Virus record (IMG/VR): IMGVR_UViG_3300032117_002338
Span: 1 to 53,414 of that record
DNA: 53,414 bases
DNA from: a virus
Taxonomy: Duplodnaviria > Caudoviricetes
Reading direction: 5' to 3' (one strand)
Shown here: one piece after another, positions 1 through 53,414 of the stretch
How positions within the stretch are numbered: the first letter of the stretch is position 1
Layout of the letters: every line of letters starts with the position of its first letter
Notes under the pieces: model-generated
What the model saw: only the letters and a program-made list of their open reading frames with translations
Told to the model about the DNA's origin: nothing
The model's database searches: none
Program-made: the position numbers and the translations under genes

Positions 1-2
1 TG

Positions 3-1046
3 TTGGCCACCATCGTCAACACCGACCCCGCATGCTGGTGGCTGCCCAGCTACCTCGAGACAGCGCTGTTGCGTGCCATCTGGTACCCAACCACGGTAGC
101 CACCAATAGCTGGCATTGCAAGCAGGCCATCAAGGCAGCGCTGATGAAGAGCAGCGACGATCAGTCCCAGATCGCGTTCAAGCTGCACGACTTCGGTGCT
201 CGCGGTGTCTCAAGCATGGAATCAGCAGCCATCGGCGGTGCTGCACACTTGGTCAACTTCATGGGTTCAGACACCGTGTCAGGTGTGCTGGCCGTTCGCA
301 GATACTACGGCGAACACATGGCTGGCTTCTCGATCCCTGCATCAGAGCACAGCACTATCACATCATGGGGCCGAGATCACGAGGTTGATGCATATCGCAA
401 CATGCTTCGGCAGTTCGCTAAACCGGGATCGTTGGTAGCAGTGGTCAGCGACAGCTACGACATCATGAACGCTGCTGCCAACATCTGGGGCGGCGTGCTC
501 AAGGACGAGGTCATCGCGTCGGGTGCCACGGTCGTGGTCCGTCCTGACAGCGGCGATCCGCTCACGGTACCGGTAGAGGTCATCGCAGCCCTGGCCGAGA
601 AGTTTGGCTACACGGTCAACAGCAAGGGCTACAAGGTGCTGCCCGCCTGCATGCGGGTGATACAGGGAGACGGCATCAACGTGCACACCCTGCCGCTGAT
701 CCTCGATAACCTGCTTGCAGCTGGCTTCGCTGCTGACAACATCGCGTTTGGCATGGGCGGCGGGCTGCTGCAGCAGGTCAACCGAGACACGCAGCGGTTC
801 GCGATGAAGTGTTCGGCAGTCTGTGTCAACGGCGAATGGCGCGATGTCTACAAGGATCCCAAGAGCGATCCAAGCAAGGCCAGCAAGCGCGGGCAGCTGG
901 CATTGATCAACGACGGCGAGGGTTGGCAGACAGTGCCGTTGGAGGGCAACGCATGGTCCGACCAGATGGTGCAGGTGTTCCGCAACGGCAATCTCCGCAG
1001 GGAGTGGACGTTTGCTGAGATCCGCGAGCGTGCCAACAAGGGCTGA
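3..1046 (+). CDS. nadV: Nicotinamide phosphoribosyltransferase (NAMPT/NadV), 5' end outside window
   Basis: Motifs LHDFGARG, SIPASEHS, VSDSYD, VVVRPDSGDP, VIQGDG, AFGMGGGLLQ, RDTQRFAMKCS typical of NAMPT; frame open from window start. Confidence 0.95.
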   Translation: MATIVNTDPACWWLPSYLETALLRAIWYPTTVATNSWHCKQAIKAALMKSSDDQSQIAFKLHDFGARGVSSMESAAIGGAAHLVNFMGSDTVSGVLAVRRYYGEHMAGFSIPASEHSTITSWGRDHEVDAYRNMLRQFAKPGSLVAVVSDSYDIMNAAANIWGGVLKDEVIASGATVVVRPDSGDPLTVPVEVIAALAEKFGYTVNSKGYKVLPACMRVIQGDGINVHTLPLILDNLLAAGFAADNIAFGMGGGLLQQVNRDTQRFAMKCSAVCVNGEWRDVYKDPKSDPSKASKRGQLALINDGEGWQTVPLEGNAWSDQMVQVFRNGNLRREWTFAEIRERANKG

Positions 1047-1058
1047 GCCAGACTGAGA

Positions 1059-1086
1059 GATACTGCCCAATGGGCAGTATCCCTTT
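1059..1086 (+). terminator. Hairpin terminator after nadV
   Basis: GATACTGCCCA-A-TGGGCAGTATC inverted repeat followed by CCTTT. Confidence 0.65.
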
Positions 1087-1112
1087 GACAAGCACACGGC
1101 ATCACCTATAAT
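1085..1112 (+). promoter_or_regulatory. Sigma70-type promoter
   Basis: TTGACA-16 nt-TATAAT, followed by GGAGGA RBS. Confidence 0.8.
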
Positions 1113-1132
1113 GTGCAGACGGAGGAGAGATC

Positions 1133-1192
1133 ATGATTGAGATACTGATTGGAGTGATCATAGGCGTTTATGTCGCTAGGAGATTCAAGTGA
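1133..1192 (+). CDS. 19 aa hydrophobic micro-peptide MIEILIGVIIGVYVARRFK
   Basis: GGAGGA RBS, ATG, single hydrophobic helix then basic tail; GTGA overlap with next gene. Confidence 0.55.
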   Translation: MIEILIGVIIGVYVARRFK

Positions 1193-1392
1193 CGCTGGCT
1201 GAGCTAGACCTATATGTTGGCAAGGTCTACAGCGTTGAAACAGATGCAGATGTGTTTGATTGGGCATCGAGGAACGGCTATTGCGTCAACCTGATGATCA
1301 CAGGCATGACCAACCCTGATGACAACGACAAGAGGCTCAACGTGTGGGCAGATCCTACCAACAGCTTCGTGACTGGGTTCAGCATCGGATGA
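1189..1392 (+). CDS. Small hypothetical protein, I78/potato-inhibitor-like pattern; paralog of 19848..20069
   Basis: AGGAGA RBS; YVGKVY...RLNVWAD...VTGFSIG pattern. Confidence 0.6.
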   Translation: MTLAELDLYVGKVYSVETDADVFDWASRNGYCVNLMITGMTNPDDNDKRLNVWADPTNSFVTGFSIG

Positions 1393-1399
1393 TCTAATG

Positions 1400-1427
1400 T
1401 TGACATCGGTATGTTAGATGCTATTGT
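1400..1427 (+). promoter_or_regulatory. Early sigma70-type promoter
   Basis: GTTGACA-16 nt-TATTGT with extended -10 TGC. Confidence 0.65.
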
Positions 1428-1477
1428 AGTGATTATGAACAACCATTGTTTATAATCACTGATTCACATAGAGGATA

Positions 1478-2026
1478 TTGATAATGGCTGTAACGCTTGA
1501 TAACATACATGAGGATATGCGGTTCTATGACGAGCTGAAACAGTACGTGTTCGAGAAAGAGCTTGATCCTGTAATCGAAGCCCACAACAGATGGATGGTC
1601 GATAACGGACTTCTACAGATCGAATCCCTGCTGGAGATCGCTATCAGCAACGTCAATGGCATCAAACGTGCAGCCGTGCACGGTATGGACTACATAGATG
1701 GCAGCGATGCCAAGAAAGTTACCAGCAGCTGGCGCAACAACAACAAGATCCGCGGAGAATGGACGAACAGCTTCAAAATCACAAACATCAATAACAAGCG
1801 AGGATTGCTGCGGGCTATGTGTTTCAACCGTGTTCTGTCACGTTTCCAATATTACGCCATACCTTACTCTGCTTATGCACATCTCACCGGAGACAGCTTG
1901 GATATCACCCTGGAGAGTTACCGTGGTTGTTTCAATGAACCGATGCCACGCGGAGAAGGGACTAAATCCAAGTGGGATAATTACAGGAAGTCTTCCTTCA
2001 TAGAGATGGCAAACACGAAAGACTGA
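1478..2026 (+). CDS. Hypothetical protein, possible PD-(D/E)xK-like nuclease
   Basis: 182 aa ORF with GAGGA RBS; MDYIDGSDAKK resembles D..D-x-K motif (weak). Confidence 0.55.
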   Translation: MIMAVTLDNIHEDMRFYDELKQYVFEKELDPVIEAHNRWMVDNGLLQIESLLEIAISNVNGIKRAAVHGMDYIDGSDAKKVTSSWRNNNKIRGEWTNSFKITNINNKRGLLRAMCFNRVLSRFQYYAIPYSAYAHLTGDSLDITLESYRGCFNEPMPRGEGTKSKWDNYRKSSFIEMANTKD

Positions 2027-2083
2027 GGTCGGCGACGTTTGTTATCACGGTTTATTAGTGAGATCGATCTGTCGTATGCTAAA

Positions 2084-2110
2084 GGAGAAAGGCAAGTCTT
2101 GCCTTTCTCC
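2084..2110. terminator. Hairpin between convergent genes (probable bidirectional terminator)
   Basis: GGAGAAAGGCAAG-T-CTTGCCTTTCTCC perfect inverted repeat. Confidence 0.65.
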
Positions 2111-2125
2111 ACACATGAACGGTGA

Positions 2126-2932
2126 TCAGCGGCGTGATAGAGACCTGTGTGGTCTACCAAGCTGTGCAGCAGGCAGAGCAGCATCGTCGTGCGCAGCACT
2201 GCTGATGCTGTCGGATTCCGGCCAAGCGTAGATGTAGTCTCCGAACTGATCGCGCACCAGCTTGAACCTCACACCTCCGACCACGTAATGCTTGACATCG
2301 GCGGTGTAGCCGGGTATGGATCGATTGAAATCAACCGTGGCGTCGTCCACCGGAACTCCGTGCTTCTCCACCCAGGCCGCGACCGAACGCACCTCGCGTG
2401 TGGTGTTGGGTCCCTGCCCGCCAACGTTGCCTATCATGACGATATCCTCGGTGGGAGTGCGTGTGAAGGCACGGAACAGCGACTTGCCAAGGGTCAGTAT
2501 GGCCCTGCTCATGTTGCCTGGTAGGTTTGAGACGGCATGCCATGTGGGGTTGACCGCATGCGGGTCGCTCATGGCGATCTCCCTGCTGATGATGGCAGGC
2601 AGGTGATCGGGGGTTATCTCCGCCGGCACGGGTAGGTTATCCACCTCATCAGATCCATCATCGTCCATGTCATCGGCTGGCACGTTGATCCTGCTCATCA
2701 CGTCGCGCATGGCATCCGTTGGGGTCATGCCAGCCGTCGCCCTCGCTGTGTCGGCGGCGCTGGTGGGTTCCATCCTCGGCACAGCCACGCCCGCGGCATC
2801 ATCGGCCGCCGAAGCAGCATTGCTGATCTCGCCCTTGCTGGTGGGATCGTCGAATATGTCATCCCATTTGATCTCGGTCGGATCCTTGAAATCCGTTGGG
2901 TCGCTCGCCTCGCGTATGGTTCTCTTGGTCAT
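2126..2932 (-). CDS. Hypothetical late protein, acidic N-half, possible virion/head protein
   Basis: 268 aa ORF, GGAG RBS and CATAAATA late-type motif upstream; starts MTKRTIREA. Confidence 0.7.
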   Translation of the reverse strand: MTKRTIREASDPTDFKDPTEIKWDDIFDDPTSKGEISNAASAADDAAGVAVPRMEPTSAADTARATAGMTPTDAMRDVMSRINVPADDMDDDGSDEVDNLPVPAEITPDHLPAIISREIAMSDPHAVNPTWHAVSNLPGNMSRAILTLGKSLFRAFTRTPTEDIVMIGNVGGQGPNTTREVRSVAAWVEKHGVPVDDATVDFNRSIPGYTADVKHYVVGGVRFKLVRDQFGDYIYAWPESDSISSAAHDDAALPAAQLGRPHRSLSRR

Positions 2933-3038
2933 GATGGTCTCCGTCGTTGGATTATTTATGTGCCAAACGGTTGATTGATCGGTCTATGACACCGCGGCTA
3001 TAATACACGGCAGCCCATCATCAGGAGAGACAGCTCGC

Positions 3039-3998
3039 ATGGACCATGGATACGTAAGGTTGGAGCATGCCAACCCAGAGAGCAAGCAGTGGTTCGTGGT
3101 CAATTGGTGCCTAGGCAACACCTGCAACTTCTCCTGCAGCTATTGCCCAAAGGCCCTGCATGATGGGTCCAACAGATGGCACGACAAGCACATGGTCAAG
3201 AACTTCATCACCAAGGTGCGCAACCATCACTGGGACAAGAACATATACTTCGAGTTCACCGGCGGCGAGGTCACGCTGTACAAGGATTTCACGGAGATAT
3301 GCCAATACTGCACCGATCTCGGGATCAAGGTGGGCATGATCAGCAACGGATCGAGGACCATCCGCTGGTGGGAGCAGAACAAGGGATTCTTCGATCACGT
3401 GTGCCTCAGCTTCCATCCGGAGTTCACCAAGGAGGATCACTTCACCGAGGTGATCAGGCTGCTGCATGTGGACACCAGGGTGCACGTCAACATCATGATG
3501 AGCCCCGAGCGATTCGACCACTGCCTGGAGGTGGCGCATCGCATCAAGGACATCGGCAACATCAGCATGGCCCTGCAGCCCCTGATACAGGATTTCGGAT
3601 CGGAGCTATATGATTACACCGAGCAGCAGAAGGATGTGTTGGCCCGGCAGTATGAGCTGCTGGTCAAGCACATACGCCACGACAGGGCGTTCCCCTACTA
3701 CCGAGGCGCCATGCGCAAGGTGTTCCCCGATGGCAGAACGACGGTGCAGCCGGCGCACAGGTTCATATCGGACGGCAGCAATGATTGGTCAGGGTGGCGA
3801 TGCTACGCCGGTGTTGAACAGCTGATAGTGGAGATGGACGGAACCATAAGACGCGGGTGGTGCAAGGTCGGCGGGCCGGTTGGTCACATAGAATCCCTGA
3901 GCCTGGATCTCCCCACGAGCCCTGTCATATGCGACAAGACCATGTGCCATTGCAACTATGACATCATGTCGACCAAGGAGAGGATAGATGGACGATAG
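3039..3998 (+). CDS. Radical SAM protein with C-terminal SPASM/twitch-like Cys cluster
   Basis: CNFSCSYC motif, FTGGEV, SNGSR; C-terminal CYAG...DG...WC...C-C-C. Confidence 0.9.
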   Translation: MDHGYVRLEHANPESKQWFVVNWCLGNTCNFSCSYCPKALHDGSNRWHDKHMVKNFITKVRNHHWDKNIYFEFTGGEVTLYKDFTEICQYCTDLGIKVGMISNGSRTIRWWEQNKGFFDHVCLSFHPEFTKEDHFTEVIRLLHVDTRVHVNIMMSPERFDHCLEVAHRIKDIGNISMALQPLIQDFGSELYDYTEQQKDVLARQYELLVKHIRHDRAFPYYRGAMRKVFPDGRTTVQPAHRFISDGSNDWSGWRCYAGVEQLIVEMDGTIRRGWCKVGGPVGHIESLSLDLPTSPVICDKTMCHCNYDIMSTKERIDGR

Positions 3999-5019
3999 CA
4001 CGCCTGGGAAACCGCTGCGCGCCTACGACGGAGACGGCAACTGGCGAGATTTAAGCACCGACGAACTGGTCGGAGCCAGGCTCAACGGATATCGCGGGTG
4101 GACGTGTGCCATAGGTGTGGATAACCTGTTCATCAACCCAGACGGCAACGTCTACGGCGGTGCCTGCGAGGTCGGCGGCAAGCTGGGTAACATATATGGA
4201 GACTTTTCCATACCAGATGCATGGTCAACCTGCAGCAAATTGCTGTGCACCTGCGGCAGCGATCTTTTCATACCAAAGGCCAGGACCCCATACGAGACCA
4301 ACCTCCTTCGCAAGTCCAAGAATCTGCCAACCCAGACCAACAGGCGTCGCAATAGGATATCGGAGATGGCGGCGCTTGAGAGAACCCACAGCGCAGGTGT
4401 CAAGCAGATATATTGGGAGATAGGCAGGCGTTGCAACTATGATTGCGGCTATTGCTGCCCGTCCATACACAACAACCACGAGAGGCACAAGACCCTGGAT
4501 GAACTGCTGACCGCCACCAAGCTGTTACAGCAGAGGTTCATCGGCGTCGGCGGATGCAACTGGATCATAAGCGGTGGCGAGCCCACCGCCAACGGCGCGT
4601 TCCTCGATTGGTGCAGATACATAAGCTCGTGCGGATACCACCTCAGCATGCACAGCAATGGCAGCAGGAAGCCCGACTATTACCGAGAGCTGATAAGATA
4701 TGGTAACCTAAACCTCAGCGCACATTACCAGTTCTGGAATCCAGACAAATTCATAGACGTGGTGGCCGCCGTGACCGAGGCCAAGGCGGCCGCCGACAAC
4801 GCCGGCATGGGGCATCTGGAGGTAAAGCTGATGATGACCCCCGGATCGAGGCAGACGACCTTGGATTTCGAGGAGAGGTTGAAGGCCATACCACGTTTCA
4901 CCGAATACTGCACATGGGCCATAGTGCCGGTCAGGGACGGCGACAGGGATGATGCCGTCCTGGACGGATACGATGAGGTTGATTTCGCTCTGTTCGGGGA
5001 TCGCCTGGATGGCAGATGA
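3988..5019 (+). CDS. Radical SAM protein with N-terminal SPASM/twitch-like domain
   Basis: N-terminal CAIG...INPDGNVYGGAC...CSKLLCTC; then CNYDCGYC, ISGGEPT, SNGSR. Confidence 0.9.
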   Translation: MDDSTPGKPLRAYDGDGNWRDLSTDELVGARLNGYRGWTCAIGVDNLFINPDGNVYGGACEVGGKLGNIYGDFSIPDAWSTCSKLLCTCGSDLFIPKARTPYETNLLRKSKNLPTQTNRRRNRISEMAALERTHSAGVKQIYWEIGRRCNYDCGYCCPSIHNNHERHKTLDELLTATKLLQQRFIGVGGCNWIISGGEPTANGAFLDWCRYISSCGYHLSMHSNGSRKPDYYRELIRYGNLNLSAHYQFWNPDKFIDVVAAVTEAKAAADNAGMGHLEVKLMMTPGSRQTTLDFEERLKAIPRFTEYCTWAIVPVRDGDRDDAVLDGYDEVDFALFGDRLDGR

Positions 5020-5068
5020 CGCGGCGGCAAACATACCTGTGGTTGGCGGATCGATCGCAAGGGGAGAT

Positions 5069-6403
5069 ATGATGGGCACCATATGCACCATACCGTGGCA
5101 TCACATAGGAATACAGCAGAACGGAGACTATCGCATGTGTTGCCAGATGGTGCATCAGCCGTACGGCAAGTTGGCGGACGGTGAAGGCGGCCACATGAAC
5201 GTGCTACGGCATACAATGGACGATGCCAGGAACCACGATACCATGCGAGAGGTCAGGCGCAGCATGATCCAAGGCAAGAGGCACACCCTGTGTAGGTTAT
5301 GCTATGAGGAGGAGGATGCCGGATTGCCCAGCAGGAGGATCACCACCAACGACAGGGTTAGCCAACCCCACATGGAGAGGATGCTGACCGAGACCGCACC
5401 CGATGGTTCCATCGACACCGATGCCTTCCCATTGACGTACTATGACATCAGGTTTGGTAACCTATGCAACCTGAAGTGCAGGAGCTGCGGTCCGAGCGAT
5501 AGCAGCATGTGGTATGAGGACTACTTCAGGATGGTCGATCCCAGCGACGGGGTGGCACCGTTCTGGCACTACAGCAGCAACAAGCTGACCAGATATTCCA
5601 TAACCAAATCTGACAACATGTATGTCTTCAACCTCCCGGAGGAGTTTGAATGGTATGATCGTGAGGAGTTCTGGGATCAATTTAGGTCAAACATACGCAA
5701 CGTGGAGACCATATACCTAACCGGAGGTGAACCAACCATCAACAAGGCACATTTCAGGCTGCTGAAGCTGTGCATAGATGAGGGCGTGGCCGGGAACATC
5801 AACCTTGAATACAACTCCAACATGTGGGCAATACCCGATCATCTGCATGATCTATGGAAGCCCTTTGGGCATGTCAACGTGGGATGCAGCGTGGATGGCA
5901 AGGATCACATGGCCAACTACCTAAGGCCGCCCAGCACGTGGGACAGGCTGGAGAGGAACCTGGACAGGTTGGGATATTCAGATGCGGCCAACATCAGCGC
6001 CAGCATCGCCACCACCATCAGCGTCTACAACGTGCTGCACTTCATCGACCTAACCAAGTGGTTGACAGGCAAGATGTATCCCAGGATGGATGATATACCA
6101 TTGTTCCACATGCTACACAGCCCTGACTATCTCAACGTGCAGGTGCTGCCTCGCCACATCAAGGACATGATAACCATGAGGTACGAGGAGTTCTACGGCG
6201 AGATAGAATCAAGCAACGGCAGGGATTGGGCAGATCTCGTGCGTGGGAAGCTATCGGGGATAACCACCTTCATGAACGCCAATGACCTATCGGATCACCT
6301 AGGCGATCTCAAGCGCATCACAGACAGGCTGGACGGCATGCGAGGCCAACGCCTGTCTGATGCCGTGCCGTGGCTGCACGATGCGCTGAGATTCGTGAAA
6401 TGA
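5069..6403 (+). CDS. Twitch-domain radical SAM protein
   Basis: CTIPW...GDYRMCC N-terminus, CNLKCRSC motif, LTGGEPT; start at 5069 (GGGGAG RBS) or 5009. Confidence 0.9.
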   Translation: MMGTICTIPWHHIGIQQNGDYRMCCQMVHQPYGKLADGEGGHMNVLRHTMDDARNHDTMREVRRSMIQGKRHTLCRLCYEEEDAGLPSRRITTNDRVSQPHMERMLTETAPDGSIDTDAFPLTYYDIRFGNLCNLKCRSCGPSDSSMWYEDYFRMVDPSDGVAPFWHYSSNKLTRYSITKSDNMYVFNLPEEFEWYDREEFWDQFRSNIRNVETIYLTGGEPTINKAHFRLLKLCIDEGVAGNINLEYNSNMWAIPDHLHDLWKPFGHVNVGCSVDGKDHMANYLRPPSTWDRLERNLDRLGYSDAANISASIATTISVYNVLHFIDLTKWLTGKMYPRMDDIPLFHMLHSPDYLNVQVLPRHIKDMITMRYEEFYGEIESSNGRDWADLVRGKLSGITTFMNANDLSDHLGDLKRITDRLDGMRGQRLSDAVPWLHDALRFVK

Positions 6404-6471
6404 TGTGGTCATGATAGGTTGACACGGGTGGCGCAGGCTGTATCATGCTGTGATTGACAGGGGGTGGTTCC

Positions 6472-6690
6472 ATGGAAAGAAACAGCACGCACTTCGTGGG
6501 ATTCAGGGGTGACGAGTTCAACCGGGCCGTGAGGATCTGGGGCCGCCCTGACTTCGTCCACCGCATCTGGGACGTGCGTGCGGCTAACGAAGCGTCACCT
6601 GAGGACACTGTGATCTTCGCCCGGGCCAAGGATTGGGACAATCTGGACGAGCCAAACCCCAGATCTTTCGACGATTCCGCCGTTATGTGA
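6472..6690 (+). CDS. Hypothetical early protein
   Basis: 72 aa ORF downstream of GTTGACA..TATCAT promoter-like motif. Confidence 0.7.
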   Translation: MERNSTHFVGFRGDEFNRAVRIWGRPDFVHRIWDVRAANEASPEDTVIFARAKDWDNLDEPNPRSFDDSAVM

Positions 6691-6781
6691 GGGCTAGAAA
6701 CCCTCGGGAAAACTGGGCGGTCTCCGCTAAGTTATTGGAAATACACGGGAAAAAAATCTTGAAAAAGATGCATTTTTCTGG

Positions 6782-6809
6782 TTGACTGCATCGCTGTAGG
6801 TGCTATTGT
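6782..6809 (+). promoter_or_regulatory. Early sigma70-type promoter with A/T-rich UP-like element
   Basis: GTTGACT-16 nt-TATTGT, TGC extended -10, A and T tracts upstream. Confidence 0.7.
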
Positions 6810-6872
6810 GTCCGAGTTGAGCAAGACGCTCATTGACGTTTAACACACAGATACACACACAGGAGATACAAC

Positions 6873-7343
6873 ATGGATAAGCTTTTCTCAGTCGCTGGCG
6901 TTTCAACGCTTGATGGTGTCGTTAAGGCTCGCTTCGCGAAGGACATGTCCCGCGCCAAGGTCCTCGAGAAGAACGGCCACAAGGCGGTGCGCTTGATCGA
7001 GCTTCCCAAGGCGATGGCCAAGGATGAGGCGCTTGCGCATCTCCGCTCGCATGCTGCGTTCCAGGATGCTGCCGCGCAGTCAGCTTTCGCAGGCGAGGGC
7101 AAGGTTGAGGCCAAGCCCAACAAGATGGCGCAGGCCATGGCACACGCTGCGGTTAAGTCGGTGGCTGCCAAGGCTGCACCAGCCAGCAAGGCCGTTGATG
7201 TCAAGTCTAAGAACCTCGAGACCATGAAGAAGGTCTCCGCCAAGATGGCAGAGCGCGAGCAGGAGGAAAAGGAGGCCGAATACGAGCTCTCCAAGGAAGA
7301 GCTGGGCCTCGGTGTTGACACATACCTCAAGGCCCGTGCGTAA
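6873..7343 (+). CDS. Ala/Lys-rich hypothetical early protein
   Basis: AGGAGA RBS, strong codon bias, 156 aa. Confidence 0.8.
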   Translation: MDKLFSVAGVSTLDGVVKARFAKDMSRAKVLEKNGHKAVRLIELPKAMAKDEALAHLRSHAAFQDAAAQSAFAGEGKVEAKPNKMAQAMAHAAVKSVAAKAAPASKAVDVKSKNLETMKKVSAKMAEREQEEKEAEYELSKEELGLGVDTYLKARA

Positions 7344-7355
7344 CCCAGGCGCGTT

Positions 7356-7509
7356 TGACCCTTGAAGTTCAGGGAGGATGGAAACATCCTCCCTTCCCCA
7401 CCTCGGCAACATGGTCGCAGCATTGTCCGACTTGACATCACTGCAGGTTAGGGCTAGGCTGAACCCATCGACCGCAGCGACCCTTGGCAGTTTAGGAACT
7501 TCAAGGTCA
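7356..7509 (+). ncRNA. Candidate structured RNA (unknown class)
   Basis: TGACCCTTGAAGTTC / GAACTTCAAGGTCA closing stem; inner 10-bp GAAA hairpin; GGTCGC/GCGACC stem. Confidence 0.45.
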
Positions 7510-7523
7510 GCTAAAGATTTCGG

Positions 7524-7551
7524 TTGACACGAGCGCTATAGGTGCTATCGT
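7524..7551 (+). promoter_or_regulatory. Early sigma70-type promoter
   Basis: GTTGACA-16 nt-TATCGT with TGC. Confidence 0.7.
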
Positions 7552-7579
7552 GCCGCATATATGATGCGGAGATGGCACC

Positions 7580-8155
7580 ATGCAGTTTTCAGTACCCCTG
7601 TTGATCTATGAGATGCCCGCGTTGGAGGATTACAAGGCGCTGTATCCCAAGCATTTCTATGCCAAGCTTGTGCACAAGATCGCGACCAAGGTGCACTGGC
7701 GCACGATGCTCAGCGAGGCGCAGAACCATCGCTGCTGCTGGTGCGGCATCAAGGTCACGGAGCTGCGCGATCGTCCGGATTCAGCCACCATCGAGCATGT
7801 GGTACCCAAGAGCCACGGCGGGGCGGATCATCCCGATAACTTCGCCATCGCTTGCCACTCCTGCAACGGGAACCGCGGCGTCAAGAGCGTGGAGGATTTC
7901 ATGCTGCAGAAACGGTCAGCCAACGATAAAGCATCCCTCCGCAGGGAGCTCATGAACAAATTCGAGGTCAAGTCCAGTAACAATGCCGGCCGTGCACGCC
8001 TCAAACGCAAGTTGGATCTCAACCAAGCCAGGAACGCGGTGCTCACCGGCCTGCCCAACACATTCGAACCCGGCAGCAGGGCATATATAACGCATACCTG
8101 CGCTACAGCGCGTTGTCCAAGGAATCGCTGTGCCATGGGGATCCCCGCACGGTGA
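7580..8155 (+). CDS. HNH endonuclease (possible C-terminal frameshift)
   Basis: CCWC...TIEHVVPKSHGG...NFAIACHSCNGNRG. Confidence 0.88.
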   Translation: MQFSVPLLIYEMPALEDYKALYPKHFYAKLVHKIATKVHWRTMLSEAQNHRCCWCGIKVTELRDRPDSATIEHVVPKSHGGADHPDNFAIACHSCNGNRGVKSVEDFMLQKRSANDKASLRRELMNKFEVKSSNNAGRARLKRKLDLNQARNAVLTGLPNTFEPGSRAYITHTCATARCPRNRCAMGIPAR

Positions 8156-8203
8156 CCGCCGGATCGATCGGTGAGGATTCCCAGATCGCAGCGTGATCTT
8201 CGG

Positions 8204-8231
8204 TTGACAAACCAGCTGATGATGCTATTGT
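8204..8231 (+). promoter_or_regulatory. Early sigma70-type promoter
   Basis: GTTGACA-16 nt-TATTGT with TGC. Confidence 0.7.
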
Positions 8232-8258
8232 AGCGCATAGGCAACGAGGAGCACACAG

Positions 8259-8726
8259 ATGCAACACAACGTTGAAACCATACGAGAACTGCTCGCAACC
8301 AATGACCGCGCGGTGGGGCGTGCGCTGATCGTATTGCGCAACCGCCAGACCTCTGATGAGCAGGTCAGCGAGACCACCAAGCATCAGAACGGTCGCGGCT
8401 TCCGCCCTGCCCATGCACGCATGGGGACCAGCATGGCCAACTTCTTCGAGGCACGCGGCTACCTCACCTCCAAGCAGGCCAGCTACTGGCGCACCGCGAT
8501 GGCGGACGGCAAGAGCCGCATCGGTATCTACGCACGCCAGCTGTTGGAGGAGGTCGAGGCCAAGCAACGGCCCAAGGCGGCGGTCGAGGATGTGGGTAAC
8601 CACGAGGAGGCCATGATGGCCGAGCGCGAGATGCAGCAGATGGAGGCTGAACACGATCGCGAGCAGTCGCGCTTGGAGGAGATCCGCAAGCACCTCGCAC
8701 GCGATGTCATGGAGATCGCGGCATGA
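8259..8726 (+). CDS. Hypothetical early protein
   Basis: GAGGAG RBS, 155 aa, phage-like codon usage. Confidence 0.8.
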   Translation: MQHNVETIRELLATNDRAVGRALIVLRNRQTSDEQVSETTKHQNGRGFRPAHARMGTSMANFFEARGYLTSKQASYWRTAMADGKSRIGIYARQLLEEVEAKQRPKAAVEDVGNHEEAMMAEREMQQMEAEHDREQSRLEEIRKHLARDVMEIAA

Positions 8727-8799
8727 TAGAGATTTCAGGTTGACGGCTGATTCAGAGATGCTACTATGCATCATAGGCGATGAGAAACGGGAGGGTTAC

Positions 8800-8856
8800 A
8801 TGGACGATATGATCATGGACGGCGACGACGAGGGTCTCATCCTCGATGAATATTGA
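8800..8856 (+). CDS. 18 aa acidic micro-peptide MDDMIMDGDDEGLILDEY
   Basis: Own promoter-like motif (TTGACG 8740..TACTAT 8767) and GGGAGG RBS. Confidence 0.45.
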   Translation: MDDMIMDGDDEGLILDEY

Positions 8857-8882
8857 GGCGAAGATTTATTTTTAACCCGATA

Positions 8883-8913
8883 TTGACAGCTTTATTAACA
8901 GGCTGTATAAATA
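8883..8913 (+). promoter_or_regulatory. Dual promoter: sigma70 TTGACA-17-TATAAA overlapping T4-type late TATAAATA
   Basis: TTGACA 8883-8888; TATAAATA 8906-8913. Confidence 0.8.
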
Positions 8914-8947
8914 GATCGAACTTGAAGTTAAAGGTTTAGAGGAACAT

Positions 8948-9037
8948 ATGCAACACCTGAACAAAGACATGTTTAATATGGGTTTGGAACACATCGTCTG
9001 GTCGTATCAAGCGGCCAAGCGAGGAGGGTTTGCATGA
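8948..9037 (+). CDS. Putative leader peptide (29 aa) MQHLNKDMFNMGLEHIVWSYQAAKRGGFA
   Basis: AGAGGA RBS; lies between promoter and terminator; last codons form the antiterminator strand. Confidence 0.7.
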   Translation: MQHLNKDMFNMGLEHIVWSYQAAKRGGFA

Positions 9038-9104
9038 TGCTGTGATCAAGTATCACATCATTGGTTTGCTAAACCCTCGAAGGTAACTTCGGGGGTTTTT
9101 CTTT
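9024..9104 (+). promoter_or_regulatory. Putative attenuator (antiterminator/terminator pair)
   Basis: GAGGGTTT 9024-9031 complementary to AAACCCTC 9071-9078, which is also the 5' arm of the terminator. Confidence 0.65.
9071..9104 (+). terminator. Intrinsic terminator upstream of tRNA array
   Basis: AAACCCTCGAAG-GTAA-CTTCGGGGGTTT then TTCTTT. Confidence 0.85.
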
Positions 9105-9263
9105 GGGTTTACATGACAGGCCGCTGCTCCCTCGGCATAAGAGCAGCCCCCGACTAGTACGTGGTCCCGAACGGGACGTACAAGTGGTTTCAGCGGGGAG
9201 CATATGCGATGAGTATGTCTCATCACGGTCACATCGAGAGGTGTGCCTCTGATGACACGTATT

Positions 9264-9354
9264 GGGTCGTGCAATAAGGACAGGCTGGTGCCGTCGCCGC
9301 GCTGTAAACGCGGTCCCTTGAGGCAAGAGGTTCGATTCCGTCCACGACCCACCA
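9264..9354 (+). tRNA. tRNA-Tyr(GTA), atypical (enlarged D region, imperfect T stem)
   Basis: GGGTCGT/ACGACCC-A-CCA; CCGCG-CTGTAAA-CGCGG; long variable arm. Confidence 0.75.
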
Positions 9355-9401
9355 ATACAAGCAAGGGCAAGGTGATAAACCTGTAAGTCCCATGATATGA
9401 C

Positions 9402-9477
9402 GGGGCCTTAGCTCAGCTGGAAGAGCGTCTGCCTTGCACGCAGAAGGTCATCGGTTCGATCCCGATAGGCTCCACCA
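9402..9477 (+). tRNA. tRNA-Ala(TGC)
   Basis: Canonical cloverleaf, G3:U70, CCA. Confidence 0.95.
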
Positions 9478-9483
9478 AGACAC

Positions 9484-9558
9484 GCGATGTTCGACTATCG
9501 GTAAGGTCGCTAGCCTTTCAAGCTGGAAAGACGGGTTCGATTCCCGTACATCGCACCA
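9484..9558 (+). tRNA. tRNA-Glu(TTC)
   Basis: CTAGC-CTTTCAA-GCTGG; GGTTCGATTCC; CCA. Confidence 0.92.
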
Positions 9559-9560
9559 AT

Positions 9561-9636
9561 GCATAGCGAGCAAGTCTAGTGATTGCGCCGGTCTGAAAAA
9601 CCGGAGAACCAGGTGCGATCCCTGGGCTATGCACCA
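9561..9636 (+). tRNA. tRNA-Phe(GAA)
   Basis: CCGGT-CTGAAAA-ACCGG; GCATAGC/GCTATGC-A-CCA. Confidence 0.88.
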
Positions 9637-9637
9637 T

Positions 9638-9922
9638 TCATATATGCGGATCATCCAGCCAGCGTATGATGGCGAACTGCAGGTACAGCTTGGCATCCTC
9701 GGGTGTCATGTTGAACCATTCGCCCTTGAGCCGCTTGTGGTTGAGCTCCGCATGCAGCTTGCGTTCGAGGAGCCGCACGCGACCCTCTGGAACGGGCTCT
9801 GCGTGATGTATCCTGAGCCTGTTGGGATTGCCTGTCTGGAGAGTCGCGAGGCGTTTGGCAACATCCTTGCTGAATCCGATCTTCTGATAGCTCTCATCGG
9901 TGCCGATCACATATAGGAACAT
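9638..9922 (-). CDS. GIY-YIG/T5orf172-family protein
   Basis: FLYVIG...KIGFSKDVAKRLATLQTGNP...LKGEWF; TAAGTA 4 nt before ATG. Confidence 0.88.
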   Translation of the reverse strand: MFLYVIGTDESYQKIGFSKDVAKRLATLQTGNPNRLRIHHAEPVPEGRVRLLERKLHAELNHKRLKGEWFNMTPEDAKLYLQFAIIRWLDDPHI

Positions 9923-10020
9923 GTGATACTTATGACCGGCATGCATGGTTGATCCGGTGATTTTCCAAGGTTATCCGATCCGACGGTGGCTTAAATAAAG
10001 CTAGACATTTCGGGAGAAAT

Positions 10021-10785
10021 ATGATGATCGACCTTGATGCGGAGAAGGCCGCGGTGGACACGGTGAGGCGCTGCCAGAGGAACTGGGACCTGACCAATGG
10101 CATACCGGAGGAGCACATACAGCACTGGATATACATGGCCACGCATTCCCCTTCCAAGCAGGATGAGGGATACTTCAACCTATACGTGCTGACCGACAGG
10201 GAGCTGATAGATCGCATGGTCAAGCACACCTGGGGGCACACCATACCCGTGATACCAAAGGTGGTCAGGGGATTGGCCAGGAATCCGCAGATGGGAGCCA
10301 GCGCCTACTTCCTGTTCGCCAGCAAGGATCCGTCAACCGTCAGAACCTGCAAGCCCAACGGCGAGTGGGGCGATCCAACATACTATGGCCGAACCGTGCA
10401 GAACAAGTACACATCCATCGGATTGGCCATGGGCATGATAGCGCTATCGGCCGCCAACATGGGATATTCCACCGGGTTCAACAAGTGCCACGGCCAGGAC
10501 AACTCCCCCGATCACGGCATATGGCGCGAGACGCTGGGGTTGACCGAGGGAGAGAACATCGAGTTCGGGCTTGGCATAGGACACGGGCAGGAGGGTCGTG
10601 CCCACTACGAGACAGACGAGACCGAATTCCTTGTGGGTGTGCATCCCAGCCCAATGCATTCCGTGCACGATCAGAAGATACCATGGAATGGCGTCGAATA
10701 CGATAACCCCGTGAAGGCCATAGGGTACACCAATTTCAGCGAGATGTACAGAGACACCAAGGACATAAAGGTGTTTAGGTTCTGA
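10021..10785 (+). CDS. Nitroreductase-fold protein; paralog of 39590..40288
   Basis: RRCQRNWDL, HSPSKQ, IGLAMGMIALSAANMGYSTG pattern. Confidence 0.75.
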   Translation: MMIDLDAEKAAVDTVRRCQRNWDLTNGIPEEHIQHWIYMATHSPSKQDEGYFNLYVLTDRELIDRMVKHTWGHTIPVIPKVVRGLARNPQMGASAYFLFASKDPSTVRTCKPNGEWGDPTYYGRTVQNKYTSIGLAMGMIALSAANMGYSTGFNKCHGQDNSPDHGIWRETLGLTEGENIEFGLGIGHGQEGRAHYETDETEFLVGVHPSPMHSVHDQKIPWNGVEYDNPVKAIGYTNFSEMYRDTKDIKVFRF

Positions 10786-10803
10786 TCACCGGTGCGGGTT
10801 GAT

Positions 10804-11823
10804 TCATGGGATGCGTATGCCGTTGGCCACGCGGGCAGCCTCCAGCCTGTTCCCCAGATCCGCGATGGTGGGTTCAAGATCGGGAAGCATGCCGCGATCG
10901 ACCAGCGGTAGCACAGATCCAAGCACGGCTAGGTTCCGGTATGAATATGAATGTATCTCAGCCTTGTCTATGCGCGACAGCACGTCTGATCCGCAGTGGT
11001 CTAGGTCGAAGAAGAACCTATCGTAGTCGACGGTGGTGATGCGCGATGCGCAGTTGATCAGAGGCTTGGCATACCTGTAGTATGCGTTCCAGTCTGACAG
11101 CCAGGCGAACGATTCCAAATCTAGGTAACCGTAGAACAACCTGCCTGTGGCATACCTCTTGAAATCATCGACGGAATGCATGTCTCCGCCATTGTTGATG
11201 CAATGCGTGTGCCACTCCCATGAGAGTGGGGTGAACCTGATGTCGATGCCACCTATATCGCTTTCAAGCTGCTTGACCATGGACGAATAATCCTTGAAGC
11301 TTATCTCGCGAACCGTGCAGCAGTTAGACAGCAACTTGGCTATCAGCACCGGCTTGCCGTTGTAATCCCTGTTCAAGGAATCCTTGATCTCCAGCAGGGA
11401 GCAGGTTAACCTGCTCTGGGCATCGTTGGTCTCTATGCAGATCAGCTCGTCGGTGTGGTACGAATACACCGATTGGGTTATCAGGGGCATCTGATGTCCC
11501 ATGGACACCCTCAAACCGGTGGAGGTACCGCTGGTGAGCCTGCCGACGTCTCCCTCGTGCTTGGCGACCATGTAGCAGGCGTCTAGATCCAGGATTGATT
11601 CGCCGTCAGATCCCATGGTCACTATGTCCAATGACAGCTTGTGCCTGCGATCTACGATGTACTCATTGATCGAATCGTAGCGAACGCCATGGCCGGTGAG
11701 CTGGTATCCGATGAAATTACCCCCGGCTCCTGGTGGGAAGCATATGGTCGTGTCGAACTCATAGGCGCGATGTTTGAAATCCCTGAACAGGGGATGATCT
11801 TGCTTTAGGATGCCATCTATCAT
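10804..11823 (-). CDS. Hypothetical protein with P-loop/sulfotransferase-like N-terminal loop; paralog of 11926..12957
   Basis: TICFPPGAGGNFIGY; start MIDGILKQDHP 4 nt after TAAGTA. Confidence 0.75.
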   Translation of the reverse strand: MIDGILKQDHPLFRDFKHRAYEFDTTICFPPGAGGNFIGYQLTGHGVRYDSINEYIVDRRHKLSLDIVTMGSDGESILDLDACYMVAKHEGDVGRLTSGTSTGLRVSMGHQMPLITQSVYSYHTDELICIETNDAQSRLTCSLLEIKDSLNRDYNGKPVLIAKLLSNCCTVREISFKDYSSMVKQLESDIGGIDIRFTPLSWEWHTHCINNGGDMHSVDDFKRYATGRLFYGYLDLESFAWLSDWNAYYRYAKPLINCASRITTVDYDRFFFDLDHCGSDVLSRIDKAEIHSYSYRNLAVLGSVLPLVDRGMLPDLEPTIADLGNRLEAARVANGIRIP

Positions 11824-11847
11824 ACAGTACTTATGCGAGTGTTTAAT

Positions 11848-11923
11848 GCTCCCATCGTCTAGTGGCCTAGGACACCAGCCTCTCACGTTGGGTACACCGG
11901 TTCGAATCCGGTTGGGAGCGCCA
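11848..11923 (+). tRNA. tRNA-Glu(CTC)
   Basis: CCAGC-CTCTCAC-GTTGG; canonical T arm; CCA. Confidence 0.95.
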
Positions 11924-11925
11924 AC

Positions 11926-12957
11926 TCAGATCGAATCTATGCCATGTGATATCTTGGCATGGGCCAATCTATCCCTTATGCTTGATATCTCCGTCCGCAA
12001 CCGCAGCGCAGCATCATCCTCCACCAACGGTAGCACAGATTCAAGCATGGCCATGTTACTAGCGGAGTAGGAGTGTATGTCTCTCCTATCTATGCGGGAC
12101 AGAACGTTGGATCCGCAGTGGTCCAGATCAAAGAACAGGCTGTCATAGTCAACGGTGATCAACCTCGATGCGCAGGTGATGGATGCCTTGGACAGTTGGT
12201 AGGTTTCGCCGTCCCTGGAATGCTCGGCAGGCGGATCCTCGGCCATGTAATCTCCCAGCAGGTTGTTGGTCACGTATCTCCTGAGGCTGGGTATGGACAT
12301 CCTGTCAACGCCGTGGTTGACGCAGTTGGTGTACCACATCCAGAACATCGGAGTGTGCCCTATCTCCCAGGTGCGAGGTATCCCATGCCCGTCCAGATGC
12401 GCGTTGATGTTGTCCACCACATCGTCATAATCCCGCATCGCCACATCAGGTGGCATCGGGCATCTGTAGAGCATGTCGCTTATGGTTATGGGCCTAGCCT
12501 CCCTGATATCGGTCATGAACATCTTGTAGCATAGCAACGCACCTATCAGCCTGCATCGTTCGGATGGCATCTCGATGGTGATCAGCTCTTCGGTGTGATA
12601 GCCGTATATGCGTTGAGTCAACACGGGCAACCTGTGTCCCATGGATAGGCGAATGCCTGTGTTTGCCGCGCCGGAACCGCCTAGGGGGTTGTATCCATTG
12701 GCCATTATGGCATGGCATGCATCAAGGTCTATCACCGGATCGAGGTCATGGTTTATCAATGTCTCCAGGCTTAGCCAATCTATGTTGGCTGCCTTGTATT
12801 CGTTTATACCCTCCCATACCGCCCCTCCACCGGTGAGGCGGTATCCGAGGAAGTTGCCGCCGGTCCCTGGTGGGAAGCATATGGTGGCATCAAAGCTGGC
12901 TGACATGCCTTTGAAATCCCTGAACAGGGGGTGATCTAGGCTTAGGATCTCATACAT
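11926..12957 (-). CDS. Hypothetical protein with P-loop/sulfotransferase-like N-terminal loop; paralog of 10804..11823
   Basis: TICFPPGTGGNFLGY; shared FFDLDHCGSxVLSRID block. Confidence 0.75.
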   Translation of the reverse strand: MYEILSLDHPLFRDFKGMSASFDATICFPPGTGGNFLGYRLTGGGAVWEGINEYKAANIDWLSLETLINHDLDPVIDLDACHAIMANGYNPLGGSGAANTGIRLSMGHRLPVLTQRIYGYHTEELITIEMPSERCRLIGALLCYKMFMTDIREARPITISDMLYRCPMPPDVAMRDYDDVVDNINAHLDGHGIPRTWEIGHTPMFWMWYTNCVNHGVDRMSIPSLRRYVTNNLLGDYMAEDPPAEHSRDGETYQLSKASITCASRLITVDYDSLFFDLDHCGSNVLSRIDRRDIHSYSASNMAMLESVLPLVEDDAALRLRTEISSIRDRLAHAKISHGIDSI

Positions 12958-12986
12958 CGTGGGATCATCTCTGATATGGTTAAATT

Positions 12987-13060
12987 GGGCCGTTGGTTAA
13001 ACGGGATAACTTCGCCTCGGCAGGGCGACATCGGGGGTTCGACTCCCCCACGGTCCACCA
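12987..13060 (+). tRNA. tRNA-Ala(GGC) with C33
   Basis: G3:U70; TCGCC-TCGGCAG-GGCGA; CCA. Confidence 0.88.
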
Positions 13061-13067
13061 AATACAT

Positions 13068-13142
13068 GGGTGCGTGGCTCAGTGGTAGAGCACCTGCTCG
13101 ACACGCAGGAGGTTGATGGTTCGATCCCATCCGCACCCACCA
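13068..13142 (+). tRNA. tRNA-Val(GAC) with C33
   Basis: CCTGC-TCGACAC-GCAGG; CCA. Confidence 0.9.
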
Positions 13143-13147
13143 CGGCA

Positions 13148-13900
13148 TCAGTTGAACAGGTTGCGAAGGGCCCTGCCCACCAGCAGCTTGACCCTGCTGG
13201 CGAAACCAGGCTTATCCCGATCGATGCGCTGCAGCTCCTGATAGAATGAATAGGCGCGGGTGAGCAGCCTGTTGTACTGCTTCTGTCCCTTGCGGGTATC
13301 CCACTTGAACATGCGTGGCGACAGCTGATGCTTGGAGAATATCTCCTTTATCTCATGCTCCAGGAACCTGGGATCGATCTTGGCCTTGGACATGTCCATC
13401 AATGCCTGGCTGAACCTGGCGTTGATCTCCTCGTGGTATCTGACGTACTCGTCGTACTGGTCGCCGGTGACATCATCGCCCATCTGAGGCCTGGGCGGCA
13501 ACGCCTTGGTCCTGCTCTTGTAGTAGTCCAGGGCATGACGCAGCTCATGCACCAGCGTGCTCTCCATCTTGGAGCGCACGGTCCACTTGGCCTTGCCGAT
13601 CAGCCCGGCCACGTTGAGACCAATGGCGCTGTTTGCGGTATCATATTCACCTCGATGCCGCGGATTGTCCCTGTCGTTGAACATGTAGAATGAGGTCCCG
13701 TCCAACATGGAATGCACCACCGGAGATATGACGCTGGGAGAACGTTTGCCTGATATGTCCTCTAGGTCCTCGAGTGTGAGCGGACCCCTCCTCGGTTTCT
13801 TGGAGAGGATGCCGGCCACGTAGGACGCTATGTCCTGCAGCTCTCGCTCCTCTTGCACGGTCTCGTTTAGGATGTGGTCTGTGATCTCTGATATGCGCAT
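13148..13900 (-). CDS. HExxH zincin-like metalloprotein, late, possible head-internal protein
   Basis: LVHELRHALD...HEEINARF; starts MRISEITDHILNE 4 nt after TAAATA. Confidence 0.72.
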   Translation of the reverse strand: MRISEITDHILNETVQEERELQDIASYVAGILSKKPRRGPLTLEDLEDISGKRSPSVISPVVHSMLDGTSFYMFNDRDNPRHRGEYDTANSAIGLNVAGLIGKAKWTVRSKMESTLVHELRHALDYYKSRTKALPPRPQMGDDVTGDQYDEYVRYHEEINARFSQALMDMSKAKIDPRFLEHEIKEIFSKHQLSPRMFKWDTRKGQKQYNRLLTRAYSFYQELQRIDRDKPGFASRVKLLVGRALRNLFN

Positions 13901-13910
13901 CAAATATTTA

Positions 13911-13987
13911 CCCTGTCTAGTGTTAGTGGCAAAGCACGCGAGTTTGTGGCACTCGTAGGGCTGGTTCGAATCCAGCGGCAGGGACCA
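13911..13987 (+). tRNA. tRNA-His(GTG), no encoded G-1, A73
   Basis: CGAGT-TTGTGGC-ACTCG; CCCTGTC/GGCAGGG-A-CCA. Confidence 0.9.
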
Positions 13988-13997
13988 AAGATAACGG

Positions 13998-14025
13998 TTG
14001 ACGCATCCCACAGAGATGCTATTGT
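13998..14025 (+). promoter_or_regulatory. Internal sigma70-type promoter in tRNA region
   Basis: GTTGACG-16 nt-TATTGT with TGC. Confidence 0.65.
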
Positions 14026-14110
14026 AACCATGTAGACGCTGTTTGACATGGTTAATGACGACGATTGCTTCGGCAGGGCTGCATCGCAGCATACCCAAAA
14101 GGTAATAGCT

Positions 14111-14180
14111 GTAGGTTGGTCTTAACGGAAAAGGCGCCCGCTTTCCGGCGGGAGATGCGGGTTCGAATCCCAGCACCACG
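14111..14180 (+). pseudogene. Degenerate tRNA-like element (Gly/Glu-like loop, no CCA)
   Basis: CCCGC-TTTCCG-GCGGG 6-nt loop; GGGTTCGAATCCC T arm; poor acceptor stem. Confidence 0.5.
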
Positions 14181-14203
14181 ATGTGGCCCTGCCGAGGCAT
14201 ACG

Positions 14204-14360
14204 CTGTCGTTTCGCTTGCACAGGAGGCTGATGGTTGGGAGTAATTGACCCAAACCATGGATGGGTAGTCAGGTGAGAAGGTTCACCGAGAAGGTGTAAC
14301 CGAGGTTGGGTTCGAGTCCCATGATCCATGCTTGCTGTGCAAGCGTGACGGCAACGACAG
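14204..14360 (+). ncRNA. Candidate structured RNA with embedded T-arm
   Basis: 8-bp and 11-bp perfect end-to-end stems; internal TGGG-TTCGAGT-CCCA. Confidence 0.55.
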
Positions 14361-14367
14361 AGACGAC

Positions 14368-14442
14368 GGACTGGTAGCTCAAAGGAGGAGCAGGCCCCTC
14401 ATAAGGGCAAGGTTGAGATATCGTAATTCTCCCGGTCCACCA
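14368..14442 (+). tRNA. tRNA(CAT), Ile2 or Met
   Basis: GCCC-CTCATAA-GGGC; GGACTGG/CCGGTCC-A-CCA; atypical T loop ATCGTAA. Confidence 0.8.
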
Positions 14443-14494
14443 TTCGCCGGATTGCTAATCAGCGGTTTCTAGATCTGCTGAGGTGTTTACCGGT

Positions 14495-14525
14495 AGAGGA
14501 TCCCGACACCTCTATAAAAACGCGG
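14495..14525 (+). ncRNA. preQ1-I-like pseudoknot, copy 1
   Basis: AGAGG-ATCCCGACA-CCTCT-ATAAAAACG-CGG. Confidence 0.55.
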
Positions 14526-14534
14526 AGGAATCAT

Positions 14535-14610
14535 TCCCTGGTAGCTCAACTGGTAGAGCACCGCACTGTTAATGCGGGGGTTGCTGGATCGTACCCAGCC
14601 CTGGGAGCCA
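14535..14610 (+). tRNA. tRNA-Asn(GTT)
   Basis: CCGCA-CTGTTAA-TGCGG; G73, CCA. Confidence 0.92.
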
Positions 14611-14707
14611 ACATGCGCATTGCGACGGCATCACCGTCGCGTTAGCGGAGGGAACCACTCGGCTGTTGGACGCGAGTCCGGCAGGAGCCCTCCGCTGTTG
14701 ACACAAT

Positions 14708-14784
14708 GGACCCTTAGCTCAATTGGTTAGAGCAACCGCCTCTTAAGCGGTAGGTTCCCGGTTCGATCCCGGGAGGGTCTACCA
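14708..14784 (+). tRNA. tRNA-Lys(CTT)
   Basis: ACCGC-CTCTTAA-GCGGT; canonical. Confidence 0.95.
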
Positions 14785-14790
14785 ACACAT

Positions 14791-14865
14791 TGCCCGTTCG
14801 TCTAATCGGTAGGACACCTGACTCTGACTCAGGCAGTCGTGGTTCGAGTCCATGACGGGCAGCCA
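14791..14865 (+). tRNA. tRNA-Gln(CTG)
   Basis: CCTGA-CTCTGAC-TCAGG; canonical. Confidence 0.95.
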
Positions 14866-14870
14866 ACAAC

Positions 14871-14947
14871 GCCCCACTAGCCCAACAGGTAGAGGCGCCT
14901 GCTTCAGGTGCAGGAGGGTTCCCGTTCGAATCGGGAGTGGGGCACCA
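14871..14947 (+). tRNA. tRNA-Leu(CAG), short variable loop
   Basis: CCTGC-TTCAGGT-GCAGG; A73; CCA. Confidence 0.88.
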
Positions 14948-14972
14948 AATCTGACCAGTGCGGAGGTGATGT

Positions 14973-15512
14973 ATGATAGAGAAGCTGACCGATAGGGCTG
15001 GCAGGGCGCTGTACCTCATGCATCTGCTGAATCTCAACCGCGAGGATCGCATGCTGCGGTTCGCCGGCAACATGGATGGCGATGTCATAGTGGGCTACGT
15101 CAACAACATACCCGACACCGATCACCTGCTGGGTTATAGGTACGATGGGGAGCTGGTGGGGTTCGCCCACATCGGCTACATGGGAGATGGCAAGGCCGAG
15201 ATAGGCTTCAGCGTCGATTCGGAGGCCCGAGGCAAGGGCATAGGCGAGAGGCTGTTCAAGTACTGCGTGGACTTCTGCAAGCTCAAGGGGGTTGACACCA
15301 TATACACCTTCTGCCTGCCAACCAACGTCGCGGTGACGAGGATAGTGTCAAAGTCAGGCCTGAGCATCAGCAAGGATGAGCCGGGCACGGCATTGGCCAT
15401 AGATCAGCATCCAGACGTGTTGGCCTACTACACCGTCCTGGGGAACGAATACATGAGGAACATATACAACGTGAACCGCCACTTCATGCGGCCGTTGATG
15501 TTCGATCGATGA
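14973..15512 (+). CDS. GNAT-family acetyltransferase
   Basis: AEIGFSVDSEARGKGIGERLF acetyl-CoA motif; GGAGGTG RBS. Confidence 0.88.
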   Translation: MIEKLTDRAGRALYLMHLLNLNREDRMLRFAGNMDGDVIVGYVNNIPDTDHLLGYRYDGELVGFAHIGYMGDGKAEIGFSVDSEARGKGIGERLFKYCVDFCKLKGVDTIYTFCLPTNVAVTRIVSKSGLSISKDEPGTALAIDQHPDVLAYYTVLGNEYMRNIYNVNRHFMRPLMFDR

Positions 15513-16431
15513 ACCCATCCCTGGCCAAGCGCGACATCCTGGACACAGGCATGTCCATGCCAAGCTGGTGGCGTATGTGCTGCACCGGTATGTATATGGA
15601 TCCCAGATGGGGGAACAGAGCACCAAGCTTTTTCTCCATCGGCTTCCGCCAATGGTTGATGTTCTCATACCCCTCGTACTTGGGGCGGACGACCATGTCG
15701 GGCCACAGGCTGTGCAGGACCAATATCTTCTCGGGGCTGGTTGCGGTTGGCATGGCGGTCATGAAGTAGTCGGGATTGCGCAGCATGCATGCTATGAGAT
15801 CGATCTCTTGGTATGCCGCGAACAACTCAGGCGTGTCACTGAAGAAGTATGGGTAATGCACGGCGTGGTTGCGATGCAACCACTGCAATGGTGGTATGAG
15901 GTTGGTGTTCTTCTTCATGTGTATGCGGCGGTTGATGGTGGTGAATCCCTGCACTCCGCCACCGATGATGGCACAACCTCCGCTATCCTCGACGTGCTCC
16001 ATCAGAGCCAAGACCAGATATCTGTAGACACCGTTTGATTCGTACCCGTCGGCGCAGAAGCGACGGATGGCATCCTCCAGATAGGGGATGGGATCCACCT
16101 CCAACAGCTCATGGGCTATGCCCCGCTCGGTGCAGAAACGCTTGGCGTATCCTATGTCATGCTCGTTCGTGCCATCGGAGAAGCTGATGCTGAGCGCGGA
16201 GAAAGGTATGCCTTGGTCGTGGAAGGCCCTGGCGACGACCTCGCTGTCTATGCCGCCGCTCATGCACACTACCATGGGGCGTTTGGTTGATTCGGCTATG
16301 CGCCGTGCCTCCAGATATATCTCCTCCTTCCATGGCAGCAAAGGTCGGGTGATGGATCTAAAGCTGATGCCAAACCTATCCGCTATCGCAGCGGGGTTCC
16401 TGCCATCGAATCTGTAATCAAAGCATATCAT
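15484..16431 (-). CDS. PP-loop (adenine nucleotide alpha-hydrolase) ATPase-like protein
   Basis: VVCMSGGIDSEVV PP-loop motif. Confidence 0.75.
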   Translation of the reverse strand: MICFDYRFDGRNPAAIADRFGISFRSITRPLLPWKEEIYLEARRIAESTKRPMVVCMSGGIDSEVVARAFHDQGIPFSALSISFSDGTNEHDIGYAKRFCTERGIAHELLEVDPIPYLEDAIRRFCADGYESNGVYRYLVLALMEHVEDSGGCAIIGGGVQGFTTINRRIHMKKNTNLIPPLQWLHRNHAVHYPYFFSDTPELFAAYQEIDLIACMLRNPDYFMTAMPTATSPEKILVLHSLWPDMVVRPKYEGYENINHWRKPMEKKLGALFPHLGSIYIPVQHIRHQLGMDMPVSRMSRLARDGFIDRTSTAA

Positions 16432-16476
16432 GACAGCAGTATGCCAGCATGGCATGCATCAGGTCAAATAGTCAAA

Positions 16477-16553
16477 GCCGCCGTGGCCCAACTGGCAGAG
16501 GCGCTAGGTCGAGAGCCTAGATGGTGTTGGTTCAAATCCAACCGGCGGCACCA
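16477..16553 (+). tRNA. tRNA-Leu(GAG) with C33, short variable loop
   Basis: CTAGG-TCGAGAG-CCTAG; CCA. Confidence 0.88.
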
Positions 16554-16559
16554 ATCATC

Positions 16560-16637
16560 GCCCTCATGGCCCAACTGGCAAGAGGCGCCGGGTTCAAACT
16601 CCGGATGTTGTAAGTTCGAATCTTACTGAGGGCACCA
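16560..16637 (+). tRNA. tRNA-Leu(CAA), short variable loop
   Basis: CCGGG-TTCAAAC-TCCGG; CCA. Confidence 0.9.
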
Positions 16638-16646
16638 AGTTTACAT

Positions 16647-16720
16647 AGGTCGTAAGTGTTATGGTAGCACGCTGAGCTCCAACCTCAGAAGCGCGGGTTC
16701 GACTCCTGCACGACCTGCCA
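16647..16720 (+). tRNA. tRNA-Trp(CCA)
   Basis: CTGAG-CTCCAAC-CTCAG; G73; CCA. Confidence 0.92.
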
Positions 16721-16731
16721 TAAATACCAGC

Positions 16732-16899
16732 ATGAAGATATCAGAGATACTCAAGCCGATGACCATCATGGGGGCCACTGACAGCCACGGGCATGTCAAC
16801 AGGGCCAAGGCTGAGCGCATCCCAGACCCTCGAGGTTGGTTCGCCAAGAACAAGCGAGCCTTGAGGAAGAATCGCAAACCAACCGGCTCCGTTAGGTAA
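16732..16899 (+). CDS. 55 aa basic late protein (MKISEIL...)
   Basis: ATG 5 nt after TAAATA; K/R-rich C-terminus; not in supplied ORF track. Confidence 0.65.
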   Translation: MKISEILKPMTIMGATDSHGHVNRAKAERIPDPRGWFAKNKRALRKNRKPTGSVR

Positions 16900-16975
16900 G
16901 TGTTATACTAGCTGATTCGTAACCAGCACGTGAACGCTGGCGATCATCAATGTTGCCATTGGGCCAAATCAATGG

Positions 16976-17003
16976 TTGACACCGACAGCAGAGATGCTAT
17001 CGT
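16976..17003 (+). promoter_or_regulatory. Internal sigma70-type promoter
   Basis: GTTGACA-16 nt-TATCGT with TGC. Confidence 0.65.
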
Positions 17004-17040
17004 AGATGAGTTGAGAGACACAGTTGAAAGGTTTCTTTAC

Positions 17041-17137
17041 CGGTTTCGGTCGTCCGGTCCACCGCCGGCAAGCATGGTAATGCCCGATTGAGTTGCGGAC
17101 GCTGCCAAGCCCAAGGGTGAGCATGTGGATGAAACCG
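17041..17137 (+). ncRNA. Candidate structured RNA
   Basis: CGGTTTC/GAAACCG and GTCCAC/GTGGAT nested stems just after promoter. Confidence 0.4.
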
Positions 17138-17146
17138 AGCAGTTTA

Positions 17147-17221
17147 GGGCCGTTGGTGATAACGGGAGCACGACGCGTTTGCACCGCGTAGGCCGGGGTT
17201 CGACTCCCCGACGGTCCACCA
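17147..17221 (+). tRNA. tRNA-Ala(TGC), second copy
   Basis: ACGCG-TTTGCAC-CGCGT; G3:U70; CCA. Confidence 0.9.
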
Positions 17222-17225
17222 ATTT

Positions 17226-17301
17226 GCGCATGTCGATCTCTGGTGAGATCACCTGTCTGTCTAACAGGTCTAGGCGAGTTCGATCCTCGTCATGCGCGCC
17301 A
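17226..17301 (+). tRNA. tRNA-Asp(GTC)
   Basis: CCTGT-CTGTCTA-ACAGG; G73; CCA. Confidence 0.9.
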
Positions 17302-17326
17302 AATTTAACCAGAGAGGACTACGAGA

Positions 17327-17599
17327 ATGTCTAGCGACGAAGATAACGAAGGCAAGATGAAGGTGGTGTTCGCACCCGGGTCCTTTGATGGGTTCGAGGG
17401 GACGCAAGAGGAGCTCGACGCGCTCGTGGCGGAGATCATGGGCATGTTGGAGAGCGGCGATCTGCTGGAGAAGGCTGTGGTCCTTGACGAGGCATCGTTC
17501 GATGAGCTGCCCGATGACGTCAAGGAGAGCATCATGCGAGATCTCGCCAACATCAACGAGGACGGCGACATCGACGTCAAACCTCGCCTGCTCAACTGA
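17327..17599 (+). CDS. Highly acidic hypothetical protein
   Basis: GAGGA RBS; 90 aa D/E-rich. Confidence 0.78.
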   Translation: MSSDEDNEGKMKVVFAPGSFDGFEGTQEELDALVAEIMGMLESGDLLEKAVVLDEASFDELPDDVKESIMRDLANINEDGDIDVKPRLLN

Positions 17600-17605
17600 C
17601 ACAGA

Positions 17606-17679
17606 TGGCGTGTAGCTCAATGGGAGAGCATTGGTCCGATAAACCAAAGACGAAGGTTCGATTCCTTCCTCGCCAACCA
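17606..17679 (+). tRNA. tRNA-Ile(GAT) with C33
   Basis: TTGGT-CCGATAA-ACCAA; CCA. Confidence 0.88.
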
Positions 17680-17686
17680 ACATCAT

Positions 17687-17762
17687 TCGGGGATAGTTCA
17701 ACTGGAAGAACGCTGGCCTTTGAAGCCGGATGCTGGTGGTTCGAACCCATCTCCCCGAACCA
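17687..17762 (+). tRNA. tRNA-Gln(TTG)
   Basis: CTGGC-CTTTGAA-GCCGG; CCA. Confidence 0.9.
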
Positions 17763-17765
17763 AAT

Positions 17766-17849
17766 GGACCAGTAGCGTAAAGGCAGGCAAGTGCCGCCAC
17801 CGGATTTTTAACCCGGCCGCAGGGGGAGCGTTACCTCACTGGTCCTCCA
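17766..17849 (+). tRNA. tRNA-Lys(TTT), atypical (enlarged D region, non-canonical T loop)
   Basis: GGACCAG/CTGGTCC-T-CCA; CCGGA-TTTTTAA-CCCGG. Confidence 0.65.
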
Positions 17850-17851
17850 AT

Positions 17852-17930
17852 GCCCACGTAGGCCAACAGGTTAGAGTCACCGGACTTAAAATCCGGACAG
17901 TGTCGGGTTCGAATCCCACCGTGGGCACCA
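17852..17930 (+). tRNA. tRNA-Leu(TAA), short variable loop
   Basis: CCGGA-CTTAAAA-TCCGG; CCA. Confidence 0.9.
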
Positions 17931-18018
17931 GTCAGATCGTGGAAAACACGTCAAATACCGGCATATGGTTGACATATGCTGGATCGCTGCTATATACTAA
18001 TGACACGATGAGAATTTC

Positions 18019-18093
18019 GGTGTGGTGGCAGAGCATTTATGCGCCAGCCTGCAAAGCTGGATTAGGTAGGTGAGACTCCTACCCACACCTCCA
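18019..18093 (+). tRNA. tRNA-Cys(GCA)
   Basis: CCAGC-CTGCAAA-GCTGG; U73; CCA. Confidence 0.9.
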
Positions 18094-18138
18094 ACATTTG
18101 ACCATCAAATGGTCCTTTCCTCGATGAAGCAGGTCAGA

Positions 18139-18167
18139 TTGACACGGCGCCGAGGGTCGAGCATAAT
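18139..18167 (+). promoter_or_regulatory. Sigma70-type promoter upstream of pseudoknot copy 2
   Basis: TTGACA-17 nt-CATAAT. Confidence 0.7.
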
Positions 18168-18190
18168 TGATTCAACCAGAATGTTATGCC

Positions 18191-18221
18191 AGTGGAAGCC
18201 GTCACCACTATAAACAATCGG
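18191..18221 (+). ncRNA. preQ1-I-like pseudoknot, copy 2
   Basis: AGTGG-AAGCCGTCA-CCACT-ATAAACAAT-CGG; same spacing as copy 1 with compensatory change. Confidence 0.55.
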
Positions 18222-18230
18222 TGCGAAATT

Positions 18231-18332
18231 TGGGAGTACGGGTGCATGGTAACATGTTGCTCCGTCCGGCTTAACCGTTCACACAGCGGGCCGGACACTC
18301 ACCGGGTCGAGTGTGCGATGCCGGTGCTCCCA
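18231..18332 (+). ncRNA. Candidate four-way-junction RNA (cloverleaf-like, no CCA)
   Basis: TGGGAGTAC/GTGCTCCCA closing stem; CATG/CATG, GTCCGGC/GCCGGAC, CACTC/GAGTG arms. Confidence 0.5.
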
Positions 18333-18343
18333 TGCTAGTTTAT

Positions 18344-18427
18344 TCCTGGGTGGCGGAATGGTAAACGCACCGCACTGTTAATGCGACGCCGAAAGGTTTG
18401 CAGGTTCGAGTCCTGCTCCAGGAGCCA
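18344..18427 (+). tRNA. tRNA-Asn(GTT) with long variable arm
   Basis: CGCA-CTGTTAA-TGCG; extra arm CGCCGAAAGGTTT; G73; CCA. Confidence 0.88.
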
Positions 18428-18495
18428 ACGATCAAAGTTGTGGGTGACATAGTTGTAACGGAACCCTCGCATATCAACCGGCTGGGAGGCATGGC

Positions 18496-18840
18496 ATGAA
18501 ACAGATGCTGATAATGCGCAAGGATCTAAACATGCGCAAGGGCAAGCTGATCGCACAGGGTGCGCATGCCAGCCTCAAGGCCACTTTGGAGAACCTGGAT
18601 CATCCCAGCGTCAAGGAATGGCTGGCTGGCAGGTTCACCAAGATAGCGGTCAGCGTGGACAGCGAGGCCGAGATGTTTGACATCCTCGGCAAGGCACGCG
18701 CAGCCGGATTGATCACCGCGCAGATAACCGACGCAGGGCTCACGGAGTTCAACGGGGTGCCAACCAACACCTGCATCGCGGTGGGGCCGGCATCCGCTGA
18801 GGATCTGGCCCCCATCACCGGCCATCTCAAGCTTCTGTGA
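18496..18840 (+). CDS. pth2: Peptidyl-tRNA hydrolase Pth2
   Basis: KQ...RKDLNMRKGKLIAQGAHA, ITDAGLTEF, TCIAVGP, ITGHLKLL. Confidence 0.95.
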   Translation: MKQMLIMRKDLNMRKGKLIAQGAHASLKATLENLDHPSVKEWLAGRFTKIAVSVDSEAEMFDILGKARAAGLITAQITDAGLTEFNGVPTNTCIAVGPASAEDLAPITGHLKLL

Positions 18841-18842
18841 CC

Positions 18843-19661
18843 TCAACCCAATCTATCGATCAGGGGCCTCATGGCCTCCTCGAATTCGTCGCAGTAGCGT
18901 AGCAGCTCCTCGCCATTGGTGAAATACCTCAGCGCACGCTCCCTGTGTGGCATGTGGTTCTTGGCGTAGTATGTCCTAGCCTCACCTGACATGCCTATGG
19001 CCTCTATGGTCGGGGTGGGCAGCTGATCAAACCAAACCAACTGGTCCAACAGATCTAGGTTGCTGTGCAACCAATCGTTGTGCCAAAGCACCTGCTCGGA
19101 ATAGCTCCTCAACGATCCCAATCTGATCTCCTTGGGAGTGATGCTCTCGCCCAACCTCCTGTCGAGCTCGGATCTGTCGTAGCTCCAGATGTTGAAGTAG
19201 TCTCCCATGGCCAGGCTTATGAGGGCGGCACCAACGTCGCGGCGATTGAGCCCTATCTTTATCACGCTGCCATCGTTTATGAGATGATCGTATATGGGCA
19301 CATCGTTGCCTTCCAGCAGATCCTCGGCGCCCATCTTGATTATGAAGAACCGACGCTCGTGTGCATCCAGATGGCGCAGCTTTGATCTGACCAGATATGT
19401 TGGGGTGGGTCGGCGTATGAGGCTGACGCTGCCGTCGGCGAATGGTATGCTCTCCCTGATGACGCTGTGAGTCGACACGCCGTTGACATCGCGCTGGTAG
19501 TGGTTGCAACCCAGATACTCTGACAGGTTGACGCTATCGATGCCTAGCCCTGTGACATGGTTATGTATCATGTCACACAGCGCTGATGTGCCGAATCGCC
19601 AGCTGCCGAAGACGACCAATCCCCTCTTGCCGGCCATTGAATCCGGTGGGTTGGTAGACAT
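18843..19661 (-). CDS. Sulfotransferase-like P-loop protein
   Basis: VVFGSWRFGTSALC (PAPS-loop-like), LNRRD..AALIS; TAAATA upstream. Confidence 0.65.
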   Translation of the reverse strand: MSTNPPDSMAGKRGLVVFGSWRFGTSALCDMIHNHVTGLGIDSVNLSEYLGCNHYQRDVNGVSTHSVIRESIPFADGSVSLIRRPTPTYLVRSKLRHLDAHERRFFIIKMGAEDLLEGNDVPIYDHLINDGSVIKIGLNRRDVGAALISLAMGDYFNIWSYDRSELDRRLGESITPKEIRLGSLRSYSEQVLWHNDWLHSNLDLLDQLVWFDQLPTPTIEAIGMSGEARTYYAKNHMPHRERALRYFTNGEELLRYCDEFEEAMRPLIDRLG

Positions 19662-19707
19662 GTGGGATCCTCCATGCTATAATATGTGCATATTTATCCA
19701 GTGGTCA

Positions 19708-19795
19708 GGAAGGGTGGTAGAGCGGTCTATTACGTCGGTCTTGAAAGCCGAAGTACCGAAAGGTACCGTGGGTTCAAATCCCACCCCTTCCGCCA
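19708..19795 (+). tRNA. tRNA-Ser(TGA)
   Basis: TCGGT-CTTGAAA-GCCGA; long variable arm; G73. Confidence 0.95.
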
Positions 19796-19847
19796 AATGA
19801 TACGCATCGTTAAATAAAAATGGGCACGGTGCCCGGAGGAATGTACG

Positions 19848-20069
19848 ATGGAACAGTTCGATCGATTCATAGGCAAGGTCTATGATGCGGCCACGGCCGA
19901 TCAGATAGCCGACATGGCCAAGCAACATGGATGGAGGATCCTACCATGGCCAGAGGGCGTGTCGCAGGTCAGCTACGACGAGGGCTGCCTCACAATATAC
20001 CTCAACAACGACATAGACGGCATCATCACACGCTTCCAGCTTGGAGCGGGTGAATCCCAGTCGGCCTAA
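19848..20069 (+). CDS. Small hypothetical protein; paralog of 1189..1392
   Basis: GGAGGA RBS; FIGKVY...LTIYL...ITRFQLG. Confidence 0.7.
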   Translation: MEQFDRFIGKVYDAATADQIADMAKQHGWRILPWPEGVSQVSYDEGCLTIYLNNDIDGIITRFQLGAGESQSA

Positions 20070-20303
20070 GTGGCTGGCCAAGGATGGCACGGAATTCGAG
20101 GGGCAGAGTTGATTCACGGATGAGTTGTCACTGCTCACCCAAGCCAAGGCTTAGAGGTGATCACACAGCCACATCGAGGTCGGGAGATGGGATACGCCGT
20201 GCAATGACCCTCGGGTGCATTGCAGCCACTATCCAATCATAACCTTGTAAACCCGGACTCTGAAAAGGGGATGCATACCCGTTCCCCTCGGATGTTGATT
20301 GGA
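20069..20303 (+). ncRNA. Candidate structured RNA region
   Basis: AGTGGCTG/CAGCCACT, TGCAATG/CATTGCA, TCCAATCA/TGATTGGA, AGGGGA/TCCCCT stems; no credible ORF. Confidence 0.4.
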
Positions 20304-20395
20304 GCATGGTTGATGATCATGAAGATAGCGTTGATGGCATCATTGCTGGCGGCCGCGGCCGCCGTGATAACGGCCATGCTGACACACAGGGATTA

Positions 20396-20482
20396 GGAGC
20401 GTGTACCGAACGGGGTTCGGCACCGATTGGAAATCGGTTGATGCCATCTTGGCATGCGGATCGAGACCGCCGCGCTCCGCCA
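20396..20482 (+). tRNA. tRNA-Ser(GGA)
   Basis: ACCGA-TTGGAAA-TCGGT; long arm; G73; CCA. Confidence 0.85.
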
Positions 20483-20489
20483 CACACAC

Positions 20490-20581
20490 GGAGGGGTAAC
20501 CCAGGCGGCCCTGGGCACGGATTCGAAACCCGTTGGTGCCATTCGCTTGGCATGGAGATCGACACTGCCACCCCTCCGCCA
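20490..20581 (+). tRNA. tRNA-Ser(CGA)
   Basis: ACGGA-TTCGAAA-CCCGT; long arm; G73; CCA. Confidence 0.8.
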
Positions 20582-20659
20582 TCTATTGTTTGACCTAGAA
20601 CTGCGCATGCGGCATAATACGCATGGGGATGATACCCCGGAAGCATGAGGAGACATGTA

Positions 20660-20812
20660 ATGGCAGATCCTAGAAGCAAACCCAAAGCGGCCAAGACCAA
20701 GGACAGCAAGGCCCCGCACGTGATGCAGGAGCAGTCCAAGCTGACGGCCATGAAGGCCACGCAGGTGCAGGCCAAGCCTCAGATCCAGAAGAACGTGGGA
20801 CGAGGTCGCTAA
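20660..20812 (+). CDS. 50 aa basic K/Q-rich protein
   Basis: GAGGAG RBS; MADPRSKPKAAKTK...VGRGR; not in supplied track. Confidence 0.65.
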   Translation: MADPRSKPKAAKTKDSKAPHVMQEQSKLTAMKATQVQAKPQIQKNVGRGR

Positions 20813-20856
20813 CATGGCCATGCGTCGCCTCGCGGCGGACACACGGAGCGTCAGGC

Positions 20857-21732
20857 ATGGATAGGTTTTTCATAGAATTCGGATCAGATGATGATAGGTT
20901 CACACTGTGCTTCGGGGTCCACGACACATCACTGGCAAGCAGATGGTTTGATTGCCTGAGAGCGTCCGTTGCCCACGACCAACATCCAAGGGAGGACGAC
21001 AGGCTGTATGGTTTCCCAGCCAATGGTTGGTCGGAGGCAAGGATAGTGGACGGGATCAACGCATGCATAGATGCCGTCAATGACCACGGCGGCTATCGCA
21101 TAGATGATAGGGCATCCGTGGATTGCGGCCAGGATGCGTTCAACCGCCTGCACACGCACTTCGAGGCCATGAGGGGTAGCGTGCTGAACCCCAGCGAACT
21201 CTTTAGGCAGGCCCCCGATCACCTTCGGCGAACGATAGAATCCTACAACGTGCTCATACACAGATGGGAGAATTGGCGCAACAACGGCGGCAGGGGATCA
21301 GCGATGATGGTCGTCACTTTCGACGACCAACCAAGGTATCCACTGTTGGAGGAGGACTACGATCTGTTCACCATCGACAACAGGTTCGGAGATGCCTATC
21401 TCAGCTATTGCGAGGTCGGCAAGACGCTTACAGACGTGTTCGAGGATGACGATCACGATGTAGGCGGAGAGGCTATCATACCACAGCGATATTACTCTTC
21501 CGCATTCTCCGTCAAGTTCTGGGACGGCCATTCAAAGGGATACATGGACAGGTTTAACGCCTGGTGGGATAGGAACGAGGATAGGTTGGCAGGGTTAGGG
21601 TTCAACCGAGGCGACAGGCATCTATCCATAGGTTACATACCAGTGGCGAGCATCATATCAGACCTGCCAAGGGCGGCCCTGCTGGAGGCGATAGGTAGGT
21701 TTGATAGGATCAGCAGGGTGTACGTGGCCTGA
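20857..21732 (+). CDS. Hypothetical protein
   Basis: 291 aa ORF with phage-like codon usage. Confidence 0.8.
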   Translation: MDRFFIEFGSDDDRFTLCFGVHDTSLASRWFDCLRASVAHDQHPREDDRLYGFPANGWSEARIVDGINACIDAVNDHGGYRIDDRASVDCGQDAFNRLHTHFEAMRGSVLNPSELFRQAPDHLRRTIESYNVLIHRWENWRNNGGRGSAMMVVTFDDQPRYPLLEEDYDLFTIDNRFGDAYLSYCEVGKTLTDVFEDDDHDVGGEAIIPQRYYSSAFSVKFWDGHSKGYMDRFNAWWDRNEDRLAGLGFNRGDRHLSIGYIPVASIISDLPRAALLEAIGRFDRISRVYVA

Positions 21733-21832
21733 TGTCAATACCAGATCACATCAGGCTGTTATCGCCATATGCGATCATGAGGATAATATCCACACGATGG
21801 CCTCTGACGTGATAAATACCAACATAAAGATT

Positions 21833-21906
21833 GCGGGCATGATGTAATGGTAGCCTGTCACCTTGCCATGGTGAAAGCCCGGGTTCGATTCCCGGTGCCC
21901 GCTCCA
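21833..21906 (+). tRNA. tRNA-Gly(GCC)
   Basis: TCACC-TTGCCAT-GGTGA; U73; CCA. Confidence 0.92.
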
Positions 21907-22120
21907 ACCAATTCCGTCCCAGGCGGCGAGTCGCCGTACCACATTGGGTTGCATGAGATCCCCATGCCAGCAGGCATAGAGGGTCTTGCGATCAGGACCA
22001 ACCTGATCCAAGCGTGTGCTGAAGCACGAAATCGTTCAGTAGGCCACATGATGTGAAGGTGGCAGCGGGCGGCGCCGCTAAAGGGAGATGGGTCCCCACG
22101 CCGATCATAAATATCCGACC

Positions 22121-22759
22121 ATGGTTAAGATAGCAGAGATAGAACGCAACTACATCGAGAAGGACGAGCTGGGACTGCCTCGCGGCAGGGGCAGGTACAA
22201 GGGCAAGCTGCCCATCAATGTGTTTGGTTACGAGGCTCTGTATGGCAAGGGATCGAGGGGACACAGGGCGGTCACCCTATGGGATGGCAGGCGATGCGTG
22301 GCAGAGCTAACCATGGAACCGGTCACCTACCACGGCATCAAGGCATACAGCGTGGAGACCGCCATGGTCAATCCCAAGTACCAAGGCAGGGGCATAGGGG
22401 CGGAGCTGTACAAGACGTTGGTCTCCGATATGGGGATCGTGTTGGTCAGCAACCAGAGCCATAGCCCGGGGGCGAGGAAGACCTGGCTGAGATTGAGCAC
22501 CGATCCCTCGGTCAACGTGTATGGTTTCAACCTATTCTACAACACAGTGTTCAAGGTCGGTCCCAATAGCACGCGAACGGAGCTGAAAGGCAAGGGCCAC
22601 GATCTCTATGACGAGGATGGCACCGGTGTGGTCATGGTGCGCAAGGGCAGCCATGAGGACAAGATAATGGCGAGCCTGCTCAAGCTCAGCGCCAAGAAGC
22701 ATGAGGCCGACCCGCTTGACACCAATTGGGGATTCGCAGACACCCTAGAGCCGAGCTGA
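22121..22759 (+). CDS. GNAT-fold protein, late, possible head-internal protein
   Basis: VNPKYQGRGIGAELY; QSHSPGARKTW; starts MVKIAEIE 7 nt after TAAATA. Confidence 0.8.
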   Translation: MVKIAEIERNYIEKDELGLPRGRGRYKGKLPINVFGYEALYGKGSRGHRAVTLWDGRRCVAELTMEPVTYHGIKAYSVETAMVNPKYQGRGIGAELYKTLVSDMGIVLVSNQSHSPGARKTWLRLSTDPSVNVYGFNLFYNTVFKVGPNSTRTELKGKGHDLYDEDGTGVVMVRKGSHEDKIMASLLKLSAKKHEADPLDTNWGFADTLEPS

Positions 22760-22837
22760 CAGTCATCATATAGATTGCGTTCAAACGTGACCCACGATAT
22801 AATGATCAAGGGTTAGATTAACACAAGAGGGCGCGAG

Positions 22838-23386
22838 ATGGCAGAACACAAGGATCACCTGGACGACAATAACATCTTCCTGTTCATGGAGGATTTCACC
22901 AACAAATCGGTGAAGCCGGTGATAGATTGGATACTGCAAAAGAATCTCATGTCCAACAAGAGCCGGCCAAAGCATCTAACCCTGATGATCAACAGCCCCG
23001 GCGGCGAGGTACACTCGGCGTTCGCCCTCATCGACATGATGAAGGGCAGCAAGATCCCCGTTCGCACGGTGGGTCTGGGCATGATAGCCAGCTGCGGGCT
23101 GTTGACATTCATGAGCGGAGAGAAGGGACATAGGATCCTCACACCCAACACCAGCATACTCAGCCATCAGTACAGCTGGGGCAGCTACGGCAAGGAGCAC
23201 GAGCTGTTCGCCAGGGTGCGCGAGTTTGAGCTCAGCACCGAACGCATGCTGGAGCACTACAAGAAATGCACTGGCATGGACGAGGCCGGCATACGCAAGT
23301 ATCTGCTGCCCGCCAAGGACGTGTGGCTGTCGGCCGAGGAGGCCGTCAGGTATGGCATAGCGGATGAGATCAGGGAGACCTACTGA
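22838..23386 (+). CDS. clpP: ClpP-like serine protease subunit
   Basis: INSPGGEV, GMIASCG (Ser), ILSHQ (His), DVWLSAEEA (Asp). Confidence 0.92.
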   Translation: MAEHKDHLDDNNIFLFMEDFTNKSVKPVIDWILQKNLMSNKSRPKHLTLMINSPGGEVHSAFALIDMMKGSKIPVRTVGLGMIASCGLLTFMSGEKGHRILTPNTSILSHQYSWGSYGKEHELFARVREFELSTERMLEHYKKCTGMDEAGIRKYLLPAKDVWLSAEEAVRYGIADEIRETY

Positions 23387-23802
23387 TGCGCATAGGGTTC
23401 ACCTGCAGCGCGTTCGATTTGTGCCATTCTGGGCACGTGGCCATGCTGCGCGAGGCCAAGGATCAGTGCGATTACCTCATCTGCGGCCTCCAGGTTGATC
23501 CGACCATAGATCGAACCAGCAAGAACAAGCCGGTGCAGACCATAGTGGAGCGCTACACGCAGCTGTCTGCGGTTAGGTATGTGGATGAGATCGTGCCGTA
23601 CGTGACCGAGGCTGATCTCGAGGACATATTGGCCATGTATCCCATCAACGTGCGGATACTGGGCGAGGAGTATCGAGACAAGGATTTCACCGGACGTGAC
23701 ATCTGCAAGAAGCGCGGCATCGATCTGCACTTCAACCGCAGGGATCACAGGTTCAGCACCACCGAGCTGCGCAACAGAATATCGTTGACAGGCAAGCCGT
23801 AA
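23386..23802 (+). CDS. Cytidylyltransferase (TagD/glycerol-3-phosphate type)
   Basis: GFTCSAFDLCHSGH HxGH motif, ERY, FSTT. Confidence 0.9.
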   Translation: MRIGFTCSAFDLCHSGHVAMLREAKDQCDYLICGLQVDPTIDRTSKNKPVQTIVERYTQLSAVRYVDEIVPYVTEADLEDILAMYPINVRILGEEYRDKDFTGRDICKKRGIDLHFNRRDHRFSTTELRNRISLTGKP

Positions 23803-23826
23803 ACGGTTATATTACATGCATAAAAC

Positions 23827-23900
23827 GCGGGGTTGGCATATGGGTTGTGCTCCAGCCTTCCAAGCTGGCTAAACGAGTTCGAGTCTCGTACCCCGCTCCA
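23827..23900 (+). tRNA. tRNA-Gly(TCC)
   Basis: CCAGC-CTTCCAA-GCTGG; U73; CCA. Confidence 0.92.
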
Positions 23901-23988
23901 TAGTTCGATCTGTCACCGACCCTTTCGTGGTTGGTCGCCAAGTCACAGAGGACATTCGAGCCGACGGCGTGAGGTTCAGCGTTTATAT

Positions 23989-24065
23989 TGCGGGTTAGAG
24001 AAGTGGTCCATCTCGCCAGCCTCATAAGCTGGAGATCCCTGGTTCGAATCCAGGACCCGCAACCA
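23989..24065 (+). tRNA. tRNA-Met(CAT), initiator-like body
   Basis: TGCGGGT/ACCCGCA-A-CCA; CCAGC-CTCATAA-GCTGG. Confidence 0.9.
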
Positions 24066-24110
24066 AGATTTGATAAGTATCGCAACCACTTAGACACGGG
24101 GAGGTGTGAT

Positions 24111-24269
24111 ATGAAACAGGGCAAGTTGGTCCGCAGGCTGTACGAGGCTTGCTTGGAGCACGATTTGGTGAAGCTGCAGGAGCTCCGCATGGAGGAGTTC
24201 GCCAAGATCATCAAGCGCAAATCCAAGGGCAAGGGTTTCGATGCCAAGTGGACGGTGGTTAGGTTCTAA
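24111..24269 (+). CDS. 52 aa basic hypothetical protein
   Basis: GGAGGTG RBS; TAAGTA upstream. Confidence 0.7.
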   Translation: MKQGKLVRRLYEACLEHDLVKLQELRMEEFAKIIKRKSKGKGFDAKWTVVRF

Positions 24270-24278
24270 GGGTTAGAT

Positions 24279-24353
24279 GGGTGGTTAGCTCAGAGGCAGA
24301 GCATCGGTGTTACATACCGACGGTCGGGATTTCAAAATTCTCACCACCTACCA
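24279..24353 (+). tRNA. tRNA-Val(TAC)
   Basis: TCGGT-GTTACAT-ACCGA; CCA. Confidence 0.88.
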
Positions 24354-24359
24354 ACGAAT

Positions 24360-24443
24360 GCGCTTGTGGCGAAATTGGGTAGACGCATCAGATTTAGGTT
24401 CTGACGGGCAACCGTGGGGGTTCGAGCCCCTCCAAGCGCACCA
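24360..24443 (+). tRNA. tRNA-Leu(TAG)
   Basis: TCAGA-TTTAGGT-TCTGA; long arm; CCA. Confidence 0.93.
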
Positions 24444-24461
24444 CAAACATAGGGGTTGAGC

Positions 24462-24638
24462 ATGGCCACCTGCAAGGTGATATACCACAGAGAGTTCCCC
24501 CTGGATATCATAGAATACGTGAACACGCTGGCCGAGGGCCTCAGGCGCACCAACAGGGGCGACGCATACGTCGTGGATGTGATCCACGACAAGACGGGCG
24601 AACCTCTGATAAAGATCAGGAAGATAGGCAAGGGATAG
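24462..24638 (+). CDS. Small hypothetical protein
   Basis: 58 aa, AGGGG RBS. Confidence 0.6.
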   Translation: MATCKVIYHREFPLDIIEYVNTLAEGLRRTNRGDAYVVDVIHDKTGEPLIKIRKIGKG

Positions 24639-24641
24639 AGC

Positions 24642-24836
24642 ATGACCGATTTCGAGACCAAATACCGCACGTGGCACACTCGCCTCAGCTACATCAAGAG
24701 CGCGATGCGCATCGCTTCATGCGGTCTATGCTGTTTCTCCGTCTGCGTGATAGGCAGCGTCGAGACCAGCGTGTTGGCCCTGGCTGGTGGATTGTTCATG
24801 GCCGAGCTGATCGGCATCGCCGAGGAATTTGTGTGA
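24642..24836 (+). CDS. Small membrane protein
   Basis: Two hydrophobic segments; ends AELIGIAEEFV. Confidence 0.7.
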   Translation: MTDFETKYRTWHTRLSYIKSAMRIASCGLCCFSVCVIGSVETSVLALAGGLFMAELIGIAEEFV

Positions 24837-24917
24837 TTGATATTGCTAAGCGTTGGCGTCGTCAGTAAATATTGTCAGTGCACGATGAGTTCGTGCATGC
24901 AAACGGAGGACACTGAC

Positions 24918-24995
24918 ATGGCATGGAACACACCTTCCATCGTTGAGATCTGCGCGGGTATGGAAGTCACATCCTACTCCTCGGCGGAGATCTGA
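24918..24995 (+). CDS. pqqA: Pyrroloquinoline quinone precursor peptide PqqA (MAWNTPSIVEICAGMEVTSYSSAEI)
   Basis: GGAGGA RBS; W-x-x-P leader and GMEVTSY E-x3-Y core of alphaproteobacterial PqqA; not in supplied track. Confidence 0.92.
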   Translation: MAWNTPSIVEICAGMEVTSYSSAEI

Positions 24996-25019
24996 GAACA
25001 AGCTGACGTATTGATACGG

Positions 25020-25053
25020 ATGGGAGAGATGATTCATCTCTCCCATTTCATTT
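25020..25053 (+). terminator. Terminator after pqqA
   Basis: ATGGGAGAGAT-GATTC-ATCTCTCCCAT then TTCATTT. Confidence 0.75.
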
Positions 25054-25098
25054 GACGGCAGGCTAGACCATACCGGGTGCGTGCGCTATAATTCGACG

Positions 25099-25353
25099 AT
25101 GGATAAGACCGAATTCTACGCTGAATGTGACAGGCTGCTAGGGCAGCATCACCCACCACCAAAGACATACGGATACAGGGGCCGTTGGGGCCCACGTGAA
25201 CCTGGTTCAGGGAGGTTCGAGGGATACGGGCTCATACGTTGGATGAGCCAGCGGGTGGTGCACATAGCGCTGAGGCATCCCGTGCACCTGCAGACGCATG
25301 CAACCCCCGAGCGTGCGCTGGAGATCCTAGCTGAGATGATGGAGACGCGGTGA
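25099..25353 (+). CDS. Hypothetical protein
   Basis: 84 aa ORF shortly after TATAAT. Confidence 0.65.
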   Translation: MDKTEFYAECDRLLGQHHPPPKTYGYRGRWGPREPGSGRFEGYGLIRWMSQRVVHIALRHPVHLQTHATPERALEILAEMMETR

Positions 25354-25520
25354 TGCTGCGCAAGGCATGGCGGTATTGGGCTAAGGCCCTGGGGGAGAAG
25401 GCATCCGACGATTCAGCCGAGGCTGACAGGGTGGCGCTGATAAGGACGGCCATAGTGCTGTGCTACATCATCACCAACTGCTTCATCGTCGCCGGCGTCA
25501 TCAAGCACTGGAACCAATAG
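25353..25520 (+). CDS. Small phage membrane protein (WRYWAKALGEKA...IRT type)
   Basis: 55 aa, TGATG overlap, C-terminal hydrophobic helix. Confidence 0.7.
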   Translation: MLRKAWRYWAKALGEKASDDSAEADRVALIRTAIVLCYIITNCFIVAGVIKHWNQ

Positions 25521-25522
25521 AC

Positions 25523-25582
25523 GCATCCGTAGCTCAGTGGAACAGAGCAGCAGACTTCGAATCTGCGGGTCGGGGGTTCGAA
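25523..25582 (+). pseudogene. 5' part of canonical tRNA-Arg(TCG), interrupted in the T loop
   Basis: GCATCCG-TAGCTCAG...GCAGA-CTTCGAA-TCTGC...GGGGGTTCGAA then breaks into HNH gene. Confidence 0.85.
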
Positions 25583-26290
25583 CATAAATAGAGTATGAAC
25601 TATAAGAAACTTTACGACAATATCATATCTAAGGCCAAAACAAGACCAATCTCAGGTTATACTGAAAGGCATCATATTGTACCCAAGTCGTTCGGAGGTA
25701 CTGATAAGAAAGATAACATCGTTAGGTTAACTGCTAGGGAACACTTTATCTGCCATTATCTCCTATGTAAGATAACAGTTCCTAAATCTATCGAATGGTA
25801 TTCGGCTATAAAGGCATTTAATATGATGTGTTCTAAATCTAACACACATCAAAGATACATTAACTCGCGACTATACCAGTCAATGCGACAGCATATGTCT
25901 ATTACAATGAGTAATCTTCAGTCTGGTTCTAAGAACTCTCAATATGGAAGTTGTTGGATAAACAAGGAAGGTATCGTAAAGAAAATTCCTCAAGAATATC
26001 TCACAACATATGAGCAAGAAGGTTGGCAAAAAGGTCGAAAACCTCCAAAACCTCCAAAAGTAAGACCAGACAAACCTCTGAGAATTCTGAAGCGTCCTCA
26101 ATCTTCGGGTGTTAAGAATAGCCAATTTGGCTCATACTGGATCAACAACGGTAAAGACAATAAGAAGATTCGATCATTAGATATTCCATCTGGATGGACC
26201 AAAGGTCGGTTAATGAAAATGATAAATTAGCACCCGTATGCCGCCTGGCTTCGAACCAGGAGAAAGCTAATGGAATCACGGGGGTTCGAA
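25583..26290 (+). mobile_element. AT-rich HNH cassette inserted in tRNA-Arg, bounded by 12-nt direct repeat CGGGGGTTCGAA
   Basis: Repeat at 25571-25582 and 26279-26290; abrupt GC drop. Confidence 0.75.
25595..26230 (+). CDS. HNH homing endonuclease
   Basis: MNYKKLYDNII...YTERHHIVPKSFGG...NIVRLTAREHFICHYLL; repeated SGxKNSQxGSxWIN..GWxKGR modules. Confidence 0.92.
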   Translation: MNYKKLYDNIISKAKTRPISGYTERHHIVPKSFGGTDKKDNIVRLTAREHFICHYLLCKITVPKSIEWYSAIKAFNMMCSKSNTHQRYINSRLYQSMRQHMSITMSNLQSGSKNSQYGSCWINKEGIVKKIPQEYLTTYEQEGWQKGRKPPKPPKVRPDKPLRILKRPQSSGVKNSQFGSYWINNGKDNKKIRSLDIPSGWTKGRLMKMIN

Positions 26291-26307
26291 TCCCTCCGGG
26301 TGCTCCA
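26230..26307 (+). tRNA. Non-canonical tRNA-Arg(TCG) lacking a positional D arm
   Basis: GCACCCG/CGGGTGC-T-CCA; only 7 nt before CCTGG-CTTCGAA-CCAGG; 19-nt variable region; canonical T arm. Confidence 0.7.
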
Positions 26308-26392
26308 ATTAAATGTTGACGCGTCATGCAACCGTCACACACCCGCGGTTAAATAACCGTGCGATGCAACGACAACACAGCAGGGGTGACAC

Positions 26393-27442
26393 ATGTCCAG
26401 GGTACTGTTCATACTGAAGCGCAGGGAAGATTTCAACAGTGCCGTGCACAACAAGATAGGGCTGACCACCGGCCTATACAACTCGGCCAAGTTCATGGAT
26501 GACATGCTGGTCGACAATGGCGTCGACAGCCGGTTGGAGGTGGTCATAGACAACAACGACATAGATAGGGTGGTCACCGCGCACAGGCCCACGCATGCGA
26601 TAATAGAGGCGCTATGGGTGGTGCCGACCAAGTTCGCGGAGCTGAGGAGATTGCATCCCAACGTGACATGGATCATACGCCTGCACAGCGAGATGCCATT
26701 CATGGCCGGCGAGGGCATGGCCATGGATTGGATAGGCGACTACAGCGGCATGGCCAACGTGATCATGGCCTGCAACGCGCCTAGGATGCTGAAGGAGATA
26801 CGCAGCTACCTGGGGATCCGCAACGGATGGAGCGAGGAGATCGCGGCGCAGAGGGTCATATACCTTCCCAACTTCTATCCACAGGCATACACGAACAAGC
26901 AGCCGGATCGCGAAAAAAACGTCATTGATATCAGCTGCTTTGGGGCCATCAGGCCGCTTAAGAACCATCTGTTGCAAGCACATGCCGCGATACAATTCGC
27001 GGAGGTCCTAGGCAAGAGGCTTAGGTTCCACGTCAACGCCGGGCGCATCGAGATGAAGGGCGAACCCATGGTCCACAACCTCAGGGGGTTGTTCCAACAG
27101 CTGGCGGAACGGGGGCATGCCCTGATAAACCACGAGTGGGCCCCGCGTGAGGAGTTCCTGCGTCTGTGCGCCACCATGGACATGGGCATGCAGGTCAGCT
27201 TCTCGGAGACCTTCAACATAGTGGCGGCGGATCTCATCAGCCAGGGCGTCCCTGTGGTGGGCAGCATCGAGATACCATGGATGACCGCGGACTGCTGCGC
27301 CGATCCAACCAACAGCGAGGACATGGTGGCCAAGATGATCAAGGTGTGGGACGATCCCTCCGCCGTGGTTTCGGCCAACCAATCGGCTCTCACCGAATAC
27401 ACCAACCAGACCGTGGCCCAATGGCTGCGGCAGCTATCATGA
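26393..27442 (+). CDS. Glycosyltransferase (GT-B fold)
   Basis: FGAIRPLKN, SFSETFNIVAADLISQGVPVVGS nucleotide-sugar motif. Confidence 0.85.
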   Translation: MSRVLFILKRREDFNSAVHNKIGLTTGLYNSAKFMDDMLVDNGVDSRLEVVIDNNDIDRVVTAHRPTHAIIEALWVVPTKFAELRRLHPNVTWIIRLHSEMPFMAGEGMAMDWIGDYSGMANVIMACNAPRMLKEIRSYLGIRNGWSEEIAAQRVIYLPNFYPQAYTNKQPDREKNVIDISCFGAIRPLKNHLLQAHAAIQFAEVLGKRLRFHVNAGRIEMKGEPMVHNLRGLFQQLAERGHALINHEWAPREEFLRLCATMDMGMQVSFSETFNIVAADLISQGVPVVGSIEIPWMTADCCADPTNSEDMVAKMIKVWDDPSAVVSANQSALTEYTNQTVAQWLRQLS

Positions 27443-27456
27443 CAGGGAGACATAGC

Positions 27457-27660
27457 ATGAGCAAGCATCACGGAAGACACAAGGTCAAGGCGCACAAGTG
27501 GAAGGACGGGATACTCAACGTCCAGGAATATCTGTTCGACACGTTCGAGAACGCGGTGTTATGGGCATCGGGAGCCGGCGCCGACAGCTACAAGATCTAC
27601 GACGATGGAGAGCAGCTGGTGTACAGCGGCGATCTCACCGACATAGAGACCTACGCCTAG
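27457..27660 (+). CDS. Small hypothetical protein
   Basis: GGGAGA RBS, 67 aa. Confidence 0.7.
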   Translation: MSKHHGRHKVKAHKWKDGILNVQEYLFDTFENAVLWASGAGADSYKIYDDGEQLVYSGDLTDIETYA

Positions 27661-27675
27661 CAGCGGAGTGATAGG

Positions 27676-28173
27676 TTGGAGACCATCGGCAGTGTCGTTG
27701 AATTGACCTGGGATGATGTCTTGCCTATATGGCGAGACGTGTTATGGCCCGGACGGATATCCCCGATAAAGCAGCACAGCAGCATGAGATACCTCGGCGG
27801 ATACGATATGTCTGTATACAGCAATCCCGTGCACTTCTGGGGATTGCGCAGCAGCGATGGATCTGTGACGGCATTGACCAGCGGATTCAAGACATCCGAC
27901 CACTTGTATCGCAGCCGCAGCATATGGATACATCCCAGTCTGAGGAAGAGGAATATCACGAGAATCCTCTTCGATAAGACATTCGAGACGGCGAAATCTC
28001 AGGGATGCACAGCCGTCTGGAGCTTTCCTCGACCATCTGTGATATCAAGCTATGAGAGATACGGGTTCAGACAGGTCAGCGATTGGGTCATGGACGGGGA
28101 ATTCGGTCCGAACTGCTATGCCATAAAACACTTCGCCGAGCGGCCTGCCGATGCCGAACATGCCACCAGATAA
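27676..28173 (+). CDS. GNAT-like protein
   Basis: YRSRSIWIHPSLRKRNI...AKSQGCTAVWSFPR..YERYGF. Confidence 0.75.
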   Translation: METIGSVVELTWDDVLPIWRDVLWPGRISPIKQHSSMRYLGGYDMSVYSNPVHFWGLRSSDGSVTALTSGFKTSDHLYRSRSIWIHPSLRKRNITRILFDKTFETAKSQGCTAVWSFPRPSVISSYERYGFRQVSDWVMDGEFGPNCYAIKHFAERPADAEHATR

Positions 28174-28180
28174 ATATCAC

Positions 28181-28630
28181 ATGTCATCAGGTATCATGGT
28201 AAGATTGAAATCGGCGTACCAATGGGCGGTGGCCAGGGCCATGCGCGATTACACCATAGCGCGACGACTGGAGCTGGGCATAGAGCAGACCAAGCCCGTC
28301 GCCGACTTCAACGAGAGGTTCACCGAGGTGGAGGCCAGCATAATCCAGGCCTTGGGCGGGCCCGACGGCAGGGTGGCCGAAGCCCTCCTGCGGTATCGAC
28401 GGTTCGCCACTGACCACGAGGTGGCGGAATGGCTGATAATAGATGCCCTGGAGTTTGGCTTGGCCCTCATGACCGGGATACTGGGTGCCATGGCCATATA
28501 CGCCGTGATAACGGCGTTGGATGACATCATCAAAGGTGACACGCTGAGCGAGTCGCTGCTGAGGGCCGCGGGCAGCGCCAGCACAGAGCTGGTTCCCACG
28601 GGACAGATAGTGGACACCCTCATCAAGTAA
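28181..28630 (+). CDS. Hypothetical late membrane protein
   Basis: ATG 4 nt after TAAATA; one hydrophobic segment. Confidence 0.7.
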   Translation: MSSGIMVRLKSAYQWAVARAMRDYTIARRLELGIEQTKPVADFNERFTEVEASIIQALGGPDGRVAEALLRYRRFATDHEVAEWLIIDALEFGLALMTGILGAMAIYAVITALDDIIKGDTLSESLLRAAGSASTELVPTGQIVDTLIK

Positions 28631-28752
28631 AACACCAATTTAACCAACGGATAATTAAACCTCCACATAAATAAATCTGGCCAGGGGAGAAATCCCTGGC
28701 GTTAGATCCATTATGGTTCAGGGGATTCTCCCTGATAGGCAGGAGGTAAAAA

Positions 28753-30159
28753 ATGGATAAGAACCTAAGGGCGGAGCTGTCTGCCCTGAAGAGCGAGGTC
28801 TTGGCCAATCTCAAGGGATTGGAGAAGGTCGTCGCCAACATAGACAGCAAGATGACACAGATAGACAGCGGGCAGGTTAGCCTCGAGGAGGAGTTGGTTG
28901 ATCCCAAGGCCTTGGAGGAGGCGCGTGCCTGGGTCAAGGAGTGGGACGATGCATACGATAGCACCCAGAAGAGCATCCGGGAGAGGAGTGCAGATTTCCT
29001 CAACCCAACCCGAGAGCCATTCAAGGATCCGCTGGATGACAAGAGCCTCGTGGGCTTGATCAGCAAGGCCCGAGAATGGGATGAGTGGACATATGAGCTG
29101 TTCAACGCCCAGTGGGACAAGAAGAAGAAGCAGCGCGCGGAGGGTGCCATAAACACCATCAACATGTTCGTGGCTGACGTCAAGACCCGCAAGGGTTTGG
29201 CCACCGTGGTCAAGGATATCAACGATGCCAATCGTGCGTTGGAGGACATAAACCATCTGGAATCAGCCAAGGCCGAGATATTAAAGCAGTGCGACATGGC
29301 CATCATTGATCTAAACTATCTGTTGTCAAAGCGAGATGACCCAGATGGCTTTGCGTTCTATTACCAGGTGTTGAATGATCTGGTCGAGGCCGTCATAGCC
29401 GTGCAAGCTGGTGCAGGCGACAGGAATGCCGCCGCCATCAGCACGTTGGTATGGCTGTTGAAATCCATGCTGGAGACCAACGAGAAGGAGCAGTTCGATT
29501 ATGTGGCCCTTGATCCCATCACCTTTGAACCGGTCAGGTTGGAGGGTGAGAAGCTGAGCAAGTACAGGGATGTCAGGCTGCGCGAATACAACCGCGATCT
29601 CATGAACGCATTCGAGTTCAAGTCCAAGCGCGACGGCAGTTGGCGCCGGTGGCCGGGCACGGACATGCCCAGCATGGATGAGGTACTAGACAAGGTGCAG
29701 GTGGCGGCCAAATCTGGAGATAAGCAGCTAGCAGAAGCTGCACAAGCATTTGAGATGGCCGTGATCAAGGCAAGGCAGGAGAGTGATGCTGCTACCGTCA
29801 ATGCTATCGAGAAATCCAATGATCTCATCAGAGAAGTCAAGGAGGCGCTGAAAGAGGTCAGCGCGAGACCTGAGCCGGAGGTTGCGGTGAGCATACCATC
29901 CCATAGGTCAGAGGCTGACGCCAAGAGGTTGGAGATCGTTAAGGATGCTGTCCATGCTCAATATAAGACCGGCAATCTCGGCAGAGAGGCCAAAGGATCA
30001 ATATCCGATATCAAGAAGGCACGTGACATCGTGCGCGAGCATGAGGCGGCCCGCAAGGCTGTCGATAATGTCCGAGGCACCTGTGAAGAACGTGTAATCT
30101 CAGCGTTTTCAAAAAGGCCCTACGGGGCCTTTTCTCGCGATCGTGTCATGATATCGTGA
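28753..30159 (+). CDS. Helical/coiled-coil hypothetical protein
   Basis: AGGAGG RBS, 468 aa. Confidence 0.8.
   Translation: MDKNLRAELSALKSEVLANLKGLEKVVANIDSKMTQIDSGQVSLEEELVDPKALEEARAWVKEWDDAYDSTQKSIRERSADFLNPTREPFKDPLDDKSLVGLISKAREWDEWTYELFNAQWDKKKKQRAEGAINTINMFVADVKTRKGLATVVKDINDANRALEDINHLESAKAEILKQCDMAIIDLNYLLSKRDDPDGFAFYYQVLNDLVEAVIAVQAGAGDRNAAAISTLVWLLKSMLETNEKEQFDYVALDPITFEPVRLEGEKLSKYRDVRLREYNRDLMNAFEFKSKRDGSWRRWPGTDMPSMDEVLDKVQVAAKSGDKQLAEAAQAFEMAVIKARQESDAATVNAIEKSNDLIREVKEALKEVSARPEPEVAVSIPSHRSEADAKRLEIVKDAVHAQYKTGNLGREAKGSISDIKKARDIVREHEAARKAVDNVRGTCEERVISAFSKRPYGAFSRDRVMIS
30111..30133 (+). terminator. Terminator-like hairpin
   Basis: AAAAAGGCCC-TACG-GGGCCTTTT. Confidence 0.65.
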
Positions 30160-30214
30160 CATACCGTTCGATAAATACCGGAGGATGGGATGGTCCCATC
30201 ATGAGGAGGATGTG

Positions 30215-30733
30215 ATGAGTTGGAATCCATTGACGTGGCCGATAGTGAAGACGCTATTGGATCTGGAGCATAAGGCCGCCACACAGGTCGGCAAGGTGGA
30301 ATCGAGGTTGTCGCTCTCAACCTCCAGCGTGGTGCACGCCGCCGAAGGCAACGCCGTGCAGATAGCCAAGGATGCCGCCAACAAGGCCAAGGCCTTGGCG
30401 GATGATGCGGTGGCAAAGGCGCAGGCGGCGAGGACGCTGCTGCAGACGGCGCTGTCCGATGCGGCTGACAAGGCCGAGGCGGCCAGGGCGGCTTTCGAGT
30501 CGGCGGTCAAGACGGCAGCCGATGAGACTGCAAACCTGACGCAGAGCCTGGCGACCGCCACCGATGACGCCGCCAAGCACGCGGCAGCGGCGGCCAGCAT
30601 AGCATCGGCGGTGGCCAACGCCAACGTGTCGGTGTCATCGTCTGGTGTGGCCGTGAGCATAACCGCGCCGTCTGGGAACGTCACAGCTAACGCTGATGTT
30701 CTTGTGTTTGATAATGGCACCACGGCATCGTAA
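30215..30733 (+). CDS. Ala-rich hypothetical late protein
   Basis: GAGGAGG RBS; TAAATA upstream. Confidence 0.75.
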   Translation: MSWNPLTWPIVKTLLDLEHKAATQVGKVESRLSLSTSSVVHAAEGNAVQIAKDAANKAKALADDAVAKAQAARTLLQTALSDAADKAEAARAAFESAVKTAADETANLTQSLATATDDAAKHAAAAASIASAVANANVSVSSSGVAVSITAPSGNVTANADVLVFDNGTTAS

Positions 30734-30763
30734 CCCACTGTGAAAGTTGGATGAAATATTGAT

Positions 30764-30790
30764 AAAAGGCCCTTCGGGGCCTTTCTTCTT
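30764..30790 (+). terminator. Intrinsic terminator
   Basis: AAAAGGCCC-TTCG-GGGCCTTT CTTCTT. Confidence 0.85.
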
Positions 30791-30909
30791 GATACAAGAT
30801 ATCGAATCGGTTGACATCATATAACCAATAATATACAGTCGACGACATGATCTTGCCAGGTAGACTACCTGTCAGGCAGTTACCTGCTAAACCATAATGG
30901 AGATAGTAT

Positions 30910-32265
30910 ATGACATATCCGCACGAGGATCCACGAGATATATTTGGACAGGATCTAATCAAGGTGTTTGGCCCAAAGGCTGAGCGCAAGCATGTGAAAG
31001 ACCTCACCTACAGGGAGCGTGAGGAGATCATCAAAAATGTGCCGAAGTACATCGACACCTATGATATCGGTGCCCGTCCGAGCATCTTCCAGGTCACCAA
31101 CAAGATCCTCACCGTCCTGCAGCAGTCCGGTGCGCTCATGGGCGTCGACCTAGATTGGTGTGATGACCTCCGCAAGGGTGCCCTAGTCAGGCACGACAGC
31201 GCATACGTTGACGTCAGCATCTGCTACAAGAACAACGACGTGCAACGCGGCATCTGGTTACAGCATCTGGTCCAGGACATCTTGTTCTCTTTCAACCCAA
31301 CCAACGTGCTCAGCGGGTTGGCTCGCAAGCTCAGCGATGGCACGGTGAATCTCAACAACGGGCAGCATCGAACCATCGCCTGCGTGATCGTCGGAGTCAG
31401 ACAGGTCCCGATCGAATACATCGCCAGCGATAGCATCAGCATCGACATCGACGAATATGCCACTGACAACCTCAACACTCTGTCCAGCAGCGAGTTCGAT
31501 GAGATTCGCATCCGCGTTTGGCGCAACAAGGTACGCAAGGCAGAGGGTCGCACCGATCTCGATGATGAGGACATCAAGGTAGAGGAGCTTTGGGACATCC
31601 ATGCCGCCAAGCAGAGCCGATTCGTAGAGGTGGGTACCGCCAATCCCAAACCGCTCGAGTGCACGAGTGCCGGTAACATGCGCAAATATTTCAAGCATTA
31701 TGGGAATGATCTCTACACCCGTGCCTTGGACATCAACTGCACGGTTTGGAGCAAGACCGCCATCAGCAGCGCCAACTGCTGGGGGTTAATGGAATTCCTC
31801 GTGACGCAGCGCGACCTCCGGGGATTGACAGGCAGCACGGTGGATTTCGCCGTGCAACAGGCCATACAGCACAGATACAGCAACCCAGGCCGCGGCAAGA
31901 AGCAAAGCAGCAACCCAGGCCGCGGCAAGAAGCAAAGCAGCAACCCAGGCCGCGGCAAGAAGCAAAGCAGCAACCCAGGCCGCGGCAAGAAGAAACACAG
32001 CGTCGGCATGCATAGCGAATTCAAATCCATCATCAAAGAGAATCCTGTGGCCCTTGAGCTCAGGATCCCGGAGGAGAAGATCGTCGCCGCTGGAATTTAC
32101 AAGATCTGCAAGGTCGTGCGGCCAGACGTCAATTGGGCACCGATCATGTTCAACGGCATGAACATCGCTGACGATTTCATGGGAGAGTATCGAATCATGC
32201 CTTGCGCTACAAACACAAGGGTGTCGCACGATCTGGTTCAGTTGACCTCGGCGATGGAGGCTTAA
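30910..32265 (+). CDS. ParB/DGQHR-like domain protein with internal tandem repeat
   Basis: LNNGQHRTIA motif; SNPGRGKKQS repeats. Confidence 0.7.
   Translation: MTYPHEDPRDIFGQDLIKVFGPKAERKHVKDLTYREREEIIKNVPKYIDTYDIGARPSIFQVTNKILTVLQQSGALMGVDLDWCDDLRKGALVRHDSAYVDVSICYKNNDVQRGIWLQHLVQDILFSFNPTNVLSGLARKLSDGTVNLNNGQHRTIACVIVGVRQVPIEYIASDSISIDIDEYATDNLNTLSSSEFDEIRIRVWRNKVRKAEGRTDLDDEDIKVEELWDIHAAKQSRFVEVGTANPKPLECTSAGNMRKYFKHYGNDLYTRALDINCTVWSKTAISSANCWGLMEFLVTQRDLRGLTGSTVDFAVQQAIQHRYSNPGRGKKQSSNPGRGKKQSSNPGRGKKQSSNPGRGKKKHSVGMHSEFKSIIKENPVALELRIPEEKIVAAGIYKICKVVRPDVNWAPIMFNGMNIADDFMGEYRIMPCATNTRVSHDLVQLTSAMEA
31878..31992 (+). repeat. Perfect 30-bp tandem repeat, 3 full copies plus 25 nt
   Basis: Unit CAGCAACCCAGGCCGCGGCAAGAAGCAAAG. 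Confidence 0.97.
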
Positions 32266-32266
32266 C

Positions 32267-32803
32267 ATGGATATCCACGGTGAGATCAACGAGAGCATCC
32301 GTAACAGGGCTTTGCACACAGGGTTTGACGACGGTACCTACTTCACGCAGGAGCTCTACAATTTCGCCGTCGATCACTATGATGATCCATTGGTGCTGTT
32401 CAAGATAAAGATCTATGGCTACTACGTCCCTAAGTACAAGTGGACGCGGCAGCAGGCGGATTGGTTCATCGAGAACAACGCCAAGGATGCCATTGGGCAC
32501 TCGGACGGCGAGCATGAATACCTATATGATTGGGGACGCGGCCACAACAAGGTTACCGAGCATATGATGCACGAGCCTAACCTGGATCACATCAATCCCC
32601 GCAGCCTAAGCAAGGACAACCGTCCCGAGAACTTCCGCATCCGATGTGCCCGACTCAACGAGAACAAAGGCAACATGGTCAGCGATCGCGAGCGACGCGC
32701 TACCATCATCGACATGTTCATGGACATGGGAGATGCCGAGCGCATGTCTTTGCTAGAGCACCTCGGTAGAGTTACCCGTATATCGGAGACAATGGATGCG
32801 TGA
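32267..32803 (+). CDS. HNH-motif nuclease
   Basis: NLDHINPRS...PENFRIRCARLNENKG. Confidence 0.78.
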   Translation: MDIHGEINESIRNRALHTGFDDGTYFTQELYNFAVDHYDDPLVLFKIKIYGYYVPKYKWTRQQADWFIENNAKDAIGHSDGEHEYLYDWGRGHNKVTEHMMHEPNLDHINPRSLSKDNRPENFRIRCARLNENKGNMVSDRERRATIIDMFMDMGDAERMSLLEHLGRVTRISETMDA

Positions 32804-35129
32804 TAACGAGCAGATGGCAAGGTCAGTCGATGATGGCAGCCATATGATTGAACCCAAGAATGCCAAAGAAGCGAGCGCATCATATCACGACAGGATGTAC
32901 TGCTACCTATGGTACGAGAAGACCAACCCAGACGAATGCAAGTTTGGAGAGAGATATGTTCCGGCTGGGAAGGATCCCAGCCGTGAGGTTTGGAAACGCA
33001 TCAAGGACAGCGTGGGGGTACGCAAGGATCTCATCAAGGACGGCACCATCGTGCTGGAGCGCACCTGGGATGTCAGCGAGTATGCGAGGAAGGTCGATCG
33101 CTTCTACAGGCACGGCAAGGTTGACGATCACATACGACCACACATAGGGTTCAGGAAGAACACGACCGGCGAGATCCACGGGCTGCCAGCCGGAGAGGTG
33201 GCCGTCAAGGTCGACCGTTTCCTGGCTGCCATGGGGCAGCCACTGCCGGTGGCAGGTTTGGCGGCTTGGCAGGCACGCAGCACCGAGGACATCCTCGAGG
33301 CCATCGGCGATGGCAAGAGGACCATCGTGGCCGAGCTATGCCCGCGATTCGGCAAGACCATATGGACTGGGGCGCTGGCCAGGGAATCTGGTCGACGGCT
33401 GACCATAGTGGCCAGCTACGTGCTGACATCGTTCTCCAGCTTCGAGAACGATCTGTCGCGCTTCGACCAATTCAAGGACATGGTCCTGGTTGACATGTCA
33501 AACGGCGAGCATGCGAAGATAATAGATTCAGCGTTGGCCTCCGGCAAGCAGGTGGTGGCCTTCCTCAGCATGTGTGCGGGTGGCAAGCGCCAGCGCAAGA
33601 TAGACTACCTGTTTGGGTTGGATGCCAAGAGGTTGCTGGTGATAGATGAGGCCGACTTTGGGGCGCACAAGGCCGCACAGTCCAAGCCACTTATCTCCGC
33701 ACGCGACCCAGACGACGTCGTGGTTCTCATGACCGGTACCAACGCGGACAAGGCGATCGGAACCTGGCACGTGGATCACATGCTAAGCGTGGTGTATCCA
33801 GAGCTGCTGATGGAGAAGCGCAACAGGAGACCCGGCCATCCAACATCGCTGAGGTTCTTCAAGATTGACCCCAGCCGGCACGATCTCGTGGTGGACGTGG
33901 AGTTCTACCAGATGGATCTCCGCAGCGCCGTTGAGCTGGCCAGGGACTCCGATCCCGACATGTTCGTGAAGGACGGCATCTTCCTACCCAGCTGGAGCAA
34001 GTTCGCCGCGCATCCGGTCAAGGCCAAGGGATTCTGGACCCGCATGCTGCAGGCGGTGTTCATGGGACAGCATGGGCTTGACGAGCTCAACGTGGACTAC
34101 CAGACCAATCGCAGGGCCAAGGAAGGCCAGAGGGTGGCCATGATGTTCCTCAGCGGCAGCATGACCAACGATAACCTAACGGAGGCGGCCGCCTTGGCCC
34201 AGCAGGCCCTACCGGGTTACCACGTGGTGCCGGTGTACGGCGAGGCCATGACCAACCGCACCGCCGAGCAGAAGGTCAGGGAGGAGATAGCGCGAGCCAA
34301 GCAGCGAGGGCAGAGCGTTCTGCTGCTCAGCGCAGGCATGGCATCACGCAGCTTCAGCAGGGGTGAGATCACCGAGCTGTACCTCGCCTATGACAACGGC
34401 GACAACGGCGCCACCATGCAGAAGATAGCGCGGACCCTGACCCCGGATATGCTGGGCAAGGTCGGCCGCGTGATCAGCCTCAGCTTCGATCCCAACAGGG
34501 ATGACAAGTTTGATTCCATGCTGATCGAGACCGTCATCAACTACAAGAACAGCCGGGAGATGCGCAGCGCCAAGGACGCGCTCAGGGATGTGCTGCGCAC
34601 CGTCGATATCTTCAGATGCACCAGCGATGGTTCGGTTAAGATAGAGGCGGACACCTACCTGGAGGAGGCGCTGGCACGCAACAGCATCAGTAGGGTCATC
34701 GGAAAGGTGGCTGACATCACCAAGCTCACGCCGGCGGAGCTGCTGGCGCTCAGCGAGGGCAACATAGACAAGTTCAAGGCGGCACTGCGAGAGACCGCTG
34801 ACAAGGGCAAGACCAGGGATGGATCCGCGGTGGCCGGGGACGGCGGTACAGGTGGCGATATGCCCGACATCACCGAGGACATCATCGCTGACGTCAAGAG
34901 GATCATCGCCACCATAGTGGAGAACCTAGACATCATCGTTCTAGGCACCAACACCACCGAGATAAACGATGCCTTCGATGTGCTTGAATCCAATCATGAG
35001 ATGAGGCGTGCGGTGATCGAGGAGTTTGGTGTTGACTTCTCCATAATAAGGGATCTGTTTGACAGGGGTGTCATCAACCAGGATCTGCTGGAGCTGCAGC
35101 TGGATGTCTCCAACAAGGGAGCGGCATGA
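32796..35129 (+). CDS. SF2 (DExD-like) helicase/ATPase, restriction-subunit-like
   Basis: ELCPRFGKT Walker A-like, VIDEADFGAH, LMTGT, QKIARTLTP. Confidence 0.85.
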   Translation: MRDNEQMARSVDDGSHMIEPKNAKEASASYHDRMYCYLWYEKTNPDECKFGERYVPAGKDPSREVWKRIKDSVGVRKDLIKDGTIVLERTWDVSEYARKVDRFYRHGKVDDHIRPHIGFRKNTTGEIHGLPAGEVAVKVDRFLAAMGQPLPVAGLAAWQARSTEDILEAIGDGKRTIVAELCPRFGKTIWTGALARESGRRLTIVASYVLTSFSSFENDLSRFDQFKDMVLVDMSNGEHAKIIDSALASGKQVVAFLSMCAGGKRQRKIDYLFGLDAKRLLVIDEADFGAHKAAQSKPLISARDPDDVVVLMTGTNADKAIGTWHVDHMLSVVYPELLMEKRNRRPGHPTSLRFFKIDPSRHDLVVDVEFYQMDLRSAVELARDSDPDMFVKDGIFLPSWSKFAAHPVKAKGFWTRMLQAVFMGQHGLDELNVDYQTNRRAKEGQRVAMMFLSGSMTNDNLTEAAALAQQALPGYHVVPVYGEAMTNRTAEQKVREEIARAKQRGQSVLLLSAGMASRSFSRGEITELYLAYDNGDNGATMQKIARTLTPDMLGKVGRVISLSFDPNRDDKFDSMLIETVINYKNSREMRSAKDALRDVLRTVDIFRCTSDGSVKIEADTYLEEALARNSISRVIGKVADITKLTPAELLALSEGNIDKFKAALRETADKGKTRDGSAVAGDGGTGGDMPDITEDIIADVKRIIATIVENLDIIVLGTNTTEINDAFDVLESNHEMRRAVIEEFGVDFSIIRDLFDRGVINQDLLELQLDVSNKGAA

Positions 35130-36397
35130 TGGCCAAGAAGATCAAGGCCAAGGACAAGGCCACGCTCGCGAGGTTAAAGTTCAGGCTGGACAGATTGGTG
35201 GGAGAGATATTGGATTTGATCCCACAGGACGCCATAATACACGGCATCGTTCTGGATCCGGCCGTCGCCGGTGGCCAGTTCGTGAAGGAGATAGAGCGCA
35301 GGAAGCGTGCGGCTGGGAAATCCGATGAGGAGATACGGCAGACCGTGTTTGGCATAGAGGACAACGTGCTGCGTCGCAACTACGCGGTGTCCAAGAATGA
35401 TCTCAAGGGCACATACACTGTGGAGGATGCGATGGCCAAGGATTTCCAGGGCATGAGGTTTGATGTGATAGTGGGTAATCCACCGTTCCAAGAGACCGAC
35501 GACGATGGCAACCGCAAGAGCCTCAGCAGCAACCTGTGGAGCAAGTTCATAGATAGATGCGCCAATGAGCTGCTCGAGGAGGATGGGTACATGGGCATGA
35601 TATCCCCCGCAAGCTGGGCCGGGCCGACCAAGAACCTCAGCGGCGACAGGCACATCATGAGGGACATATTGGCCAAGAAAGACACCACCCATATCAACAT
35701 CAGCGACGATCTCAACCTTCACTTTGGTTCGGTTGGTAGCACCTTCTCATACTTCGTGCTGCGCAATCAACCCTACGGAGGCAAGACCACCGTGACGCTG
35801 GGCAGGGATATCACGGCGGAGATCGATCTGCGCGACCACAACTGCCTACCTAGGATCAAGCATCCCCTGTCGTTTGGCATCAACCAGAAATATTTCTCCA
35901 AGGTGGGAGGCAACGTGATCGATGGGCAGCTCATGGGCAGCAAGAGAGGCATACGCTACAGCGAGTTCAAGGACGAGACCTTCAGCCATCGCGTGTACCA
36001 CACGGCGGCCAAGGGAGGTAGATATTGGTACACCAACATACCCCATCCGAGGCTGAACGCCCACAAGGTCATGATAAGCATCAGCGGCATCTACAAGCCC
36101 GTGTTGGATAGGGGAGAGATCGGCTACAGCAACATGTGCCTGGCCTACATAGTCAAGGATGGAGAGACGGTGGAGAGCGCCTTCTCGGTGATCAACAGCA
36201 GGTTGTTCCATTGGGTGACGAAGGCCAACAAGTGGAGCGGATTCAACAACAAGGAGGTCATCAGGCGCTTCGCGCTGCCCAAGCTTGACCACGTCTACGA
36301 CGACGAAGAGATATTCGATCACTTTGGGCTCACGCCAGAGGAGAGGGAGTTCGTTTGCCAAACGGTGAAAACAACATCCGACGCAACAGACGGGTGA
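35126..36397 (+). CDS. N6-adenine DNA methyltransferase (Eco57I/gamma-like) with target recognition region
   Basis: LDPAVAGGQF motif I, FDVIVGNPPF motif IV. Confidence 0.9.
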   Translation: MMAKKIKAKDKATLARLKFRLDRLVGEILDLIPQDAIIHGIVLDPAVAGGQFVKEIERRKRAAGKSDEEIRQTVFGIEDNVLRRNYAVSKNDLKGTYTVEDAMAKDFQGMRFDVIVGNPPFQETDDDGNRKSLSSNLWSKFIDRCANELLEEDGYMGMISPASWAGPTKNLSGDRHIMRDILAKKDTTHINISDDLNLHFGSVGSTFSYFVLRNQPYGGKTTVTLGRDITAEIDLRDHNCLPRIKHPLSFGINQKYFSKVGGNVIDGQLMGSKRGIRYSEFKDETFSHRVYHTAAKGGRYWYTNIPHPRLNAHKVMISISGIYKPVLDRGEIGYSNMCLAYIVKDGETVESAFSVINSRLFHWVTKANKWSGFNNKEVIRRFALPKLDHVYDDEEIFDHFGLTPEEREFVCQTVKTTSDATDG

Positions 36398-36732
36398 AGG
36401 TCAACGGCGAGGTGTTCACTCCCACGCCGTTGGTGAGGGAGATACTGGATCTGTTGCCGGCTGAGCTGTTCACCGATCCCAGCAAGACCTTCCTCGACCC
36501 CAGCTGCGGCAACGGGAGATTCCTGTTAGAGATACTGCGGCGGAGATTGGCCAACGGCATGGACATGGCTGCCGCGCTCAGAACCATATACGGTGTCGAC
36601 CTGATGCAACACAACGTGGATGCCTGCAGGGATAGATTGCTGGGCGATCGCACGGATCTGCGACACATCGTGGAGAGGAACATCGTCCGTGCCGACGGCA
36701 TGGCATACGACTACACGTTCGATGCCGCATGA
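36355..36732 (+). CDS. Short methyltransferase-like protein (SAM-binding half only)
   Basis: GEVFTPTPLV, FLDPSCGNGRF, IYGVDL; no NPPY/F. Confidence 0.82.
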   Translation: MPNGENNIRRNRRVKVNGEVFTPTPLVREILDLLPAELFTDPSKTFLDPSCGNGRFLLEILRRRLANGMDMAAALRTIYGVDLMQHNVDACRDRLLGDRTDLRHIVERNIVRADGMAYDYTFDAA

Positions 36733-36785
36733 ACGCGGTTGACGATGATCCCATATCGTGTATAATAGTGGTAAGATAAGGGTTA

Positions 36786-36861
36786 GCGCTGGTAGTATAA
36801 TGGTCAATGCAACCGCCTCATAAGCGGTCCTATGGGGGTTCAAGTCCCTCCCGGCGCACCA
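36786..36861 (+). tRNA. tRNA(CAT), Met or Ile2
   Basis: ACCGC-CTCATAA-GCGGT; GCGCTGG/CCGGCGC-A-CCA. Confidence 0.92.
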
Positions 36862-36904
36862 TTCCTCGATGACCTCGTTTGGCACATCATAAATATGCTG
36901 ATAA

Positions 36905-37912
36905 ATGGGTAAATGGCCACACAAGAAGGCGGATGTGACGACCATCCAGCTTCAGATCAGCAACTTCTGCAACCTATCATGCCCCAGCTGTGCCAGGCAA
37001 TCCCGAAGGGACGGCGGTGAGAAGGTCAGCGATACCTTCCTAGACCTAGGGTTGATGCAACGCAGCTTCGTGCCAGGCGAATGGCCCAGCATGAACAGGG
37101 TGCTCATATGGGGCAGCATCGACGATCCCACCATGCATCCACAGCTGATACCGATCATCAAGCACTGGCTATCGATCAACGACACGCTTGAGATAAGGGT
37201 ATCCACCAACGGCAGCACGAGGACGGAGAACTTCTACTCCAGGTTGGGTGGGTTGAGTTTGGAGAGCAACCATCGCTTGAGGATCATGTTCGCCGTCGAC
37301 GGGTTGGAGGACACCAATCACATATACAGGGTTGGCAGCGACTGGAACAAGGTAAGGAGCAACTGGCGAGCCTACATCGCGGCGGGCGGATCAGCCATCT
37401 GGCAGTTCGTCGTGTTCCCACATAACCAGCATCAGCTTGAAAGCATCAGATCGCTGCATGTGGAGGAGGGGTTTGACAGGCTGGTGGTTCGCTACAGCGG
37501 TCGACCGCATGTGGACACGGATGTGAACGTGACCTCATTGGACGATCACCGGGAGAATGCCACGGTCATATGCAAGGCGATGAGGGGGCACGAGACCGCA
37601 CCCGATGCCACCAGATTGTCCCCCGAGCTATTCGTCAACCATCTGGGAGACGTCACGCCATGCTGCTACATAGATCCCAGCAACATCTTGGTCAGGGACA
37701 GGTACAGGAAGATATTGGACGGATTAGGCGGCGATGCCGCATGCAACCTCAAAGCGGCCAGCATGGATCGCATCATCGACGGACCTTGGTTCGATTGGCT
37801 GCATGATAACCTGCAGACCAACGGCGAATGCGTGACGCATTGCAAGCATAACCATGTGGATAGGCTGGTGAGGCAACCATGGAATCCCAAGGCGAGGCCG
37901 GCAGCCACCTGA
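36905..37912 (+). CDS. Radical SAM protein with SPASM-like C-terminus
   Basis: CNLSCPSC, STNGS, VDGLEDTNHIYR, GDVTPCC. Confidence 0.9.
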   Translation: MGKWPHKKADVTTIQLQISNFCNLSCPSCARQSRRDGGEKVSDTFLDLGLMQRSFVPGEWPSMNRVLIWGSIDDPTMHPQLIPIIKHWLSINDTLEIRVSTNGSTRTENFYSRLGGLSLESNHRLRIMFAVDGLEDTNHIYRVGSDWNKVRSNWRAYIAAGGSAIWQFVVFPHNQHQLESIRSLHVEEGFDRLVVRYSGRPHVDTDVNVTSLDDHRENATVICKAMRGHETAPDATRLSPELFVNHLGDVTPCCYIDPSNILVRDRYRKILDGLGGDAACNLKAASMDRIIDGPWFDWLHDNLQTNGECVTHCKHNHVDRLVRQPWNPKARPAAT

Positions 37913-37986
37913 TGCCATTGACATCGGTATCAGGCAATGCTACAGTTTAACATGAAAAAACGCATTCGGTGATAGGAGACGTCCAC

Positions 37987-38382
37987 ATGCAAGAGAAGCT
38001 GATGAAGGTGCGCGAATGGTCAGATGGTGATAGCCTCTGGCGCGTGGCGTGCGACTGCGGGGATCAGAACCATGATGCGAACCTTTGGTTCGAGGCCATG
38101 GATGAGGATCACGAGGACATCAGCCTCTGCCTCAGCATGGAGATCGGCATCTACAAGCACTATAACCTACTGGAGAACCTGTGGAAGCGCATCACCATAG
38201 CCGCCAAGGTCCTGTTCACCGGCTACCACACCGCCACGGGCGAGGTGGTGTTGGATGAGGCTGGAATCAAGGCCATGCAGATCGCCCTCGAGAAGGGTGT
38301 CGCACATCAGGCCAAGGTCAAGGCTGAACGCGATGCGCAGCGTGCGGCCAACAAGGCCAAGCGAGGCAATGCTGGCGCATGA
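37987..38382 (+). CDS. Hypothetical early protein
   Basis: AGGAGA RBS, promoter-like TTGACA-17-TACAGT at 37918-37946. Confidence 0.75.
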   Translation: MQEKLMKVREWSDGDSLWRVACDCGDQNHDANLWFEAMDEDHEDISLCLSMEIGIYKHYNLLENLWKRITIAAKVLFTGYHTATGEVVLDEAGIKAMQIALEKGVAHQAKVKAERDAQRAANKAKRGNAGA

Positions 38383-38397
38383 ACGTGGAGACATCGC

Positions 38398-38820
38398 ATG
38401 AGGATGATGGTTGATGTTCCATTCTCGGATCTCATGGGCAAGACCATGCGCCGCGTTGAGATGTTCGGGGATGATGAGATCGTGTTCAAGGATGTCGACG
38501 GCACGATGTACAAGCTGTACCACCAGCAGGACTGCTGCGAGACCGTGACCGTCGAGGACATATCGGGAGATCTCTCGGATCTGGTGGGCACACCCATACT
38601 GATGGCTGAGGAGATCAGCGGCTACTCTGCCTCGGAGCAATCCAGGGTCCAGCATGCGCTGATGGCCACCAAACCCAGGGACGAGGACGACGAGAGCTTC
38701 ACCTGGACGTTCTACAAGCTGGCCACCATCAAGGGTTATGTTGACATACGTTGGTATGGCGTCAGCAATGGATACTATTCGGAGAGCGTCAGCTTCTCCA
38801 AGCTCGTGGATCGGATCTAG
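38398..38820 (+). CDS. Conserved-type phage hypothetical protein (YHxQDCCE...SNGYYSE)
   Basis: 140 aa ORF, GGAGA RBS. Confidence 0.8.
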   Translation: MRMMVDVPFSDLMGKTMRRVEMFGDDEIVFKDVDGTMYKLYHQQDCCETVTVEDISGDLSDLVGTPILMAEEISGYSASEQSRVQHALMATKPRDEDDESFTWTFYKLATIKGYVDIRWYGVSNGYYSESVSFSKLVDRI

Positions 38821-38905
38821 ACAACGATCAACGAGATGGCTATACTATCCGATAGCTTGATTCGTGCAACGTGTGACACGCCATGCAAGCACAGGAGGAT
38901 ATCAG

Positions 38906-39520
38906 ATGTTTAACCTAGGATCGTACACCGGGAGATTGGTGCTGTTGCACATCGCCATCATCGCCCTATCAAACTACCTCGTCACCATACCGCTGACCCT
39001 GCTGGGCATACAGCTGACATGGGCCGCGTTCACCTTCCCACTGATCGTCGTGGCAACCGACCTCACGGTTAGGCTCAGCGACAAGTACAAGGCGCGTCGC
39101 ATCGTGGCCATCGCATACATCCCAGCCATCATCGCCAGCGTGCTGGTGGTTTGGTACACGGGGGCGCCGACCAGCGTGGCGGCACGCATCGGCATCGCCA
39201 GCGGTACGGCCTACCTGTTTAGCAACCTGCTGGACGTCTACGTGTTCCAGAAGGTGCGAGAGCGCCTCAGCCAATGGTGGGCGGCCCCGGCGCTTAGCAG
39301 CATAGCTGCCAACATCATCGACACGTTCGCGTTCTTCGCGGTGGCATTCTACGCCAGCGAGAACGTGTACATGAGGGAGAATTGGATTGGGGTGGCCGAG
39401 GGCCAGACGCTGACCAAGATCATCGTCAGCGCATTGGTCATACTACCCACATATGGCGTGCTGCTCAGCTATCTCACCAAGAGATTGGGGCAATCGCTGA
39501 CCGGCAAGGTCGCCTCGTAA
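38906..39520 (+). CDS. yhhQ: Queuosine-precursor (preQ0/preQ1) transporter, VUT family
   Basis: HIAIIALSNYLV, TWAAFTFP..ATDLTVR, ARIGIAS..AY..LLDVYVF, WWAAPALS, IDTFAFF. Confidence 0.9.
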   Translation: MFNLGSYTGRLVLLHIAIIALSNYLVTIPLTLLGIQLTWAAFTFPLIVVATDLTVRLSDKYKARRIVAIAYIPAIIASVLVVWYTGAPTSVAARIGIASGTAYLFSNLLDVYVFQKVRERLSQWWAAPALSSIAANIIDTFAFFAVAFYASENVYMRENWIGVAEGQTLTKIIVSALVILPTYGVLLSYLTKRLGQSLTGKVAS

Positions 39521-39540
39521 ACCATCATAAGGCACTCAAC

Positions 39541-39568
39541 AGAACAGGGGCGTCAAGCCCCTGTTCTC
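39541..39568. terminator. Hairpin between convergent genes
   Basis: AGAACAGGGGC-GTCAA-GCCCCTGTTCT. Confidence 0.7.
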
Positions 39569-39589
39569 ATGATCAACGCACGGATCTGA

Positions 39590-40288
39590 TCAGTCCACGA
39601 ATTTGACATCCATCGGCTGCTTCTTGAACGAGCCGAAGCTGATGGTGTGATCGGCGTGATGTATCTTGCGATTCATCTTCTCGTTCCTGTAACCCACACC
39701 CATGAGCAGAGCTGGCTTGTTCCTCATGCCCAGCACGTCGCGTATGCCATCGAGGTCGCCGCATTGGCAGCATCCCGTGGCGTAACCCAGCATGTTGCTG
39801 ATGAAGTTGACGTATCCAGCCGATATACCCATGGCCATGGTGGCATCGCGCTCGATGCTGAACACCACACCCTCATCGATCTGCCCTTGGCTCTTCTTGA
39901 AGGTCTCGGCGTTGCGCGGTGGTCCGAACTCGCCGGAGTCTATCTCGTCGAGGGATTTCCTCTCATAGATTATCAGCAGGTTGGCCAGCGTCTGTGGGTT
40001 GGTGTATGAGCGCCCGCGTGGTGGATATCCTCCCACCGGACCCATCTTCTGTGGATCCATTATGGCACCCTGTGTGAGCTCATAGATCTGCTCTATGACG
40101 CTGCGATTGGTTATGAACTGCAGGCGGTAGTAGCTGATGTTCTGCTTGCTGGGGCATTGCGTGGCCGCCTCGGCTATGAGGTCTATGTCCTCCTTGGGTA
40201 TCTCCCTGCTGAGATCCCAGTTACGCTGGCAGTGTTGGCTTCTGTGTATGGCTTTGACCACATTGGCATGTGTGAATTCGATGCTCAT
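39590..40288 (-). CDS. Nitroreductase-fold protein; paralog of 10021..10785
   Basis: SQHCQRNWDL, QCPSKQN, MGISAGY...LGYATGCC. Confidence 0.78.
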   Translation of the reverse strand: MSIEFTHANVVKAIHRSQHCQRNWDLSREIPKEDIDLIAEAATQCPSKQNISYYRLQFITNRSVIEQIYELTQGAIMDPQKMGPVGGYPPRGRSYTNPQTLANLLIIYERKSLDEIDSGEFGPPRNAETFKKSQGQIDEGVVFSIERDATMAMGISAGYVNFISNMLGYATGCCQCGDLDGIRDVLGMRNKPALLMGVGYRNEKMNRKIHHADHTISFGSFKKQPMDVKFVD

Positions 40289-40430
40289 GTCATCTCTCTC
40301 CTATGGTTGATGGATGCAAGTCATGTCCATGCATCCGAATCTATTTATGGTTGGTCAGAGTCACGGCGGTTGCTATGGCCGGCGCGGTAAAGCTATAATG
40401 ACAGCGTCATCAACAGTGGAGGTAAATCAC

Positions 40431-41039
40431 ATGGCTGAATTCAAAGACCTAATCGACCGGCGCAGGAGCGTGCGAGACTTAGATCCAAGCCACGAGATCT
40501 TGGATGAGGATCTAAACTACATCGTCGAGTCGGCGATGACCACCCCAACCAGCTTCAACATACAGAACTGGCGGTTCGTGGCCGTGCGTGATCGCGGAAT
40601 CAAGGAGAAGATCAAGAGAGCATCATGGAACCAAACGCAGGTGGCCAGCAACAGCGTCCTCATGCTGCTCTGCGCCGATATCAAGGCGTGGGACAAGGAT
40701 CCAGAGCGCTATTGGGTGGCCAACGGTGCGGAGGTCGCCGCGACCATGGCTGAGATGACTCGAGGCTTCTACAACGGCAAGCCTGACATACAGCGGGATG
40801 AGGCCATGCGCAGCATCGGCATGGCGGCCACCGCCATCATGCTGGCAGCCACCGATATAGGTTACAAGTGCAGCCCGATGGTAGGGTTCGATCCAGTCTC
40901 CGTGGCGGAGATCATCAACCTGCCGGAGGATCACGTCGTCGGCATGATGATCGCCATCGGCAAGAGCGATAGCGACCCCTATCCCAAGACCACGATACCG
41001 ATCCGAGAGGCGCTGATCTACGACTTCTTCCCGTCTTGA
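40431..41039 (+). CDS. Nitroreductase family protein
   Basis: RRRSVR, TPTSFNIQNWRF, GYKCSPMVGFD. Confidence 0.92.
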   Translation: MAEFKDLIDRRRSVRDLDPSHEILDEDLNYIVESAMTTPTSFNIQNWRFVAVRDRGIKEKIKRASWNQTQVASNSVLMLLCADIKAWDKDPERYWVANGAEVAATMAEMTRGFYNGKPDIQRDEAMRSIGMAATAIMLAATDIGYKCSPMVGFDPVSVAEIINLPEDHVVGMMIAIGKSDSDPYPKTTIPIREALIYDFFPS

Positions 41040-41098
41040 CAATGGCACGGGCAGGTGCTATCCTGCCCGTTACCAACAATGCCATAGGGGACCAAACC

Positions 41099-41551
41099 AT
41101 GTTGAAGAAACTGATCACGGCGGCGGTGTTCTCGCTATCCGCATCAATGGCCTCGGCCGCGACCATCGAGATCGACACGCAGCATCGGGTCCTGATGCTG
41201 ATGCAGGATGACGGGACCACCAAGACCTATCGCATCGCGGTGGGGCGGCCCGATGAGCAATGGACGGGTGTGAAGAAGATCACGCGCAAGGCCGAATGGC
41301 CGGAATGGCATCCCACGGCGCAGGAACGCGACGAGGATCCAACGCTGCCGTCCGTGGTGCCAGGTGGACCCGGCAACCCGCTGGGTGCCCGTGCGCTGTA
41401 CATCGGAGGCACGCTGTATCGAATCCATGGCACCACCAAACCAAAGAGCATCGGGCATGCGGCCAGCGGCGGTTGCTTCCGCATGCTGAACAGGGATGTG
41501 ATCGATCTCTATGATCGAGTGCCGGTTGGCACGACGGTCATCGTGCGATGA
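41099..41551 (+). CDS. L,D-transpeptidase (YkuD/ErfK family), signal peptide
   Basis: GPGNPLGARALY, YRIHGT, SIGHAASGGCFRM. Confidence 0.93.
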   Translation: MLKKLITAAVFSLSASMASAATIEIDTQHRVLMLMQDDGTTKTYRIAVGRPDEQWTGVKKITRKAEWPEWHPTAQERDEDPTLPSVVPGGPGNPLGARALYIGGTLYRIHGTTKPKSIGHAASGGCFRMLNRDVIDLYDRVPVGTTVIVR

Positions 41552-41646
41552 TGGTGACACGCGGGACAAGGATGGTGGTGGCTGTGGCATACGTCGCCAT
41601 CTTCATCGTGCTGGAGATCGCAGCCATCATAAAATGGGGATGAGGG

Positions 41647-42378
41647 ATGCCTAAAGATTCGCAGGCGAGGTTGATAGTGTTCAGTGGCGCTGGCCTGTCG
41701 GCCGACAGCGGCATCCCAACCTTCAGGGGCAGCGACGGCCTCTGGGAGGGGCATGACGTGGATGTGGTGGCCAACGGTTCCACATGGCGAGACAACAGGG
41801 ACATCGTCAGGACATTCTACAACGCACGCAGATCAAATCTAGCCAACGTCGAGCCAAACCCAGCACATGCCATGATCGCCGATTGGCAACGTCGATTCAA
41901 CACCGTGATCATGACCCAGAACGTGGATGATCTCCTGGAGCGTGCCGGCTGCAGGGATGTGATACATCTACATGGGGAGCTGACCAAGATGCGCTGCGTG
42001 GCATGCGGCAGGGAATGGGACGTTGGCTATGATGAGGTCAGCGAGGATCACCGCTGTCCAAAGTGCAACAGCCTCAGGGGTGTGAGGCCGAAGGTGGTGT
42101 TCTTCGACGAGATAGCACCGCAATACTCGCTCATGCATGCGGCGTTCAAACGCCTGCGCCGGGAGGATTGCGTGGTGGTCATAGGATCCAGCGGGCAGGT
42201 GATCAACATGGATGCGTTCCTGTTCGATAAACCCTGCATGAAGGTGCTCAACAACCTGGAATCGTCGAGATTCGTGGACGAGTCCATATACGACCACGTG
42301 TTCATGGGTCGCGCCAGCGAGGTTTGGCCAGATGTGGATAGGGTCGTTGGAGAGCACATGGAGATATTGACAGGATAG
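41647..42378 (+). CDS. Sir2/CobB-family NAD-dependent deacylase
   Basis: FSGAGLSADSGIPTFRG, TQNVDDL, HLHG, CxxC..CxxC. Confidence 0.93.
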   Translation: MPKDSQARLIVFSGAGLSADSGIPTFRGSDGLWEGHDVDVVANGSTWRDNRDIVRTFYNARRSNLANVEPNPAHAMIADWQRRFNTVIMTQNVDDLLERAGCRDVIHLHGELTKMRCVACGREWDVGYDEVSEDHRCPKCNSLRGVRPKVVFFDEIAPQYSLMHAAFKRLRREDCVVVIGSSGQVINMDAFLFDKPCMKVLNNLESSRFVDESIYDHVFMGRASEVWPDVDRVVGEHMEILTG

Positions 42379-42542
42379 TCATGAGATGTGCATACTTGCA
42401 CGGTAAATACCTCACCGCAGATCATGCGGTTGGATAGCTCTCATAGTATAAAAGCAGTACACGTGATTGGTAATCACGAGACGCAGGGGCGGTACCTGCT
42501 GGGAGCACCATTCCTCACCCAGAGGACGATAAATATTCTTCC

Positions 42543-42893
42543 ATGCCAAACGATAAGAAACCCAAGGTATCGGATATCATACGCTCTGTCATGGGCGATA
42601 GGATAGCACAGGATGCCAACCCTGGTAAGATGTGTAAAGACAGTCGCCAGCGAAAGAACCAAACCATAACCAGCTACCAGCTGTTGGGCTTCAAGCTCAA
42701 CGGGGTCGACGGCAGGGTACACGGATGCGATCACGATTACTACAGGGATCACTCCGGCGACATCAGGGACCTGCAACGTCGCCTCGGGGATGCGCTGCGC
42801 GATGCCGGGTATGACATAGACCACGTGGTGCTCATGCCGGTCGAGAACAACAGGCATTGGTCACTCAGCTTCACGGTAACCACCAGCATCTGA
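42543..42893 (+). CDS. Hypothetical late protein
   Basis: ATG 7 nt after TAAATA. Confidence 0.65.
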   Translation: MPNDKKPKVSDIIRSVMGDRIAQDANPGKMCKDSRQRKNQTITSYQLLGFKLNGVDGRVHGCDHDYYRDHSGDIRDLQRRLGDALRDAGYDIDHVVLMPVENNRHWSLSFTVTTSI

Positions 42894-42942
42894 CCCCATG
42901 CCTTGGACCATAAATAACCAACGATAGACACGAGGGTGTTGG

Positions 42943-43527
42943 ATGCTGATACGTGACATAATATCCCCAACCGTGCTGCGCGAGGCGATGGATCCAGGTG
43001 ACTACGGTGGCTGGATAGATGCTCGCACTGGCAAGGTCACCCTCATAGACCGAGGCAGCACCCACATGCAAACGGCCGTCGATAAGCTGGGCGTGATATC
43101 GCATGTCCGTGCCAATTCACAGGAGTTTGAGTTCGACTATCCGGCGGCATACGCACACCATCTGGTGAGATTCGTCAGCGACAGCTACCCCATAGCGTTT
43201 GGAATCAGCGGTTTCACGGCGGACATATACAGGACGTTCAAGGTGTGGTATCCCGCAGCAGCCAAGGCTGATGTCGTGTATGTGGATGTCGAGGACACCA
43301 ACGAGGGCCACAGGTACGAGATGCACGACCCGCGGGACAAGGTCAACCTGCGGCAGGGATTTGGTCCCCAGACCGCCAGCGAATCAGAGGTCTGGGACGA
43401 GCCAAACCCAAAGAGCAAGCATGATAAGCTGAGCCCATCCGATAAGGCCGCAGCCAAAACCCGTGCTCGGCGAGCTGGCCGCAGATACCCAAATCTCATC
43501 GATAACATGTGGGCATCGCGCAGATAG
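42943..43527 (+). CDS. Hypothetical late protein, possible head-internal protein
   Basis: TAAATA upstream; starts MLIRDIISPTVLREA; basic C-terminal module. Confidence 0.72.
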   Translation: MLIRDIISPTVLREAMDPGDYGGWIDARTGKVTLIDRGSTHMQTAVDKLGVISHVRANSQEFEFDYPAAYAHHLVRFVSDSYPIAFGISGFTADIYRTFKVWYPAAAKADVVYVDVEDTNEGHRYEMHDPRDKVNLRQGFGPQTASESEVWDEPNPKSKHDKLSPSDKAAAKTRARRAGRRYPNLIDNMWASRR

Positions 43528-43625
43528 TCGCCATATCAGGCCAAAAACACCACGATATGCGTGGTTGACGGCATGCCGTCATCGTGCTATCGTAACCAAA
43601 TAGCGCAAAGCAACGGAGATGCATC

Positions 43626-44396
43626 ATGGGCGGCGACGGTTTGGGAGATAGCATCAAGAGATTCATACTGATCACGGTCGTGCTGTTCCTCGTGTCTTTA
43701 CCAGCGTTCGCGCCGGAGATGTTCATCGTCGTCTCGGTGCTAGCATGGCCTCTGATCATGCTGTTCTTCATCGTCCGCTCGTTCTTCTTCGATCTGTCGC
43801 ATAGCCTACCTTGGTTCGTGTTCGTGGCGTCAGATCTCGGGGTCGGACACATGGTGGGCTACTGTTTGGTGTTCATGTGCCTGGGTGCCGTGGCCAATGG
43901 TGGCAGGGGTGCCGTGGCCATGCTGTGCTTCTACGGTCCCACCATGCTGATACCTGTGCTGTGGACGGCGTTGGGGCTGGGGGTGGTGCACAAGGGCGGA
44001 TGGGAAGGATACAAGAAGGACATGTACACCGACACCTGCAAGGATGTCTACGTGCCCGGCACGGTGTACGAGGATGGCATACAGGGACGCGATCTCAAGA
44101 TACTCTGCACGTATGTCCCCAACCCCGGGTTGGAACTGCCATCATTCACCGAGGACGAGAAGGGCGGCATCACGGATGTCGTGCCATATGGTGGTGCGGT
44201 GGCATCGCGCAAGTCGTCCCAGGATGCTGAATCTCCGGGCGAGGCATCTCCGATCGACGGTGTGTCGAGGAAGCTGGATAAGCTGATCAACGAATCGAGA
44301 CCGATCACGACGGATGATCGTAAGGCGATCACCTCCCCCGATGGCAAGTGCGTCACCCGCAGGATCAACAACGGGTGGGAAGTGACATGCAAGTGA
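43626..44396 (+). CDS. Multi-pass membrane protein
   Basis: Hydrophobic N-half; GGAGA RBS; promoter-like motif 43565-43593. Confidence 0.75.
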   Translation: MGGDGLGDSIKRFILITVVLFLVSLPAFAPEMFIVVSVLAWPLIMLFFIVRSFFFDLSHSLPWFVFVASDLGVGHMVGYCLVFMCLGAVANGGRGAVAMLCFYGPTMLIPVLWTALGLGVVHKGGWEGYKKDMYTDTCKDVYVPGTVYEDGIQGRDLKILCTYVPNPGLELPSFTEDEKGGITDVVPYGGAVASRKSSQDAESPGEASPIDGVSRKLDKLINESRPITTDDRKAITSPDGKCVTRRINNGWEVTCK

Positions 44397-44509
44397 ACGC
44401 TGTCAACCATTAAATCTCGATCACATGTGCATGCATGTTTGATATTCAGGTTGCGCCTCCCGCGGCGTCTTGGTTAAATAACTACAGTGAAAACGCGGGA
44501 GTTCCACAC

Positions 44510-46447
44510 ATGTCCAACATCTTCGACGAAATACTCCAAGAGCGGAAATCCAAGAAGAGGGAGTCGATGGACTTCCTGGAATTCCTCAAGCTCTGCAAGA
44601 AGGATCCAACAACCTACGCCTCGGCCGCAGAGCGGATGCTGGCCGCCATCGGTGAGCCAGAGATGGTTGACACCAGCAGGGATCCGCGCCTCAGCAGGAT
44701 ATTCCTCAACAGGACGCTGCGCATATATCCGGCGTTCTCGGATTTCTACGGCATGGAGGAGACCATCGAGCGCATAGTGGGTTACTTCCGCCATGCGGCA
44801 CAGGGCCTCGAGGAGAAGAAGCAGGTACTGTATCTGCTGGGACCGGTTGGCGGCGGCAAGAGCAGCCTGGCCGAACGCCTCAAGGAGCTGATGACCAAGA
44901 ACCCGTTCTACGTGCTGACCGCCGAGGACGGCACCATGAGCCCCGTGTTTGAATCCCCTCTCGGAGTGTTTGACGTGCGCAAGCATGGTGCACGCCTGCA
45001 CAAGGACTATGGCATAGATCCTCGATATCTAGGCGGTGTGATGAGCCCGTGGGCCGTCAAGCGCCTTGCGGAGTACGACGGAGACATATCCCGCTTCAAG
45101 GTCACCAAGGTGTGGCCCAGCAAGCTGGAGCAGATAGGCGTGGTCAAGACCGAACCCGGTGACGACAACAACCAAGACATATCGAGCCTGGTGGGCAAGA
45201 CCAACATACGCATGCTGGAGCACTTTGACCAGAACGATCCGGACAGCTACTCTTTCTCGGGTGCCCTGTGCCGCGGCAACCAGGGCATCATGGAGTTCGT
45301 GGAGATGTTCAAGGCTCCCATCAAGATGCTGCATCCGCTGCTAACGGCGACGCAGGAGGGCAACTACATCGGCACCGAAGGCATATCGGCCATACCGTTC
45401 AACGGCGTGGTGCTGGCACACAGCAACGAATCCGAGTGGCAGAGCTTCAAGAACAACAAGAACAACGAGGCATTCATCGATCGCATCTACGTGGTCAAGG
45501 TGCCTTACTGCCTGCGCGTCAGCGATGAGGTGCACATCTACGAGAAGATGCTGGAGAACAGCAGCCTCGGCGGCGCCAACTGCGCTCCGCAGACGCTGGA
45601 CATGCTCAGCAGGTTCTGCGTGCTGACCCGCCTGTCTCCTCATGAGAACAGCAACCCCTACAGCAAGATGCGCGTGTATGACGGCGAGACCATCAAGGAC
45701 GTTGATCCCAAGGCCCGTAGCATGCAGGAGTATCGCGATGCCGCGGGCATTGACGAGGGCATGGGTGGCATCAGCACGCGATTCGCGTTCAAGGTGCTGA
45801 GCAAGACCTTCAACTTCGATCCCAACGAGATAGCGGCTGATCCGGTGCATCTCATGTACGTGTTGGAGGACAGCATACGCAGGGAGCAGTTCAGCACGGA
45901 GGTCGAGGAGAGATACATCGACTTCATCAAGGACAGCCTGTCACCACGCTACGCCGACTTCATAGGTCATCAGATACAACAGGCGTATATTGCGAGTTAC
46001 TCAGAATTTGGACAATCGAGCTTCGATCGATACGTGGAATATGCGGATGCTTGGATACAGGAGATCGACTTCAAGGATCCCGACACCGGCAATCTCTATG
46101 ACAGGGAGATTCTCAACAAGGAGCTGGAGAAGATCGAGAAACCAGCCGGCATAGCCAACCCCAAGGATTTCAGGCATGAGGTGGTCAACTTCGTGCTGAG
46201 AGCCCGCGCCAAGAACGGCGGTGCGGTGAGCTGGACCAGCTACGAGAAGCTGCGCGAGGTCATCGAGAAGAAGATGTTCGCCAGCGTCGAGGATCTGCTT
46301 CCGGTTATCAGCTTCGATAGCAAGAAGGACAAGGAGATTGAGTCAAAACATATCGACTTTGTCAACAGGATGGTTAAGAGCGGATACACCGAAAAACAGG
46401 TGAGAAGGCTAGTTGATTGGTTCATGCGTCATCAGAAGTCGTCTTGA
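44510..46447 (+). CDS. prkA: PrkA/YeaG AAA+ serine kinase family protein
   Basis: LLGPVGGGKSS, KTEPGDDNNQDISSLVGK, EFVEMFKAPIKMLHPLLTATQEG. Confidence 0.96.
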   Translation: MSNIFDEILQERKSKKRESMDFLEFLKLCKKDPTTYASAAERMLAAIGEPEMVDTSRDPRLSRIFLNRTLRIYPAFSDFYGMEETIERIVGYFRHAAQGLEEKKQVLYLLGPVGGGKSSLAERLKELMTKNPFYVLTAEDGTMSPVFESPLGVFDVRKHGARLHKDYGIDPRYLGGVMSPWAVKRLAEYDGDISRFKVTKVWPSKLEQIGVVKTEPGDDNNQDISSLVGKTNIRMLEHFDQNDPDSYSFSGALCRGNQGIMEFVEMFKAPIKMLHPLLTATQEGNYIGTEGISAIPFNGVVLAHSNESEWQSFKNNKNNEAFIDRIYVVKVPYCLRVSDEVHIYEKMLENSSLGGANCAPQTLDMLSRFCVLTRLSPHENSNPYSKMRVYDGETIKDVDPKARSMQEYRDAAGIDEGMGGISTRFAFKVLSKTFNFDPNEIAADPVHLMYVLEDSIRREQFSTEVEERYIDFIKDSLSPRYADFIGHQIQQAYIASYSEFGQSSFDRYVEYADAWIQEIDFKDPDTGNLYDREILNKELEKIEKPAGIANPKDFRHEVVNFVLRARAKNGGAVSWTSYEKLREVIEKKMFASVEDLLPVISFDSKKDKEIESKHIDFVNRMVKSGYTEKQVRRLVDWFMRHQKSS

Positions 46448-46451
46448 TACA

Positions 46452-47195
46452 ATGGATTACTCATCTCATTATTCCAGGTTAATAGAGAGAGCAAGACCAA
46501 GAGGGTTAAAGAAACCTTCTAGGTCAGATGAATCATACGTCTACTATGAATCACATCATGTGATTCCGCGATGCTTGGATGGGTCAGACGACCCATCCAA
46601 TATGGTTCTACTCACACCACAGGAACATTATGTAGCACATCTCCTACTGATGAAAATGCATCCAAACATCAAATCGTTGGTCTATGCCGCACAGATGATG
46701 ATAGTCGGTGGTTCACGTAACAATAAGTTGCATGGTTGGCTGAGAACCAAGGCAAGTCGAATGATATCTGAGGATTTCGAACGGGCCAAGAAGATAGGAC
46801 GAACCCTAACCGGTAGGGTAGTATCCGAGCATGTGGGTCGTAAGATATCACAATCAAATATCGGGAGACAGACATCTGAATTGACAAGGGCTAAGATATC
46901 TGTCAGCACCAAAGGCAAACCAAAAAGCATTGAGCATAGAGAGAAGATAAAGGCGGCCCTATCTGGCAAGAAGCATTCTGAATCACATATCACCAATTTG
47001 ATCAAGAGTAAGCGCAGAAACGGAACATTAGGTCATTCATCTACGGCTAAACGTAAAATCAGCAACACCTTATCTCAGCTGAGATGGTTCAATGATGGTT
47101 CGGTTAACATACGCATCGCCGGCGATCCACCAGAAGGGTTTAAGTCTGGTCGATTAAAAATGATGCGTAAAAGAAACACATCTGATCAGGAGTGA
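46452..47195 (+). CDS. Free-standing HNH homing endonuclease with NUMOD3-like repeats
   Basis: YESHHVIPRCLDG..NMVLLTPQEHYVAHLLL; HSESH/KSIEHREKI repeats; AT-rich. Confidence 0.9.
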   Translation: MDYSSHYSRLIERARPRGLKKPSRSDESYVYYESHHVIPRCLDGSDDPSNMVLLTPQEHYVAHLLLMKMHPNIKSLVYAAQMMIVGGSRNNKLHGWLRTKASRMISEDFERAKKIGRTLTGRVVSEHVGRKISQSNIGRQTSELTRAKISVSTKGKPKSIEHREKIKAALSGKKHSESHITNLIKSKRRNGTLGHSSTAKRKISNTLSQLRWFNDGSVNIRIAGDPPEGFKSGRLKMMRKRNTSDQE

Positions 47196-47200
47196 GGGGT

Positions 47201-48460
47201 ATGTCAGATTACCACATAATAGATCGGCGGGATAACCCCAAGGGCAAGAACCTGCCCAACAGGCAGAAGTTCCTCAAGAAGGTGCGCAAGCACCTCAAGG
47301 AGCAGGTGCGCGATGCCATGGGCAAGAAGCGCATAACGGACGAGGGTGGCACCGACATAGTGGTGCCATCGGACGGCATAAGCGAACCCAGCTTCGACTA
47401 CGATCGCAGCACAGGAGAGTGGGATAGGATACTGCCGGGCAACAGGGACTTCAGCGCCGGGGATAGGGTCAAGAAACCGGACCAAGGTGGCAAGGGTTCC
47501 GGCAGCAAGGCCGGCAATGGCGGCGACGGTGAGGATGACTTCCGTTTCACCATAACCAGGGACGAATACCTGGACATGGTGTTCGAGGATCTCGAGCTGC
47601 CTGACATGATCAAGACCAGCGAGAAGGCGGCCGTGGCTTGGCAGCGCGTGAGGTCCGGGTTCAAGACCGACGGTAACCCCAGCCAGCTGGATCTGGTGCG
47701 CAGCCTGAGGAACAGCCTGGGACGGCGACTGGCACTGCGGAAGCCGGTCGAGCGCAAGATGGACGAGCTCGAGGCATTGCTGGAGGACAGCGAAAACCCC
47801 GAGCTGCTGCTCGAGGAGATCGAGAAGCTGAGGAGGAAGCGCAACGCCGTGCCATGGGTAGATCCCATAGACATAAGATACAGGCGCTGGGACAAACGCC
47901 CCATACCCAACAGCCAAGCGGTGATGTTCTGCCTGATGGACGTCAGCGGCAGCATGGGCGACAGGGAGAAGGAGATAGCCAAGAGGTTCTACCTGCTGCT
48001 GTATCTGTTCCTTGAACGCCAATACGAGAAGGTGCAGATCGTGTTCGTGAGGCACACGGACACCGCCAAGGAGGTGGACGAGCGCGAGTTCTTCTACGGT
48101 ACCGAGAGCGGTGGCACCGTGGTCAGCAGCGGGCTACGGATGGTGAACGACATCATCGCGCAGAGGTATCCCTTGGATGCGTGGAACATATACGTGGTGC
48201 AGGCCTCCGACGGTGACAACTGGATGGGCGACAACGACGAATGCAGGGAGCTGCTGGCCAAGCTGCTGCCGTTGGTGCAGTATTACGTCTACGCCGAGGT
48301 CAGGCAGAGCCATCCAATATACGGAGACACCGGGCTGTGGAAGATGATGTCCGATCTGATCGGCTCATACAAGCAGATGGCGGTGGCCAGCATACCCAGC
48401 GTGGACCAGGTGGTCCCGGTGTTTAGGCGAGTGTTTGCGAAGGAGAAGGCCAATGGTTGA
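47201..48460 (+). CDS. yeaH: YeaH/YhbH (DUF444) vWA-like protein
   Basis: IIDRR.NPKGKN, AVMFCLMDVSGSM, ESGGTVVSS, QASDGDNW. Confidence 0.95.
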   Translation: MSDYHIIDRRDNPKGKNLPNRQKFLKKVRKHLKEQVRDAMGKKRITDEGGTDIVVPSDGISEPSFDYDRSTGEWDRILPGNRDFSAGDRVKKPDQGGKGSGSKAGNGGDGEDDFRFTITRDEYLDMVFEDLELPDMIKTSEKAAVAWQRVRSGFKTDGNPSQLDLVRSLRNSLGRRLALRKPVERKMDELEALLEDSENPELLLEEIEKLRRKRNAVPWVDPIDIRYRRWDKRPIPNSQAVMFCLMDVSGSMGDREKEIAKRFYLLLYLFLERQYEKVQIVFVRHTDTAKEVDEREFFYGTESGGTVVSSGLRMVNDIIAQRYPLDAWNIYVVQASDGDNWMGDNDECRELLAKLLPLVQYYVYAEVRQSHPIYGDTGLWKMMSDLIGSYKQMAVASIPSVDQVVPVFRRVFAKEKANG

Positions 48461-49931
48461 GCCGCTGTTCACGGGTAGCGATTGGGATTTCTCCCTGATC
48501 GACAGGGCGATGGTGGAATGCGGCATCATAGCCAAGGACGAGCTGAGGCTTGACACATATCGCAATGCCTTAGAAATAGTCACCAGCGAGCAGATGCTGG
48601 ATGCATACGCCAGCGTGGGGCTACCGGTCATGTACAAGCATTGGAGCTTCGGCAAGAAGTTCTCACGCGAGAGAGATCTATACCAGAAGGGCAAGCGCGG
48701 TTTGGCCTACGAGCTGGTGCTCAACACCAACCCGGTGATCAACTACCTCATGGAGGAGAACACGGCCTGCACGCAGGTGCTGGTGATAGCGCACGCCGCA
48801 TACGGACACAACCACGTGTTCAAGAACAACTACATGTTCAAGCAGTGGACCGATGCCGACGGCATAGTGGATTACCTGATATTCGCACGCGACTACATAG
48901 CCAAGTGCGAGGAACGCTACGGCGAGTCAGCCGTGGAGAGGACCCTCGACAGCGCACATGCGCTGATGATGAACGGCATAGATCGCTACAAGCGACCGCG
49001 CCGGCTCAGCATGGTGGAGGAGCAGCTGAAGCAGAGGGAGAGGACCGAATATCTGGAGAGGACGGTCAACGACCTATGGCGCACGGTACCCAAGCAGGTC
49101 ACGGAGGCTGATGACCCGGTGGGCACGGGATTCCCGGCACAGCCAGAGGAGAACATACTGTACTTCCTGGAGAAGAACAGCCCCGCGCTGGAGCCGTGGC
49201 AGCGCGAATGCCTGCGCATCGTCCGCAAGCTGGCGCAGTATTTCTACCCACAGTACCAGACCAAGGTGCTGAACGAGGGTTGGGCCAGTTTCACCCATTA
49301 TTACATAATGAATCGCTTGTTTGACAAGGGGTTACTGACGGAGGGTGCCATGCTGGAGTTCCTCAAGCTACACACATCCGTCCTGTATCAACCGGCGTAT
49401 GATAGCCCATACTACAGCGGGTTGAACCCATACTACCTCGGCTTCGAGATATTCATGGACATCAAGCGCATGTGCGAGAACCCCGACGATGAGGATCGTG
49501 AGCTGTTCCCGGATCTCTGCGGGTCGGATTGGGTGGAGGCATGCCTTGACGCCGTGGCCAACTACAGGGATGAGAGCTTCATACGGCAGTTCCTTGGCCC
49601 AAAGGTGGTTCGCAGGATGAGGCTGTTCAGGTTGGTCGATGACAAGAGGGAGGAAAACTACCTCATCAGCGCCATACAGGATCGAGAGGGGTTCCGTGAG
49701 ATACGCAGCAGCCTCGCCAAGAGCTACGAGCTGGATGATTGGTTCCCCAAGGTGGAGGTGACCGATGCCGACGTCAAAGGCGATCGCACCCTGACCCTCA
49801 CATACCATCGTGAGCGCGGCAGGGCCATCAGCGATAGCTGGAGATTCATGATCAGGCATGTCAACAACCTCTGGGGGCACAGGGTCAAGCTGGTCACCAA
49901 GAGGGGTCATCTCATCGGAGAGAGCGTTTGA
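48453..49931 (+). CDS. spoVR: SpoVR/YcgB family protein
   Basis: YKHWSFGK, GLAYELV, IAHAAYGHNHVFKNN, QTKVLNEGWASF. Confidence 0.95.
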   Translation: MVEPLFTGSDWDFSLIDRAMVECGIIAKDELRLDTYRNALEIVTSEQMLDAYASVGLPVMYKHWSFGKKFSRERDLYQKGKRGLAYELVLNTNPVINYLMEENTACTQVLVIAHAAYGHNHVFKNNYMFKQWTDADGIVDYLIFARDYIAKCEERYGESAVERTLDSAHALMMNGIDRYKRPRRLSMVEEQLKQRERTEYLERTVNDLWRTVPKQVTEADDPVGTGFPAQPEENILYFLEKNSPALEPWQRECLRIVRKLAQYFYPQYQTKVLNEGWASFTHYYIMNRLFDKGLLTEGAMLEFLKLHTSVLYQPAYDSPYYSGLNPYYLGFEIFMDIKRMCENPDDEDRELFPDLCGSDWVEACLDAVANYRDESFIRQFLGPKVVRRMRLFRLVDDKREENYLISAIQDREGFREIRSSLAKSYELDDWFPKVEVTDADVKGDRTLTLTYHRERGRAISDSWRFMIRHVNNLWGHRVKLVTKRGHLIGESV

Positions 49932-50269
49932 TAGACACCAACGACGAACCGGAATTCCACACGGTCAGATACGAGTTACACCTGCCCAAGGACCTGAGGA
50001 CCGAGTTCACGGAAGAGGAGAAACGCAATCTGCGCCCCATAGCCGAGGTGTTGGCGCTGCTGGACGGTAACGCCTTCTTCACCATGACGCTGGGCAATGG
50101 GATGGAATGGTATGAGCAGTATCTGCCAGAGGCGTGCTGCATATACGAGCAGACCGGCGGTTGGTGCGATGAGGTCAGCTGGATCAAGGACCTGCAGCAC
50201 GAGAACGACGCCGTGCGCGAGGCATACGAGAGCTACAGGATGCTGAAGGCGCTGAGCCGCGGCGATTGA
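49928..50269 (+). CDS. Hypothetical protein
   Basis: TTGA overlap with spoVR, GGAGA RBS, 113 aa. Confidence 0.7.
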   Translation: MIDTNDEPEFHTVRYELHLPKDLRTEFTEEEKRNLRPIAEVLALLDGNAFFTMTLGNGMEWYEQYLPEACCIYEQTGGWCDEVSWIKDLQHENDAVREAYESYRMLKALSRGD

Positions 50270-50296
50270 TACCGCATCTCACCAATAAATATTGCC

Positions 50297-53200
50297 ATGA
50301 CATATTCTCATGGTAACATAATAGCATCACAGGATTTCATGGGCTTCAGAGGCCCAGCGGACATAGACGTCGCGTATCCAGATCCGCAGACGGCCACCGA
50401 CGCCATAGCGGCGCTGATAGGTGTCGGGGAGGCTGACAGGGGTTACGGCCAACCCACGCCCAAGATACCGCCCGCTAGCAGATGGCAGGACATAGGGCAT
50501 CGCGAGTGGAACCAGCTGCGTGCGGCCATGGGCAACATCAACACGCACACCGGAAGCCACCTCACCATACAGCCGATCTTCAACCCCTTCCAGCAGATCT
50601 TGGTGGAGGATGGCAACACCTACGTTCCGACCGACGGCGTGCACACCTTCTCGGCGCATGACATCAACAACAACGGCAACACGGTATCCCTCACCGTTGA
50701 TCTGATCAACTATCAAACCAGCATCACCATCAACGTGGGCGGTGTCGCCTCGCTGCCAACCAGCTATCCCCCAACCAGCACCGGATACTACATCGTGCAC
50801 GATTCTCTTTCCAAAATATCAGCCGCTGATACGTTGGGCAGCGTGATGTCGCAGCTGTTCGCCCAGGGTAGGCTGCTGGGTGCCATGGCCACGGACGGCG
50901 TGCCACCATCGGGTGGGATCATACGGACGGTCGGATTGGATGGCATACCGGTCATAGGATACGACAACGTCGGCATGGTCAGGGAGGTGGTGAGCATAAG
51001 CGCCAGCGCCGCTGGATACATAGCGCTCACCGATGCCATAGCGGGATACGGATCGATCAACGTGGTGGAGCTGCATGTGTCAACCCCAGGCAAGCCATAC
51101 GCGGTGCAATCTGTCACCGTGCAGAATCCCAACAACGCTCGCGTTGACATACCCATGTTGGTCAGCACGCTGGATGCCAACAGGCTGCTGTTCGATCCCG
51201 CGCAGATGGACACCAGGTTGGCCTTGACCAACCAGAGGACACTGAAGTGGGGCGGCAACATCACCCACGAGTTCACGGTGGACTTTGGCACGGAGGACAG
51301 GGCTAGGTGGTTCTTCAACAGCGGAGGCAGCATATTGGTCTCCGCCGACAGGTTGGGAGGTGGCGGTAACACATCGCCGGTGACCGGAACCTTCACCAGT
51401 GGTACCCTGTACCCCGTTAGCTATCCACCCGCATGGTCATCGTTCATGGACACGTATGCTGTTTGGGTCGACACCGGGGTGAACGCATTCGCCGGCGTGT
51501 CGCAGACCTACTACAGGAGCTTCACTGCATCCTACACGGGTTCCTACACATTCACATACCAAGCTGACAATGAGCTAACCCTCTACGTGGATGACGTCAC
51601 GGTGGGAACCAGCGTCAGCTACAACGGTTTGCCTAGCACCACATCGATCACCCTGGCGGCCGGCCAGCATCTTCTGAGATTCGTCGCCGAGAACATCAGC
51701 AACAACACCAGCGGCGCTTGGATCGACAATCCAGCGGGATGGGCGGTCACCGTATCCAACACCAACAACAGCGTCATATGGGACAGCAGGACGCATGCCG
51801 CCGCCGAGGTCATACAGGCATACACGTTCACCAGCCCGCAGGTCTATGCCGTGTCCAGCACAGCTGGTGATTGGAACGCTTTCATGAACCAGCATGCGGT
51901 CTGGGTGGATCCAAACGAGGACACCTACGTCAACGTGCCACAGACCAGATACAGGAACCTCAGCGTGGCAACGGCTGGCACATACACGTTCACCTATGCC
52001 ATCGACGATGACATGACCATATATCTGGACGGCGTGGCGGTGATATCAGCCAACGTCAGCAGCAGCAGGTACGCAAACACACCACCCACGGCCAAGATAC
52101 ATCTGACCGCAGGCAACCACGTGCTGAGGTTTGACGTGCTCAACGTGACCGTGAGGGGAGGATGGGCGCTGACCATCGCAGACGGTGTTGGCAACGTGAT
52201 ATGGGACACCAGGAATCACCTACCGGCCGAGTCGATCGCGGCCGGAAGCAGCACCAGCTCAAACTCCAGCGTCTCGGATGGGTTCATCAGCAATCTTCTG
52301 GCTGCGGCCGGCAACGTCTACATAAACGCATACGACATCACCAAGGACGGCGATGGGTTCATCACCGGTGGCGGATACTACGACCTAGGCGCACTATACA
52401 CGCCCATATATTCAACCTACGCATATCCGGAGGCTGCGACACCACCAGAGCTGCTGAACTGCCCGGGGGTGTTCCCCGTGACGTGGCCCACTTGGAGCAC
52501 GTTCATGGACCAATATGCCGTGTGGGTGGACACCGGCGTTAGCGCCCACCAAGACACGCTGCAGACCAGCTACAGGCAGTTTGACACACCGCAGGCGGGA
52601 TACTACACGTTCACCTACCAAGGCGACAACAGGTTGACGGCATACATAGACGGGGCGGTGATCAGCAGCTCAAACAGCTACAACGGTCCACCCATCACCA
52701 GCAACGTGTATCTATCCGCCGACAGCCACGTGCTGAGATTCGACACCGTTAACATAGGAAACGGTACGGACGGCACATGGATAAAGAATCCAGCCGGATG
52801 GGCGGCCACGATGTCATCACAGTCCAACGTGATGGTGTGGGACACCAAGACGCATGCCGCCCAGGAGACCATAGATTACACCCCCCAGACCTTCCCAGGC
52901 GTGGACAAGCAATCCGTCAAATCAGCCACCTATAACACGCCAAACACCAGCTACAGCTACACCGTGCCGGAGAACGTGAGCCTCATCACGGTGAAGGTAT
53001 GGGGAGCCGGCGGTGGCGGCGCCAGCGATCTCAACGGTGTTTCCAGATGCTTCCCGGGCGGAGCCGGTGCCTTCATACAGGCCACCATACCGGTGATACC
53101 GGGAGAGACCCTGACGGTGTTGGTGGGCGGCGGAGGATTGGCTGGCAAGAGGGGACGAGATCCCAGAGGCAGCGATTGCATCGGCGCGGGAGGCGGTGGG

Positions 53201-53414
53201 GCAACGGCGATATATCGCGGCACTACGCCGCTGATCATAGCCGGTGCCGGCGGAGGTTCTCCCAGCAACAACTACAGGACCGATCTAGACGCCGGGCGAG
53301 GCGGATGCGGTGGCATAGACAGGGGCCACCCTGGCACCAGCTGCACCAACAACGGCATAGCACAGGGCGGATCGCCTAACGCCGGAGGCATCGGCGGCAA
53401 TGGCAAGCAGGCCG
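50297..53414 (+). CDS. Large virion structural protein (tail/fibre-like) with three PA14-like repeats and Gly-rich region; runs off window
   Basis: ATG 5 nt after TAAATA; open frame MTYSHGNIIA...FGTEDRARWFFNSGG...; repeated WxxFMxxYAVW..YTFTY..DN..Y(V/I)D..HxLRF..GWA..WD modules; absent from ORF track because no stop. Confidence 0.85.
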   Translation, partial: MTYSHGNIIASQDFMGFRGPADIDVAYPDPQTATDAIAALIGVGEADRGYGQPTPKIPPASRWQDIGHREWNQLRAAMGNINTHTGSHLTIQPIFNPFQQILVEDGNTYVPTDGVHTFSAHDINNNGNTVSLTVDLINYQTSITINVGGVASLPTSYPPTSTGYYIVHDSLSKISAADTLGSVMSQLFAQGRLLGAMATDGVPPSGGIIRTVGLDGIPVIGYDNVGMVREVVSISASAAGYIALTDAIAGYGSINVVELHVSTPGKPYAVQSVTVQNPNNARVDIPMLVSTLDANRLLFDPAQMDTRLALTNQRTLKWGGNITHEFTVDFGTEDRARWFFNSGGSILVSADRLGGGGNTSPVTGTFTSGTLYPVSYPPAWSSFMDTYAVWVDTGVNAFAGVSQTYYRSFTASYTGSYTFTYQADNELTLYVDDVTVGTSVSYNGLPSTTSITLAAGQHLLRFVAENISNNTSGAWIDNPAGWAVTVSNTNNSVIWDSRTHAAAEVIQAYTFTSPQVYAVSSTAGDWNAFMNQHAVWVDPNEDTYVNVPQTRYRNLSVATAGTYTFTYAIDDDMTIYLDGVAVISANVSSSRYANTPPTAKIHLTAGNHVLRFDVLNVTVRGGWALTIADGVGNVIWDTRNHLPAESIAAGSSTSSNSSVSDGFISNLLAAAGNVYINAYDITKDGDGFITGGGYYDLGALYTPIYSTYAYPEAATPPELLNCPGVFPVTWPTWSTFMDQYAVWVDTGVSAHQDTLQTSYRQFDTPQAGYYTFTYQGDNRLTAYIDGAVISSSNSYNGPPITSNVYLSADSHVLRFDTVNIGNGTDGTWIKNPAGWAATMSSQSNVMVWDTKTHAAQETIDYTPQTFPGVDKQSVKSATYNTPNTSYSYTVPENVSLITVKVWGAGGGGASDLNGVSRCFPGGAGAFIQATIPVIPGETLTVLVGGGGLAGKRGRDPRGSDCIGAGGGGATAIYRGTTPLIIAGAGGGSPSNNYRTDLDAGRGGCGGIDRGHPGTSCTNNGIAQGGSPNAGGIGGNGKQA

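What the first reader, a model, noticed from the sequence alone, without database searches (positions are those of the whole stretch)
8883..9104. Candidate 'codon-sampler' attenuator controlling the phage tRNA array
Seen: a strong promoter, an RBS-led 29-codon ORF (8948-9037), then an intrinsic terminator (9071-9104) directly ahead of the tRNA region. The last leader codons contain GAGGGTTT (9024-9031), complementary to the terminator 5' arm AAACCCTC (9071-9078), and the intervening ATGATG..GTGAT/ATCACATCAT hairpin extends that alternative helix, so terminator and antiterminator are mutually exclusive. The leader uses 24 different codons for 17 amino acids; each can be read (directly or by wobble) by a tRNA in this window; Pro and Thr, the only amino acids with no tRNA found here, are absent from it; its only Arg codon is CGA, matching the only Arg anticodon (UCG). 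Established: in amino-acid attenuators (trp, his) a ribosome reaching the leader end masks the antiterminator strand, while stalling permits read-through; phage tRNAs can offset host tRNA loss. Inference: instead of a run of one codon, this leader would sense failure of almost any tRNA (starvation or anticodon-nuclease defence) and switch on replacement tRNAs. Caveats: stalls in the last ~8 codons would mask the antiterminator; Cys is absent from the leader although tRNA-Cys exists; internal promoters mean only part of the array need be controlled.
Basis: partly seen in the sequence, partly recalled or inferred. Interest (0 to 1): 0.95.

Follow-up and report, generated by a model that had tools for sequence, protein, structure and literature searches.

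The report
Attenuator-like leader before phage tRNA genes
A short, conserved promoter–mini-gene–terminator unit at the start of a giant phage's tRNA gene block can fold in two competing ways, so it probably acts as a switch on how much transcription runs into the tRNA genes, but there is no sound evidence that it samples all codons.

Summary
The unit is kept in 2 other phage contigs (L040, G002), always at the 5' edge of the tRNA genes. A diverged second copy in G002 sits before another tRNA cluster. In all 3 copies the RNA has the four-region layout of a trp-type attenuator: the start-codon block pairs with the ORF end (1:2), the ORF end pairs with the terminator's 5' arm (2:3), and the terminator forms (3:4). 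The stop codon lies inside the antiterminator strand. The 2:3 pairing is stronger than in shuffles (P 0.007, <0.003, 0.01). The codon-sampler claims mostly fail. AAA cannot be read by the window's only tRNA-Lys. A tRNA-Thr does exist at 42437. Codon diversity is ordinary (P 0.17). The Shine-Dalgarno is kept in only 1 of 3 copies. Related cassettes do carry leaders rich in codons for the tRNAs downstream: Thr/Arg/Cys in G002, and Ser/Arg in three huge-phage records. Best reading: a ribosome-dependent attenuator, confidence 0.45. No RNA data exist.

The parts
8740..8767 (+). Promoter-like site (TTGACG-16-TACTAT) of the upstream acidic mini-ORF. Its transcripts would also run into the terminator at 9071.
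   Evidence: The counterpart in G002 is TTGACT-16-TATTAT.
8800..8856 (+). 18-codon acidic mini-ORF (MDDMIMDGDDEGLILDEY) with a Shine-Dalgarno (GGGAGGG). It serves as an internal control for what a real coding signature looks like here.
   Evidence: The Shine-Dalgarno is kept in 3 of 3 copies, and synonymous changes occur at conserved residues (GAG/GAA, GGT/GGC, GAT/GAC).
8883..8911 (+). Sigma-70-type promoter, TTGACA-17-TATAAA. TGTATAAATA is invariant in all 4 cassettes.
   Evidence: alignments A1 and A6.
8933..8942 (+). 5'UTR GGTTTAG, complementary to CTAAACC 9069-9075, followed by Shine-Dalgarno GAGG.
   Evidence: In G002 the 5'UTR GGGUUUAGU is the predicted partner of the terminator arm. 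GAGG becomes GAGA in strain contigs of runs X3 and X8, GAAG in L040, and is absent in G002.
8948..9037 (+). Leader ORF of 29 codons (MQHLNKDMFNMGLEHIVWSYQAAKRGGFA).
   Evidence: The frame is open in 3 of 3 homologues (29, 32 and 30 codons). It was called as a gene only in the window's record.
8948..8958 (+). Region 1: the start-codon block ATGCAACACCT. It pairs with region 2 before region 3 has been transcribed.
   Evidence: present in the lowest-energy fold in 3 of 3, worth -6.9, -6.0 and -5.0 kcal/mol. Also in the consensus fold.
8995..9021 (+). Hairpin A inside the ORF (TGGTCGT / GCGGCCA). The 5' arm is invariant and the 3' arm varies but keeps pairing.
   Evidence: 7 pairs, of which 3 vary on one side only; 95% of cells are paired.
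9024..9036 (+). Region 2: GAGGGTTTGCAT. It is the 5' strand of the antiterminator, spans the Gly-Gly codons, and overlaps the stop codon at 9035-9037.
9034..9062 (+). Hairpin B, which stacks on the antiterminator helix. The stop codon lies in its 5' arm in 3 of 3 homologues.
   Evidence: 10 pairs, 93% of cells paired.
9066..9078 (+). Region 3: TGCTAAACCCTC, the flank plus the lower 5' arm of the terminator. It is the partner of region 2.
   Evidence: 23 of 24 cells paired, with one A-U to G-C compensatory pair (columns 108-162).
9071..9107 (+). Intrinsic terminator (12-bp stem, GTAA loop) and T tract.
   Evidence: Compensatory changes occur in the upper stem in G002.
9116..9200 (+). Structured RNA of no known family, lying directly after the terminator. 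It would be the first thing reached by read-through transcripts.
   Evidence: A C-G to U-A change between the window and L040 keeps the outer helix.
9265..9636 (+). A tRNA-like gene (GUA) followed by tRNA-Ala(UGC), tRNA-Glu(UUC) and tRNA-Phe(GAA). These are the only tRNAs that could depend on read-through; a minus-strand gene follows at 9638.
   Evidence: No consensus promoter lies between 9104 and 9636.

Best explanation
Positions 8883-9107 are a self-contained leader cassette at the 5' edge of the tRNA gene region. It most likely works as a ribosome-dependent transcription attenuator of the trp-leader type.

Proposed mechanism. Host RNA polymerase starts at the strong promoter. The leader RNA can fold in two ways. 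In one, region 1 (the start-codon block) pairs with region 2 (the ORF end), and the terminator (3:4) forms. In the other, region 2 pairs with region 3 (the terminator's 5' arm), and the terminator cannot form. A ribosome that reaches the stop codon, which lies inside the antiterminator strand, covers region 2 and transcription stops at about 9104. A ribosome held on or near region 1, or lagging behind the polymerase, leaves 2:3 free to form. Transcription then continues into the structured RNA at 9116-9200, the tRNA-like gene and tRNA-Ala/Glu/Phe.

Shown: the anatomy, its conservation, the alternative pairings, and its position before tRNA genes.
Inferred: that the ORF is translated, and that ribosome position decides the fold.
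Not shown: that it senses 'any' tRNA.
For: 1. Conservation. Homologues lie in L040 and G002. In 3 of 3 the order is acidic mini-ORF, cassette, then tRNA-Glu/Phe. In G002 the cassette precedes the first of 37 tRNA matches.
2. The 2:3 pairing. In folds of the unfinished transcript, the terminator arm's upstream pairing is worth -9.5, -12.3 and -13.0 kcal/mol; 0.007, 0.000 and 0.010 of 300 shuffles do as well. In the window and L040 the partner is region 2. In G002's whole-transcript fold the partner is the 5'UTR, and region 2 pairs with the arm only in local folds. Shuffling region 2 alone gives P = 0.004, 0.004 and 0.11. 23 of 24 cells are paired. At columns 108-162 an A-U pair becomes G-C, while the same column within the terminator goes from U.G to C.A. 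L040 rewrote TTTGCA to TATAGCA and still keeps an 11-bp helix.
3. The 1:2 pairing appears in 3 of 3 before region 3 has been made.
4. A ribosome mask at the stop codon cuts the arm's pairing gain to -4.7 (window) and -2.6 (L040). Masks at codons 10 or 20 do not.
5. A diverged second cassette in G002 (covariance model R1, 27.7 bits, E 3.5e-6 to 7.6e-6) shares the promoter, the ACGGGGGT strand and the terminator, but has an unrelated 22-codon ORF. This is what one expects if the act of translation matters rather than the peptide. 9 of its 21 codons after the start are Thr, Arg or Cys, and tRNA-Thr, tRNA-Arg and tRNA-Cys follow it (P = 0.015).
6. Analogous units elsewhere. L052 and GenBank LR756502.1 and LR745206.1 carry Ser/Arg-rich leaders (P < 0.0002, 0.0024, 0.0002), a terminator, then tRNA-Arg and tRNA-Ser genes. 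R1 aligns end to end with two of them (27.4 and 20.2 bits). L070 has a 31-codon leader and terminator before 32 tRNAs.
7. No consensus promoter lies between the terminator and the tRNAs in 3 of 3.
Against: - The Shine-Dalgarno core is present in only 1 of 3 homologues. It is GAGA in the strain contigs of 2 of the 4 runs laid. The mini-ORF next door keeps its Shine-Dalgarno in 3 of 3.
- The ORF shows no peptide-level selection between the window and G002: 14 non-synonymous against 2 synonymous codon changes. 10 of 12 conserved degenerate residues keep the identical codon, against 40 of 99 in the neighbouring gene (P about 0.004 by my binomial). That fits a purely RNA-level function as well as it fits codon-level selection.
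- There is no run of cognate codons in the window (7 of 28; P = 0.15).
- In G002 the arm is predicted to pair with the 5'UTR whatever ribosome mask is applied, except one at initiation. There the terminator has only 0.16 probability at equilibrium.
- Covariation with three sequences is not significant: 172 of 500 shuffles reach the observed value.
- All folds are equilibrium predictions.
- L052 and L070 were found with patterns that fix the terminator or antiterminator sequence.
Confidence: 0.45

Rival explanations
1. It is a terminator/antiterminator switch that does not use the ribosome. A protein, a small RNA, a tRNA or simply folding kinetics would decide between 2:3 and 3:4, and the ORF would be incidental.
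For: The alternative helices are conserved while the Shine-Dalgarno is not. Invariant blocks such as TTTAATATGG.TTTGGAAC show no synonymous change and are only partly explained by the predicted helices, so they could be binding sites.
Against: The frame stays open from region 1 to region 2 in 3 of 3 homologues, in the second G002 cassette and in the analogous units, and the stop codon is always inside the antiterminator strand. Leaders of related cassettes are enriched for codons cognate to the downstream tRNAs, which only translation would explain. No Rfam riboswitch or T-box match appears at E up to 10.
Confidence: 0.2
2. It is a stand-alone small RNA of about 185 nt, made from its own strong promoter and ended by its own terminator, that acts in trans. 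The alternative pairings would be part of its fold or accidental.
For: A strong promoter is followed directly by a strong terminator. The conservation is at nucleotide level. The fold is better than shuffles (z = -3.86). Attenuator RNAs can also act in trans, as rnTrpL does (PMC6614838; I saw only the search listing and the start of the abstract).
Against: A simple small RNA has no reason to keep a strand complementary to its own terminator arm, yet that strand is kept through sequence change in 3 of 3. Complements of the conserved blocks in the window and in G002 are at chance level. The position directly before tRNA genes is kept in 3 of 3, and again for the second G002 cassette.
Confidence: 0.2
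3. It is an ordinary small protein gene with an ordinary terminator that ends the upstream early operon (6873-8856) and insulates it from the tRNA region.
For: All upstream genes are on the + strand. The ORF has a good Shine-Dalgarno in the window and was called as a gene in the source record. This is the only strong + strand terminator in 7000-26000.
Against: There are 14 non-synonymous against 2 synonymous codon changes. Amino-acid identity is 52%, against 70% for the neighbouring gene. The Shine-Dalgarno is lost in relatives. The peptide's C-terminus was rewritten in L040 while RNA pairing was kept. The L040 and G002 ORFs are not in the protein collection.
Confidence: 0.1

Closest known systems
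Leader-peptide (ribosome-mediated) attenuators of amino-acid operons: trp, his, leu, thr, phe (known from textbooks; recalled, apart from search listings)
   Same: A promoter-proximal short ORF. Regions 1:2, 2:3 and 3:4 with mutually exclusive antiterminator and terminator. The stop codon is placed so that a finishing ribosome covers region 2. The peptide sequence itself is not conserved.
   Different: The genes downstream are tRNA and other RNA genes of a phage, not biosynthetic genes. The window's leader has no run of regulatory codons. Region 1 is the start codon itself, so the whole ORF lies between regions 1 and 2. The Shine-Dalgarno is not conserved.
pheS-pheT operon attenuator, a leader with Phe codons that controls a tRNA synthetase operon (recalled from memory; not checked in any call)
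   Same: Attenuation is applied to a component of the decoding apparatus, sensed through decoding of cognate codons. This is the logic of the G002 second cassette and the L052-type units.
   Different: It is cellular and controls a protein-coding operon. Here the products would be the tRNAs themselves.
T-box riboswitches
   Same: A terminator/antiterminator choice is tied to tRNA status.
   Different: T-boxes bind uncharged tRNA directly and have a conserved T-box sequence and specifier loop. No T-box match appears at E up to 10, and T-boxes precede synthetase or amino-acid genes.
rnTrpL, an attenuator-derived small RNA of Sinorhizobium (PMC6614838 and PMC7968998; I saw only search listings and the starts of abstracts)
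   Same: A terminated leader transcript that could also serve as a trans-acting RNA. This would account for nucleotide-level conservation outside the helices.
   Different: No target was found here, and there is no sequence relation.
Rfam His_leader (RF00514) and rnk_leader (RF01771)
   Same: These are the best Rfam matches to 8978-9107, and both are leader/terminator elements.
   Different: The scores are 21.6 and 24.2 bits against gathering scores of 49 and 50. The aligned part is essentially the terminator. The unit is not a member of either family.

Membership tests
Ribosome-mediated leader-peptide attenuator | A short ORF starting near the 5' end of the transcript | tested here: met
   The ORF has 29, 32 and 30 codons in 3 of 3 homologues, 22 codons in the second G002 cassette, and starts about 30 nt after the predicted transcription start.
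Ribosome-mediated leader-peptide attenuator | The leader ORF is translated (ribosome binding site kept) | tested here: inconclusive
   GAGG is present only in the window. It is GAAG in L040, absent in G002, and GAGA in the contigs of runs X3 and X8. An AAGG about 13 nt upstream of the ATG is kept in all three. No RNA or ribosome data exist.
Ribosome-mediated leader-peptide attenuator | An intrinsic terminator between the leader and the controlled genes | tested here: met
   It is kept in 3 of 3, with compensatory changes.
Ribosome-mediated leader-peptide attenuator | An antiterminator that excludes the terminator | tested here: met
   The pairing gain exceeds that of shuffles in 3 of 3, and 23 of 24 cells are paired.
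Ribosome-mediated leader-peptide attenuator | An anti-antiterminator (1:2) that forms first | tested here: met
   present in the lowest-energy fold of the partial transcript in 3 of 3. The pairs do not vary, so covariation gives no support either way.
Ribosome-mediated leader-peptide attenuator | A cluster of regulatory codons cognate to what is controlled | tested here: not met
   In the window 7 of 28 codons are cognate to the downstream tRNAs (P = 0.15). L040 gives P = 0.72 and G002's primary copy P = 0.64. The feature is met in the second G002 cassette (P = 0.015) and in L052, L061 and L062 (P = 0.0024 or less).
Ribosome-mediated leader-peptide attenuator | Read-through responds to ribosome position | not testable with these tools
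   Only equilibrium folds with masked stretches were possible. These support it in the window and L040 but not in G002.
Rfam His_leader / rnk_leader | Score at or above the curated gathering score | tested here: not met
   21.6 against 49 bits, and 24.2 against 50 bits.
T-box riboswitch | A match to the T-box covariance model | tested here: not met
   No match is listed at E up to 10 for 8880-9400.
Trans-acting small RNA | Own promoter and terminator, plus conserved single-stranded blocks with targets | tested here: inconclusive
   A promoter and a terminator are present. Complements of the conserved blocks in the window and G002 are at chance level. Host targets could not be searched because the host is unknown.

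The most novel reading that the evidence does not exclude
The window's cassette is the generalist member of an undescribed class of ribosome-sensing attenuators that gate phage tRNA genes by decoding capacity.
- Specialist members precede small clusters and carry runs of codons cognate to the tRNAs that follow: Ser/Arg in records of 635-642 kb, and Thr/Arg/Cys in G002.
- Generalist members sit at the head of large arrays and carry unusually varied leaders. L070 has 19 amino acids in 31 codons (P = 0.011) and G002 has 18 in 30 (P = 0.06). In this reading, slow decoding of many different codons, through starvation or tRNA-cleaving defence, switches the array on.
Probability: 0.15. Interest if true: 0.9.

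Novelty: new variant of a known kind. Interest (0 to 1): 0.72.

Why it matters
Large phages carry dozens of tRNA genes, yet I know of no described mechanism for how their expression is set. Six full-text searches found no paper describing an attenuator in front of phage tRNA genes.

If these cassettes work as their anatomy suggests, the phage couples tRNA supply to the actual performance of translation in the infected cell. That would bear on codon-usage compensation and on escape from tRNA-cleaving host defences.

The units are small (about 220 nt) and use a host-type promoter and an intrinsic terminator, so the idea can be tested directly with reporter fusions. The Ser/Arg and Thr/Arg/Cys leaders make a sharp prediction: starving the cell for the cognate amino acid, or depleting the cognate tRNA, should raise read-through.

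Tried and rejected
Homologue searches with no useful result:
- The exact terminator in viral contigs gave 0 hits.
- TTTAATATGGNTTTGGAAC found G002 plus 1 chance hit inside a coding region.
- The promoter-to-start pattern found G002 plus 3 chance hits.
- nhmmer over the 36 loci then held found only the known copies.
- GenBank phages matched only the tRNAs.
- Bacterial and archaeal genomes gave 0 hits.
- Model R1 over 22 related records gave 0 new records at E of 1 or less. That includes 4 complete genomes, one of them the 518-kb relative G003. The only gain was the second G002 cassette.

Synteny through the upstream 155-aa gene failed. All 3 loci read downstream (L002, L003, L004) differ there, even L002 at 95% identity.

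G003 has a non-homologous unit of promoter, 47-codon ORF and terminator (L014). Its arm pairing gain is -9.4 (P = 0.015), but it overlaps the terminator by only about 3 nt, so I do not count it.

The isolated tRNA-Thr(GGU) genes in the window and in G002 simply follow a Sir2-like gene and have no leader.

The structured element at 9116-9200 has no Rfam family, no second copy and no exact core match in viral contigs or genomes.

Complements of the conserved blocks occur at chance level.

ARAGORN at relaxed thresholds gave many false calls. I used its calls only where Rfam confirmed them.

Covariation counts on three sequences are not significant.

No RNA holder was listed among the sequencing runs. 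Only DNA contigs could be laid.

I requested no supplementary files.
Full report
WHAT THE WINDOW IS. The window is a complete IMG/VR record of 53,414 bp, estimated to be about 13% of a genome. It is therefore a fragment of a very large phage. G+C content is 55.6%. ARAGORN finds 30 tRNA genes, all on the + strand. At gathering scores Rfam reports 29 matches, all to the tRNA model. They include one at 42437-42507 and two partial ones at 25523-25578 and 26230-26304. DNA of this phage or close strains occurs in lake and freshwater metagenome runs. No RNA run was listed.

THE OBSERVATION.
- TTGACA (8883-8888), 17 nt, then TATAAA (8906-8911).
- GAGG (8939-8942), 5 nt before ATG 8948.
- A 29-codon ORF ending at TGA 9035-9037.
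- A hairpin at 9034-9062.
- A 12-bp terminator at 9071-9098 followed by a T tract.
- GAGGGTTT (9024-9031) is the exact complement of AAACCCTC (9071-9078).
- The full transcript folds better than shuffles (z = -3.86).
- When the transcript is cut before the terminator's 3' arm, the lowest-energy fold pairs GAGGGUUUGCA with UGC-U-AAACCCUC, stacked on the hairpin.
- Allowing the terminator arm to pair upstream gains -9.5 kcal/mol, against -3.7 +/- 2.1 in 300 dinucleotide shuffles (fraction as good: 0.007).

The structural observation is therefore real and is not what chance gives.

RELATIVES. The gene upstream (8259-8726, phrog_21015, function unknown) has relatives in 10 viral contigs. In all 3 loci read downstream (L002, L003, L004) the neighbourhood differs. 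A BLAST of the region against those whole records found the unit in G002, a 199,865-bp contig (E 4.6e-15, 69% identity). A three-block pattern scan of metagenome contigs found a third copy, L040, on a 1,842-bp contig.

All three share the same order: an acidic 18-codon mini-ORF with its own promoter, then the cassette, then tRNA-Glu(UUC) and tRNA-Phe. In the window and L040 a structured stretch with a CATAAG or TATAAG loop follows the cassette; G002 shares only a short motif there. In G002 the cassette lies just before the first of 37 tRNA matches. No further copies were found in viral contigs, GenBank phages, or bacterial and archaeal genomes.

FOUR-REGION ARCHITECTURE.
- Before region 3 is transcribed, the start-codon block AUGCAACACC (region 1) pairs with the ORF end (region 2) in 3 of 3 homologues.
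- Once region 3 exists, the 2:3 helix is the lowest-energy fold in the window and L040.
- In G002, CGGGGGU pairs with ACCCCCG in local folds. In folds of the whole transcript the 5'UTR GGGUUUAGU takes the arm instead.
- Arm pairing gains are -9.5, -12.3 and -13.0 kcal/mol. The fraction of shuffles that do as well is 0.007, 0.000 and 0.010.
- Shuffling only region 2 gives 0.004, 0.004 and 0.11.
- On the alignment, 23 of 24 cells of the 2:3 helix pair. One pair changes on both sides, A-U to G-C at columns 108-162. In the terminator helix the same column 162 goes from U.G to an unpaired C.A in G002.
- L040 has rewritten about 9 bases of region 2 and hairpin B, and still keeps 1:2, 2:3 and hairpin B.
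- With only three sequences the covariation statistics are not significant: 172 of 500 shuffles reach the observed value.
- The stop codon lies in the 5' strand of hairpin B in 3 of 3.
- Masking a ribosome footprint at the stop codon lowers the arm's pairing gain to -4.7 (window) and -2.6 (L040). Masks at codon 10 or 20 leave it at -11.6 to -12.8. In G002 only a mask at initiation has an effect.

IS THE ORF TRANSLATED? This remains open.

Against translation:
- GAGG is present only in the window. It is GAAG in L040, absent in G002, and GAGA in the strain contigs of runs X3 and X8 (2 of the 4 runs laid).
- The neighbouring mini-ORF keeps its Shine-Dalgarno in 3 of 3 and shows synonymous changes.
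- Between the window and G002 the leader has 14 non-synonymous and 2 synonymous codon changes. 10 of 12 conserved degenerate residues keep the very same codon, against 40 of 99 in the gene next door (binomial P about 0.004, my arithmetic). Both synonymous changes lie in the Gly-Gly codons that form the antiterminator strand.
- This pattern means the constraint is on nucleotides or on codons, not on the peptide.

For translation:
- The frame is open from region 1 to region 2 in 3 of 3.
- It is also open in a diverged second cassette whose ORF is unrelated (next section).

THE SECOND G002 CASSETTE AND ANALOGOUS UNITS. A covariance model of the unit (R1) found a second cassette in G002 at 137,919-138,044 (27.7 bits, E 3.5e-6 to 7.6e-6). 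It shares TTGACA...TGTATAAATA, the strand ACGGGGGT and the terminator AAACCCTCGAA. Its ORF is different: MMTRPMTQPTTCPRCGNGGSVT. Downstream lie a GIY-YIG-type endonuclease ORF (my reading of the sequence), then tRNA-Thr(UGU), tRNA-Arg(ACG) and tRNA-Cys(GCA). Nine of the 21 codons after the start are Thr, Arg or Cys (P = 0.015 against composition-matched open frames). Its arm pairing gain is -5.3 (P = 0.053).

A scan for that terminator stem gave 9 loci. One is G002 itself. Seven are ordinary gene-end terminators. One, L052, is a 25-codon ORF (MKTTIKNTSSSSSRSSKLSEVRLYS) followed by a terminator and, about 10 nt later, tRNA-Arg(ACG) and three tRNA-Ser genes. The same unit occurs in GenBank LR756502.1 (642,428 bp) and LR745206.1 (634,780 bp). 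Their leaders are reshuffled but still rich in Ser and Arg: 11, 10 and 11 cognate codons (P < 0.0002, 0.0024, 0.0002). They also keep a helix between the early ORF and the ORF end, and a terminator with compensatory changes. The ORF-end strand GGUUCGA or GAUUCGA changes together with the terminator arm UCGAAC or UCGAAUC, as read directly from the sequences. R1 aligns end to end with two of them (27.4 and 20.2 bits).

A last scan, which fixed the antiterminator strand and the terminator arm, gave 11 loci. Two are G002 and 8 are chance places without tRNAs. One, L070, has TTGCCA-17-TATAGT, a 31-codon ORF, region 1 (AAACCCGCC), region 2 (CGGGGGUU), region 3 (AAACCCCCG), a terminator, and then 32 tRNA genes.

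L052 and L070 were found with patterns that fix part of their sequence. Their similarity in those parts is therefore by construction. Their position directly before tRNA genes, and their leader composition, are not.

THE CODON-SAMPLER CLAIM.
- The counts (24 codons, 17 amino acids) are right. However, they are matched or exceeded by 8.8% and 8.5% of random 29-codon gene segments, and for the amino-acid count by 17% of composition-matched open frames.
- 8.4% of gene segments lack both Pro and Thr.
- AAA cannot be read by the only tRNA-Lys (CUU).
- TAT and CGA depend on an atypical tRNA-like gene and on a split tRNA gene.
- A tRNA-Thr(GGU) does exist.
- G002's leader contains Thr, and G002 has three tRNA-Thr genes and a tRNA-Pro. 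That fits the idea, but with so many tRNAs almost any ORF would fit.
- The leader is not enriched for codons cognate to the tRNAs right after it (P = 0.15).
- Some support remains. Leaders at the head of large arrays are varied (G002: 18 of 30, P = 0.06; L070: 19 of 31, P = 0.011). Leaders before small clusters are narrow and cognate. This is suggestive, but it was seen after the fact, and the start of the L070 ORF was my choice.

SCOPE OF CONTROL. No consensus promoter lies between the terminator and the first tRNAs in 3 of 3 homologues. The scan cannot see non-consensus or phage-specific promoters. A minus-strand T5orf172/MUG113 gene follows at 9638-9946. Near-consensus promoters recur from about 11.6 kb onward. 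The cassette can therefore govern at most 9116-9636.

VERDICT. The attenuator anatomy is conserved and recurs before other phage tRNA clusters. Ribosome dependence is plausible but unproven, and the Shine-Dalgarno data count against it. The 'samples any codon' reading is not supported for this leader, though it is not excluded.

My odds:
- Ribosome-dependent attenuator: 0.45
- Switch that does not use the ribosome: 0.20
- Stand-alone small RNA: 0.20
- Small protein gene with an insulating terminator: 0.10
- Other: 0.05

I found no description of such units in six literature searches. Of the papers listed there I saw only the search listings and the starts of abstracts.

Noticed in passing
window 9265-9353; L015 2690-2782: A tRNA-like gene with anticodon loop CTGTAAA (GUA), an 8-9 bp acceptor stem, a 6-bp D stem and a long variable arm. 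Its best Rfam match is tRNA-Sec at 29.5 bits, below the cut-off of 47, and default ARAGORN misses it. Between the window and G002 the acceptor, D and anticodon stems all change in a compensatory way, so the RNA is real. G002 also has a normal tRNA-Tyr(GUA). It could be an unusual Tyr-codon reader with a different identity.
   Followed up: partly
window 9116-9200: A structured RNA directly after the terminator: a hairpin with a CATAAG loop, then a long hairpin closed by CCCCCG/CGGGG. A C-G to U-A change in L040 keeps the closing helix. Positions 9116-9191 are matched, with about 10-11 differences over 76 nt, by longer and much deeper contigs in two lake or sea runs (X10 and X8), in a different flanking context. 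It has no Rfam family and no exact core match in viral contigs or genomes.
   Followed up: partly
window 25523-26304: tRNA-Arg(UCG) appears to be split. A 5' part (25523-25578) and a 3' part (26230-26304) have matching acceptor halves. They are separated by a 211-codon ORF (25595-26230) with an HNH motif. This looks like an endonuclease insertion or an intron in a tRNA gene.
   Followed up: partly
window 42437-42507: tRNA-Thr(GGU) with an unusual T loop (GGCGGTA). Default ARAGORN misses it, but Rfam scores it at 50.1 bits. It lies right after a Sir2-like gene, as its counterpart does in G002 (L042 11641).
   Followed up: yes
window 8800-8856: An 18-codon, very acidic mini-ORF (MDDMIMDGDDEGLILDEY) with its own promoter and Shine-Dalgarno. 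It is kept in L040 and G002 with synonymous changes, so it is probably a real micro-protein of unknown role, always next to the cassette.
   Followed up: partly
L052 10634-10776 (minus strand); L061 827-970; L062 about 735-880: Ser/Arg-rich 24-25 codon leaders plus a terminator, directly upstream of tRNA-Arg(ACG) and several tRNA-Ser genes, in three huge-phage records (two are GenBank records of 635 and 642 kb). This is the clearest case of a cognate-codon leader before tRNA genes seen here.
   Followed up: partly
L052 10381-10468 (minus strand): A type-II tRNA-like gene lying between tRNA-Ser genes. ARAGORN cannot assign its anticodon loop, which appears to have 8 nt around UUGA.
   Followed up: no
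L051 about 1795-2380 (G002 138.2-138.8 kb): A GIY-YIG-type endonuclease ORF sits between the second cassette's terminator and the tRNA-Thr/Arg/Cys cluster. The window has HNH (7580-8155) and T5orf172 (9638-9946) genes at comparable places. The tRNA region is a mosaic of mobile endonuclease genes.
   Followed up: no
window 8930-9110: GGTTT occurs six times within about 180 nt (8933, 8981, 9026, 9063, 9093, 9105). Only two of these copies are kept in G002 and four in L040. Several are the strands that can pair with AAACC of the terminator arm.
   Followed up: no
L014 1490-1790 (G003, a 518-kb complete relative): A promoter 85% identical over 33 nt to the window's promoter drives a 47-codon ORF with a CxxC motif. 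The ORF ends in a G-rich strand and is followed by a terminator. The unit lies between tRNA-Met and tRNA-Leu genes. It is a possible distant analogue of the cassette.
   Followed up: partly

Follow-up and report, generated by a model that had tools for sequence, protein, structure and literature searches.

The window analysed here is the whole 53,414-nt stretch of the IMG/VR record IMGVR_UViG_3300032117_002338 (positions 1–53,414), which comes from a virus of the Caudoviricetes; the record is rated 13% complete and the window is therefore a fragment of a very large phage. ARAGORN predicts 30 tRNA genes in it, all on the plus strand, and at gathering thresholds Rfam reports tRNAs and nothing else over the window. 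Inside this tRNA cluster, and on the tRNA strand, lies a non-tRNA RNA gene, part of which had been flagged in an initial annotation as a hairpin with a preQ1-I-like pseudoknot just before a tRNA-Asn gene. The letters and positions of that hairpin are exact (AGAGG at 14495–14499, the loop ATCCCGACA at 14500–14508 and CCTCT at 14509–14513), as are those of its tail (ATAAAAACG at 14514–14522, followed by CGG at 14523–14525), and ARAGORN places the start of tRNA-Asn(GTT) at 14535, 9 nt past the CGG. The hairpin is real, but it makes up only the 3′ third of a 92-nt unit (14443–14534). In all nine sequences from our first round of searches the conserved stretch reaches ~50 nt further upstream than the flagged hairpin, and the contigs of another phage, assembled from two lake metagenomes, align exactly to 14443–14534 while being unlike the window on either side, so that the unit corresponds to the entire tRNA-Met/tRNA-Asn spacer. 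The contigs revealed these boundaries and no processing sites. The parts of the unit and its surroundings are given below, where R1 is the covariance model of the first nine units, and stems A and B come from RNAalifold and from pair counts on the alignments.

14368–14442 (+): tRNA-Met(CAT), ending 3 nt before stem A
14443–14534 (+): whole conserved RNA unit, 92 nt, an exact fill of the gap between tRNA-Met and tRNA-Asn; 110.8 bits with R1
14446–14494 (+): 5′ domain, a bent hairpin; stem A pairs 14446–14450 (GCCGG) with 14490–14494 (CCGGT) and encloses internal loops and stem B
14459–14481 (+): stem B hairpin; 7 bp, 14459–14465 with 14475–14481, and a 9-nt loop
14468–14473 (+): palindrome TCTAGA at the tip of stem B, a self-complementary hexamer
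14495–14513 (+): P1 hairpin; AGAGG, 9-nt loop, CCTCT, with 96.8% of cells paired
14501–14505 (+): P2 loop strand; TCC (register by homology) or CCG (register of the initial annotation)
14514–14523 (+): A-rich linker (L3), ATAAAAACG(C)
14523–14526 (+): P2 tail strand; GGA at 14524–14526 or CGG at 14523–14525
14527–14534 (+): single-stranded 8-nt spacer to the 5′ end of tRNA-Asn
14535–14610 (+): tRNA-Asn(GTT), directly 3′ of the unit
18161–18222 (+): copy 2; a different 5′ hairpin (GCATAAT...GTTATGC), then AGTGG-AAGCCGTCA-CCACT-ATAAACAAT-CGGT

The initial annotation also implied a second copy. It exists, its pseudoknot module running from AGTGG to CGG at 18191–18221; it lies ~120 nt upstream of the second tRNA-Asn and does not adjoin it. 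Compared with the flagged hairpin, it has an equal 9-nt loop, an equal 9-nt linker and one compensated P1 pair; its P2 reads GCCG:CGGU, and an A precedes the P1 3′ strand. With R1 it reaches 17.5 bits (E of 0.013 over 156 kb) in an alignment that passes through the 3′ module only; copy 2 is a paralog of the pseudoknot module only. Since the palindromic arm is absent from it, the pseudoknot and that arm do not have to work jointly. The hairpin-and-tail pattern that yielded seven IMG/VR loci for the unit found no homologs of copy 2 elsewhere.

Within the window, the shape of the pseudoknot is by itself no rarer than expected by chance: a generic descriptor (5-bp stem, 7–12-nt loop, A-rich linker and a 3-nt complement of the loop) has four matches, against 2.6 ± 1.8 (maximum 7) in 40 first-order Markov simulations. 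Nor is the folding energy of the 92-nt unit remarkable, with a z-score of −1.37 and 22 of 200 shuffled sequences folding as well. The case above chance lies in the conservation and covariation read from the alignments of its homologs.

Other features stand nearby in the array. The 97-nt spacer between tRNA-Asn and tRNA-Lys (14611–14707) contains two G+C-rich hairpins, GCGACGG...CCGTCGC and AGCGGAGGG...CCCTCCGCT, and may be another small array RNA. Three tRNA-like Rfam matches (42437–42507, 26230–26304 and 25523–25578) are absent from the ARAGORN list. Opposite the tRNAs, at 15484–16455 on the minus strand, is a 323-aa ORF with the N-terminus of a PP-loop ATP-pyrophosphatase, whose best matches (Asn_synthase, QueC, MnmA and NAD synthase) are all weak.

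Homologs in uncultured phages

Searches with hairpin and tail patterns returned seven loci in IMG/VR and 23 in metagenomes, seven of the latter being members of the family, and a looser scan of viral contigs for the 3′ module (at least 119 stretches) contributed one further member, L133, among the matches listed. The first round totalled nine unique sequences. The same hairpin and tail patterns gave eight loci in prokaryote genome contigs, none of them a member, and no sequence similar to the unit was found in 50,697 GenBank phage records. Two relaxed 3′-module patterns returned only chance matches from viral contigs, the first adding three loci, all without hairpin or tRNAs, and the second 19 loci, in none of which P1 is present, while scans that left P1 or the first loop bases free recovered the same eight loci and nothing more. 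A second-round scan, anchored on the 5′ domain only, detected 17 loci, 12 of them new, which correspond to 10 unique sequences. In total, the family comprises 19 unique units from uncultured phage and lake contigs. We refer to the alignment of the first nine units as A2 and to that of all 19 as A6.

The way in which these units were collected bears on how their conservation is read. The first nine were found by patterns that fix the 3′ module, so that its near-invariance among them is partly circular; the next ten were found by a pattern in which parts of the 5′ domain, the inner C and G of the palindrome among them, are fixed, and invariance at such fixed positions is partly there by construction.

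In searches with R1, 16 sources each have a single full-length copy, and a single copy is likewise found per record in eight whole virus records, one of which is 333 kb long and rated 92% complete; the unit is thus single-copy and gene-like. Its host phages are distant from each other: only three ORFs match between the window and the other loci, at 27–48% identity, and among the neighbouring proteins none is common to all loci. The sequencing runs listed as holding the stretch are DNA runs, mostly from lake and freshwater metagenomes (12 studies), with no RNA runs among them. A catalogue of 8,495 candidate RNAs from IMG/VR has been published (PMC10690425) and may already include the motif of the unit.

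Covariation in the pseudoknot and the palindromic loop

On A6, 93.7% of 399 cells pair, compared with a mean of 82.3% in shuffled alignments and 39–57% in slid controls; nine pairs are changed on both sides, and the covariation score is reached by none of 500 shuffles. Stem A is 100% paired in all 19 units, its first pair being an invariant G.U and one other pair switching between C-G (8 units) and U-A (11 units). In stem B, 96.2% of cells are paired and four of the seven pairs are changed on both sides. P1 likewise varies by compensation, with AGUGG/CCACU in L186, L191 and copy 2, and UGAGG/CCUCA in L189. For P2, per-column pairing on A6 is 77.6%, a conservative value because MAFFT misplaces the four modules with longer loops.

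Taken one by one, the 15 distinct 3′ modules each form a helix of 3 bp or more between loop and tail, with at least five different helices among them, and each has an A-rich linker of 8–12 nt:

L185: GCU:AGC
L186: CUGCG:CGCGG
L188, L189 and L194: UCCC:GGGA
L195: UUCCC:GGGAG (contains UCCC:GGGA)
L193: GUCCC:GGGGU
L191: UGCC:GGCA
L192: CCACG:CGUGG
Window unit: UCC:GGA or CCG:CGG

Since the loops and tails of the second-round units change together, the pseudoknot recognised in the initial annotation is real: an H-type knot comparable in size to preQ1-I, in which P1 has 5 bp, P2 is short and the A-rich linker spans 8–12 nt, and which shows compensatory changes across homologs. Cognate loop-tail pairs score 10.6 on average against 9.24 for swapped ones, a value reached in 91 of 5000 permutations; since C-rich loops and G-rich tails predominate, the significance of this cross-pairing test is no more than moderate. 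With 19 unique units in which P1 and P2 covary, we consider it highly probable that the unit is a real structured RNA gene with a true pseudoknot.

The helix between loop and tail thus stands, but the register proposed for it, CCG:CGG, is less likely than the pairing of T14501–C14503 with G14524–A14526. Each of the two registers has 3 bp and each can form in the window; we favour TCC:GGA because relatives with equal loop and linker lengths use loop positions 2–5. The GGA of the tail is invariant in the first nine units, and TCC:GGA is kept in L133 and in L005, where the equivalent of C14523 is A and the CCG:CGG register is broken. By eye in A2, an alternative in which the tail pairs with the 5′ leader (UYGC:GCGG) looks about equally well preserved among the first nine units, and a single-sequence fold of the unit picks it over P2.

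The second constrained element is the loop of stem B (9–10 nt), which contains a perfect 6-nt palindrome in all 19 units, in the four versions UCUAGA, CCUAGG, CCAUGG and GCGCGC. Treated as three 'pairs', the palindrome pairs in 15 of 15 cells, a result matched by one of 500 shuffles, and two of the three 'pairs', including the central, adjacent one, are changed on both sides. As adjacent bases cannot pair inside one loop, the constraint is one of self-complementarity between two copies. A DNA palindrome is a less likely source of it, and the rate of palindromic hexamers in the window is ordinary (0.0160 versus 0.0156 expected). Two unit RNAs may therefore pair as a dimer through this loop, a possibility that the covariation suggests and that we put forward tentatively; UCUAGA, the version in the window, is a weak kissing sequence, and the palindromes could instead be read by a dimeric protein.

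Such a loop has a counterpart in the HIV-1 dimerisation site (DIS), which also presents a 6-nt palindrome in a 9-nt hairpin loop; the loop of L150, UAGCGCGCA, comes close to being identical with the DIS loop of subtype B. The two molecules and their biology are, however, unrelated, and for the phage unit it is covariation that points to dimerisation. Closer in setting are ROOL and GOLLD, phage-encoded RNAs often found near tRNA islands that, according to PMC12286853, self-associate via kissing loops, as the unit may do as well. As described there, ROOL and GOLLD are 500–800+ nt long and form cages of 8 to 14 subunits, in contrast to the phage unit with its ~90 nt, which would be a dimer at most because it has a single palindromic loop. 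The Rfam models of ROOL and GOLLD match neither the window nor the other loci; apart from one group I intron, every Rfam match there at or above its gathering score is a tRNA. That intron (61.4 bits) lies in a related phage fragment, at L005:2290–2475 on the minus strand; another such fragment encodes a tRNA whose anticodon is CUA and which may be an amber suppressor (L002:1412–1485, minus strand).

Genomic context and proposed role

The unit is flanked by tRNAs or by other non-coding RNA. In nine of the 19 units the next tRNA follows 20–24 nt after P1 (Lys in three cases, Phe in two, and Asn, Ala, Leu and Arg in one each), and in seven a tRNA ends 3–5 nt before the unit starts (Met, Asn, Glu, Leu and Ser once, Val twice), while ten have no tRNA within 24 nt. 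L153 and L154 lack tRNAs on the whole of their contigs (3.7 kb and 4.4 kb, respectively) and instead show a promoter upstream, each with a TG extension: TTGACA-16-TAATAT, ending 20 nt before the unit, in L153, and TTGACA-16-TAAGAT, ending 55 nt before it, in L154. No terminator was found after the unit, and neither ARAGORN nor RF00005 calls a cloverleaf or tmRNA on it, in the window or at any other locus. The special link to tRNA-Asn made in the initial annotation is not borne out, as Asn follows in only one of the nine adjacent cases and L153 and L154 have no tRNA on their contigs. The suggested tie to queuosine fares no better, with a queuosine tRNA downstream in one of nine cases, no TGT found in the window, and a QueC match there that is the generic N-terminus of a PP-loop ATPase (19.7 bits, compared with 150.3 for the equivalog).

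Some of the loci carry further RNA-like features. L001, L154 and L153 share a ~65-nt extension with two covarying hairpins (L001:948–1017, L154:2893–2965 and L153:1836–1900), which ends in CCA in L001 and L153, and in L153 and L154 another 300–400 nt of conserved non-coding RNA follow until the next promoter is reached. In the window, copy 2 is followed by a multi-hairpin domain (18223–18343) closed by TGGGAG...CTCCCA, whose CCGG-ACACTCA-CCGG recalls the CCGG-TCACT-CCGG of the L001 and L154 extensions (GCAGG-TCACT-CCTGC in L153); MAFFT gave no convincing alignment between this region and the extension of the three loci and did not confirm their homology. In L006, on the minus strand, a perfect 10-bp complement brackets the unit, with GGTGGAGAAT and ATTCTCCACC placed just 5′ of it and ~330 nt downstream, which suggests a larger RNA in that phage.

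Considered as a whole, these features lead us to propose, with moderate confidence, that the unit is a stand-alone, tRNA-sized small RNA of giant freshwater phages, which would be produced through tRNA processing, pair with itself and end in a 3′ pseudoknot. It would be transcribed within the tRNA polycistron or from its own sigma-70-type promoter, and the enzymes that trim the neighbouring tRNAs would release it, its 5′ G lying 3–5 nt after the preceding CCA and its 3′ end being set, where a next tRNA exists, by the RNase P cut of that tRNA. Two molecules would then pair via the palindromic loop into a kissing dimer. More speculatively, the compact pseudoknot, with its A-rich strand in the groove of P1, might cap the terminator-less 3′ end against 3′ exonucleases and/or present a surface recognised by a partner.

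Two known systems are useful comparisons for this reading. T4 RNA C and RNA D are small stable non-tRNA RNAs encoded in a phage tRNA cluster and, like the unit, would presumably be released by tRNA processing; they differ from it in size and fold, and nothing in the GenBank phage records resembles the unit. In MALAT1, RNase P generates the 3′ end by cutting at a fold further downstream that resembles a tRNA (mascRNA); an A-rich strand held in a helix then protects this end, and it is by analogy with the triple helix at this RNase P-made end that a capping role was considered for the pseudoknot. We regard that role as doubtful. MALAT1 is a eukaryotic lncRNA with a U.A-U major-groove triplex, while a minor-groove position of the A-rich linker is only presumed for the phage RNA.

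The family adds a well-supported, hitherto uncatalogued member to the few non-tRNA RNAs kept inside phage tRNA operons and shows the preQ1-I pseudoknot architecture in use outside any riboswitch setting. Through its palindromic loop with four versions, it is also a candidate natural homodimer of RNA, compact at 90 nt and far easier to test than ROOL or GOLLD. As it is kept among giant phages with almost no protein similarity, it likely touches something basic in infection.

Alternative explanations and resemblance to known RNAs

The alternative that survives best is that the unit is a purely cis-acting processing or insulating spacer of the tRNA array, which would position RNase P, RNase E or exonucleases and whose excised piece would have no function. 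In the window and in several relatives it lies flush between tRNAs and is regularly spaced from both neighbours, which fits such a role, but each genome has a single copy despite arrays of 20–30 tRNAs, the units of L153 and L154 sit behind their own promoters without tRNAs, and neither the palindromic loop nor ~50 nt of covarying 5′ domain would be needed for it. We thus consider it unlikely.

A cis-acting, riboswitch-like variant of preQ1-I was the reading of the initial annotation; in it, a ligand would stabilise the knot 8–10 nt before the tRNA and so gate RNase P or downstream transcription. The resemblance to preQ1-I (RF00522) is one of architecture, as both are H-type pseudoknots of ~34 nt in which P1 has 5 bp, the hairpin loop supplies one strand of a short P2 (3–5 bp in the phage family) and the 3′ linker is A-rich, and extends to the local consensus, the AG(A/U)GG...CC(U/A)CUAUAAAAA of the unit matching the model. 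PreQ1 and DUF805 were among the three Rfam models listed in each search with a short module (E ≤ 10), the spacing to the next tRNA is constant in the nine adjacent cases, and PMC8925977 describes designed riboswitches that control RNase P cleavage in E. coli. On the other hand, the PreQ1 model did not appear in a search with 421 nt, listed nothing on copy 2 and, at relaxed threshold, gave 8.9 bits in the window (E of 9.6, 61 nt) and 13.3 bits in L193 (E of 0.84, 71 nt), far below the gathering cut-off of 39. In preQ1-I, the ligand pairs with C17 (B. subtilis numbering), the base that immediately precedes the 3′ strand of P1; in the 19 units this base is A (17) or G (2) and never C, and the first base of the loop varies between A, G and U.

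The proposed switch fails as well. GAGGTGT (14480–14486) is complementary to ACACCTC (14506–14512) in the window, as was pointed out, but the helix GAGGUGU:ACACCUC is not conserved among homologs, with 70.7% of cells paired in the 19 units, compared with a shuffled mean of 70.8%, and 71.4% in the first nine. The phage RNA further differs from preQ1-I in its loop, which has 9–16 nt and other conserved letters, and in being fused to a 50-nt 5′ domain, and it does not lie in a 5′ UTR, nor does it have an expression platform, queuosine genes or a regulated gene. More than half of the units (10 of 19) are without a close tRNA, a queuosine tRNA is the exception downstream, and the window has neither TGT nor a true QueC. 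The unit is not a preQ1-I riboswitch and not a cis riboswitch, and we hold even a divergent variant of the kind described to be very improbable.

We give as little weight to a combination of the two ideas, in which the self-dimerising, trans-acting RNA would use its preQ1-I-type fold as a working pocket for some small molecule other than preQ1, with a purine in place of the ligand-pairing C. Were it true, the phage would sense or soak up a metabolite with an RNA from its own tRNA operon, and the RNase P cut would be gated where a tRNA follows 8–10 nt later.

The DUF805 RNA motif (RF03081) is the other Rfam family with a similar module. The consensus of its first hairpin and tail, GUGG-AGaCCAGAaA-CCAC-UuaAAAAAC-GGGG, has a close counterpart in the phage family, AGAGG-GUCCCGAUA-CCUCU-AUAAAAACA-GGGG. 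Its model scores 15.6, 14.8 and 13.0 bits against a cut-off of 51.1, however, and the unit has neither the second hairpin, in place of which the alignment runs into the tRNA, nor a downstream DUF805 gene; a search for literature on the DUF805 motif as a riboswitch found nothing related. Other candidates, considered from the sequence, have no conserved feature in their support: 1) tmRNA PK1, 2) pistol and hatchet, and 3) a put-like antiterminator, a CsrA sponge or an anti-SD mimic. The SD-like GGAGG that comes after the knot in the window is replaced in relatives by GGAAG, GGAGC or GGAUG, or is missing, and there is no conserved ORF downstream.

That the unit is a ribozyme which cleaves itself and so releases the 3′ end of the preceding tRNA, be it HDV-like ('theta') or of a new class, is a reading to which we lend very little credence. 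HDV-like ribozymes have a G.U as the first pair of P1, as stem A invariably does, and seven of the 19 units begin 3–5 nt after the CCA of a tRNA. Theta ribozymes adjoin phage tRNAs in a similar manner, within 5 nt of them according to PMC10879173. No ribozyme model appeared in the Rfam searches, even at E-values up to 10, though, and on inspection of A6 the HDV topology does not fit, as there are 9 nt between stem B and the 3′ strand of stem A (J3/1) and no conserved P2. The linker, moreover, begins with A or U, not with the catalytic C that is first in J4/2 according to PMC10879173.

An element acting at the DNA level, be it a palindromic protein-binding site or a homing-endonuclease target carried with mobile genes, has next to no probability in our view: the hexamers are classical DNA palindromes and an HNH endonuclease gene lies directly upstream of the L153 unit, but stems A and B contain G.U pairs, both invariant and covarying ones, that DNA could not accommodate without mismatches, the compensatory changes preserve RNA helices on the tRNA strand only, and palindromic hexamers occur in the window at an ordinary rate.

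The HNH gene of L153 (L153:1235–1690) ends ~55 nt before the unit and has a homolog in the window at 7580–8155 (42% identity). The window also encodes cargo related to translation and metabolism (18496–18840, 22838–23386, 44435–46447, 3039–6403 and 3–1046), including a PTH2 peptidyl-tRNA hydrolase inside the array, a Clp protease, a PrkA kinase, three radical-SAM genes, one of them of the twitch-domain type, and a nicotinate phosphoribosyltransferase.

Follow-up and report, generated by a model that had tools for sequence, protein, structure and literature searches.

Class I preQ1 riboswitches (preQ1-I, RF00522) are small H-type pseudoknots in which the loop of a hairpin pairs with a stretch 3' of an A-rich strand, and they reside in the 5' leaders of genes for queuosine synthesis or transport. 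The Rfam PreQ1 consensus reads aGuGG, a 12-nt loop and then CCaCuAUAAAAA. The base 5' of the 3' strand of the hairpin stem (P1) is the C that reads preQ1; it occurs as UC in type I and as AC in types II and III (PMC11625349, PMC10622847). Another catalogued RNA to which our sequences can be compared is the DUF805 RNA motif (RF03081), a candidate cis-regulator (Weinberg et al. 2017), which according to its Rfam model comprises a GUGG...CCAC stem, a 10-nt loop that contains CC and has A as its last base, and AAAAACGG downstream of the hairpin. With respect to location, the tRNA cluster of phage T4 harbors the non-tRNA small RNAs RNAC and RNAD, whose role is unexplained (PMC3014915), and the large phage-associated RNAs GOLLD and ROOL are found near tRNA genes (PMC5737381) and form RNA-only homo-oligomers (PMC12286853).

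Here, we compared these systems with two copies of a short pseudoknot module in a phage tRNA array. The DNA analyzed (the window) comprises all 53,414 bases of an IMG/VR virus record and is contained in lake and freshwater metagenome DNA runs. As the record is estimated to be 13% complete, it represents a fragment of a giant phage. ARAGORN called 30 tRNA genes in the window, all of them on the plus strand, and the 29 Rfam matches at gathering thresholds were tRNAs without exception. The surroundings of the array encode PTH2, NAPRTase, Sir2, PrkA and ClpP along with several radical SAM proteins; PrkA and its neighbor genes occupy 44435-49931. NAPRTase, cytidylyltransferase-like and Sir2-family proteins are encoded within 3-1046, 23386-23802 and 41647-42378, which suggests a phage NAD salvage or counter-defence set. 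Seven sites within 9000-26500 match the sigma-70 promoter consensus at 10 or more of 12 positions, in every case on the plus strand. Near-consensus sites, again exclusively on this strand, are located ahead of small tRNA groups (17969-17998, 19655-19683, 23785-23813 and others), and the array is therefore apparently transcribed as several short units by the host polymerase. The 380 nt between tRNA-His and the tRNA-Met called by ARAGORN (13988-14367) contain two T-arm-like GGTTCGA motifs and fold at -166.9 kcal/mol; they may hold hidden degenerate or intron-bearing tRNAs, or more structured RNAs. The tRNA-Met itself (14368-14442) lies below the Rfam cut-off. The features of the two loci are compiled in Table 1.

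Table 1 Features discussed in the text, given in window positions.
Feature	Position	Strand	Remarks
Full-length family element holding copy 1	14443..14534	+	about 92 nt; from the alignment of variants
Pa of the full element	14446-14450 / 14490-14494	+	from the variant alignment
Pb of the full element	14459-14463 / 14477-14481	+	loop palindrome TCTAGA
P1 of copy 1	14495-14499 / 14509-14513	+	tail and P2 strand reach 14526
First tRNA-Asn(GTT)	14535..14610	+	ARAGORN and Rfam
Sigma-70-type promoter-like site TTGACA-17-CATAAT	18139..18167	+	11/12 consensus matches
Copy 2 pseudoknot module	18191..18221	+	only P1 and tail align to the family model; without Pa/Pb domain
A/U-rich single-stranded spacer TGCGAAATT	18222..18230	+	similar to the family's GGAATTT-type spacers, which measure 7-10 nt
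Cloverleaf-like structured RNA, closing stem and three arms	18231..18332	+	102 nt; MFE -48.4 kcal/mol, z -2.39
Second tRNA-Asn(GTT)	18344..18427	+	84 nt; 54.3 bits; unusually long variable arm, 11-nt insertion
Peptidyl-tRNA hydrolase PTH2 gene	18496..18840	+	PF01981, E 1.4e-32; next same-strand ORF
YhhQ-type queuosine-precursor transporter gene	38864..39520	+	TIGR00697, 113.6 bits (cut-off 50.95)

An earlier note on this DNA had described the two copies as pseudoknots of identical architecture, and this reading of the sequence was confirmed. Both copies consist of segments of 5/9/5/9/3 nt, copy 1 (14495-14525) being AGAGG-ATCCCGACA-CCTCT-ATAAAAACG-CGG and copy 2 being composed of AGTGG (18191-18195), the loop AAGCCGTCA (18196-18204), CCACT (18205-18209), the A-rich strand ATAAACAAT (18210-18218) and CGG (18219-18221). 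CCG is present at loop positions 4-6 of both, and at pair 3-17 of P1 the A-T of copy 1 is replaced by T-A in copy 2, a compensatory swap as had been stated. A gap-free alignment of the two copies yields 23 identical positions out of 31. The 13 bases GGATCCCGACACC of copy 1, which comprise the top of P1 and the loop, recur exactly and on the same strand at 46075-46087 inside the PrkA gene (E 0.13), probably by chance.

The promoter proposed for copy 2 is present as a sequence as well and belongs to the seven sites mentioned above, with TTGACA at 18139-18144, a 17-nt spacer and CATAAT at 18162-18167, and transcription would start near 18174-18175, about 16 nt ahead of copy 2. For three strain contigs, which diverge by about 0.3%, no differences are listed within either hexamer. 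Likewise, no change is listed across 18168-18350 in the strain contigs from X4, X7 and X8, which is uninformative at this level of divergence. A candidate sigma-70 promoter inside the module was discarded; the -35 region of the family matches at 2/6 positions. The flanks of the two copies, unrelated according to the note, are not entirely so: the GAAATTT spacer after copy 2 resembles the GGAATTT found in the family. Similarly, the second tRNA-Asn(GTT) is indeed the next called tRNA; however, 122 nt intervene and fold cloverleaf-like, so that this tRNA is not the immediate neighbor of copy 2. Its 11-nt insertion forms a long variable arm, GCC-GAAA-GGT, which is unusual for a tRNA-Asn, whereas the first tRNA-Asn has exactly the same anticodon arm. 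Of 75 aligned positions, 59 agree between the two Asn genes, which brings them no closer to each other than each is to its best non-Asn tRNA, and this level of identity neither shows nor excludes a block duplication of module and tRNA-Asn.

Copy 1 turned out to be the 3' module of a structured RNA of about 92 nt, which is placed 1 nt after the tRNA-Met called by ARAGORN and 8 nt before tRNA-Asn. By IUPAC scans of IMG/VR and JGI metagenome contigs, we gathered 17 distinct variants of this RNA in uncultured phage and lake contigs. Their alignment supports the helices of the element. In Pa, one pair covaries (C-G in 10 and U-A in 7 variants), and in Pb all five pairs change on both sides. In this alignment, 95.4% of the cells are paired, compared to 83.3% in shuffles and at most 51.9% with slid partners. 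The Pb loop (14464-14476 in the window) contains a 6-nt Watson-Crick palindrome in 16 of the 17 variants compared to 7.8% of shuffled loops; the palindrome of the seventeenth requires G-U pairs. Four kinds occur, TCTAGA, CCTAGG, CCATGG and GCGCGC (seen in L003, L011, L060 and others). The retention of palindromes suggests loop-loop self-pairing of two RNA molecules, that is, putative kissing-loop dimers, and in this respect recalls the GOLLD and ROOL oligomers. The latter are, however, hundreds of nucleotides long rather than about 90, and their own Rfam models found no match here. Copy 2 lacks the palindromic loop of the full element. The likeness to RNAC and RNAD of T4 is one of location inside a phage tRNA gene cluster.

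The P1 helix and the tail AUAAAAAC are invariant in 17/17 variants. A scan in which the three middle P1 pairs were left free retrieved no further family member; it returned 12 family loci, all with AGAGG/CCTCT, and two unrelated loci. One element per record was found in G007 (100% complete), G006 (92%) and the fragments G003-G005, G008 and G009, while the closest relatives of the window as judged by PTH2, G001 (100% complete) and G002 (85%), have neither the element nor the copy-2 region. The family pattern had no match in 185,579 prokaryote genomes, blastn of the element against 50,697 GenBank phage records found nothing, and a literature search found no publication on a tRNA-array pseudoknot family. 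As far as sequence comparison can tell, the family is an uncatalogued structured RNA of about 90 nt which is carried by some lake giant phages.

Outside the family, eleven loci (nine distinct) with GAGG-N9-CCTCTATAAAAAC at first appeared riboswitch-like, with 4-5 bp of loop-tail pairing. These candidates were rejected: their count is near a rough chance estimate, a complement of at least 5 bp occurs in 2/9 compared to 4.6% expected, which is not clearly above the null, and the downstream ORFs, judged by eye, are not queuosine genes. A separate motif was observed on the minus strand of L055, a phage that also has the full family element. There, positions 2549-2580 of the reverse complement read ACCCC-ACAACTAA-GGGGT-ATAAACAAT-TAG. 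The tail is that of copy 2, loop and tail are complementary over 4 bp, and the start codon (ATG) of an ORF containing a CxxC motif follows after 13 nt; neither Rfam nor model R2 matched this motif.

The note had further claimed that the pseudoknot is under selection. The pairing between CCG in the loop and CGG in the tail is by itself no evidence for this, since a complement of at least 3 bp occurs in 72% of random pairs of a 9-nt loop and a 16-nt tail. Within the family, no pair of this register is changed on both sides, and the third pair is broken in 9/17 variants. A register one base off, in which loop positions 7-10 pair with tail positions 32-29 (P2), has two of its four pairs changed on both sides and 83.8% of its cells paired. 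The loop-tail knot is thus modestly supported for the family by two covarying pairs. This register does not suit copy 2, where it would place G opposite G at pair 8-31; copy 2 fits the CCG:CGG register only, with three Watson-Crick pairs and one G-U. The claim of selection therefore holds for the module as a family, given the invariance of P1 and tail in 17/17 variants and the two covarying P2 pairs; for copy 2 itself, the P1 double change is a single event, and the register of the family differs by one base from CCG:CGG.

We next consider how copy 2 relates to the family. A covariance model built from five relatives of copy 1 only, and hence without copy 2, recognized copy 2 with 19.1 bits (E 0.05 over 445,506 bases). 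The same model (R1) gives 114.7 bits for copy 1 and skips 47 Pa/Pb positions in its alignment to copy 2. Correspondingly, copy 2 has the P1 hairpin, the AUAAA tail, a loop-complementary stretch and an A/U spacer before a tRNA-like fold, and upstream of its module the two helices Pa and Pb are missing, as is the palindrome in the loop of Pb. The bases that are invariant in the family (C9, G11, A14, AUAAA and G30) are all retained, and P1 is maintained via one double change, for which a rough estimate puts chance at about 0.09. A motif pattern search gave two matches compared to 0.02 expected; this search is circular, as these same two copies had served to define the pattern. Taken together with its leader, the hairpin of copy 2 does not exceed shuffles in stability (z -0.27), and in a nested alternative fold the CGG pairs with the 5' leader instead of the loop. 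The search for another minimal module was negative both across 433,285 bases from related loci and in the whole records G001, G006, G007, G008, G009 and G010, and copy 2 is therefore lineage-specific.

Downstream of copy 2, the closing stem of the cloverleaf-like fold begins 9 nt past the CGG, and two of 200 shuffles were equally stable as this fold. It is not recognized as a tRNA: ARAGORN made no call, even in intron mode and with a lowered threshold, and Rfam had no match, including the tRNA model RF00005. Contigs of four DNA runs were compared with 13900-19000 of the window, and one of 922 nt from run X4, which belongs to another phage, matched exactly the interval 18192-18333, with 14 differences (about 90% identity) and unlike flanks. 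Since the match is limited to this interval, module and cloverleaf behave like one conserved 142-nt unit, and it is this unit rather than the module that has tRNA-Asn as its neighbor. No further relatives of the unit were found by blastn in related loci or GenBank phages, and three IMG/VR pattern scans starting from the cloverleaf gave ten chance matches once and no match twice.

These data bear on the possibility that copy 2 has no function of its own, whether it arose from copy 1 by partial duplication and is now decaying or resembles it by chance. In line with this are the missing Pa/Pb domain, the 8/31 positions at which it differs from copy 1, the failure to find a second minimal module in the related loci or the six whole records, a fold no stabler than shuffles and the ease with which a 3-bp complement arises at random. 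Against this, copy 2 was recovered over 445 kb by a model that is independent of it, it kept P1 through a double change together with all family-invariant bases, it lies on the tRNA strand 9 nt ahead of a stable fold as in the family, and the unit of which it is part is preserved in another phage. We regard a functionless copy 2 as unlikely.

The explanation that we favor, and to which we lend moderate confidence, is that copy 2 represents a paralogue of the family's 3' module which has diverged and stands alone, and that this module is a ligand-independent structural part of RNAs that are cut from tRNA arrays. The module would consist of a 5-bp hairpin whose 9-nt loop pairs past an A-rich strand starting with AUAAA, giving a compact H-type pseudoknot of the class I preQ1 shape. 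In the present phage, it would have been joined 5' of a different, cloverleaf-like RNA behind a sigma-70-type promoter of its own. The array would be transcribed from promoters of this type and then be cut by the tRNA-processing enzymes of the host, with RNase P cleaving 7-10 nt past the knot, where the following tRNA or tRNA-like fold begins. The A/U-rich spacer of this length would leave RNase P room at the 5' end of the next tRNA, and the cut would leave the knot near the new 3' end of the released RNA. With its A-rich strand lying in the P1 groove, as in class I preQ1 aptamers, the knot may act as a ligand-independent cap or fold-insulator which stops exonucleases, separates neighboring folds and thereby defines and protects the end of the RNA, and which would not sense queuosine precursors. 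At copy 2, the module would head the primary transcript and the cloverleaf would come next. Both the processing by RNase P and the protective role of the knot are inferred. The invariance of P1 and tail across diverged phages would be superfluous for a mere cap and hints at an additional sequence-specific partner of the two, such as a protein, the ribosome or a ligand.

One alternative regards the module as an aptamer that descends from class I preQ1 riboswitches and senses a ligand; folded or unfolded 7-10 nt upstream of a tRNA, it would tune RNase P cleavage or polymerase pausing according to the supply of a 7-deazapurine or some other small molecule. Its likeness to this class is genuine, though incomplete. 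Both the 5-bp P1 and the AUAAAAA behind it agree with the RF00522 consensus: P1 of copy 2 is identical to that of the Rfam consensus, P1 of copy 1 departs from it only at the covarying middle pair, and the first seven tail bases of both copies equal it. Such strict invariance of P1 and tail is typical of aptamer cores, the pairing of a pyrimidine-rich loop with a purine-rich, Shine-Dalgarno-like (GGAG-like) stretch recalls type III preQ1-I as described in PMC10622847, and transcriptional pausing can respond to preQ1-I pseudoknots according to PMC11625349. However, the loop comprises 9 nt in both copies compared to 12 in the Rfam consensus, and the PreQ1 gathering cut-off of 39 is far from reached, with 8.9 bits for copy 1 (P1 and tail only) and no match for copy 2 at E values up to 10. 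Moreover, the position of the specificity C is occupied by A in 18/18 sequences (17 family variants and copy 2), the base before it varies between C and U within the family, and the family sits between tRNA genes, where there is no terminator or start codon for the knot to gate. Compared by bit score, the best Rfam look-alike of copy 1 is the DUF805 motif, with which it has in common a CC-containing loop that ends in A as well as the AAAAACGG tail; here as well, the score stays below the cut-off (15.6-16.4 bits compared to 51.1), the motif's second hairpin is missing, no DUF805 gene lies downstream and copy 2 was not matched.

The earlier note had proposed a link to queuosine. The observations within the window stand: the YhhQ transporter is encoded, and the two copies precede Asn genes, the only two among the 30 tRNAs and each preceded by one copy. 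By our own arithmetic, which assumes random placement, the chance of this is about 0.002. No module was found upstream of yhhQ. Among the 17 variants, a tRNA starts 7-10 nt past the knot in eight (Arg three times, Phe twice, and Asn, Lys and Glu) and 76-311 nt past it in four (Thr, Ile and Glu twice); for the remaining five, no downstream tRNA was present in the fetched DNA, leaving 12 for the count. A tRNA ends 1-4 nt ahead of the element in four of 17. Such close spacing on both sides indicates that the element fills the slot of a tRNA, and which tRNA comes next differs between variants. The enrichment upstream of tRNAs with GUN anticodons, suggested as a check in relatives, did not emerge, as only one of 12 next tRNAs was of this kind (Asn, once), an outcome that the note itself had named as refuting, and the Vut_1/YhhQ family was absent from five of five records searched, among them the element-bearing G006 (92%), G007 (100%) and G008. 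With the next tRNA varying, Vut_1 missing in relatives and A in place of the specificity C, the notion of a queuosine-linked RNA system was not borne out, and a tRNA-Asn or queuosine link beyond this one genome is not supported. An Asn gene lies at most two genes from the element in four type I lineages (W, L003, L005/L009 and L013), which looks like shared array order rather than function, and we read the position of both copies ahead of Asn genes in the window as coincidence or shared ancestry. Taken together, an aptamer role appears decidedly improbable. The specific version in which a working sensor descended from class I preQ1 riboswitches has its pocket changed to A, and a metabolite decides whether RNase P releases the next tRNA or tRNA-like RNA, is very improbable; if true, it would be a riboswitch that controls RNA processing and not a protein-coding gene.

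Type III antitoxin units have the general shape of a pseudoknot with a single-stranded A-rich tract, and mimics of them are borne by phages. This shape, which the module resembles, would allow for a decoy, in which the hairpin and the A-rich strand bind or mimic a protein or ribosome target, for instance as an antitoxin mimic that disarms an abortive-infection RNase or as a site for a tRNA-handling enzyme. A sequence invariance that exceeds the needs of pairing and a window rich in counter-defence-like NAD genes (NAPRTase, Sir2, cytidylyltransferase-like) are compatible with such a role. Nevertheless, antitoxin RNAs are tandem pseudoknot units beside a toxin gene, while neither copy shows a tandem repeat, there is one copy per genome and no Rfam antitoxin family matches, and the idea strikes us as quite doubtful. 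Finally, that the invariant 25-30 bp represent a DNA-level signal, be it a promoter read by a phage RNA polymerase or a different site of protein binding, is hardly credible in spite of the high sequence invariance, a TATAAA 17 bp past ATGCCA in copy 2 and a CACTATA in the same copy that recalls T7-group promoter cores, as a promoter class would require more than the single copy present in a complete genome of 360 kb and the sequence abuts covarying RNA helices and is strand-locked with tRNAs.

Phage tRNA arrays are usually annotated as containing tRNAs alone. Here, a conserved and covarying RNA of about 90 nt fills a tRNA slot, and the knot at its 3' end has the outward form of the smallest riboswitch known, minus the base that reads the ligand. 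While the queuosine story does not survive the comparison with relatives, the alignments indicate that copy 2 is a lineage-specific partial copy of the module of this uncatalogued phage RNA family, so that the same knot appears to be reused ahead of a second, unrelated structured RNA. The locus thereby offers a system for asking how non-tRNA passengers of tRNA operons are excised and stabilized, and whether riboswitch folds get recycled as ligand-free building blocks.

Follow-up and report, generated by a model that had tools for sequence, protein, structure and literature searches.

A pqqA gene of alphaproteobacterial type in the tRNA region of a large uncultured freshwater phage

The window analysed here, a linear stretch of 53,414 nucleotides that makes up the whole of IMG/VR virus record IMGVR_UViG_3300032117_002338, carries within a tRNA island a gene for PqqA, the precursor peptide of the cofactor PQQ. 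CheckV puts the completeness of the record at 13%, from which a phage genome of several hundred kilobases follows. As is characteristic of viral auxiliary metabolic genes, the gene lies on a bona fide viral genome and is a homologue of a host metabolic gene. In our best reading, which we consider moderately probable in its full mechanism, it is a phage auxiliary metabolic gene that would feed the host's PqqD and PqqE for PQQ synthesis.

The gene (24918..24995, + strand) begins with ATG at 24918-24920, ends with TGA at 24993-24995 and comprises 25 codons plus the stop; the translation is MAWNTPSIVEICAGMEVTSYSSAEI. An earlier note, made from the letters of this DNA without database searches, had proposed that the 25-aa ORF is PqqA and had suggested a search with the family model. 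The peptide passes both curated models, namely Pfam PF08042 with 32.7 bits (E = 7.3e-8; cut-off 21.1) and NCBIfam TIGR02107 with 37.1 bits (E = 2e-9; cut-off 20), and a six-frame family search of the record recovers the same site at 30.6 bits. The Glu and Tyr of PqqA (E-x3-Y) are cross-linked and become PQQ; in the present peptide these are Glu16 and Tyr20 (E-V-T-S-Y), which have the E-x-x-x-Y spacing of the family. Members of the family are very short ORFs (about 20-30 aa) with their own start signal, as is the case here. Linkage to pqqB/C/D/E, a further though not obligatory trait of the family, is absent from the 53 kb at hand, which are some 13% of the genome. The pathway roles of PqqA, PqqD, PqqE, PqqB and PqqC are established knowledge (cf. 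Zhu and Klinman 2020). A longer frame of 52 aa starting with TTG lacks such an RBS signal, and it is from residue 2 of the 25-aa form onwards that the model aligns. From the sequence and the two models, the identification of 24918-24995 as PqqA is close to certain.

The gene belongs to the phage, because contigs from other studies bridge it and because similarity to bacterial DNA is limited to the ORF and its ribosome-binding site. The region 24300-25700 is present in 20 sequencing runs from 14 studies, mostly labelled as lake water or freshwater and one flagged as the possible source; no RNA run is among them, a negative that carries no weight for or against expression. Four runs from four studies, which include contigs of 69-120 kb, were compared over 23500-26500. 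In run X2, from another study, a 776-nt contig is identical over 24397-25172, while in run X3, from a third study, a 6542-nt contig covers 23503-26500 and differs from the window by 24 substitutions and a 9-nt deletion at 26038, the latter being in-frame and inside the HNH ORF. The contigs from these two studies bridge tRNA-Leu, the upstream ORF orf64, pqqA, its terminator and the next gene, and they contradict the assembly chimera for which the earlier note had allowed, in which a piece of host DNA would be joined to phage DNA at pqqA. We regard such a join as extremely improbable. The GC content does drop, from about 0.55 elsewhere to 0.509 in 24001-26000, but the drop coincides with the AT-rich HNH ORF (25595-26230), and bacterial similarity ends at the edges of the pqqA ORF. 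No strain differences are found inside pqqA in the X3 strain, which is about 99% identical; at a divergence of about 0.8%, 78 unchanged nt are expected by chance and are no test of selection.

The other contents of the window also fit a phage. There are 30 tRNA genes plus two further matches to the Rfam tRNA model, a NAPRTase (3-1046; 218 bits), four radical SAM ORFs (3039-3998, 3988-5019, 4949-6403 and 36905-37912), an Eco57I-type methylase (35126-36397), a PrkA/DUF444/SpoVR trio and the HNH ORF, and a phage contig from IMG/VR (L335) shares four syntenic blocks with the window. The large ORFs at 26393-35129 had hardly any Pfam or PHROG matches, and thus no structural hallmark gene was identified within the window.

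Several of these elements deserve mention for their own sake. The trio at 44435-49931 consists of PrkA (567 bits), DUF444/YeaH (500 bits) and SpoVR (528 bits) in a row, an arrangement which is usually a bacterial stress operon; Ralstonia phage RsoM2USA and some uncultured phages of 630-640 kb also encode relatives of this PrkA. Radical SAM ORF 4949-6403 belongs to the twitch-domain family NF033640 (346 bits), and one radical SAM ORF resembles viperin and STM4011, with scores that fall well short of the cut-offs. A further HNH-domain ORF (7580-8155) shows IscB/Cas9-like similarity far below the cut-offs, and a QueC/asparagine-synthase-like ORF (15484-16455, - strand) is found among the tRNAs. 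The two additional Rfam tRNA-model matches, at 25523-25578 (30.5 bits) and 26230-26304 (39.4 bits; gathering score 29), flank HNH ORF 25595-26230, and ARAGORN called neither of them. The second has very deep cover from unrelated contigs. The first contains a short inverted repeat (25549-25554/25562-25567) in which five changes per side in runs X3 and X7 look compensatory, suggesting a maintained RNA stem.

All three expression signals that the earlier note had read around pqqA were found. The ribosome-binding site, GGAGGA at 24905..24910 (+ strand), was read from the sequence 7 nt before the ATG. A promoter-like TAAATA motif lies at 24866..24871 (+ strand), 46 nt upstream of the start codon. 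This hexamer occurs 22 times in the window compared with 6.0 +/- 2.2 times in shuffled sequences, none of 100 shuffles reaching 22, and it is strand-biased, with 18 of the 22 copies on the + strand and 4 on the - strand; among the 64 hexamers composed only of A and T it is the most frequent on the + strand (mean 3.8). Twelve of the 18 + strand copies are preceded by A, and every one of the 18 is located 3-79 nt upstream of the next start of an ORF of at least 24 codons, the starts at 10021, 25595, 30185, 36905, 42543, 42943 and 50297 being examples. We take the motif to resemble the T4 late promoter TATAAATA. TAAATA probably acts as a promoter, although its enrichment could in part reflect AT-rich intergenic DNA. 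TATAAT is likewise strand-biased in the window (9 copies on the + strand, 0 on the - strand), and the two motifs may mark two promoter classes. A simple consensus scan called no sigma-70 promoter upstream of pqqA; one of its calls, TAGACC-17-TATAAT at 25064-25092, is directly past the terminator.

Downstream of the gene, at 25019..25054 (+ strand), is a hairpin resembling an intrinsic terminator, with a perfect 13-bp stem (25019-25031/25035-25047), a 3-nt loop and then UUCAUUU. Its dG is -25.8 (z -5.05), and none of 200 shuffled sequences folds as well. The simple consensus scan called no terminator downstream of pqqA, and the terminator is therefore claimed from the fold. The sole strain difference within it, T>A at 25033, falls in the loop. 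The region 24837-25055 as a whole folds with dG -78.1 (z -3.70), and both the MFE and the centroid fold contain an 8-bp hairpin at 24878..24898 (+ strand), in the predicted 5' untranslated region, which may serve as a 5' stabiliser. The upstream neighbour, orf64 (24642..24836, + strand), encodes 64 hydrophobic amino acids and is possibly co-transcribed; it has no Pfam match, and its strain differences are two synonymous changes (24647 and 24788) and one Val to Ile change (24759). The arrangement of these signals suggests that pqqA forms a short monocistronic transcription unit.

The earlier note had recognised no pqqB-E and had called the gene stand-alone. Within the window this stands: no PqqB, PqqC or PqqD was found, and the two best scores of the PqqE model, 18.3 and 16.3 bits, fall far short of its cut-off of 381. 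As a positive control, the PqqE and PqqC models scored above their cut-offs in all three control bacterial genomes. PQQ_2 propellers and PQQ-type dehydrogenases are also absent from the 53 kb. The 53 kb seen make up about 13% of the phage genome, and the description "stand-alone" holds only for them. With a CheckV completeness of just 13%, some 87% of the genome lies beyond the window and might contain pqqB-E, or at least pqqD/E, in which case the phage would bring a whole or partial pathway, and the accessible text of PMC13188868 lists virus-encoded pqqE and pqqD besides pqqA. We consider this quite unlikely, since none of five large viral records with pqqA, including one of 356 kb that is 96% complete, has PqqE above the cut-off, and no PqqE-like match at E <= 0.01 occurs in any of five complete cultured Methylophilales phage genomes with pqqA. 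There is, moreover, no pqqE near pqqA in the window, unlike in bacteria such as Methylocapsa, where the two genes are less than 1 kb apart. Linkage to pqqB-E is not obligatory for the family, because orphan copies exist in bacteria: in the alphaproteobacterial MAG OY969936 pqqA is about 700 kb from pqqE. Two or three copies of pqqA within 8 kb are found at 27 of the 120 bacterial loci listed, and gene dosage appears to matter in bacteria.

The closest bacterial PqqAs, those of Methylocapsa polymorpha RX1 and MAG OY969936, are identical to the phage peptide at 21 of 25 residues (84%). These Hyphomicrobiales chromosomal copies have the same length of 25 aa and the same W-x-x-P...EIC.GMEVTSY.SAEI pattern; the window copy differs from them in lying in phage DNA behind upstream signals of phage type, with nucleotide identity of about 74% (55-56 of 75) that is confined to the ORF. 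Nine or ten of the 21 identical residues use different codons. A scan for EIC.GMEVTSY in one genome per species returned at least 120 matches. Those listed belong to Methylobacterium, Methylorubrum, Lichenihabitans, Alsobacter, Xanthobacter, Chelatococcus, the Beijerinckiaceae Methylocella, Methylocapsa, Rhodoblastus and Beijerinckia, and unnamed alphaproteobacterial MAGs, and among them the motif is limited to Hyphomicrobiales-type genomes except for one MAG contig labelled Nakamurella. A scan for WNTP-type PqqA gave no closer relative (6 loci, at most 18/25), nor did 401 sampled genomes of the order to which Methylocapsa belongs, 83 of which had matches, the best at 84%.

The earlier note had called the peptide Methylobacterium-type. 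The pattern W-x-x-P...EIC-x-GMEVTSY-x-SAEI is borne out, but the 25-aa form ending in SAEI, which is that of a Beijerinckiaceae-like set (Methylocapsa, Methylocella, Rhodoblastus and MAGs), is closer than the 29-aa form of Methylobacterium (21/25 versus 18/25). The sequence type does lead to the order Hyphomicrobiales, as the pointer to an alphaproteobacterial host had anticipated. Phage alleles mirror the host group in the Methylophilales phages described below, and we read the window allele as a pointer of the same kind; the match to Beijerinckiaceae-like PqqA makes an alphaproteobacterium of this Hyphomicrobiales kind the most likely host, on the strength of a 25-aa peptide with a best identity of 84%. 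The host may also be methylotrophic. PrkA was tried as a second host marker and set aside, for it is 65-71% identical to many Proteobacteria, with the best matches in Alphaproteobacteria, which is too flat to name a host.

Genes for PqqA are widespread among uncultured viruses. A scan of IMG/VR with a general PqqA pattern gave at least 120 loci, the match being parsed in 119 of them (all except L095), and at least 119 contigs carry PqqA. In all 119 parsed loci the match lies in a short ORF in which a Met precedes the Trp by 1-4 codons and a stop follows the Tyr at a distance of 4-5 codons. Ninety-nine are of the kind G[FM]E[VI]T[MLA]Y and 20 of the kind GLEIN[SC]Y; this second viral type (...VGLEIN[SC]YACAE[KI]) is seen in L008, L013, L017, L019, L026 and 15 other loci. 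The motif type of the window was found in only one other IMG/VR contig, a 71-kb piece of an unrelated phage (L244). The neighbours of viral pqqA are phage genes, among them YqaJ (29 loci), a cell-wall hydrolase (22), Sak (21), capsid (17), an RNase H-like exonuclease (16) and a T7-type primase-helicase (15), as identified from representatives of the commonest gene clusters, 3 of 10 of which had no Pfam match. One 72-kb record (G005) also has an ORF for a 628-aa PQQ_2 beta-propeller at about 34.4-35.7 kb, some 6 kb from pqqA, a combination resembling the pairing of methanol dehydrogenase and PqqA from Lake Baikal in the accessible text of PMC7678222.

Cultured phages carry the gene as well. The search of short ORFs in phage databases that the earlier note had suggested, run by tblastn with the majority viral peptide, returned 12 GenBank phage records. 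Methylophilaceae phage P19250A is 100% identical to this peptide, eight other records are the Methylophilales phages MEP301, Venkman, MEP401, MEP402 and four Melnitz isolates, and the remainder comprise one uncultured Caudoviricetes and two weak Acinetobacter phage matches (E 0.09). All nine phage peptides tested pass the Pfam PqqA model, with 34-43 bits. The same search with the window peptide against 50,697 GenBank phage records gave no match at E <= 10, though it is a weak search for 25 aa. In P19250A, Venkman, MEP301 and MEP402 the pqqA site is unannotated, and in Melnitz-1 (L538 1498-1566), where the gene is situated just before tRNA-Leu, only an opposite-strand ORF is annotated. As in the window, pqqA of these cultured phages (P19250A, Venkman, MEP301, MEP401/402, Melnitz) is a stand-alone gene, of 23-25 codons, and that of the myophage Melnitz is located among tRNA genes. 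The allele is different: theirs is the Methylophilaceae one (EMRFGFEVTMY...; type EMRFGFEVTMYVMN), which occurs almost only in Methylophilaceae genomes among the at least 120 matches listed, whereas that of the window is alphaproteobacterial.

A more direct comparison is offered by ORF 26393-27439, which has 102 relatives in IMG/VR, including complete terminal-repeat genomes of 329 kb and 149 kb. Whole records of five large phages sharing this ORF were searched with the Pfam model, and two have pqqA above the cut-off: G007, of 329 kb with terminal repeats and 100% complete, and G009, of 160 kb and 99% complete. Their homologues of ORF 26393-27439 are 57-58% identical to that of the window. In G007, pqqA (L389 7395-7466) begins about 340 nt past this homologue and precedes an array of at least 12 tRNAs, so that, as in the window, it is found beside both; pqqA thus lies in or beside a tRNA region in the window, in G007 and in Melnitz. 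In G007 and G009, unlike the window, the allele is Methylophilaceae-type rather than alphaproteobacterial, and the gene order around pqqA differs. Judged from the sequences, the pqqA allele in phages sharing this ORF differs with the likely host. It is possible, and we put it forward tentatively, that phages of PQQ-dependent bacteria repeatedly take up the pqqA allele of their host or exchange an existing one for it.

No PqqA is present in the 200 kb of the record (G006; 39% complete) to which L335, the closest relative found, belongs. This relative retains the tRNA-Gly(tcc)/Val(tac)/Leu(tag) trio and, in the syntenic place, an orf64-like ORF of 79 aa without pqqA, which marks pqqA as accessory within the tRNA region. 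Its absence from the syntenic interval of L335 and from three of the five whole records above, together with the variable surroundings of HNH ORF and tRNA genes, would also suit a neutral passenger, that is, a host gene caught in a plastic tRNA island with homing endonuclease genes, of no benefit and due to be lost. This we judge unlikely. From all bacterial copies found the gene has diverged, identity reaching at most 84% of aa and 74% of nt, with about ten synonymous versus four non-synonymous codon differences; it is preceded by a motif that is enriched in the phage itself and followed by a clean terminator; and many unrelated phage lineages carry pqqA, in alleles matching the host group.

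The presence of four radical SAM ORFs in the window raises another alternative, in which the peptide has nothing to do with PQQ supply and is either a decoy tying up host PqqD/E or the substrate from which a phage radical SAM enzyme makes another product; the accessible text of PMC11118758, on RiPP mining, mentions co-expression of a PqqA RiPP family and defence systems. The radical SAM genes are, however, 12-19 kb from pqqA; all four match other families, and none is PqqE-like (at most 18 bits versus 381). The window has no PqqD-type recognition domain, the peptide retains the full PqqA signature including E-x3-Y, and a PqqE-like radical SAM is entirely lacking from the small complete phages that carry pqqA. 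A function of this sort is very doubtful.

A supply of precursor to the host pathway, the reading that we prefer, would operate as follows. A small transcription unit made up of a TAAATA-type promoter, the 5' hairpin, a strong ribosome-binding site, 25 codons and the terminator would yield a predicted pqqA RNA of roughly 170 nt, from which the PqqA peptide would be made in quantity during infection. Host PqqD and PqqE would then join Glu16 to Tyr20 of the phage peptide, and host PqqB and PqqC with a peptidase would complete the cofactor. As one peptide is consumed per PQQ molecule, the phage would top up the stoichiometric substrate of PQQ synthesis; periplasmic PQQ-dependent dehydrogenases (methanol, alcohol or sugar) would be kept supplied and would provide energy for phage production. 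Since PQQ is a recycled cofactor, it is not evident why additional precursor would be required in the course of a single infection cycle. We offer the idea that the stoichiometric precursor, and not the enzymes, limits PQQ during infection.

The earlier note knew of no description of pqqA in phages, and here it is contradicted by the literature. A viral population from Lake Baikal, VP_266, has PqqA and a methanol dehydrogenase, and boosted methanol oxidation was proposed (Coutinho et al. 2020, Microbiome, PMC7678222), while virus-encoded pqqA, pqqE and pqqD are listed in PMC13188868, as far as the accessible text of the two papers goes. No further reports of viral pqqA were found in the open-access literature; in the accessible text of the Melnitz paper (PMC9004378), PQQ appears only as a medium ingredient, at 1 nM in the medium for OM43. 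According to what is accessible of the Baikal paper, VP_266 and the present phage are alike in that PqqA is encoded on a freshwater-lake phage genome and read as an auxiliary metabolic gene in support of PQQ-dependent methanol oxidation. VP_266 was assigned to Methylophilaceae methylotrophs and carries a methanol dehydrogenase; the window, by comparison with that account, has an alphaproteobacterial allele and no PQQ-type dehydrogenase in 53 kb, and derives from a much larger phage. What is new here is the alphaproteobacterial allele, the setting in a huge phage, and the difference in allele from large phages that share genes with it.

Viral pqqA, described so far for phages of Methylophilaceae, is extended by the window to a phage whose allele is alphaproteobacterial. 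The gene is too short for gene callers and is unannotated even in cultured phages, with the consequence that a common viral metabolic gene is largely invisible in databases. The allele type may help to assign hosts to huge uncultured freshwater phages. If phages do repeatedly acquire or swap the pqqA of their hosts, PQQ formation in infected cells would in general be limited by the supply of precursor, and the host group of a phage could be read simply from its pqqA type. Manipulation of PQQ by viruses would in that case not stop at Methylophilaceae but would also concern, in lakes, alphaproteobacterial methylotrophs or methanotroph relatives.

What the first reader, a model, noticed from the sequence alone, without database searches (positions are those of the whole stretch)
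25523..26307. HNH cassette splits tRNA-Arg(UCG) and brings a replacement 5' half
Seen: a canonical tRNA-Arg stops at GGGGGTTCGAA (25582); 708 nt later the same 12-mer recurs followed by TCCCTCCGGGTGCTCCA. Joining 25523-25582 to 26291-26307 restores a complete tRNA (GCATCCG pairs with CGGGTGC). The insert holds a TAAATA promoter, an AT-rich HNH gene and a new 5' tRNA portion with the same anticodon that reuses the old 3' end. Established: free-standing homing endonucleases occur in phage tRNA regions and favour cleavage-resistant alleles. Inference: an intron-less homing element that inactivates its target gene yet rescues function with an immune allele.
Basis: partly seen in the sequence, partly recalled or inferred. 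Interest (0 to 1): 0.78.

Follow-up and report, generated by a model that had tools for sequence, protein, structure and literature searches.

The report
Nuclease cassette overwrites phage arginine tRNA
A selfish DNA-cutting-enzyme gene has broken this giant lake phage's arginine tRNA gene, and the spare arginine tRNA beside it belongs to an oddly wired tRNA shape, found almost only in phages, that standard tRNA finders miss.

Summary
A canonical tRNA-Arg(UCG) gene stops in its T loop at 25582. The 12-mer CGGGGGTTCGAA recurs 708 nt later, and an exact join gives a 77-nt tRNA-Arg. Independent metagenome contigs bridge both junctions.

The insert carries an intact, low-GC MobE-like HNH gene (36.6% against 55.6% GC). 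The closest syntenic relative has an unbroken canonical tRNA-Arg there and no HNH.

The main correction concerns the "replacement 5' half". With the 3' end, it forms a full member (26230-26307; 85.9 bits) of a re-wired tRNA-Arg class. In this class nt 11-13 pair with a strand lying 3' of the anticodon arm, and covariation supports that pairing.

- ARAGORN of 35 members.
- A pattern scan found 46 stretches in viral contigs against 1 in 185,579 cellular genomes.
- Three cultured actinophages checked carry it, unannotated or labelled tRNA-Phe.

Relatives of the HNH repeatedly sit behind tRNA genes truncated in the T loop, followed by a tRNA with the same anticodon.

Cleavage, immunity and tRNA function remain untested. 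This scan noted the same kind of cassette before on other DNA, there at anticodon loops.

The parts
25523..25582 (+). Relic of the resident canonical tRNA-Arg(UCG) gene: acceptor 5' strand, D arm, anticodon arm, variable loop, T-stem 5' strand and six T-loop bases. It lacks its 3' end.
   Evidence: Sequence. Rfam tRNA 30.5 bits with the T arm missing. The join with 26291-26307 gives ARAGORN tRNA-Arg(tcg), 77 nt. It aligns with the intact tRNA-Arg(CCG) of L001.
25571..25582 (+). First copy of the 12-mer CGGGGGTTCGAA (old variable-loop C48, T-stem and T-loop); the left junction lies at its 3' edge.
   Evidence: Two copies only in the window; 0 of 100 shuffles gave any.
25584..25590 (+). ATAAATA motif resembling a T4 late promoter (that consensus is recalled), 4 nt before the HNH start codon.
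   Evidence: 15 copies in the window against 1.98 expected, 12 of them on the + strand. A (T)ATAAATA motif also precedes the HNH ORF in L082, L084, L087, L089, L090, L094, L095 and L097. Promoter function is inferred.
25595..26230 (+). Free-standing MobE-like HNH homing endonuclease gene (211 aa); the last base of its stop codon is the first base of the next tRNA.
   Evidence: ORF. phrog_655 'homing endonuclease', E 1.7e-45. Pfam HNH 18.7 bits, below the 21.4 cut-off. H26, H27, N41, H50 and H54 are invariant in 11 aligned sequences. blastn matches to T-even mobE genes. GC 0.366; the 25601-26000 bin (0.352) is the lowest of the window.
26230..26307 (+). Complete non-canonical tRNA-Arg(UCG) gene: 7-bp acceptor stem, no D hairpin, nt 11-13 paired with a strand 3' of the anticodon arm, a D-loop-like TGGA merged into the variable region, a normal T arm and an encoded CCA.
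   Evidence: Own covariance model R1: 85.9 bits, against 31 for the best canonical tRNA in the window. Family covariation. Rfam tRNA 39.4 bits with the D arm deleted. Not called by ARAGORN.
26279..26290 (+). Second copy of the 12-mer. Its first base (alignment column 52) is C, where 34 of 34 other family members have T, so this is the likely crossover point between cassette and resident gene.
26291..26307 (+). 3' end (rest of the T arm, acceptor 3' strand, discriminator T, CCA) that fits both the old 5' relic and the new gene.
   Evidence: 15 of 17 bases match the 3' end of L001's intact tRNA-Arg, with CGGGTGCTCCA the same. The T arm GGGGG/CCCTC is also common in the non-canonical family.
26393..27442 (+). 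Downstream 349-aa gene (weak glycosyltransferase-like match), used as the synteny anchor.
   Evidence: ORF. Pfam Glyco_trans_1_4 E 0.055, below cut-off. 80 viral and 80 metagenome relatives.

Best explanation
A mobile cassette sits in the T loop of the phage's own canonical tRNA-Arg(UCG) gene. It consists of a late-promoter-like motif, a MobE-like HNH homing endonuclease gene and, abutting its stop codon, the gene for a re-wired non-canonical tRNA-Arg(UCG).

Shown:
- The resident gene is reduced to a 60-nt 5' relic.
- The HNH ORF is intact and compositionally foreign.
- The downstream gene is a full member of a conserved, covarying RNA family.
- The closest syntenic relative has the unbroken canonical gene and no HNH.

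Inferred:
- The nuclease cuts or nicks intact canonical tRNA-Arg genes at or near the T loop.
- The break is repaired from a cassette-bearing genome. The left junction falls at the break. The right crossover falls in the T arm that both tRNAs share, which produces the 12-nt repeat and leaves the resident 3' end serving the new tRNA.
- The re-wired tRNA supplies the lost decoding function, and its gene escapes cutting because its sequence 5' of the T arm is entirely different.

The outcome is like-for-like replacement of an RNA gene without an intron, working in the manner of a cleave-and-rescue element.
For: Anatomy and the join. Both junctions are bridged by contigs of other runs.

HNH:
- phrog_655, E 1.7e-45.
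- Catalytic H-H-N-H residues are invariant across 11 aligned sequences.
- GC 0.366 against 0.556 for the window.

Empty site:
- L001 has an intact tRNA-Arg(CCG) 76 nt before the orthologous gene, no HNH, and the same CGGGTGCTCCA.

Recurrence among 28 HNH-relative loci, read with support from ARAGORN and Rfam:
- 9 loci (7 distinct sequences) have a truncated tRNA directly before the HNH.
- In 7 loci (5 distinct: L083, L084-86, L087, L095, L097) the break is in the T loop.
- In 6 loci (4 distinct: L083 GCT, L084-86 TTC, L090 TGT, L097 CCA) a tRNA with the same anticodon follows.

The HNH stop abuts a non-canonical tRNA-Arg here (overlap of 1 nt) and in L089/L152 (1 nt apart). A different nuclease family does the same in Streptomyces phages TunaTartare and Mildred21.

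The replacement is a real gene family:
- 96.1% of cells pair, with a covariation score of 0.767 that 0 of 500 shuffles reach and a best slid control of 0.15.
- Pair 11:39 is AU 16, GC 12, CG 7, with none unpaired.
- All 40 members seen carry Arg anticodons.
- 32 of 35 loci hold other tRNAs.
- In 14 of the 15 loci that also hold canonical tRNA-Arg, the anticodons do not overlap.

Crossover: column 52 is C in the window and T in 34 of 34 others.

Hint of mobility: a 195-nt X13 contig carries a diverged copy of the HNH start (10 differences in 134 nt) behind a different tRNA-Arg(UCG) relic. That relic's anticodon stem is fully paired but differs from the window's, and the junction is the same.

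Precedent: T4 SegB recognises the conserved T-psi-C motif of tRNA genes (PMC2330249, abstract and passages).
Against: - No cleavage, homing or expression data exist, and no listed run is RNA.
- Only one syntenic relative has a tRNA-Arg at this spot. It is distant (71% aa on the anchor gene), has a different anticodon (CCG), and is AT-rich (GC 0.38).
- No empty-site allele of this phage was found.
- Only 2 of 35 aligned non-canonical tRNA-Arg genes have this HNH abutting; 3 more have an uncharacterised ORF of 84-125 aa and 30 have none.
- Same-anticodon canonical and non-canonical pairs stand side by side in Zooman and L143. The non-canonical gene could therefore have been resident before the HNH arrived.
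- The 17-nt 3' end fits either parent, and the single C at column 52 could be a point mutation.
- RNAalifold did not predict the 11-13:37-39 helix.
- The single-sequence fold is no better than shuffles, z = 0.15.
- The motif lies only 4 nt before the start codon, too close for a usual leader.
- The new 5' acceptor strand already matches the resident 3' strand perfectly, which needs an extra assumption: a related donor or a later compensating change.
Confidence: 0.68

Rival explanations
1. Canonical and non-canonical tRNA-Arg(UCG) genes already stood in tandem. The HNH gene alone then landed between them, removing the canonical gene's last 17 nt and the spacer. On this reading the nuclease brought no replacement.
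For: - Only 2 of 35 aligned non-canonical genes have this HNH abutting; 30 have no abutting ORF of 80 aa or more.
- Tandem pairs with the same anticodon exist in Microbacterium phage Zooman (canonical ACG at locus 550-622, non-canonical ACG at 694-772) and in L143.
- The nearest non-canonical relative, L154 (88.6%), comes from the same kind of lake sample and has no HNH within its 7.4-kb locus.
Against: - The HNH stop codon overlaps the first base of the tRNA. The same abutment (0-1 nt) recurs in L089/L152, TunaTartare and Mildred21, across two nuclease families.
- None of the 80 viral-contig syntenic loci searched with model R1 has a non-canonical tRNA near the anchor gene; the 80 metagenome loci were not searched with R1.
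- L001 has only the canonical gene.
- The unique C at column 52 fits a crossover with the old gene.
Confidence: 0.2
2. The downstream element is a conserved structured RNA but not a working decoder. It might be, for example, a decoy for tRNA-targeting nucleases or an RNase P processing signal for the HNH message. The insertion then simply destroyed tRNA-Arg(UCG) without rescue.
For: - There is no D hairpin: ARAGORN of 35 members and Rfam deletes the D arm in its alignment.
- Per the abstract of PMC11551756, all known bacterial tRNAs are cloverleaf.
- No expression data exist.
- 9 of 35 members lack an encoded CCA, though that is normal where CCA is added after transcription.
Against: - Only Arg anticodons occur, in 40 of 40 members.
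- TGGA is invariant, so an A stands where A20, the ArgRS identity element, would lie (the identity rule is recalled).
- In 14 of 15 loci the anticodon fills a slot not covered by canonical tRNA-Arg.
- Members sit in tRNA arrays with the same strand and spacing as canonical genes.
- E. coli HisRS, EF-Tu and the ribosome accept a tRNA without a D arm (PMC11551756 abstract).
Confidence: 0.15
3. The old tRNA is still made at the RNA level. Either the 708 nt act as a self-splicing or enzyme-spliced intron in the T loop, or the 5' and 3' pieces assemble as a two-piece tRNA.
For: The old 5' part and the 3' end would pair (7-bp acceptor and 5-bp T stem), and the relic shows no obvious decay.
Against: - No group I or group II intron match in the region at E<=10 or in the window at E<=0.05.
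- The ORF takes 636 of the 708 nt, leaving 12 and 60 nt.
- Those 60 nt belong to a separately conserved tRNA family that competes for the same 3' end.
- Known bacterial tRNA introns lie in the anticodon loop (recalled).
Confidence: 0.03
4. Assembly misjoin at the repeated 12-mer.
For: Logan contigs of X2 break near the repeat (records 27 and 28 meet at 25574-25584).
Against: - An X13 contig covers 25390-25764 with 0 differences.
- An X2 contig covers 25574-27000.
- 20 of 22 listed runs, from 15 studies, hold all or part of the stretch.
- A 12-mer is shorter than the usual assembly word size.
Confidence: 0.01

Closest known systems
Phage T4/T6 SegB, a free-standing GIY-YIG homing endonuclease in the tRNA gene cluster (PMC2330249; PMC13096335)
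   Same: It is a free-standing nuclease gene among phage tRNA genes. Its 27-bp recognition site contains the conserved T-psi-C stem-loop motif of tRNA genes, it cuts at the 3' end of tRNA genes, and it drags neighbouring tRNA genes along in crosses (abstract and passages; abstract and passages).
   Different: SegB is GIY-YIG, not HNH, and it lies between intact tRNA genes. No resident tRNA gene is left broken, and no structurally re-wired replacement tRNA is described in the parts I read.
T-even MobE and the other Mob HNH endonucleases
   Same: Same protein family: phrog_655 and blastn matches to annotated mobE genes. They are free-standing HNH genes, reported to nick their targets (PMC13096335 discussion passage).
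   Different: MobE's position between the nrd genes is recalled, not seen in a call. Nothing in the passages I read shows a tRNA target or a rescue gene.
[quoted passage not shown]
   Same: They are HNH ORFs inside a phage tRNA cluster (mentioned in a PMC2330249 passage).
   Different: I did not read the primary paper. No broken-plus-replaced tRNA pair is mentioned in what I saw.
Synthetic cleave-and-rescue gene drives (recalled; no paper read)
   Same: The logic matches: a nuclease that destroys the ordinary allele of a needed gene, linked to a recoded copy that it cannot cut.
   Different: Those drives are engineered, act on protein-coding genes and use Cas9. Here the element is natural, the gene encodes an RNA, and the 'recoding' is a change of fold topology.
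D-arm-lacking mitochondrial tRNAs and the engineered 'mini HisT' (PMC7609411; PMC11551756)
   Same: These are tRNAs without a D hairpin that still work. The bacterial synthetase, EF-Tu and ribosome accept one (abstract; review passages).
   Different: Those simply lack the D stem. Here a 3-bp helix with covariation is kept, but it is closed by the anticodon arm instead of a D loop, and a D-loop-like TGGA follows it. The review has no occurrence of 'phage' or 'viral'.

Membership tests
Free-standing homing endonuclease gene (intron-less homing) | The nuclease ORF is not inside an intron or intein. | tested here: met
   No intron family matched at E<=10 in the region or at E<=0.05 in the window. 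The ORF fills 636 of 708 inserted bases.
Free-standing homing endonuclease gene (intron-less homing) | The ORF is absent from the homologous locus of relatives. | tested here: met
   L001 has the intact tRNA-Arg and no HNH. Among 160 syntenic loci, none has this HNH between a tRNA and the anchor gene; L228 has a distant relative on the other strand. The only informative relative is distant (71% aa).
Free-standing homing endonuclease gene (intron-less homing) | Site-specific cleavage of the nuclease-less allele and biased inheritance in mixed infection. | not testable with these tools
   This needs enzyme assays and phage crosses.
HNH (His-Me finger) endonuclease, MobE-like (phrog_655) | A significant profile match and an intact H-N-H catalytic motif. 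| tested here: met
   phrog_655 E 1.7e-45 over residues 1-190. H26, H27, N41, H50 and H54 are invariant in 11 sequences. Pfam HNH scores 18.7 bits, below its 21.4 cut-off. The PDB search found only a weak motif match to McrA, E 0.029.
Canonical cloverleaf tRNA (applied to 26230-26307) | A 7-bp acceptor stem, a 5-bp anticodon stem with a 7-nt loop, and a 5-bp T stem with a GTTCGAA-type loop. | tested here: met
Canonical cloverleaf tRNA (applied to 26230-26307) | A D-arm hairpin between positions 10 and 25. | tested here: not met
   Rfam aligns 4 nt in place of 15. ARAGORN of 35 members. Instead, nt 11-13 pair with columns 37-39, which lie 3' of the anticodon arm.
Non-canonical phage tRNA-Arg class (defined here by alignment A1 and model R1) | A model score in the family range, an Arg anticodon, the GAAAG..TAA.TGGA motif, and the 11-13:37-39 helix. 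| tested here: met
   The window copy scores 85.9 bits, inside the 82-101 range of the clear members. Its anticodon is TCG. G11-C39 and C13-G37 are present, but this subtype has a 1-nt gap at column 38. It departs from the 90% consensus at 2 columns, no more than other members do.
Group I intron in a tRNA gene | A conserved P3-P8 catalytic core, with insertion in the anticodon loop. | tested here: not met
   No Rfam intron match. Outside the ORF there are only 72 nt, and the break is in the T loop.

The most novel reading that the evidence does not exclude
Phages carry a second, topologically re-wired kind of working tRNA-Arg. In it the D stem is closed by the anticodon arm, and the D loop is fused into the variable region. 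Because its gene no longer resembles a canonical tRNA-Arg gene 5' of the T arm, it serves as the uncuttable rescue half of natural cleave-and-rescue cassettes. Through these, homing nucleases of at least two families overwrite canonical tRNA-Arg genes like for like. The same re-wiring might also hide the RNA from host nucleases that target tRNA-Arg.
Probability: 0.4. Interest if true: 0.9.

Novelty: new variant of a known kind. Interest (0 to 1): 0.74.

Why it matters
Homing endonucleases are thought to enter essential genes only inside self-splicing introns or inteins, or else to sit beside their targets. This locus and its relatives show a third route for RNA genes: break the resident gene and supply a substitute in the same step.

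The substitute is of wider interest. It would be a natural exception to the statement that all known bacterial tRNAs are cloverleaf (PMC11551756 abstract), and it is invisible to the one standard finder I could run: ARAGORN called 0 of 35. Phage tRNA-Arg sets would then be under-counted, and at least one GenBank record labels such a gene tRNA-Phe.

Cultured Streptomyces and Microbacterium phages carry the gene. Charging, structure and nuclease immunity can therefore be tested at the bench.

Tried and rejected
- **Intron reading:** rejected. No intron family matched and too little RNA lies outside the ORF.
- **Assembly misjoin:** rejected.
- **Search for an un-invaded allele of this phage:**
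  - An exact 40-mer of the old gene found 0 viral contigs.
  - The 80 best metagenome relatives of the anchor gene reach at most 71% identity, and the best is the same contig as L001.
  - The four laid runs gave no contig that skips the insert. My guess that runs holding about 0.4 of the words carry the empty site did not hold; their cover is simply patchy.
- **Expression:** no RNA holder listed.
- **Single-sequence folding** of the new element is no better than shuffles, z = 0.15.
- **RNAalifold** recovers the acceptor, anticodon and T stems but not the short long-range helix.
- **Sigma-70 promoter and terminator scan:** nothing on the + strand before the HNH and 0 terminators.
- **PDB sequence search:** only weak HNH-motif matches.
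- **Brute-force joins** were too permissive to count as evidence and were replaced by the exact join.
- **HNH always linked to the non-canonical tRNA:** rejected. Only 2 of 35 aligned members have this HNH abutting.
- **Earlier-findings look-ups** by sequence and by place returned nothing.
- **Literature:** five searches and a term search in the review PMC7609411 turned up no description of this tRNA shape or of broken-plus-replaced phage tRNA genes. The library lacks most subscription journals, and supplements were closed.
Full report
**Setting.** The window is one whole IMG/VR virus record of 53,414 bases, rated 13% complete, so it is probably part of a very large phage from lake water. Its GC content is 55.6%. 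ARAGORN finds 30 tRNA genes, all on the + strand and none for arginine. Rfam adds one at 42437-42507 plus the two pieces discussed here.

**The observation.**
- At 25523 a textbook tRNA-Arg begins: acceptor GCATCCG, D arm, anticodon loop CTTCGAA. It runs through the T-stem GGGGG and TTCGAA to 25582, then continues as CATAAATAGAGTATG.
- The 12-mer CGGGGGTTCGAA occurs exactly twice in the window, at 25571 and 26279. No shuffle of 100 produced any copy.
- After the second copy comes TCCCTCCGGGTGCTCCA.
- Joined exactly in a script, 25523-25582 plus 26291-26307 is called tRNA-Arg(tcg), 77 bases. Neither piece is called as it stands.
- A 375-nt contig from a different study covers 25390-25764 without a difference. 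A 1537-nt contig from another run covers 25574-27000.
- The structure is therefore real and not an assembly artefact.

**The insert.**
- The ORF 25595-26230 encodes 211 aa.
- It matches PHROG 655, 'homing endonuclease', at E 1.7e-45, and annotated mobE genes of T-even phages at the DNA level. Pfam's HNH model scores 18.7 bits, just under its 21.4 cut-off.
- Aligned with nine relatives and a second copy in the window, H26, H27, N41, H50 and H54 are invariant. The enzyme looks intact.
- Its GC is 36.6%, and the 25601-26000 bin is the lowest of the whole window. It is therefore a recent arrival or a perpetual foreigner.
- ATAAATA lies 4 nt before the start codon. The motif is eight-fold enriched in the window (15 copies against 1.98 expected; 12 on the + strand). 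A (T)ATAAATA also precedes the HNH ORF in eight relatives. Promoter function is inferred.
- No intron family matches. Only 12 and 60 nt of the insert lie outside the ORF.

**What relatives show at this locus.**
- The downstream 349-aa gene has 80 viral and 80 metagenome relatives. None is closer than 71% aa.
- Of the 160 loci, 120 have no tRNA within 250 nt upstream and 7 hold no upstream DNA. Only L001, which is the same contig as L161, has a tRNA-Arg there.
- That gene is an intact canonical tRNA-Arg(CCG) ending 76 nt before the orthologue, with no HNH.
- It aligns with the window's relic through the acceptor stem, D arm and variable loop, with paired differences in the stems. Its last 17 nt match the window's 3' end at 15 positions, including CGGGTGCTCCA.
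- This is the only 'empty site' I could find, and it is a distant one.

**The 'replacement 5' half' is a gene class of its own.**
- Rfam aligns 26230-26304 to tRNA only by deleting the D arm and inserting 16 nt after the anticodon arm.
- The HNH relative L089 is followed by an element with the same odd layout. A pattern drawn from the two found 46 stretches in viral contigs but only 1 in one genome each of 185,579 bacterial and archaeal species.
- The 34 distinct sequences plus the window align without trouble. Each has:
  - a 7-bp acceptor stem, then TA and T;
  - three bases (columns 11-13);
  - a 4-5-bp anticodon stem with a 7-nt loop;
  - GAAAG and a 2-3-nt strand (columns 37-39);
  - TAA(n)TGGA(n)ACAT;
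  - a normal T arm, the acceptor 3' strand and, in 26 of 35, an encoded CCA.
- Columns 11-13 pair with 37-39 in every sequence that has letters there. Pair 11:39 is AU 16, GC 12, CG 7. Pair 12:38 is CG 21, UA 2, AU 1, with 11 gaps.
- Over the whole structure, 96.1% of cells pair. The covariation score is 0.767, which 0 of 500 shuffles reach, and the best slid control gives 0.15.
- Mildred21 even changes the otherwise invariant 13:37 pair to G-C.
- The strand that follows U8-A9-T10 therefore runs straight down into the anticodon arm. The partner strand comes back up after it, and a D-loop-like TGGA then leads into the T stem. My reading, which is inference, is that this keeps the stacked D-plus-anticodon arm and the GG contact to the T loop of an L-shaped tRNA, but with a different strand order.
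- RNAalifold does not predict this short helix, and single-sequence folding is unremarkable.

**Signs that the class works as tRNA-Arg.**
- All 35 aligned members, plus 5 more found with the model, carry Arg anticodons. The 35 are ACG 17, TCT 12, TCG 4 and CCT 2. The extra 5 are TCG, TCG, TCG, TCT and CCT.
- The A after GG is invariant. It would stand where A20, the main ArgRS identity base, lies; that rule is recalled.
- Members sit in tRNA arrays on the same strand and with the usual spacing. 32 of 35 loci hold other tRNAs.
- In 14 of the 15 loci that also hold canonical tRNA-Arg genes, the anticodons do not overlap.
- ARAGORN calls none of the 35.
- My model R1 scores the window copy at 85.9 bits, inside the family range of 82-101. 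The best canonical tRNA in the window scores 31.
- Cultured phages carry the gene too. In Streptomyces phage TunaTartare it is unannotated, in Mildred21 it is annotated tRNA-Phe(gaa), and in Microbacterium phage Zooman it is unannotated.
- I found no description of it in five literature searches or in a review of non-canonical tRNAs. A 2024 abstract states that all known bacterial tRNAs are cloverleaf, yet the bacterial machinery accepts a tRNA without a D arm.

**Link between nuclease and tRNA.**
- Here the last base of the HNH stop codon is the first base of the tRNA.
- In L089/L152 they are 1 nt apart.
- In TunaTartare and Mildred21, a nuclease of another family (annotated endonuclease VII or HNH) ends 0-1 nt before the tRNA.
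- Against a fixed linkage, 30 of the 35 aligned members have no abutting ORF of 80 aa or more, and only 2 of the 5 that do have this HNH.

**The HNH family and broken tRNA genes.**
- Of 30 HNH-relative loci scanned, 15 lie among tRNA genes.
- Reading the flanks of 28 loci, 9 (7 distinct sequences) have a truncated tRNA directly before the ORF.
- In 7 loci (5 distinct) the break lies in the T loop, after GGTTC, GGTTCG(A)(A) or GGTTCAAA, as in the window.
- In 6 loci (4 distinct) the tRNA after the ORF has the relic's anticodon: L083 GCT, L084-86 TTC, L090 TGT, L097 CCA. L095 goes from Leu CAA to Leu TAA.
- L087 (Gly relic, then Ser) and L082 (Arg(UCU) split, with only its acceptor 3' strand after the ORF) do not fit the like-for-like rule.
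- ARAGORN or Rfam confirm the downstream genes.
- T4 SegB, a GIY-YIG enzyme, is known to recognise the T-psi-C motif of tRNA genes and to cut at their 3' ends. A T-loop target therefore has precedent.

**Who owns the 3' end?**
- The 17 nt after the repeat fit both parents. L001's canonical gene ends the same way, and GGGGG/CCCTC T arms are common in the non-canonical class.
The first base of the shared 12-mer is C, as in the old gene's variable loop, while 34 of 34 other class members have T at that column.
- That is what a crossover at the left edge of the repeat would leave. A point mutation would do the same, so I hold this loosely.
- The new acceptor 5' strand (GCACCCG) differs by one base from the old one (GCATCCG) and by one from the nearest class member, L154 (88.6% identical overall).
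- Identical acceptor stems between canonical and non-canonical tRNA-Arg genes of one phage occur in L142 and L150. Exchange between the two kinds seems to happen.

**A hint of mobility.** One 195-nt contig in run X13 carries the start of a diverged HNH (10 differences in 134 nt) behind a different tRNA-Arg(UCG) relic. That relic's anticodon stem is TCGCG/CGCGA rather than GCAGA/TCTGC. It is fully paired in both, and the junction is the same. Paired differences suggest that two working alleles were each invaded. This rests on one low-depth contig.

**Most likely mechanism (inferred).** The nuclease breaks canonical tRNA-Arg(UCG) genes at the T loop. Repair copies the cassette, with the right-hand exchange falling in the shared T arm. 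The re-wired tRNA takes over decoding, and its gene is spared because everything 5' of the T arm differs.

**Main rival.** The non-canonical gene may already have stood next to the canonical one, as in Zooman and L143, so that the HNH alone arrived.

**Earlier notes of this scan.** They describe the same kind of cassette on other genomes, there splitting tRNA genes at the anticodon loop, some with the same 'oddly wired' tRNA-Arg. I reached the family independently before reading them. This case differs in that the break is in the T loop and only one 3' end is present.

Noticed in passing
window 46413-47195 (+): A second HNH homing-endonuclease-like ORF: 260 aa, 27% identical to the first, with the HNH motif kept and GC 0.433. 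It is wedged between a 670-aa gene (44435-46447) and a 422-aa gene (47192-48460) and overlaps both ends.
   Followed up: partly
window 42437-42507 (+): A tRNA-Thr(GGU)-like gene found by Rfam (50.1 bits) but missed by ARAGORN. Its T loop reads GGCGGTA instead of the usual TTCGAAT type. An ATAAATA motif follows at 42529.
   Followed up: no
window, 15 sites (e.g. 16720, 21812, 36889, 42529): ATAAATA is enriched about eight-fold, mostly on the coding strand, and several copies lie right after or before tRNA genes. It is probably this phage's late-promoter motif.
   Followed up: partly
L243 695-773 (Streptomyces phage Mildred21, record 91367-91442): GenBank annotates this as tRNA-Phe(gaa). My model scores it at 88.4 bits as a non-canonical tRNA-Arg(UCG), and an annotated HNH endonuclease gene ends 1 nt before it. 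In TunaTartare and Zooman the equivalent gene is unannotated.
   Followed up: partly
L242 about 1130-1250 (Streptomyces phage TunaTartare): Downstream of the nuclease-plus-tRNA pair lie several isolated T-arm-like pieces (GGTTCGA... with flanking stems) without 5' halves. They look like a graveyard of overwritten tRNA genes.
   Followed up: no
L089 about 1435-1497; L242 about 400-438; L243 about 215-245: A perfect inverted repeat sits just before the nuclease start codon. In L089 it encloses the TATAAATA motif. In the Streptomyces phages its arms contain TTCGAA. Its role is unknown.
   Followed up: no
L137 2684-2845 (-); also L120, L121, L130, L152: Some phages carry two non-canonical tRNA-Arg genes with different anticodons, in L137 only 3 nt apart. 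L130 and L120 hold a more divergent subtype (57.5 and 47.8 bits) with a CGG/CCG helix.
   Followed up: partly
window 1201-2000: Another low-GC island (0.445-0.48) holding a 182-aa ORF (1478-2026) of unknown function.
   Followed up: no
L228 2016-2327 (- strand relative to the anchor gene): In one metagenome relative, a distant HNH relative (38% over 109 aa) lies on the opposite strand about 170 nt before the 349-aa anchor gene.
   Followed up: no
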